From Candidatus Iainarchaeum sp. (GTDB taxonomy: Archaea; Iainarchaeota; Iainarchaeia; Iainarchaeales; GCA-2688035), in the NCBI GenBank assembly GCA_017610205.1, contig JAFCCL010000015.1:1-20470 (forward strand): a stretch of DNA of 20,470 bases, given 5' to 3'. The stretch's first letter is position 1. Every line of letters starts with the position of its first letter. The notes below the pieces were generated by a model. The model did no database searches and was not told the origin of the DNA. It saw only the letters and a list, made by a program, of their open reading frames with translations. Below are positions 1-20,470 of this stretch, piece after piece. A program made the position numbers and the translations under genes.

Positions 1-1142
1 TGCACTGTAATTCAAAACGTCCCATAAAGCAGTATTGTCATAACCCAAATCCTGTTGTCTGTTGTAATCAATCATCAAAGCAAGTGCGCCTGCAACCTGG
101 GCTGCGGCAACACCGACTGAATCAGTGGCATTTACAACACTGCCATCCAAAGCCAAAACAGGCACTTCTTCGCCAGGGGCAAGGACTTCGGTATACTTCC
201 ATGTGTCTGTTGTAACTTCTTGTGGGTCGTACCTTGTATGGGCACCAACGCCTATAACATTAGAATAAACTGCGGGACCTGCATAAGGGTATTCGTAAGT
301 TGGTGCTACATATATCATTCCTTCTGCATAACTGCTGTTAAATAATTCGGCTAATACGTAATATCCATATGATCCAACACCCATATATATAATGTCTACA
401 TCTTCTTGAAGCAAAGCCCATTCTATAGCTTCAAGTATTGTTAGTACACTTGTGTTTCCTGTGTCGTTTCCGACTTTGAGTGCGTAGTATTGTGTTTGTG
501 GTGCTGTGCCTTCTGTTGTTCCTATTGCGCTTAGCATACTTGAGGCCATTTCTGTTCCGTGTCCGTATTCGTCCATTGGGTCGTTGTCCTCTTCAATGCA
601 GAAGTATCCTTCTCTAACTGAGCAAAAGTCGTATCCTCCTAGATATTTTGCTCCGTTTATGTCTGGGAGGTTGTAGTTGACTCCTGAGTCGATTATTGCT
701 ATTGTTACTCCTTGACCGTCTACGTTGAAGTTGTTCCAGGCGTTTTCTGCGTTTATTCCTGTTTCTTCAAGGTTCCATTGGCTTCCTGTGGTGTGGCTTG
801 TTATTTGAGTTCCTTCGCTCATTATTGTTAATTCACTGCCTTTGGCTTGGCTGGTTGCTGTTGGCCCTATGTATATAGCTTGATTTTCTTCAACACTTTC
901 AACTCCTAGCTCCTGCCTTAGTTGTTCTGCTGCTGCTTCTGTGAGTTTTGCGGTTACGGCGTTTATGTGCTGGAATTCGTGGCCTGTCTCGCCGTATTCT
1001 ACCACAATTGCCTTGCTTGTCCCTTCTGATAGCAGGACAATGTATACTTTGGCTTCTTCTTGGCTTTGATTGTCTTCAGCAAAGGCTATGCCGGAACTAG
1101 AACAGTCAATAGTATAACGGCGGCCAGTTTTTTGAGGCTCAT
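1..1142 (-). pseudogene. S8 subtilisin-like protein (signal peptide, I9-like propeptide, S8 domain); frameshifted after the signal peptide, catalytic Ser position is Gly; runs off the window edge
   Basis: Manual translation. ATG at 1142 gives MSLKKLAAVILLTVLVPA then TAG (1086-1088). A 1-nt shifted frame reads SGIAFAEDNQSQEEAKVYIVLL...GQGVTIAIIDSG (Asp 688-690)...DEYGHGTEMAS (His 559-561)...VLAPGEEV...DSVGVAAAQVAGALALM and stays open to position 1. Not in the ORF track. Confidence 0.85.
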
Positions 1143-1287
1143 ATATATACTGCCTCTTGGCTTGCTTTTAAGCCTTTTGTTTACATTTTTTGCCGGAAAT
1201 GCCAGAATTCTGACTTAAATTGCCAAATATTGTGGAATTGACGAAAATTGATTTATAAAAGGCATTTTGCTTGAATTTAAGGATTTT

Positions 1288-1905
1288 TTAGGTTTCCTTC
1301 AAATTTGCTTGGATTTTTGGCTTGTGGTTTTCGGCCATGGAAATGCTGAATTGTGATGAACCTGATAGAGTAACATTTTGCAATGTTTCCATATAATACT
1401 CCGACATATTAACTGTGATGGTATTCCCTCCTTGATTAACCAGTTGCCAGCCTGAAGGCACAAGTCCATAACTAATTTGGACGTTTGTGCCAGGAGTATA
1501 ATCTCCTTCATTGACGTAAAATGAAAGACTAACAGAGGATGTTCTCCAAACTCCAGCTAAGTTTCCCCCTTTGGATGTTTCTATTGGTCCAAAGGTAATG
1601 ATCGCAGGAGTTGGTTCTGGCGGTCCTGCAGGCAAAGTTGTTTCGGTGATGTACGTGCATACGTTGCATTCTGGGTCGTGGCAGTCTATTAGGTCGTTGC
1701 CGTTGTCGCTTATGCCGTTGTTGCATACTTCGGTTTTTTTGGTGTTGAGTGGGGTGGTGTCTGTTTTTTCGAGGCCTGTTGTTGATTCAGTGTATGTTAT
1801 GGTTATTTCTTTTGCGGCGCTTACGCCTATTCCTTCTATTTGGAAGCTGTCTCCTCGGCTGATTGTTACTGGCTCGAATTGGTATTCTATGCCTTTGTAT
1901 GTGAC
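1288..1905 (-). pseudogene. 5'-truncated putative cell-surface protein with an E-x-C-x2-G-x-D...D-C-x-D-P-x-C metal-binding motif
   Basis: The frame of ORF 1288-1635 stays open upstream to a TAA at about 1924-1926 with no ATG: VTYKGIEYQFEPVTISRGDSFQIEGIGVSAAKEITITYTESTTGLEKTDT...EVCNNGISDNGNDLIDCHDPEC (1666-1731). A P/T-rich linker and a beta-rich domain follow. There is no signal peptide, so the N-terminus looks lost. Confidence 0.65.
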
Positions 1906-2028
1906 AAACCAGAGTATTCTGTGTTAACAAAAGGAGACAACGAAGAAACAAACTCCCAGGGCATTGAGTATCTCAAGAAAAGCGAGTATAAAGGAAAAGT
2001 TCTCTTTTGGATAAAGATTCTCTCATAA
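1903..2028 (+). pseudogene. C-terminal remnant of a signal peptidase I (S26/Sec11-like)
   Basis: Reads KPEYSVLTKGDNEETNSQGIEYLKKSEYKGKVLFWIKILS*. TKGDN (1927-1941) followed by GKV-x-F resembles the S26 box E region. The catalytic N-terminal part is absent. Confidence 0.5.
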
Positions 2029-2253
2029 AGCAGTTTGCCCATTTGTCTTTTTCATGCAAATCAATTACATCGTTTTATTTTTTGTCTGCACAATCAAATC
2101 ATTTCCTTCCACTCTAATTAAACCATTTTCCCATTATTTAAAGTTTCGGTAACGCTTTTTCAGGGACGCAAAAGGGATTTCATAGGACTATTACACTGAT
2201 CTGCTGTGAAACTTTAAAAACGTGAAAAAAAACCAATACATCGGAAAAGTCAT

Positions 2254-2391
2254 ATGGTGGATGACAATAATTCCTTAAAACCCAAAGAACCAGTTAGCCT
2301 ATTTCAAGGTTTCGGTAAGGTTTTTTTTAGGTTGTTGAATATCTCAAAGTTTGTTTCACAACTTAAGCAATCGGGTTTAAAAAATATTTAG
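2254..2391 (+). CDS. possible 45-aa small protein
   Basis: MVDDNNSLKPKEPVSLFQGFGKVFFRLLNISKFVSQLKQSGLKNI*. A TTTAAAA TATA-like box lies at about 2213-2219. No recognisable motif. Confidence 0.25.
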   Translation: MVDDNNSLKPKEPVSLFQGFGKVFFRLLNISKFVSQLKQSGLKNI

Positions 2392-2418
2392 CACTCTTTT
2401 TTTCTTGCAAGTCAGAAT

Positions 2419-3513
2419 TTATTTATTAGAGAGACAAAATTCATTTATCTTGTCAATAACTATTTTACTGTCTTTAATTTTCATAGACGGGTAATTTGGC
2501 AGTGAAAGGATTTGTCTACAAAATTTTTCGGTATTTGGTAAGACACATTTAAAGTTAGAGAATATTGGTTGCTTGTGTATTGGGATTGGATAGTGTATTC
2601 CTGTCTGGATGTCATTTTTGTCCAAGTGTTCCCTGAGTTTGTCTCTTTCGTTTACTCTTATCACATATTGATGGAAAACATGTTTTGAATTATTCCTTTG
2701 TGTCGGTTTTGTTATTTTTTCGGTGAGGTACTTATCGTAACTTGATGCGATTTTTATCCTCTTTTCATTCCAGTCATCCAATTTCTTTAGTTGTTCTATT
2801 CCAATAGCTGCCATTATTTCATTCATCCTAAAATTTAGAGTCAAGACCTCACTTATATATTTTCCTTCCTTTTTAGAATAGTTTCTTCCATGGTCTCGAA
2901 GCGTTTGGGTTTTCTTGTAAAGCTCTGGATCGCTTGTTATTACCATCCCTCCATCGCCACACACGGTCATGTTTTTTGCGGGAAAGAATGAAAAGCAAGC
3001 AATATCGCCAATCGAGCCGGCTTTTTTTCCGTGGTATTTGGCTCCATGAGCTTGCGCAGCATCCTCTACCAAGTAGAATCCTTTTTTCTCTTTTAAAGCT
3101 AACAACTCGTCCATTTCACACATTTGACCATAAAGATGAACTGCAATTACTGCTTTTGTATTGGTAGTCAGTTTTGACTTTAAATCTTTGATATCTATTG
3201 TGTATGTTTCATCTACGTCTACAAACACTGGCTTTGCGCCGCACATTAAGATTGGAGAAGCTGATGCAATGAAGGAGTGGCTTGGAACAACCACTTCGTC
3301 TCCCCTACCAACTCCCAATGCTCTCAGAGCAATATAGATTGATGCTGTGCCATTGCATGTTGCTGTACCAAATTTTGTCCCGCAATAATTTGAGAATTCT
3401 TCTTCAAACTTTTTAACAATTGGGCCTTTAATATATAACCCGCTTTTTAGAACTTTTACCGCAGCATTAATCATCTTTGGTGTAACTAATGGTCTGCTTA
3501 ACGGTATCCTCAT
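2419..3513 (-). CDS. DegT/DnrJ/EryC1/StrS family PLP-dependent sugar aminotransferase
   Basis: Motifs NGTASIY, GDEVVVP, VHLYGQ, EDAAQAHG, SFFPAKN (PLP Lys), GDGGM, HGR, IHYPIPIH, LSLP. ATGA overlap with the upstream gene. Confidence 0.95.
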   Translation of the reverse strand: MRIPLSRPLVTPKMINAAVKVLKSGLYIKGPIVKKFEEEFSNYCGTKFGTATCNGTASIYIALRALGVGRGDEVVVPSHSFIASASPILMCGAKPVFVDVDETYTIDIKDLKSKLTTNTKAVIAVHLYGQMCEMDELLALKEKKGFYLVEDAAQAHGAKYHGKKAGSIGDIACFSFFPAKNMTVCGDGGMVITSDPELYKKTQTLRDHGRNYSKKEGKYISEVLTLNFRMNEIMAAIGIEQLKKLDDWNEKRIKIASSYDKYLTEKITKPTQRNNSKHVFHQYVIRVNERDKLREHLDKNDIQTGIHYPIPIHKQPIFSNFKCVLPNTEKFCRQILSLPNYPSMKIKDSKIVIDKINEFCLSNK

Positions 3514-4451
3514 ACTGCAATCTCCTTTCCTTGTTTAGCAGATATTAGGCACTTTTCACAGAGCCTGACTGTTTCTAATGCCGCTTCATCAACAAATGTT
3601 TTGTTTGAATTAACCAAGTTTACAAAATATTTGAGCTCTTCAAAAAGGGGTTCATTCTTTCCGAATTTTATCTCCGTTTCAGCTCCACGAACCACCCTAT
3701 TTTCTAGCATTTTGATTGGGTAACTTGTAATTGATTGCTCAAGAAGGTCTGCATAAATTTTTTCGTTTTCTGCAATAACCCAAACGTCTCTTTTTTTTAG
3801 AGGATGCAACCAACTCATCTCTAAATTTGCAACAAAACCATCATATTTCAATGTAATTGACGCAAAATCTTCTCTTTGGTTCCCTAAACAATTCACTTTA
3901 GAACAATATACTCTTTTTGGTTTTTCTTCTAAAAGAAAACTCATTGTGTCTATTAAATGGCTGCCAAAGTTAAAGATGACCCCGCTGTCTTTTCTTGGCG
4001 GCTTATGTGAATGAATGAACCTTGCAGTAATGTAATTTATATTTCCTGTCTTTAAAAGAAGGTTTCTAAGCTTTAAAACTCCTGCATTGAACCTAAAAAG
4101 GTGTCCAACCATTAATGAAACGTTTTCGGCTTTGGCAATTTTCACTAACTTTTTTCCCTGTTGGTAGTTTAGTGTCAACGGTTTTTCCACAAAAACGTGC
4201 TTGCCTTTTTCAAGAGCTTTTTTCACAATTTCATAATGTAAATGTGTTGGAGCAACTATAGATACTGCGTCAACAAGATTTAACGCGTCTTCATAATTAG
4301 TAAAAAACTTTGCACCGTATTGTTCAGCAATTCTTTGTTTGCTTGGGTCGATATCTGCTAATGCCACAAGTTTGCATTCAAGGTTTGACAATATCCTTAA
4401 ATGATTTGTAGCCCACGCTCCAACTCCAATCACCGCAATCTTTGCCACCAT
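3510..4451 (-). CDS. Gfo/Idh/MocA family NAD-dependent oxidoreductase (WlbA/WbpB-like sugar dehydrogenase)
   Basis: Rossmann motif IAVIGVGAWA, PTHLH, HVFVEKP, VGHLFRFN, GVIFNFGSHLID, EPLFEEL. Coupled to the DegT gene. Confidence 0.93.
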   Translation of the reverse strand: MVAKIAVIGVGAWATNHLRILSNLECKLVALADIDPSKQRIAEQYGAKFFTNYEDALNLVDAVSIVAPTHLHYEIVKKALEKGKHVFVEKPLTLNYQQGKKLVKIAKAENVSLMVGHLFRFNAGVLKLRNLLLKTGNINYITARFIHSHKPPRKDSGVIFNFGSHLIDTMSFLLEEKPKRVYCSKVNCLGNQREDFASITLKYDGFVANLEMSWLHPLKKRDVWVIAENEKIYADLLEQSITSYPIKMLENRVVRGAETEIKFGKNEPLFEELKYFVNLVNSNKTFVDEAALETVRLCEKCLISAKQGKEIAV

Positions 4452-4457
4452 TTCTAA

Positions 4458-5180
4458 TCATCTTAAGTGAAACTTTTCTTTTACAAAATCTATTTCTTGC
4501 TGAATTTCTTTTCTGCAATCTATATATGGTATTTTGCTTTCAATTACAAAAGGAACATTTAAATCTAAAAGAGGCCTGATTTCCCTGAGGATATTTTCAG
4601 GTGTTTGGGTAAGTAACAAGTGGTCTGTTGAACTTCCTCCAATTTGGGATATTCCGCTCAAATGCACTCCAATTATATACTCTTTAAGTGCAAGGAAATC
4701 TTTTGGCAAAATCGAGTTAACGAGGGCATGCGTTGGATCCAAAACTAGTTTTAAGCCATGGTATTTCTCTAAGAGAACACGGTTCTCCTCAACTGTTTGC
4801 AAACCTTTCTTTTTTTTTCCATCAGGAGCATTCTCAATCGCTGAAACAAAACCAGATTGAAAGACATACTTATAATCTTGAATTTGGTGGCTATGATAAA
4901 TTAGCTTTTCGGCTTTGACTTCCTTTGCCTTTTTTGTTATTTGTTCAATTGTTTCCTTGCAAGATTGTGAAGAATCATACACACCTGTATTTGGCATATG
5001 TACAGAGTTCTCGTTATAACCCTCCAATATACTAATGGTTGAATCTACTAAACCAGCAGTGGCCAATTCTTGACCGAATATTTCCACCCCATCAATTTCA
5101 AATTGGCTCAAAAACTCAATTTTTTGATTAAAGTCCATTTTTTGACTGATAAGGGTAACGAAAGAAATAATCACTTTCAT
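4458..5180 (-). CDS. xylose isomerase-like / AP endonuclease family 2 TIM-barrel metalloenzyme
   Basis: Metal-ligand pattern GVEI, SVHMP, IYHS, AIEN, LVLDPTHA, GVHLS, DH, VIES. First gene of the minus-strand operon. Confidence 0.8.
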   Translation of the reverse strand: MKVIISFVTLISQKMDFNQKIEFLSQFEIDGVEIFGQELATAGLVDSTISILEGYNENSVHMPNTGVYDSSQSCKETIEQITKKAKEVKAEKLIYHSHQIQDYKYVFQSGFVSAIENAPDGKKKKGLQTVEENRVLLEKYHGLKLVLDPTHALVNSILPKDFLALKEYIIGVHLSGISQIGGSSTDHLLLTQTPENILREIRPLLDLNVPFVIESKIPYIDCRKEIQQEIDFVKEKFHLR

Positions 5181-5218
5181 AAGAAAACTTTAAGTAATAA
5201 CATCTCTTAAAGTATTAC
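5181..5218. promoter_or_regulatory. overlapping divergent archaeal promoters with two opposed ACTTTAAG TATA boxes
   Basis: ACTTTAAG at 5187-5194 (+) is 24 nt before GTG 5219. Its reverse complement at 5206-5213 is 25 nt before ATG 5180 on the minus strand. Confidence 0.7.
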
Positions 5219-6451
5219 GTGAAACAAAGCAAAAACATAAAAATAATGTACTACAGCCACAATTCGCATGGACTAGGACATTCCACTCGTGCACTAGCAA
5301 TACTAACCGGCATCAAAAAACAAAATCCAAATTCTGATATACTAATAGCTGCCGGAACAGGGGTCCCACACATCTTTTTGAATCAAGGCATAGAGATTGT
5401 CAAGCTACCTTCAATCAAAATGACAGACAATCCCGATAATTCAACATCCTTAATTCCAAGATACTTAAAAGCAAGCCTTAGCGAAATATCAGAATTAAGA
5501 AGAAGAATACTACTTGATACTTTCGATTGCTTTAAACCCAATGTTCTGATTGTAGAACACGCTTTTTTTGGGCAAAATGCCGAAATGTTACCAATTTTGA
5601 TGCGGCGATGGGTGGAAGATAGGAACCACCAAAAAAGAAGCTTTGCAACGGTCTATATCTCAAGGGGCATAATGGATTCCCCACGAAGAGTAAAAAGCCT
5701 TTGGAAGGAAAAAACCCAAAAAGGAGGTTCAATAGATGGAACAAACTTGTTTGACTTGGTTTATATAATGGAAGACAAAAAAACAATAAACTTCAAAAAA
5801 GATTATCAGCTAGACAAACAGTTTTGTGACAGAGCTAAATATTTGGGAAAAATTACGATAAAAACCAAAAAAGAACTCGTACGCCCACAAGAAATAAAAG
5901 AATATTATGGTATTCCTGCTAACGAAAAAATTATTCTAGTTAGCCTAGGCAGATGGAAAGGAATCGAAAAAATCTTAGATGTGTTACTCAAAACTTTTAA
6001 GGAAATCAATGGCAAAAAAGAGTATAACCTGTTAGTCCAAATTGACCCTTTTTTGGACAAAGAAATCATTGCAAAACACATTAAAAACAAGGATTCCAAA
6101 ATAAAGTTCCTTGATTACATTCCTCAAATGATTGACATGATCAATGCCGCGGATCTGGTCATATGCCGTGGGGGCTACAATACGATTGCAGAAATATTGC
6201 TCACAAACACAAAAGCCATTTTATTCCCCGAAATAGGCAGAACAGAAGAAGAGCCTTACCGGGTAAAAAAAGCATCTAAAAACAAAAACATTGTTTATTT
6301 AGACGAATTTAATTTAACAAAGAAAGAATTCAAGAAAAAAACAATTCAACTACTGAAACAAAAAAAAGGACTCCCCAAAAACAATTTCGACAAATACAAA
6401 ATTGGAAAAACAATTTTGAATGACATTAAAAAGCAATTTAATAGACTTTAA
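5219..6451 (+). CDS. GT-B glycosyltransferase, COG4671-like / GT28 C-terminal-like
   Basis: MYYSHNSHGLGHSTRA, IVKLPSI, RRRILLDTFDCFKPNVLIVEH, ILVSLG, ADLVICRGGYNTIAEIL. GTG start is supported by TATA spacing; an alternative ATG is at 5246. Confidence 0.88.
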   Translation: MKQSKNIKIMYYSHNSHGLGHSTRALAILTGIKKQNPNSDILIAAGTGVPHIFLNQGIEIVKLPSIKMTDNPDNSTSLIPRYLKASLSEISELRRRILLDTFDCFKPNVLIVEHAFFGQNAEMLPILMRRWVEDRNHQKRSFATVYISRGIMDSPRRVKSLWKEKTQKGGSIDGTNLFDLVYIMEDKKTINFKKDYQLDKQFCDRAKYLGKITIKTKKELVRPQEIKEYYGIPANEKIILVSLGRWKGIEKILDVLLKTFKEINGKKEYNLLVQIDPFLDKEIIAKHIKNKDSKIKFLDYIPQMIDMINAADLVICRGGYNTIAEILLTNTKAILFPEIGRTEEEPYRVKKASKNKNIVYLDEFNLTKKEFKKKTIQLLKQKKGLPKNNFDKYKIGKTILNDIKKQFNRL

Positions 6452-7617
6452 TTAAGCTTATTTTTTAAAAGTTTTTTGTAAACAGAAATCCATTTTTTTA
6501 CTTCAACTTCAGCATTCAACTGCTTTATGACTTTGTGATACGCATTCTCACCCAAAGCTTGCCTCTTTTTTGGGTCTTTGAGCAGAGCCAAAATTGCATA
6601 AGTTAATTCTTCTGCAGAACGCGGGTTTACTATCAAACTATCCTTGTTGTGTGTTAATAGCTCGGGCATGGATCCAACGCTTGTAGCAACAATTGCTTTC
6701 TTTTCAGCCATTGCCTCAACAATCGCGTTTGGGCTCCCTTCTGAGGTGGATGGATAAACCAAGATGTCAACTGAGCTAAGTGCCTTTAAGCCATCTTTAT
6801 GAGGCAACAATCCAGTAACAATTATTTTGCCCGCGAGCCCTAACTCTTCAATAAGCTTTTTGTATTCTGCATCTTCCCCTTTTCTCACCTCACCAATAAC
6901 AAGCAGCATCGCATTTTGATGCGTTTTCAGCACCTCGCTAAAGGACCTTAAAAGGTATGTGAAACCTTTTTTTCGCTTAATTTCCCCAAACGCCCCAATC
7001 ACAATCTTGCCGTTTAACCTATCATCAAATTTGCCTGTGACTGAGTTAGGAATAACATTAAGGTCAACATGATTATACACTACCTCTATTTTTGCTTTCG
7101 GAACAATTAGTTTAGCCCATTCTTTCAAGTCTGAGCTAACCGCAGTTATTTTGTCTACATTTTCCAAAGTCCAGCGAATCAAAGGAAATTTTGTTGGGTT
7201 AAAGATGTCATTCCCAATATCATTACCCTGAATTGTTACAACCACAGGCTTCTTTAGCTTTTTTCCAACCAAGGTAGCAATATAGCCTGATGGGACAATA
7301 TATTGCCCATGAAAAATATCAAAGTCATATTTCTGGTCAAGAACCCCCAAAGCATAAGCTAGATTGTCTAGCCCCCATGCATAAAAAGGCTGGTCCAACG
7401 GGTTCGTAGTTGCAGGAGATACAAAGTGAACAGGAATACCATCAATTTTATTTGACCGTATTTCTGTTTCAACACTTACTTTACTGCTTTCCAAAGCAAC
7501 TATGTGAGCTTCAACATTTTGATCCATCAAGTGCAAACAAAGCCTTTTAGCAATTATTGAAATTCCTTCAGACTCAAGAAATTTCGGCAGAACAAAACAA
7601 ACCTTAAATTTTCTCAT
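6448..7617 (-). CDS. glycosyltransferase family 4 (retaining GT-B)
   Basis: DIFHGQY, KPVVVTIQGND, ITAVS, KRKKGFTYL, PSTSEGSPNAIVEAMA (E-x7-E), IVATSVGSMPE. Confidence 0.93.
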   Translation of the reverse strand: MRKFKVCFVLPKFLESEGISIIAKRLCLHLMDQNVEAHIVALESSKVSVETEIRSNKIDGIPVHFVSPATTNPLDQPFYAWGLDNLAYALGVLDQKYDFDIFHGQYIVPSGYIATLVGKKLKKPVVVTIQGNDIGNDIFNPTKFPLIRWTLENVDKITAVSSDLKEWAKLIVPKAKIEVVYNHVDLNVIPNSVTGKFDDRLNGKIVIGAFGEIKRKKGFTYLLRSFSEVLKTHQNAMLLVIGEVRKGEDAEYKKLIEELGLAGKIIVTGLLPHKDGLKALSSVDILVYPSTSEGSPNAIVEAMAEKKAIVATSVGSMPELLTHNKDSLIVNPRSAEELTYAILALLKDPKKRQALGENAYHKVIKQLNAEVEVKKWISVYKKLLKNKLN

Positions 7618-7698
7618 AATAAACTTTCACCACAAAAATATTTATATGTACTCCATTAGATAACACTTAAAAAACTATAATTACCCTTTTTATATGGT
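7618..7698. promoter_or_regulatory. divergent promoter region
   Basis: ATATAAATA on the minus strand (7639-7647) precedes the GT4 start. CTTAAAAA (7666-7673) lies about 25 nt before ATG 7699. Confidence 0.45.
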
Positions 7699-8724
7699 AT
7701 GCCAAAAAGGTCAAACAAAATGGTAACCCACAAAATGGGCAGAATGCGGGTATCCTATACCCCCCAAAGCCGCGGGTTGTTGACTGAACATAGCAAGGCT
7801 GTTAAAAAAGAAGCTAAGGCAAAAGGGCTTTCTGGAACCTACTCTGTTTTTAGAGACTTAATCACACCCTCAAACCGATTAAGTGTCAAAAAGATAGACG
7901 GAAAGTGCTATATCATTACGCCATCAAAGCCATTTGTTGGAATCTTAACCGATGTCAATGTTACACCATCTAGAACAATTGCACGAAAAGGCGGTGGACC
8001 AGTTGAAACAGTCTATTGGCTCAAAAGACTGCAAGGGTCAAGCGAGCAAAAAAGAGTATTTGTTAAAGACCAGCGTGACCAAAAGAGCCTTCGTTTAGAA
8101 AAAAGAGAGATAGAAGATGCCCGAAGGCAACAAAGAAGAGTTGGTATTGGAGTGCCAAATTTTGTTTTGAGAGTTGAACCAACAGATAGAAGCAGACGCA
8201 TTACTGTCACAGAATTATTAGAGGGTGTTGAACCAGTAGATAAATTTGTTCAATCGCTTCCAAGAGCAAAAAAAGAAAAGATAATTAGACAAGTTAATGA
8301 ACTCGGGTTAAGTTTGATTAAGAAAGGGCTTTTTCCAACCCAAACCAAAGGAGACCATATCTTAATTTCGAAAGATGCCCCCGCAAAATTTTTTATTGCA
8401 GATAGTGCAGTTGGTTTTACCCCCACATCCCTAAATAGGTTAATGCTATTACAAACCCTAAAAGAAGACCCAAGTATCAGAAGGCCTGACTGGAACTCTG
8501 TTCATCGAAGTTTTTCAGGAATGCAAAGGTACTGGAAGAGTCTGCCCAAGGAAGCTAGAGAAAGAATACAAGTTAGACAACTAAACATGTTACTGGATGA
8601 AATACACCGAGGTCCTGGAGCCAGACCACCTTGGCAAAAGTTAGCAAAGAAAGTTGATGCCCTGGTCCTAGAAATGTTTTCTAATTGTAAATACGCACAA
8701 GAAATTAGGGAGAGGGTTAGATGA
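7699..8724 (+). CDS. protein-kinase-like fold protein (Kdo/WaaP/RIO-like) with a degenerate catalytic loop and basic N-terminus
   Basis: VFVK (beta3 Lys), REIE (alphaC Glu), GIGVPN, ITVTELLEG (hinge), GLFPTQTKGDHILI where HxDxxxxN is expected, FFIADS where DFG is expected. ATGA overlap with the radical SAM gene. Confidence 0.55.
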   Translation: MPKRSNKMVTHKMGRMRVSYTPQSRGLLTEHSKAVKKEAKAKGLSGTYSVFRDLITPSNRLSVKKIDGKCYIITPSKPFVGILTDVNVTPSRTIARKGGGPVETVYWLKRLQGSSEQKRVFVKDQRDQKSLRLEKREIEDARRQQRRVGIGVPNFVLRVEPTDRSRRITVTELLEGVEPVDKFVQSLPRAKKEKIIRQVNELGLSLIKKGLFPTQTKGDHILISKDAPAKFFIADSAVGFTPTSLNRLMLLQTLKEDPSIRRPDWNSVHRSFSGMQRYWKSLPKEARERIQVRQLNMLLDEIHRGPGARPPWQKLAKKVDALVLEMFSNCKYAQEIRERVR

Positions 8725-9800
8725 AGGCTCCAATTTCTAATGATAAAGAAGGTCTTGAGTTTTTTAAATCATGGATTAAGAATAAACCAGTAGCACCAAC
8801 TGTTGTAAAGCTCAACTTGACAGAAAGATGCAATTCAAGATGCAAAATGTGCTTTTACTGGAGAAAAAAACCACTAGACGACATGCCTTCAAAAGTAGTA
8901 GAACAGCTCTTGAATGAATTGGCTTGTCTGGGTACAAAAACCATAACTTTTTCAGGGGGAGAAGCACTACTCCACAAAGATATAATCCCATTAATTAAAA
9001 CTGCTTCAAAAAAAGGTTTCAGAACTATATTGCTAACCAATGGCCTGCTTGTCTCAAAAGAGAAAGCCAAAGAAATAGTCTTAGCAGGAACAAACACAAT
9101 AGAATTCTCCATAGACTCGCATAAAAGGAAAACAAATGACGAAATACGCGGAATTAAAGGCGCATATGACAAAGCAGTTAATGGAATAAAATTCATTAAC
9201 CTCTTCAAAAAAAAGTACAAAAAAAATATTTCAGTTACACTTTGCTCAGTATTAAATGCCAAAAACTACAAAGACATGCATAAAATCCTGTTGCTAAAAA
9301 AATACGGGGTTAATAGCTTTCATTTTTATCCAATGCGCCCGTACGTTGGCCAAAAACCAAATCCAGAACTAAACACCACTAAGAAACAAGAAAACTTTTT
9401 TGCAAAAAAAACATTGCCAAAACTAATATCGCTGGCTAAAAAAAATGGATTAAACAAGAAAGAGATTTACAGGGCAATTTATATGTTCATAGAGAGCAAT
9501 CCAAAACCACCTTGCTTTTTACCAATGTTTCACGCAACCATTGACACAGATGGAGAAGTATTCCCCTGCTGCCACGCAGCAGACCACAGACAAATAAAAA
9601 GCGTCTCAATGGGAAACATACTCAACAACACATTCAAAAAAATCTGGCTAGGAAAAAAATTCCACAAATTCAGAAAAAGCACCAAACACAAACTATACTT
9701 CTTCTGCAACGACTGCATTTACACAAACACAAATACCGAATGCCAAAAAGCATTAGTTTATTTTAACAAAGAACAAAACAATAACCAAAAAAAGGGATAA
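8721..9800 (+). CDS. radical SAM protein with SPASM/twitch auxiliary Fe-S domain
   Basis: CNSRCKMC, FSGGEALLH, LTNG, FSIDS, IRG. C-terminal C-x17-CC-x44-CxxC including GEVFPCC, MGNI and KIW. Confidence 0.93.
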   Translation: MKAPISNDKEGLEFFKSWIKNKPVAPTVVKLNLTERCNSRCKMCFYWRKKPLDDMPSKVVEQLLNELACLGTKTITFSGGEALLHKDIIPLIKTASKKGFRTILLTNGLLVSKEKAKEIVLAGTNTIEFSIDSHKRKTNDEIRGIKGAYDKAVNGIKFINLFKKKYKKNISVTLCSVLNAKNYKDMHKILLLKKYGVNSFHFYPMRPYVGQKPNPELNTTKKQENFFAKKTLPKLISLAKKNGLNKKEIYRAIYMFIESNPKPPCFLPMFHATIDTDGEVFPCCHAADHRQIKSVSMGNILNNTFKKIWLGKKFHKFRKSTKHKLYFFCNDCIYTNTNTECQKALVYFNKEQNNNQKKG

Positions 9801-9803
9801 TTG

Positions 9804-10730
9804 ATGTTTAAGCGTGCTGGAAAAAAATGGACGAAAAAGACAGTTACAAAAATCAAGGCAGGCAAGCCACGCCCATTGGCAGTTGCGGAAACAATATCCG
9901 AACAAACAGCAAAAAGAATTCGCCTAAAACAAAAACGGCCATTCACAACAGAAGACCTCAAAAGATTAAGATCTAAAGTCTTCCCACGAACTTACGGCAC
10001 ACGATTCGAAGGAATTATAAGAGACAGATTGTTCAGACTAAAACAATCCGCAAAAAAAAGGCTAATTGCAGAAACATTTGGGCTAAAAGGAGAAAGACTA
10101 GGCCTACTAACAATCCAACCCGAAATGCAAGGTTACGTTCCAGAAATCAGAAAATTTCTTTCCACCCTTGGATGCAAAATAATATACTCAAAAAACCTAA
10201 TTTTAACCAAAGGACAATTATATGACATATTTGGAAAAAAACAAATGCATCTATACTGGGACTTTCCAATAGAATCATCTGTAATGCTCTGCAACCCAAT
10301 AAAAGTACTCGTGTTCAGGCACCTAAGTCCAGAACAATACTTACAAAAATCCCGCTATCTAGAACACCTCCGAAATGCCAACCCAAAAAAACACAAAAGG
10401 ATAATTGACAGACTAAGCAAAGCAACCGGGCAAGCAATATTCGACAAAATATTCAAAGGGGAACACGAAGAAGTACAACCAGGAACAATCAGGGGAGACA
10501 TAGTTCAAGCAAAACTAAAAGAAATGGGATTCAACACGCCAACACTAGTACAAAAAGGAAAATTATTAGATATGTTTGGCTTTTTAGAAGCCCATCCTGA
10601 CATTCCTGCCCTTTCAGTATTTGGAGGAGTTCATGCACCAAAAGCAGAAGAACTATTCAAAGAAGCCACAATTTTATTCACAAGAACGGAACTACAAGAA
10701 ATCAAAAAAAGAACATCAAAAAAAGCATAA
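9804..10730 (+). CDS. divergent nucleoside-diphosphate-kinase-like protein with a long basic N-terminal extension (paralog 1)
   Basis: LLTIQPE (cf. IKPD), GCKII, CNPIKVLVF (cf. SGPVVAM), QPGTIRGDI (NDK signature PGTIRGD), GVHAPKAEELFKEATILF (cf. NxxHGSDSxESAxREIxLFF). ATG at 9804, 3 nt after the rSAM stop; TTG 9801 is an alternative. Confidence 0.7.
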   Translation: MFKRAGKKWTKKTVTKIKAGKPRPLAVAETISEQTAKRIRLKQKRPFTTEDLKRLRSKVFPRTYGTRFEGIIRDRLFRLKQSAKKRLIAETFGLKGERLGLLTIQPEMQGYVPEIRKFLSTLGCKIIYSKNLILTKGQLYDIFGKKQMHLYWDFPIESSVMLCNPIKVLVFRHLSPEQYLQKSRYLEHLRNANPKKHKRIIDRLSKATGQAIFDKIFKGEHEEVQPGTIRGDIVQAKLKEMGFNTPTLVQKGKLLDMFGFLEAHPDIPALSVFGGVHAPKAEELFKEATILFTRTELQEIKKRTSKKA

Positions 10731-10855
10731 CAAAAACTACCGATTTAAATACCTTCCTTGTACTTGACGGTTTTTATGAAGCTTTCTGCAAAGACATAGA
10801 CATATAAGCGAGAAAAACGGAAAATTTGTTAAACTCATTTGATTAGTATACTTAT

Positions 10856-11548
10856 ATGGATATTTTTATCACGAGCTTAAGTGAAGGGGCAAAAAAAGCA
10901 AAAGGACTAACTGTCGTTATAGACGTATTTAGGGCTTTTTCAACTATTTGCTATGCTTTTGGTAATGGCGCAAAAGAAGTAATCCCTATAAAAGAATCTG
11001 TTGATGCATTTGAATTGAAAAAACATGACCCTGCACTTGTTTTGATGGGCGAAGAAAACGGCTTAAAAATTGGAGGGTTTGATTTTGGCAATTCACCCAC
11101 AGAAATCGAAAACGTTGACTTTAGCGGAAAAACAATTATAATGAGAACAAGTGCCGGGATACAAGGAATTCTATACGCAAAAAACGCAAGTGAATTAATT
11201 ACCGGAAGCTTCGTTAACGCAGGAGCAATAGTTAATTACATTAAGAAAAAAAACCCTAAACTTGTCACTTTAGTCCCAATGGGGAATGATGGAACAAAGA
11301 AAGTTGACGAAGACGAATCATGTGCCGAATACATTAAAAATTCTTTACTTGGAAACGAAACAGATTTTTTAAAAATCAAAAACCACTTAAGAAATTATAA
11401 AACAGCCCTAAAATTCTTTAACTCAACCAACCCAGAGGCTCCAGAAAAAGATTTTGAATTATGCCTTAACCTAAACAAATTTAATTTTGTGTTAAAAGTA
11501 AAAAAAGAAGGTGTATATCCTAAAATAGAAAAAGTGTTTGCTGAATAA
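10856..11548 (+). CDS. comB: 2-phosphosulfolactate phosphatase (ComB) family protein
   Basis: VVIDVFRAFSTI, LMGEENGLKIGGFDFGNSP, MRTSAG, GSFVNAGA, EDESCA, DFELCL. Family-level call; no other coenzyme M genes are in the window. Confidence 0.88.
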   Translation: MDIFITSLSEGAKKAKGLTVVIDVFRAFSTICYAFGNGAKEVIPIKESVDAFELKKHDPALVLMGEENGLKIGGFDFGNSPTEIENVDFSGKTIIMRTSAGIQGILYAKNASELITGSFVNAGAIVNYIKKKNPKLVTLVPMGNDGTKKVDEDESCAEYIKNSLLGNETDFLKIKNHLRNYKTALKFFNSTNPEAPEKDFELCLNLNKFNFVLKVKKEGVYPKIEKVFAE

Positions 11549-11612
11549 CAATAATCTCTAGCCTAAAAACGAACAACTGTGAAGCAGAATAAAAAACCTT
11601 GGTTAAGTTTCT

Positions 11613-12530
11613 TTAAGCCAACCTTTGTCGTATCCTTTTTAGTTCCGGTATTGTTAAGAGGACCGCTACTTCTCGGAATAGTTCTGTTTCTTTTGGAGAA
11701 TGTACACCTCCTAGCATGCTCATTGCTCTTAAATCAGGATGTTTTTTCAGGTACTCTAATGGGTCAAGCATTTTTTCCCTCTTGTTATTAGTACCCCCTT
11801 TTTCAAATCCTTTGCCTACAAGCCAAGGGTACACTATGTCGCCTCTTATTGTTCCTAGTTGAACTTTTTCATGTTCTCCTTTGAAAAGCTTGTCAAAGAT
11901 TGTTTGCCTGCTTTTATTAGAAAGGTTAGAAAGCTGGTATTGGTATTCTTTTGGGTTGTTAATTTTTAAGTGTTTGAGATATTTTGATATTTTGAAATAT
12001 TCTTCTTTTGATGGGTGCTTGAAAACAACTATTTTTGACGGGGAACTCAAAAATGTTTGGGTAGTAACTGGAAAATTGTTGTAAATTTGCATTTGCCTGT
12101 GTCCAAACAGACCGTATAGCTGCAATTTTGAGAAAATAATATTTTTACTGAATACTATCTTGCATTTTGAGTTGGATAAAAAGCGTCTTACATGTTTTGT
12201 TTGCCCCATGAACTCTGGTTGAATTACAAGAAAACCTAGTTTGTTTCCTCTTAAGCCAAAAGTTTGTTCAATTATTCTTTGTTTAGATTTTTTTTTAAGT
12301 GCTATAAGTTTTTTGAACAGGTTTGGATTGGCGATAAGACTTCTTTTCTTCGGGTAAGAAAGCCGTTTTAGGTACTTCATATCTTCTACTGAAAAGCCGT
12401 GTACGTTCTTTTTTACTCTTCCTTTCACTTGCTCTGAAAGATTTTCTAAGACGCTTCTTTCTCTTGATTTTCCTGAACGCATTTTTGAAACGATTTTTCG
12501 AATACCTGCGCGTGTTTTTCTTTTAGACAT
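11613..12530 (-). CDS. divergent nucleoside-diphosphate-kinase-like protein with a long basic N-terminal extension (paralog 2)
   Basis: Colinear with 9804-10730, sharing TFGLxG, IQPE, SKN, IFDKxFKGEHE, GTIRGDIV, HPD and GGVHxPK..ELFxE. Confidence 0.7.
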   Translation of the reverse strand: MSKRKTRAGIRKIVSKMRSGKSRERSVLENLSEQVKGRVKKNVHGFSVEDMKYLKRLSYPKKRSLIANPNLFKKLIALKKKSKQRIIEQTFGLRGNKLGFLVIQPEFMGQTKHVRRFLSNSKCKIVFSKNIIFSKLQLYGLFGHRQMQIYNNFPVTTQTFLSSPSKIVVFKHPSKEEYFKISKYLKHLKINNPKEYQYQLSNLSNKSRQTIFDKLFKGEHEKVQLGTIRGDIVYPWLVGKGFEKGGTNNKREKMLDPLEYLKKHPDLRAMSMLGGVHSPKETELFREVAVLLTIPELKRIRQRLA

Positions 12531-12774
12531 TCTACTCTAATTAGTTTTCTTTTTAGTTCTTATTAACCTTTTTGCATGCCTGTTTTTTGGAAACGTTTCT
12601 AAAACAAGTTTGTTAACACTTTTTAATAGCTTCTGCCAAGTAATCTAGCACTTAGCTCCTGCCTCAAAACTTTTTTGCTAACATAAAGACTAAAAACTTT
12701 CTTTGGCTTTTTATGTCTGGCGTCACCACTTACAAATAAAGTGCTTTTAACTATTTCCTTGCACACTCCAATGC

Positions 12775-13221
12775 ATGCCTGAACAAGCAAAACTTGGAAT
12801 AAGAAAAGCAAAAGAAACAGACTTACCTGCTTGCATAAAAATAATGATTGAAGCCTTTGCAGGGCAAGAGAACTGGACAGAGAAAACAGCAAGGGGAAGG
12901 CTTGAAGAAAAAATAAGAGAAGCACCAAACCTGTGTTTCTGTTTGGAACTTGAAGGAAAAGTAGTTGGCTTCATGTTCTGCGAGCAATTCGATTACGCAA
13001 AAGGCAATTACTTGTGGCTAGCAGAATTTGCTATAAGCCCTAAAGAACAAGGAAAAGGATTCGGAAAACAAGCACTGAAATTCATTGAAAACCTTGCAAA
13101 AGAAAACAAATTTAACATATTATACCTAGTAGCAAACAAAAAAGAAAAAGCATACAAAATTTACCAAAAACAAGGATTCAAAAACACAAACCAGTTCTTC
13201 ATGGAAAAAGAACTAAAATAA
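12775..13221 (+). CDS. GNAT family N-acetyltransferase
   Basis: IRKAKETDL, VVGF, LWLAEFAISPKEQGKGFGKQAL (acetyl-CoA motif A), AYKIYQKQGF. TTTTAA TATA-like box at about 12745-12750. Confidence 0.92.
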   Translation: MPEQAKLGIRKAKETDLPACIKIMIEAFAGQENWTEKTARGRLEEKIREAPNLCFCLELEGKVVGFMFCEQFDYAKGNYLWLAEFAISPKEQGKGFGKQALKFIENLAKENKFNILYLVANKKEKAYKIYQKQGFKNTNQFFMEKELK

Positions 13222-13272
13222 AAAAAAGAAAACGCTGCAATGGTTGGCGACAGCAAATTCGACATTGGTACC
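13222..13272 (+). pseudogene. HAD-family hydrolase fragment (motif IV only)
   Basis: Immediately after the GNAT stop the sequence reads KKENAAMVGDSKFDIG, the MVGDSxxD motif IV of HAD phosphatases. No other HAD motifs are nearby. Confidence 0.55.
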
Positions 13273-13314
13273 GAAAAGACTTTGAAAAATAATTGGTTGA
13301 AGTGGCAGAATGCT

Positions 13315-13941
13315 CTAGAATTCTAAGAATTCCATTGCTCTGCCGGCGTTTTTCGAGTCAATAACGATTAGAGTGTCGTCATAGCAACTCATGAACTCCT
13401 CGATGTTTACGCCGTTTTCGAAGAAAAGACTTGAGAGGTATGCGACTGCTCCAGGTGTTGCCTTAATGCCCGGGCTTGTTATTGTGATTAAAGAAAGGCT
13501 TTCTTTTTTGCTGGTTGTGTAGTTTTTGAGTTTTTCAAGCAGTTGCTTGTTTTGCTGTTGGACTATTACTGTAATGGTTTTTGTTCCCTCAATTGTGAAG
13601 AACAGTGCTTTGTCTTTTTTGATTTCGCGCTCTATGTCAATCAGGGAATCTGGGTATATGTGTTTTTCAAGCGTGAAGGTTACTATGTTGTTTTTTATTT
13701 CCAGGTTGCTTTTTTTGAACAGCTTTATTACCTTGTCTTCCCATTGCTTGTTTTCTATTTTGTCTTTGAATCTTATGGCTGCGATTGCGATTGCTTCCCT
13801 GCTCGCCTTTTTCTCCAGGCTGAGTTGTTTTGCAATAAACTTGGATAGTGCCGAGTAGTTAATCAGGCCTTTTTTGAGGCAGTCTTTGATGGAGATGTGT
13901 GTGGAAATGAATTTTTCTGCAAGTGCTGCTGTAGAAGCCAT
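13315..13941 (-). CDS. ACT-domain putative amino-acid-sensing regulator
   Basis: Helical N-terminus (IKDCLKKGLINYSALSKFI). C-terminal ACT-like segment LSLITITSPGIKATPGAVAYLSSLFFENGVNIEEFMSCYDDTLIVI. Divergent from the arg operon. Confidence 0.75.
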   Translation of the reverse strand: MASTAALAEKFISTHISIKDCLKKGLINYSALSKFIAKQLSLEKKASREAIAIAAIRFKDKIENKQWEDKVIKLFKKSNLEIKNNIVTFTLEKHIYPDSLIDIEREIKKDKALFFTIEGTKTITVIVQQQNKQLLEKLKNYTTSKKESLSLITITSPGIKATPGAVAYLSSLFFENGVNIEEFMSCYDDTLIVIDSKNAGRAMEFLEF

Positions 13942-14123
13942 GCTGTTTCAATAAAAATATGTATAGTAACAAATAAAACATTATTGTTTCAAATGGGACA
14001 TTTGTTTTGTTTGAAACAAATTCCCAAAATCTGTTTTGTTTCAGGCAAAAGCCATTTAAGGCTGGCAAACAGCAGTTCTGTTTGGGTTTTGATAAAAAAG
14101 GGCCTTTTGTGAAGTGATTTGAA
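13942..14123. promoter_or_regulatory. arg operon / regulator intergenic region with TATA box and repeated A(C/A)A-N7-TGTTT sites
   Basis: Sites at 13975-13989, 13998-14012, 14027-14041 and 14069-14083. TTTAAG at 14055-14060 is preceded by CAAAAG. SD-like GAAGTGA at 14111-14117. Confidence 0.55.
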
Positions 14124-15383
14124 ATGAAGGAGATGCTGGTAAAGTTTTTAGAGAAAGCAGGAGAGAACTCAGAGTTCAAGCTTTTTCACAGCATGTACAA
14201 AAGCCTTCCTGCCGGAAAGTTTGCAGTTGTAAAGGTTAGCGGTGAAACCTTGGAAAAGCATTTGGACGAAATCGCGGAAGACCTTGCTTTTCTGAACAAG
14301 CTTGGCATCTGCCCAATAGTAGTGCATGGGGCAGGCTCGACACTGGACAAAATGCTGCCATGCACAAAAAAGGTTGATGGCGTAAGATTTACAAGCAAGG
14401 CTGACATGAAAACCGTGAAAAAAGTTTTCAACAAGCTAAGCACCGAACTTGTAGGCAAAATCGTAGAAAAGGGCGGTAATGCAGAACACATTGAAGGCGT
14501 TTTTGAATGTGAGGCACTCAAAGGATTTGGATATGCCGGCAAAATAAAAAGTCTAACCCTGAGCACAATAGAGAAAACTGTAGAAAAGAATGCTGTGCCA
14601 ATAATAAGCCCTATTGGAAAAAAAGACGGTGTTGAATTTAACATTAATGCAGATACTGCTGCAAAAGAAATAATAAAGGCAGTGCAGCCAAAAAAATTCA
14701 TTTTGGTAACGGAAACAGGCGGCATCCTTGACAAAAACAACAAACTGCTTCCATTCATTAACCTATCTTCCAAAGATGCATTTGACAACATTAGTGGCGG
14801 AATGTTGCAGAAAGTAAAGGAAATAAAGGAATTCTTGGACAGCGGAATTGAGTGCGCGGTTGTGATAACATCAGCGGAAAACATGCTTAAAGAAATATTC
14901 ACTGTAAAAGGAAGTGGCACATTAGTCAAAAGTCATGCCATAATATTAAGCCAAGGCTTTAACGACTTGAATAAAAGCAAACTGAAAGGCTTGCTGGAAG
15001 ACGCTTTTGGCAAAAAGCTTGCCGAAGGCTATTTTGAGGATGAAGCAAAAGAAGTGCTGTACCAAAAGGACTGCGAGGCCGTAGCAATAATAAAAGAAGC
15101 CAATGAATTGCCTTACTTGGACAAGTTTGCTGTAGCAAAACACTGCCAAGGAACAGGCCTGGGAAAAAGCCTCTGGGAAGAGCTAGATAAAAAATACAGC
15201 AAACTCGTTTGGAGGGCACTTGCCTGCAACGGCGCAAACAGCTTTTATGACAAGCAATGCGACGGATTTGTTAAAAAAGGCAAGTGGAAAGTATACTGGA
15301 AAGGGCTATGCGAAAAAGAAATAATGCAGAGTGTTGAAGCAGTGGCAGAAAAGCAAGCCACAATGATTGAGGAGGCGGTTTGA
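14124..15383 (+). CDS. argB: acetylglutamate kinase fused to a NAT (DUF619) domain; bifunctional NAGS/NAGK type
   Basis: Kinase domain VVKVSG, IVVHGAG, DGVRFT, NINAD, TETGGILD, GGMLQKVKEI, EIFTVKGSGTLV. NAT domain PYLDKFAV, QGTGLG, LVWRA, FYDKQCDG, WKVYWKGL. Confidence 0.92.
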   Translation: MKEMLVKFLEKAGENSEFKLFHSMYKSLPAGKFAVVKVSGETLEKHLDEIAEDLAFLNKLGICPIVVHGAGSTLDKMLPCTKKVDGVRFTSKADMKTVKKVFNKLSTELVGKIVEKGGNAEHIEGVFECEALKGFGYAGKIKSLTLSTIEKTVEKNAVPIISPIGKKDGVEFNINADTAAKEIIKAVQPKKFILVTETGGILDKNNKLLPFINLSSKDAFDNISGGMLQKVKEIKEFLDSGIECAVVITSAENMLKEIFTVKGSGTLVKSHAIILSQGFNDLNKSKLKGLLEDAFGKKLAEGYFEDEAKEVLYQKDCEAVAIIKEANELPYLDKFAVAKHCQGTGLGKSLWEELDKKYSKLVWRALACNGANSFYDKQCDGFVKKGKWKVYWKGLCEKEIMQSVEAVAEKQATMIEEAV

Positions 15384-15384
15384 A

Positions 15385-16542
15385 ATGGATCTAGTGAAAC
15401 AGGATTCAAAATACCTAATGAACACTTACAAAAAGAATGTCTGCTTAGAGTATGGCATTGGTTGCCATGTTTTTGACAATACTGGAAAAAAGTATCTGGA
15501 TTTAACAGGCGGAATTGCAACATGCAGTATCGGCCACTCAAACCCCAAGCTAGTAAAAGCTATTGCAAACCAAGCTGGAAAAATGATTAACTCAACCAAT
15601 TTATTCTATTCCGTGCCACAAATAGAGTTAGCAAAAAAGCTATCCAAATTGTCAGGCTTGAGCAAGTGTTTTTTCTGCAATTCAGGCACAGAAGCAGTTG
15701 AAGCAGCAATAAAGCTTGCAAAAAAACATACTGGAAAAAGCAAAATAATTGCCATGAAGAATGGTTTCCATGGAAGGACTCTTGGAAGCCTTTCCGCAAC
15801 TTGGAACCCAAAATTCAAGGAAAAGTTCAAGCCATTGATGCCTGGATTTGAACACGTTGAATTTGGAAGCATTGAAGCCCTAGAAAGCAAAATAGACAAA
15901 AACACTGCGGCAGTAATTCTTGAGCCAATTCAGGGTGAAGCCGGTGTAATAATGCCGCCGGAAGGCTATCTAAAAGAGGTTGAAAAGCTTTGCAAAGAAA
16001 ACAATGTCTTGATGGTAGTGGACGAAATTCAGACAGGTTGCGGCAGAACAGGCAAGTTTTTCTGTTTTCAGCACGAAAACATTTCGCCAGACATTGTAAC
16101 AGTCGCAAAAGGAATAGCAAACGGCTTGCCATTGGGTGCAGTAATCTCAAGAAAAGGAATTGACTTTGACCCAGGAGACCATGGCTCAACATTCGGTGGC
16201 AATAGCCTTTGCTGTACAGCATCCTTGAAAACAATTGAATTGATTGAAAAAGTTTTGCCGCAAGTTGAGGAAAAAGGCAAATACTTTTTCACCAAACTTG
16301 AATCAATTGACTCGAGCAAAGTAAAAGAAGTCAGAGGCAAGGGATTAATGCTTGCACTTGAATTAAACGAAGGCGCGAAAAAGGTTTCAGAAGAATGCGC
16401 AAAGAATGGCTTGCTGGTGAACTGCATTCATGGCAACATACTGCGCTTTCTTCCTACACTAACAATGACAAAAAAAGAGATTGACTTTGCAGTGCAAACA
16501 TTGAAGAAAGCAATCTCTCCAGAGGGAAATAAAAATGATTAA
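15385..16542 (+). CDS. argD: acetylornithine aminotransferase
   Basis: YLDLTGGIA, FFCNSGTEAVEAAIKLA, FHGRTLG, EPIQGEAG, DEIQTG, VAKG (PLP Lys), HGSTFGGN. ATG 15385 lies 1 nt after the argB stop. Confidence 0.93.
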   Translation: MDLVKQDSKYLMNTYKKNVCLEYGIGCHVFDNTGKKYLDLTGGIATCSIGHSNPKLVKAIANQAGKMINSTNLFYSVPQIELAKKLSKLSGLSKCFFCNSGTEAVEAAIKLAKKHTGKSKIIAMKNGFHGRTLGSLSATWNPKFKEKFKPLMPGFEHVEFGSIEALESKIDKNTAAVILEPIQGEAGVIMPPEGYLKEVEKLCKENNVLMVVDEIQTGCGRTGKFFCFQHENISPDIVTVAKGIANGLPLGAVISRKGIDFDPGDHGSTFGGNSLCCTASLKTIELIEKVLPQVEEKGKYFFTKLESIDSSKVKEVRGKGLMLALELNEGAKKVSEECAKNGLLVNCIHGNILRFLPTLTMTKKEIDFAVQTLKKAISPEGNKND

Positions 16543-17464
16543 AGTTGGAATAGTTGGTGCAGCAGGCAATGCAGGACTTATGCTCCTAAAGTTATTAGAA
16601 GGCCACAAAAAGGCAAGCGTGGAACTAGCCTGCGACATCCACAATGCTGGAAAAAAAGTAACCGCCCTCTTACCCAATACCAACTATGGCTTAAAGTTTT
16701 CAAAACTTTCAACAAAAGAACTAAACAAGTTGGATGTCACATTCTTGGCTCTGCCGCATGGAATAGCAAAATACTTGGCACCGCAACTGAAGTGCAAGGT
16801 AATTGACCTGAGTGCAGACCACAGGATGACAAACACTTATGGTCTGCCGGAATTATTCAAAAAACAAATAAAAGAATCCAATTTGATTGCAAACCCTGGC
16901 TGCTATGCAACAGCATGCATTCTAGCATCATACCCCTTAAGGGGCCTGTTGAAAGAAGCAGTATTCAACGGAATAAGCGGCTATTCAGGTGGCGGAAAAA
17001 ACCCAAAATACGACTTTGAGGAAAATATCATGGCTTACAAGCTAACAAGCCACCACCAGCTAAAAGAGCTGTCCAAAATTCTGGGATTTGATTTTTCCTT
17101 TACTCCACACGTCGTAAACTCCTACAAAGGAATACTGTGCACAGCACATCTTTCCTTAAAAGAAGAAGTTGATGCAAAAACGATTCTCAAAGAATACAAG
17201 AAATTTTATAAGGAAACATTCACAAAACCAGGGAAAAAAATCCCCTGCACAAAAGACGTGATTGAAACCCCCTACTGCAACATAGGCGGATTCGAAACAA
17301 CAGGCAAGCACATCATAATAGTTTCAGCAATAGACAATCTGATGAAGGGTGCCGCTTCTCAAGCAATAGAAAACATGAACCTAATGTTTGGCTTAAATCG
17401 CAAAGAGGGACTAAAACAGCCTGGCTGCAATTTTGGCAAAACATACAAGGGAGTAAAAAAATGA
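16535..17464 (+). CDS. argC: N-acetyl-gamma-glutamyl-phosphate reductase
   Basis: GIVGAAGNAG, FLALPHG, IDLSADHR, YGLPEL, ANPGCYAT (catalytic Cys), SGYSGGG, FTPH, IDNLMKGAASQA. 8-nt overlap with argD. Confidence 0.95.
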   Translation: MIKVGIVGAAGNAGLMLLKLLEGHKKASVELACDIHNAGKKVTALLPNTNYGLKFSKLSTKELNKLDVTFLALPHGIAKYLAPQLKCKVIDLSADHRMTNTYGLPELFKKQIKESNLIANPGCYATACILASYPLRGLLKEAVFNGISGYSGGGKNPKYDFEENIMAYKLTSHHQLKELSKILGFDFSFTPHVVNSYKGILCTAHLSLKEEVDAKTILKEYKKFYKETFTKPGKKIPCTKDVIETPYCNIGGFETTGKHIIIVSAIDNLMKGAASQAIENMNLMFGLNRKEGLKQPGCNFGKTYKGVKK

Positions 17465-18648
17465 GAAACAAAATAGTTCTGGCGTTTTCAGGAGGCCTAG
17501 ATACTTCGTTCGCAGTTTTATACCTTAAAGAAAAAGGATACGACGTTATCACTTTAACAGTTGACACTGGCGGACTAAGCAAAAAAAAGATTAAAGAAAT
17601 TAGAACCCGAAGCAAACAGCTTGGCGCAAAAAAGCATTGCTTTGTTGACGCAAAAAAAGAAATCTTTAACGAAATAATCTCCTACCTAATAAAAACAAAC
17701 GGCTTATACCAAGGAATCTACCCCAACATGTGCGCTGACAGATACACCATCGCAAAACACCTGGTAAAAACTGCAAAAAAAGAAAACACAAAAGTTGTTT
17801 CCCACGGGTGCACAGGAGCAGGAAACGACCAAATAAGAATCGACATTACCTGCAATTGCCTAAACCCAAAACTTGAAATAATTGCACCAATAAGAGAGCT
17901 TGGAATCACAAGACCAGAAGAAATAAAATACTTAAAAGAAAAAGGCTTCAGGGTCTCAAAAGAAACAAAGAGATACACAATAAACGAAAACATTTTCGGA
18001 AGAACAATCTCCGGCTCAGAAATAGACAAAAACAAAGAGCCAAGCAAAGAGGCCTGGGTTCTAACAAAAGAAACAAAGCAAAAACCACAATACTTTAAAA
18101 TAGAATTCAACCAAGGAATTCCGGTAGCATTAAACGGCAAAAAAATGCACGGAGCCAACATACTAAAAAAACTAAACAAAGAAGCAGGCGCCCACGGATA
18201 CGGAAGAGGCTTGTACATAGAAGACGAAACGATTGGAATAAAAGGCATCCAAGCATTTGAAGCACCAGGGCTGCTTCTCTTAATAAAAGCACACAAAGCA
18301 CTGGAAAGACTAACCCTGACCTGGAACCAGCTCTCAACCAAACAATTCTTAGACAACACTTGGGCAAACATGGCATACAGAGGCCTGCTACACGACCCAG
18401 TAATAGAAGACATTCAAGCATTCCTAAACAAAAACCAAAAAAGGGTAACAGGCAAAGTCAAAATAAAACTACACCAAAAAACAGCCTTTCTAACAGAAGT
18501 CCACAGCCCAAACTCACTAATAAGAGAAGACATAGCAAAATATGCCCAACAAGCAAGCTGGACAGGAAAAGAAGCACAAGCCTTCATAAAAATATACTCA
18601 CTACAACAAAAAATCGCAGCAAGCAGGAAAAAAGAAAAGAAACAATAA
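17461..18648 (+). CDS. argG: argininosuccinate synthase
   Basis: VLAFSGGLDTS, HGCTGAGNDQ, IAPIRE, YTINENIFG, GIPVALNG, GIKG, FEAPG, VTGKV. ATGA overlap with argC. Confidence 0.95.
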   Translation: MRNKIVLAFSGGLDTSFAVLYLKEKGYDVITLTVDTGGLSKKKIKEIRTRSKQLGAKKHCFVDAKKEIFNEIISYLIKTNGLYQGIYPNMCADRYTIAKHLVKTAKKENTKVVSHGCTGAGNDQIRIDITCNCLNPKLEIIAPIRELGITRPEEIKYLKEKGFRVSKETKRYTINENIFGRTISGSEIDKNKEPSKEAWVLTKETKQKPQYFKIEFNQGIPVALNGKKMHGANILKKLNKEAGAHGYGRGLYIEDETIGIKGIQAFEAPGLLLLIKAHKALERLTLTWNQLSTKQFLDNTWANMAYRGLLHDPVIEDIQAFLNKNQKRVTGKVKIKLHQKTAFLTEVHSPNSLIREDIAKYAQQASWTGKEAQAFIKIYSLQQKIAASRKKEKKQ

Positions 18649-18656
18649 TTCTATAT

Positions 18657-18886
18657 GAGTCTGTAACGAATTTTGCTGAAACTCCATAACGTTAATTAAT
18701 TAGAAGGCTATTATGCCATTATGGAGGAAGCAAAATATGACTGATAAATTGTTCACTAGGGAGCAGGCCAGAGCCTTTCTAAAGCAGAACAGCTTTAAGG
18801 ATGGTGATGCGCTTGCAGATGTCATGGTAGCAGGTTTCAAAGACCTGCTGCAAGAAGCATTGGAGGCTGAGATGAATAACCATCTA
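18657..18886 (+). mobile_element. IS256-family element remnant: left end plus the first 50 codons of the transposase
   Basis: Begins GAGTCTGTAACGAATTTTG, an IS256-like terminus. GGAGG RBS at 18723-18727. ATG 18737 gives MTDKLFTREQARAFLKQNSFKDGDALADVMVAGFKDLLQEALEAEMNNHL, matching the IS256 LEAEMxxHLGY motif, and is cut at the IS630 junction. Confidence 0.8.
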
Positions 18887-20016
18887 TAGCGTAATATTAT
18901 ATATTTGAACTTCCTTACTGTTGTATGACTTGGAATTTGGCTCGCGGGAATGAATTTCTGCTGGATTTTTCTTTGGGCGAGTTGAAAGAACGGGTAGCGG
19001 CAGAGAAAAAGAGACAACCGCGTTTGCGTTTGCTGGTTGTGTTAAACCGAAAACAGGATAAGAGTATAGATCAGATAGCTGATTCAGTTGGTTTGCATAG
19101 GAGGGCTGTTCATGACATTTTGCATCGATTTGAGGAGCGTGGTTTGGCTGCAGCACGTTCCCTGCCAAAGCCTGGCAGGACACCAAACTTGACAAGAAAA
19201 CAGTTACAGGATTTGAAAAAGAATTTGTTGCGCGCTCCCAAAGACAGTGGTTTTGCCGAAGGTTTTTGGAACTCGCGCATGATTCAAAAACTTGTTTGTA
19301 AAGATTATAGTGTCAAATATTGTAAAAGTAATATGCCCAAACTAATGGCAAAAATAGGTTTTTCATACAAAAAACCAAGGTCCACTAACCCAAGAAAGGC
19401 ATCTCCAGAAGAGATTGCTAAGTTCAAAAAAAAACACGCAGAGCGGTACTGGCTGCCAAACACGAAAAAAGAACAATTTTTGTAGAAGATGAAAGCGTTT
19501 TCTCTCTAAAACCATATGTTGCAAGAGGCTAGTACCCTAAAGGTCCTGCAGTTCATGTCCCCCTGACTTACGAACGCGCCTCCAGATTCTACGCTTTCAG
19601 AGTTGCCAACGGAAAAAAAGAACACTATTATTTCTACACAAACACAAAAAAGAAAAAGTCAAAAAAAAGTCTTAAGAAAACAAAAAAGAAAAAGAAGAAC
19701 ATCACCGCACTAATGACAATCAACTTCCTCAAACGACTGAACAAAAAATACCCCAAACTTTTGCTAATCTAGGACAAAGCCCCACACCACAAAGCCAAAA
19801 TAGTCCAACAACACATTCAAAACCACGACATAAAACAAATATTATTCCCAACCGCATGCCCGAATGAAAATCCAATAGAACAAGCATGGGAAACACTCAA
19901 ACACGCAACCGCCAACACCCACTACAAAACAATCCACGACTACAAAAAAGCAGTGCAAAAACAAGCACACAAAAAAAAAGTTAACTAAAATGTTCAAATA
20001 CTTATGTTATTAGCTA
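18887..20016 (+). mobile_element. IS630-family insertion sequence (degenerate)
   Basis: TA flanks at 18885-18886 and 20017-20018 in C-TA / TA-G context. Imperfect terminal IRs TAGCGTAATATTATATATTTGAAC and TAGCTAATAACATAAGTATTTGAAC. Encloses HTH and DDE frames. Confidence 0.88.
18925..20013 (+). pseudogene. IS630 transposase: HTH orfA 18925-19485, -1 shift at an A9 run, inactivated DDE orfB
   Basis: orfA contains KPGRTPNL, FWNSRMI and GFSYKKPR. A9 run at 19426-19434. The -1 frame reads IFVEDES...RG*YPKG...LLI*DKAPHH...PTACPNENPIEQAW, with TAG at 19530 and 19770. A probable extra A in the run at 19971-19979 shifts the LTKMFKYLCY* tail. Confidence 0.88.
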
Positions 20017-20328
20017 TAGGTCGCATGTATAGCTATCCAAGTAATTTTTGAAGGGAGGAACACTTATCGTAACCTTAGCGATTTCTCTTTTTTCTAGTGG
20101 CTTTTTTCCCATTTTTTTCCTGAATGCGTTTACAAGAGGAGTCAAATCCATCTTTGATTTTGTTCGTTTTGTTGATGTTTTCTTTTCAGCCTCTTTTCGT
20201 TTGACTAGAATTGTTGCAAAGTCTTTTGAAAGCGTTATGCCTTTGCTTTCTAGTTTCTCTTGAATTAGTTTTATTGAATCTTTTCCTTCTGCCCAGTATT
20301 TTTTATTTGTGAAGGCGTATTTTTTCAA
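20014..20328 (-). CDS. basic hypothetical protein, probably 3'-truncated by IS630
   Basis: 104-aa Lys-rich ORF with a TTG start. Its TAG stop (20014-20016) is supplied by the IS630 right end. The 5' end is uncertain. Confidence 0.45.
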   Translation of the reverse strand: MKKYAFTNKKYWAEGKDSIKLIQEKLESKGITLSKDFATILVKRKEAEKKTSTKRTKSKMDLTPLVNAFRKKMGKKPLEKREIAKVTISVPPFKNYLDSYTCDL

Positions 20329-20470
20329 GATTCCAATGCTGTTTTTGCCTTTTGACGTTTTTTGAATATCCTTTCAAAATCACCAAATTTACGCTCTTTG
20401 GTCATCTGAAGATATGTGGGGTGGTTATATAGAAAAATAGCATATACATCGTTATGTATACAAAAGGCGT

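Follow-up and report, generated by a model that had tools for sequence, protein, structure and literature searches.

A putative cluster of soluble enzymes for amino-sugar modification and transfer in a small-genome Candidatus Iainarchaeum archaeon

The genes at 2419-12530 of the window (the whole 20,470-nt stretch of Candidatus Iainarchaeum sp. DNA that was analysed) very probably form one functional gene cluster. We tentatively favor the reading that the cluster is cytoplasmic, acts on activated sugars, and makes an amino-sugar glycoside that is phosphorylated and then dephosphorylated; that the product is soluble and not lipid-linked is an equally tentative proposal. A first-pass annotation had described 11 consecutive genes, and all 11 ORFs are present where it placed them. 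Most family assignments stand (DegT, Gfo/Idh/MocA, TIM barrel, GT28-like GT, GT4, radical SAM, ComB, GNAT, and both NDK-like proteins), the "kinase-like" label being weak. All family matches that would name a substrate score under the curated NCBIfam cut-offs. We denote the source genome G000, and relatives of the cluster were sought among 215 genomes of the phylum. The features are:

2419..3513, minus strand: DegT/DnrJ/EryC1-family PLP aminotransferase (PF01041, 406 bits)
3510..4451, minus strand: Gfo/Idh/MocA NAD-dependent sugar dehydrogenase (PF01408, 104 bits, and PF22725)
4458..5180, minus strand: xylose-isomerase-like (AP_endonuc_2) TIM barrel, 240 aa (PF01261 via a relative)
5181..5218, no strand: inverted repeat CTTTAAG/CTTAAAG in a 38-nt divergent intergenic region (read directly)
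5219..6451, plus strand: GT28-like (MurG/PseG-type) GT-B enzyme (PF04101, 53 bits)
6448..7617, minus strand: GT4 glycosyltransferase (PF00534 and PF13439)
7699..8724, plus strand: 341-aa basic "kinase-like" protein, KinL (Atlas language-model neighbors only)
8721..9800, plus strand: radical SAM enzyme (rSAM), putatively "twitch"-type (PF04055 and PF13186)
9801..10730, plus strand: NDK-fold protein 1 (AF2 pLDDT 94.7; VIA Z to NDKs)
10856..11548, plus strand: ComB-family (2-phosphosulfolactate phosphatase family) phosphatase (PF04029, 168 bits)
11613..12530, minus strand: NDK-fold protein 2, paralog of 9801-10730 with the same Gln variant (43% identity to copy 1)
12775..13221, plus strand: GNAT acetyltransferase (PF00583)

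The coordinates bear out the overlapping starts and stops noted in the first pass. Overlaps of 4 nt join Gfo to the start of DegT, the stop of KinL to the start of rSAM, and the convergent GT28 and GT4 genes, and the gap between rSAM and the first NDK-like gene is 0 nt; the divergent gaps measure 38, 81, and 244 nt. The cluster genes are translationally coupled. Each arm of the inverted repeat lies ~25-31 nt upstream of a start codon, and from its letters the repeat is possibly a pair of opposed TATA-like boxes with a promoter role. The claim that no membrane protein is among the 11 also agrees with our result, as no membrane segment was predicted in any of the 11 G000 proteins by a crude test (no 19-residue window with a Kyte-Doolittle mean of at least 1.6).

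The gene set is met again in other genomes, so that the arrangement is more than chance. In G136, seven families in common with the G000 cluster lie within ~9.3 kb (L031:4958-14243) in a shuffled order, with identities of 27% for KinL, 29% for Gfo, 31% for GT4 (31-33% when the G181 GT4 is included), 36% for rSAM, 36.5% for NDK-like, 43% for GT28, and 50% for DegT. The GT28, Gfo, DegT, rSAM, and methyltransferase genes of G136 form one operon on a single strand in which neighbors overlap by 16-35 nt, KinL and a PHP phosphoesterase gene lie beside it, and the GT4 and NDK-like genes overlap by 4 nt. A 4-kb contig of G181 carries NDK-like, methyltransferase, rSAM (44%), and GT4 genes, all on one strand. 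The rSAM orthogroup was found in three of the 215 genomes (540-627 bits; next best match 137 bits), and in all three the orthologue adjoins a GT4 gene and a member of the Gln subgroup of NDK-like genes; strong KinL matches are limited to G000 and G136. The neighborhood comparison thus links rSAM, NDK-like, and kinase-like genes to DegT/Gfo/GT in G136 and recovers the rSAM, GT4, and NDK-like triad in G181. The test that the first-pass annotation had set for its own refutation gave a nonrefuting result, with co-occurrence in G136 and G181 and an island apart from AglB.

It is highly improbable that an ordinary sugar operon merely lies beside unrelated rSAM, NDK-like, and phosphatase genes. ComB, GNAT, the TIM barrel, and the second NDK-like copy, which are not conserved with the rest, are what such a chance neighborhood would explain, but for the core genes it is contradicted by synteny: seven families stay together in G136 in a new order, overlaps join DegT to rSAM and GT4 to NDK-like, and the triad persists in G181. 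For ComB and GNAT, chance is a possible explanation. As cluster members, ComB, a second NDK-like copy, and the TIM-barrel protein are peculiar to G000 (the G136 and G181 clusters have no TIM barrel). ComB occurs in three of 41 relatives, and the one other checkable locus, in G039, has an unrelated context with none of the cluster genes; only in G000 does ComB accompany the cluster. A phosphatase is found in both versions, from different families (ComB in G000, PHP in G136). GNAT is kept in relatives without the island (73% in G007, 56% in G023) and is probably an unrelated neighbor rather than a cluster member. The suggestion that GNAT and the kinase confer self-protection is conjecture given this conservation and the unrelated ComB context in G039.

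The closest solved relative of DegT is 7b0d (349.5 bits, ~52% identity), followed by the nucleotide-sugar C3 aminotransferases QdtB (281 bits), DesV-like enzymes, and WbpE (236 bits); matches to NtdA (179 bits), BtrR (169 bits), and AHBA synthase (141 bits) are lower. Judged by these scores, DegT is nearer to the nucleotide-sugar C3 aminotransferases (236-350 bits including 7b0d) than to BtrR. In NCBIfam, Gfo scores best to the archaeal UDP-GlcNAc 3-dehydrogenase, with 204 bits where the cut-off is 450, against 95 bits for IolG, whereas the best match of the G136 Gfo is IolG (101 bits). Given the low identity between these two proteins and their different best families, the first step may differ between clusters. 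The same overlapping Gfo/Idh/MocA and DegT pair characterizes WbpB/WbpE, GnnA/GnnB, and the archaeal UDP-GlcNAc 3-dehydrogenase/aminotransferase, but the island is without the WbpA, WbpD, and WbpI partners, and its pair is instead joined with rSAM, NDK-fold, and phosphatase genes. The 240-aa TIM-barrel protein has no Pfam match itself, but is 32% identical to a G152 protein (L032:8647-9360) that passes PF01261; its Atlas neighbors are AP_endonuc_2 clusters, and it matches the PADLOC candidate model PDC-M70B (41 bits).

The rSAM enzyme conserves a CxxxCxxC motif (C37/C41/C44) together with C265, G278, C283/C284, C329, and C332, and the pattern of only five C-terminal Cys fits a single auxiliary cluster as in "twitch"-type enzymes. 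BtrN aligns with residues 262-343, the C-terminal ~80 residues only (28 bits), where the Cys spacing agrees with that of BtrN residues 166-246, which presumably contain the cluster ligands of BtrN. The second-best solved match is BlsE (48 bits), and the core scores 97 and 86 bits against the PADLOC pVip models, with generic SPASM families higher (130 bits).

The butirosin enzymes BtrR/BtrN/BtrM share with the island a DegT-family transaminase, a single-auxiliary-cluster rSAM, and a GT4, and an aminocyclitol pathway of the Btr/Str type would start from inositol or from the inositol phosphate of G000's own synthase, proceeding by Gfo oxidation, DegT amination, BtrN-like oxidation by rSAM, GT4 transfer (as BtrM/MshA), phosphorylation, and dephosphorylation. 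We regard it as quite improbable. It would accord with 7b0d being deposited as "glutamine--scyllo-inositol transaminase", with the IolG match of the G136 Gfo, with the BtrN-like Cys spacing, with the myo-inositol-1-phosphate synthase encoded in G000, and with MshA being among the solved relatives of GT4; inositol pathways also include AP_endonuc_2 TIM barrels (IolE, IolI). However, no DHQ-synthase-type (2-deoxy-scyllo-inosose synthase) gene was found in the 92%-complete genome, BtrR scores well under the nucleotide-sugar aminotransferases, the name of 7b0d may be an automatic one (no paper describing it was found), the G000 Gfo scores far higher to UDP-GlcNAc 3-dehydrogenase than to IolG, and no amidinotransferase, deacetylase, or exporter is present. 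Inositol-phosphate synthase is, moreover, common in archaea, reflecting its role in lipid synthesis. The aminoglycoside analogy drawn in the first pass is therefore not supported in its specifics, with no 2-DOI synthase found and a DegT nearer the nucleotide-sugar C3 aminotransferases.

The GT28-like protein has weak NCBIfam matches to MurG, MJ1255, and PseG, and may be either a transferase or a nucleotide-sugar hydrolase. GT4 best matches BshA, both in NCBIfam (131 bits, below the 274-bit cut-off) and in the PDB (86 bits, then MshA at 54 and PglA/H-type enzymes at ~40), and these closest solved relatives, BshA and MshA, use small-molecule acceptors; the G136 and G181 GT4s score highest to TuaC, a little above BshA/MshA. 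The opening BshA/MshA-type steps of pathways to low-molecular-weight thiols and synthase/phosphatase routes to compatible solutes resemble the island in their GT4 relatives, phosphatase, and all-soluble proteins, but the island is without a deacetylase or Cys ligase. KinL gave no Pfam, NCBIfam, or PDB match, its AF2 model has pLDDT 42, and hhalign against G000's own RIO/Bud32-type kinases gave a probability of ≤1%; its Atlas neighbors are named protein kinase, Kdo, or WaaY, and it possibly, on this weak basis, has a protein-kinase-like fold.

The cluster might instead be an accessory surface-glycan module, a possibility that we rate below the soluble amino-sugar glycoside and yet nearly as likely. 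An unusual modified amino sugar would be made as a nucleotide sugar, and the two peripheral GT-Bs would attach it to a lipid-linked N-glycan, S-layer glycan, or glycolipid whose assembly and flipping would depend on genes outside the cluster, such as the AglB island on contig C3 of G000. KinL would phosphorylate the glycan, in the manner of WaaP, WaaY, and KdkA acting on the LPS core. GT4 and MurG-like enzymes often use lipid-linked acceptors even though they have no membrane helix of their own. The best family of Gfo (an enzyme of N-glycan sugars), the relatives of DegT after 7b0d, the Kdo and WaaY glycolipid kinases around KinL, the TuaC matches, AglB and a DegT paralog on C3, and the presence in three of 215 genomes, typical of variable surface-antigen genes, are all in its favor. 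On the other hand, none of the three versions has a flippase, polyprenyl-phosphate transferase, oligosaccharyltransferase, or membrane protein, and the NDK-fold proteins and phosphatase have no obvious role in such a module. The G000 cluster lies away from AglB, which is on C3 with three NTP transferases. That of G136 sits among housekeeping genes (tRNA synthetases, ribosomal genes, and Nop/fibrillarin genes), with no STT3/AglB or flippase-type Pfam family within ~19 kb on either side, and hydropathy reveals no membrane segment in its genes except one hydrophobic stretch in DegT.

The two paralogous NDK-like proteins are an undescribed relative of nucleoside diphosphate kinase, and modeling supports the fold well. 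Residues 93-308 of protein 1 superimpose on NDKs with VIA Z of 12.1-12.8 (rmsd 2.0-2.8 Å, 132-142 residues aligned), and hhalign against G000's own NDK gave a probability of 89.9%. The window proteins keep the complete NDK fold, the invariant His in N/G-G-V-H-x-P, and the invariant Arg in T-I/L-R, but they are ~2x the size of NDK (PF00334), with a helical basic N-terminal extension of ~95 residues and ~70 residues of insertions in the domain that follows, they have no Pfam match, and a canonical NDK is encoded elsewhere in G000. In all four rSAM-linked copies the motif IQPE puts Gln in place of a conserved Lys, which we take to be the residue contacting the nucleotide 3′-OH and gamma-phosphate in NDK; in 11 other members of the family the position is K, R, N, or H. 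The two window copies and those of G136 and G181 group in the tree (support 91/97). Four of 10 sampled relatives carry a name, in every case "hypothetical protein".

NUDIX is the next ORF at five of 15 NDK-like loci and lies within 8 kb at eight of 15, with CYTH and a weak RelA/SpoT match also nearby; in G136, CYTH and two NUDIX genes separate the cluster from a second GT4-rSAM pair, and in G152 an NDK-like gene shares one operon with FolE, QueE, QueD, Ham1, a phosphoribosyltransferase, a GT, and an rSAM-SPASM. This company, the pVip and BlsE matches, and the Lys-to-Gln change would suit a nucleotide- or nucleoside-derived product (an antimetabolite, defense molecule, or modified nucleotide), for which an unusual nucleoside phosphate would be supplied or processed by the NDK-like proteins, rSAM would alter its sugar like MoaA, viperin, or BlsE, the GTs would attach the amino sugar, and phosphatases would trim phosphates. 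We find this rather unlikely: the contig is without NUDIX, phosphoribosyltransferase, or base-synthesis genes (the five NUDIX genes of G000 are on other contigs), rSAM has a SPASM/twitch domain that viperins do not have and scores lower to pVip than to generic SPASM, G152 has only the NDK-like and TIM families in common with the window, the sole PADLOC match besides pVip is the candidate model for the TIM barrel, and a search for viral relatives found none.

For the amino-sugar glycoside that we favor, we propose that Gfo/Idh/MocA would oxidize a hydroxyl of the sugar, C3 of a UDP-hexose or UDP-HexNAc being the likeliest position, and DegT would convert the ketone to an amine. The rSAM could act next on that sugar by radical chemistry (oxidation, epimerization, or deoxygenation); a class I methyltransferase adjoins rSAM in G136 and G181. 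GT4 and the GT28-like enzyme would either place the sugar on a small acceptor that bears a phosphate or free it from the nucleotide. KinL would then add a phosphate that ComB (G000) or the PHP enzyme (G136) removes, and it is this addition and removal that leads us to propose a soluble glycoside reached through phosphorylated intermediates. Models for this step are the RifL/K/M/N kanosamine route and the synthase/phosphatase routes to compatible solutes. According to PMC8788734, the kanosamine routes (RifL/RifK/RifM/RifN and NtdC/NtdA/NtdB) yield a free amino sugar, and they follow a similar scheme in which a sugar 3-dehydrogenase and a PLP transaminase work with a phosphatase and a kinase. 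NtdA and AHBA synthase match the island DegT; the island differs in taking its phosphatase and kinase from other families (ComB or PHP; an unassigned basic protein), in adding two GTs and an rSAM, and in being without AHBA genes. The Gln-variant NDK-fold proteins may recycle the NDP from the transferases or serve as phospho-histidine carriers for a nonstandard acceptor.

Several observations weigh against this reading: the Gfo and DegT pair, GT4, GT28-like, and rSAM enzymes are all common in surface-glycan loci, the patchy distribution would suit variable surface antigens no less than metabolites, the kinase assignment is weak, and ComB is not conserved with the cluster.

The island would represent a rare and self-contained group of soluble enzymes that modify and transfer amino sugars in a tiny-genome archaeon.

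The 11 ORFs that the first-pass annotation had grouped into an amino-sugar- or aminocyclitol-like island were all recovered where it had placed them, and the gene overlaps and short divergent gaps between them match its description:

2419-3513, minus strand: DegT-family protein
3510-4451, minus strand: Gfo/Idh/MocA-family protein (Gfo)
4458-5180, minus strand: TIM-barrel protein, 240 aa
5219-6451, plus strand: GT28-like protein
6448-7617, minus strand: GT4-family protein
7699-8724, plus strand: kinase-like protein, 341 aa
8721-9800, plus strand: radical SAM enzyme (rSAM)
9801-10730, plus strand: NDK-like protein, first copy
10856-11548, plus strand: ComB-type phosphatase
11613-12530, minus strand: NDK-like protein, second copy
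12775-13221, plus strand: GNAT-family protein

The window takes up all of contig C15 of a DPANN archaeon of the phylum Diapherotrites, whose genome (G000) has 1.37 Mb on 24 contigs and is 92% complete. Pfam and NCBIfam support the family calls for DegT, Gfo, the GT28-like protein (PF04101, 53 bits), GT4, rSAM (radical SAM plus a SPASM-type domain), ComB, and GNAT; the TIM-barrel and NDK-like calls also stand, and the kinase-like call is weak. ComB scored 167.7 bits to PF04029 (cut-off 26.4), with every NCBIfam equivalog score under its cut-off. Four island proteins had no Pfam match: the 240-aa protein, both NDK-like proteins of ~305 aa, and the 341-aa kinase-like protein. The first of these is predicted to be a xylose-isomerase-like TIM barrel from its Atlas neighbours and its 32% identity to a protein of another genome, G152, that passes PF01261; it also scored 41 bits to the PADLOC candidate model PDC-M70B, and a literature search on PDC-M70 returned nothing relevant. 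GC content of the island is 0.359 against 0.377 for the genome; at the 10th percentile of 10-kb windows the island does not stand out, and its composition gives no hint of recent transfer. Scans of the window for tRNAs and Rfam families found nothing, and PHROGs matches were limited to generic rSAM.

Outside the island, the window carries an ACT_7/DUF7523-like protein (13315-13941, minus strand), a homologue of which (23% identity, E = 2e-14) adjoins the NDK-like gene of genome G008 (L039:7868-8566). An arginine biosynthesis operon follows (14124-18648, plus strand), its consecutive genes overlapping by 4-17 nt and encoding a fused amino-acid kinase and NAT (ArgB/ArgA-like), a class III aminotransferase (ArgD-like), a semialdehyde dehydrogenase (ArgC-like), and argininosuccinate synthase. 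At 18925-19485 (plus strand), a protein of 186 aa that contains several HTH domains of the winged-helix type (HTH_33, HTH_29, HTH_23, HTH_32) presumably resembles the N-terminal part of a transposase; its gene has a 72%-identical DNA match in genome G014. A subtilase (S8) gene (1-1005, minus strand) is cut off by the contig end, and another contig, C12, ends in a DNA copy of it with 76% identity (G000:C12:21565-22547).

The cluster recurs in another genome of the phylum, G136, which belongs to a different family of the same order, and its core recurs in G181, which represents a third family. In G136 (L031:4958-14243) it encodes a kinase-like protein (27% identity), a PHP phosphoesterase, GT4 (31%), an NDK-like protein (36.5%), a class I methyltransferase, rSAM (36%), DegT (50%), Gfo (29%), and a GT28-like protein (43%); the GT28, Gfo, DegT, rSAM, and methyltransferase genes overlap on the same strand, and the GT4 and NDK-like genes overlap by 4 nt. 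A 4-kb contig of G181, with contig ends on both sides, encodes an NDK-like protein, a methyltransferase, rSAM (44%), and GT4 on one strand. The G181 GT4 ORF as called is 473 aa long, but homology sets in only at residue 96, which probably places the true start directly against the stop of the rSAM gene. Among 215 genomes of the phylum, an rSAM profile scored 540-627 bits in G000, G181, and G136, the next best match being 137 bits; a kinase-like profile gave strong matches in G000 and G136 only, and its 14-bit matches in three further genomes (E 0.003-0.009) are regarded as chance. A metagenome scan with the rSAM alignment returned 80 loci (best 29% identity), in none of which did tblastn (E ≤ 1e-5) find relatives of the NDK-like or kinase-like proteins.

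The recurrence in G136 and G181, together with the rSAM profile and the NDK-like subgroup characterized below, indicates at the sequence level that a core (GT4, rSAM, and an NDK-like protein with Gln in place of the conserved NDK Lys) and an extended set (DegT, Gfo, GT28-like, kinase-like, and a phosphatase) constitute a conserved unit of shuffled gene order. We consider it highly probable that 2419-12530 is one functional cluster, with the rSAM and the Gln-variant NDK-fold proteins as integral members. The first-pass annotation had named two observations that would speak against it: homologues that are not found together elsewhere, or sugar genes that fall with standard archaeal N-glycan loci and lack linkage to the kinase-like, rSAM, and NDK-like genes; the linkage in G136 and the recurrence of the core in G181 do not bear this out. 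Mere juxtaposition of the genes by chance is excluded for the core and is extremely improbable as an account of the cluster.

None of the six same-genus genomes (79-92% complete) has the NDK-like, kinase-like, or ComB genes, none has an rSAM match at E ≤ 1e-30, and synteny with them is confined to counterparts of the S8 peptidase and GNAT on unrelated short contigs. Relatives that lack the island keep GNAT (73% in G007, 56% in G023, 47% in G002), which is therefore not counted as part of the cluster, contrary to its earlier inclusion. Only the G000 version of the cluster includes the TIM barrel and a second NDK-like copy. ComB was present in 3 of 41 relatives, and at the other ComB locus examined (G039) no further island gene lies nearby. 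The phosphatase position is taken by a PHP-domain enzyme in G136 vs. ComB in G000, which may be displacement of an analogous phosphatase step.

The two NDK-like copies are paralogs with 43% identity. An AF2 model built on a 50-sequence alignment reached pLDDT 94.7, and in VIA-align its residues 93-308 matched NDKs with Z of 12.1-12.8 and rmsd of 2.0-2.8 Å over 132-142 aligned residues; Z was at least 8 in 246 of the 753 aligned chains, and the 50 entries listed were all NDKs. All Foldseek matches listed were likewise NDKs (E-values 1.2e-3 and weaker), and hhalign against G000's own canonical NDK (C13:95159-95560) gave 89.9% probability. The modeled structure thus assigns the proteins of the window a true NDK fold. 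Neither of them matched PF00334 (Pfam, E ≤ 0.01), which was matched by 15 of 50 family members at E ≤ 1 (best 8.9e-6). H277, at a strand end in a G-V-H-x-P motif, is invariant in 50/50 members and from its position would be the counterpart of the NDK nucleophile His. The segment LLTIQPE was aligned by hhalign with LVIIKPD of G000's own NDK; at the Lys of the NDK motif (I/V)KP(D/E), both window copies and the G136 and G181 proteins have Gln, and 29 of 50 family members have Lys. All four rSAM-linked proteins have the sequence IQPE, while K, R, N, or H takes the place of its Gln in 11 members outside this group. Two residues before the invariant His, the rSAM-linked proteins have G, V, or A and most others N, S, or T. 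The rSAM-linked proteins also cluster in a 15-sequence tree, with support (91/97) under the tool's star threshold.

We call the family rare because it comprises 147 representative clusters (E ≤ 1e-3) among 1.84 billion proteins and occurs in 16 of 215 genomes of the phylum. Four of 10 sampled members carried a name, in each case "hypothetical protein". Word-index homologue searches with the NDK-like and kinase-like proteins returned the query alone, a scan of genome contigs with one alignment (A3) yielded a single locus on a contig of G010, and viral contigs contained no relatives of either protein.

For blastp comparison with the window, 15 NDK-like loci were retrieved from a further 14 genomes, and the neighbours of the NDK-like genes were scanned (all 38 ORFs of L028, L031, and L032, and 88 of 139 ORFs of the remaining 12 loci). 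NUDIX is the next ORF to the NDK-like gene in 5 of 15 loci (L029, L033, L034, L035, L037) and lies within 8 kb in 8 of 15 (with L030, L031, and L040 added); the window's contig has no NUDIX gene. In G152, a minus-strand operon (L032:901-6886, on G152:C16) encodes GTP cyclohydrolase I (FolE), a QueE-like rSAM, QueD/PTPS, the NDK-like protein, Ham1, a GT, an rSAM-SPASM protein, a 117-aa protein of no assigned family, and a phosphoribosyltransferase, and resembles a pathway for making a nucleotide or nucleoside of the 7-deazapurine type. Given the NUDIX neighbours and this operon, the NDK-like family generally keeps the company of nucleotide-metabolizing genes. A nucleotide-derived product of the island is suggested by these NUDIX, CYTH, and deazaguanine neighbours of the family and by the Lys-to-Gln change in the subgroup; we regard it as distinctly unlikely.

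Several further features were seen at these loci. In L030, the NDK-like gene also has beside it CYTH and an ORF with weak similarity to RelA/SpoT (E = 2.3e-4), and a 566-aa rSAM, an AP_endonuc_2 TIM barrel, and a UbiA-family gene adjoin the G152 operon. In G010 (L009:1974-2525) and G030 (L034:1335-1871), the NDK-like gene is followed by one for a basic protein of ~180 aa that belongs to no Pfam family; the two proteins look alike by eye and may represent a conserved partner. In G137, a 701-aa ORF near GcpE combines an N-terminal radical SAM with an HMG-CoA reductase domain (L029:13548-15653).

The assignment of the 341-aa protein as kinase-like is weak, Atlas labels being its sole basis (feature score 0.97 to kinase-labelled clusters). 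The protein had no Pfam, NCBIfam, or PDB match, AF2 on a two-sequence alignment gave pLDDT 42, and hhalign against G000's RIO/Bud32-type kinases gave probabilities of 0.2% and 1.0%.

The Cys residues conserved in the three rSAM orthologues are C37/C41/C44 (CxxxCxxC), C265, C283/C284, C329, and C332, with no further conserved Cys; G278 is conserved as well. Twitch-type enzymes are defined by the motif C...GxxxxC...CxxC, and the island rSAM likewise has one auxiliary-cluster Cys set, not the seven-Cys SPASM motif. BtrN aligned to residues 262-343 only (27.5-28 bits), where C265, C283/C284, C329, and C332 coincide with BtrN 169, 188, 232, and 235, which we take to be its auxiliary-cluster ligands. 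SkfB (50.5 bits) and BlsE (48 bits) scored above BtrN among solved structures, and orthology of the island enzyme to this 2-deoxy-scyllo-inosamine dehydrogenase is not supported. Its best NCBIfam model was TIGR04317 (130 bits vs. a cut-off of 380). Two other identities were considered. PADLOC pVip models scored 97 bits (over residues 28-237 only) and 86 bits, and NF038283 scored 82 bits (cut-off 180), but the SPASM domain at the C-terminus and the higher scores to generic SPASM families speak against viperin. RiPP maturation, suggested by SkfB as the best solved match, was discarded since the intergenic gaps are too short for an ORF of precursor size and the neighbouring enzymes act on sugars.

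The sugar enzymes of the island are ordinary members of known families. DegT (406 bits to PF01041) has as its closest solved relative 7b0d (349.5 bits, ~52% identity), deposited as "glutamine--scyllo-inositol transaminase", for which a literature search found no paper; QdtB (281 bits), 2oga (262 bits; presumably DesV), WbpE (236), NtdA (179), and BtrR (169) follow. For Gfo (PF01408), the best NCBIfam model was the archaeal UDP-GlcNAc 3-dehydrogenase NF040723 (204 bits vs. a cut-off of 450) and the best solved match 7bvj (68.7 bits), which we assume to be a UDP-GlcNAc 3-dehydrogenase; the G136 Gfo scored 82 bits to NF040723 and better, 101 bits, to IolG. The adjacent Gfo and DegT genes, overlapping by 4 nt in G000 and by 16 nt in G136, resemble the WbpB/WbpE pair, but the island Gfo fails the UDP-GlcNAc 3-dehydrogenase equivalog model. 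GT4 was closest to BshA in NCBIfam (131 bits vs. a cut-off of 274), and its best solved relatives, BshA (86 bits) and MshA (54 bits), both use small-molecule acceptors; the GT4s of G136 and G181 scored slightly higher to TuaC. Weak PseC-, PseG-, and PseH-like matches, all under their cut-offs, raised the pseudaminic acid pathway, which was rejected in that the Pfam matches of the cluster proteins included no PseB-, PseI-, or PseF-type counterpart.

These comparisons bear on the aminocyclitol product that the first-pass annotation had drawn from Btr/Str logic. The deposited name of 7b0d, the IolG-like Gfo of G136, the BtrN-type Cys pattern of the rSAM, and the myo-inositol-1-phosphate synthase encoded in the G000 genome all lend this proposal something, but the pathway would be without a cyclase (the 92% complete genome has no match to PF01761, which would mark a 2-deoxy-scyllo-inosose synthase of the DHQ-synthase type) and DegT is not close to BtrR, and we hold such a product very unlikely.

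No AglB, flippase, or polyprenyl-phosphate glycosyltransferase gene lies in or adjoining the cluster, and no membrane segments were found in its proteins; the absence of membrane proteins described by the first-pass annotation is borne out, 0 of the 11 proteins having a 19-residue hydrophobic window of at least 1.6. In G000, AglB and three of four NTP-transferase genes are on contig C3, i.e., not at the island. The flanks of the G136 cluster (19 kb on each side) matched no STT3/AglB or flippase-type Pfam family and consist mostly of housekeeping genes, those for tRNA synthetases and of the ribosomal and Nop/fibrillarin kind. Beside the cluster there are also CYTH, a pair of NUDIX genes, and a second GT4-rSAM/SPASM pair. 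The genes of this second GT4-rSAM/SPASM pair overlap (L155:408-2553; G136:C1:698407-700552), and two small ORFs of no known family, together with the CYTH and two NUDIX genes, separate it from the main cluster. The gene for a 634-aa protein, which ends in a class I methyltransferase domain and has eight predicted membrane segments, lies 2.4 kb upstream of the cluster (L031:669-2573). An accessory surface-glycan module working in trans with the AglB island is possible, if doubtful: the enzyme families would fit it equally well, and peripheral GT-B enzymes need no membrane helix.

The best reading, which we put forward tentatively, is that the cluster makes a soluble amino-sugar glycoside in the cytoplasm by way of phosphorylated intermediates. 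Oxidation by Gfo would be followed by transamination by DegT; the rSAM would contribute a radical step, joined in the relatives by methylation; GT4 and the GT28-like protein would transfer or release sugar; the kinase-like protein would add a phosphate that ComB or PHP would take off; and the NDK-fold proteins may serve to recycle NDP or to deliver phosphate to some unusual acceptor. The Rif kanosamine route, as outlined in PMC8788734, follows the same logic of oxidoreductase, transaminase, phosphatase, and kinase.

What is new is the conserved coupling of sugar enzymes to a BtrN-type rSAM and an undescribed NDK-fold family, and the Gln-variant subgroup of that family. Narrow literature searches found no description of either, and a search for a described cluster of this kind returned one general review only. 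The genomes of DPANN archaea are tiny and believed to retain few biosynthetic extras, which makes a sugar-chemistry cluster that is conserved, stands alone, and includes a radical enzyme worth experiment. A bolder proposal, which we consider unlikely, is an unrecognized DPANN pathway whose product would be a glycoside of an amino sugar or aminocyclitol, or else a modified nucleotide bearing a sugar. In it, the Gln-variant NDK-fold class would be a dedicated phospho-histidine phosphotransferase for a non-standard substrate, such as a sugar or nucleotide altered where the canonical NDK Lys reads, and would work together with the BtrN-type rSAM; if this were true, the product could serve the symbiont in host interaction or against viruses. 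If the cluster only decorates a surface glycan, it would add modestly to what is known of archaeal glycobiology. Of more general reach is a new enzyme family with an NDK fold, ~300 residues, and a basic helical extension, whose Lys-less subgroup is always coupled to rSAM and GT4 and whose other members lie beside NUDIX, CYTH, and 7-deazaguanine genes; identifying its substrate could bring to light a phosphotransfer step new to the metabolism of nucleotides or nucleotide sugars.
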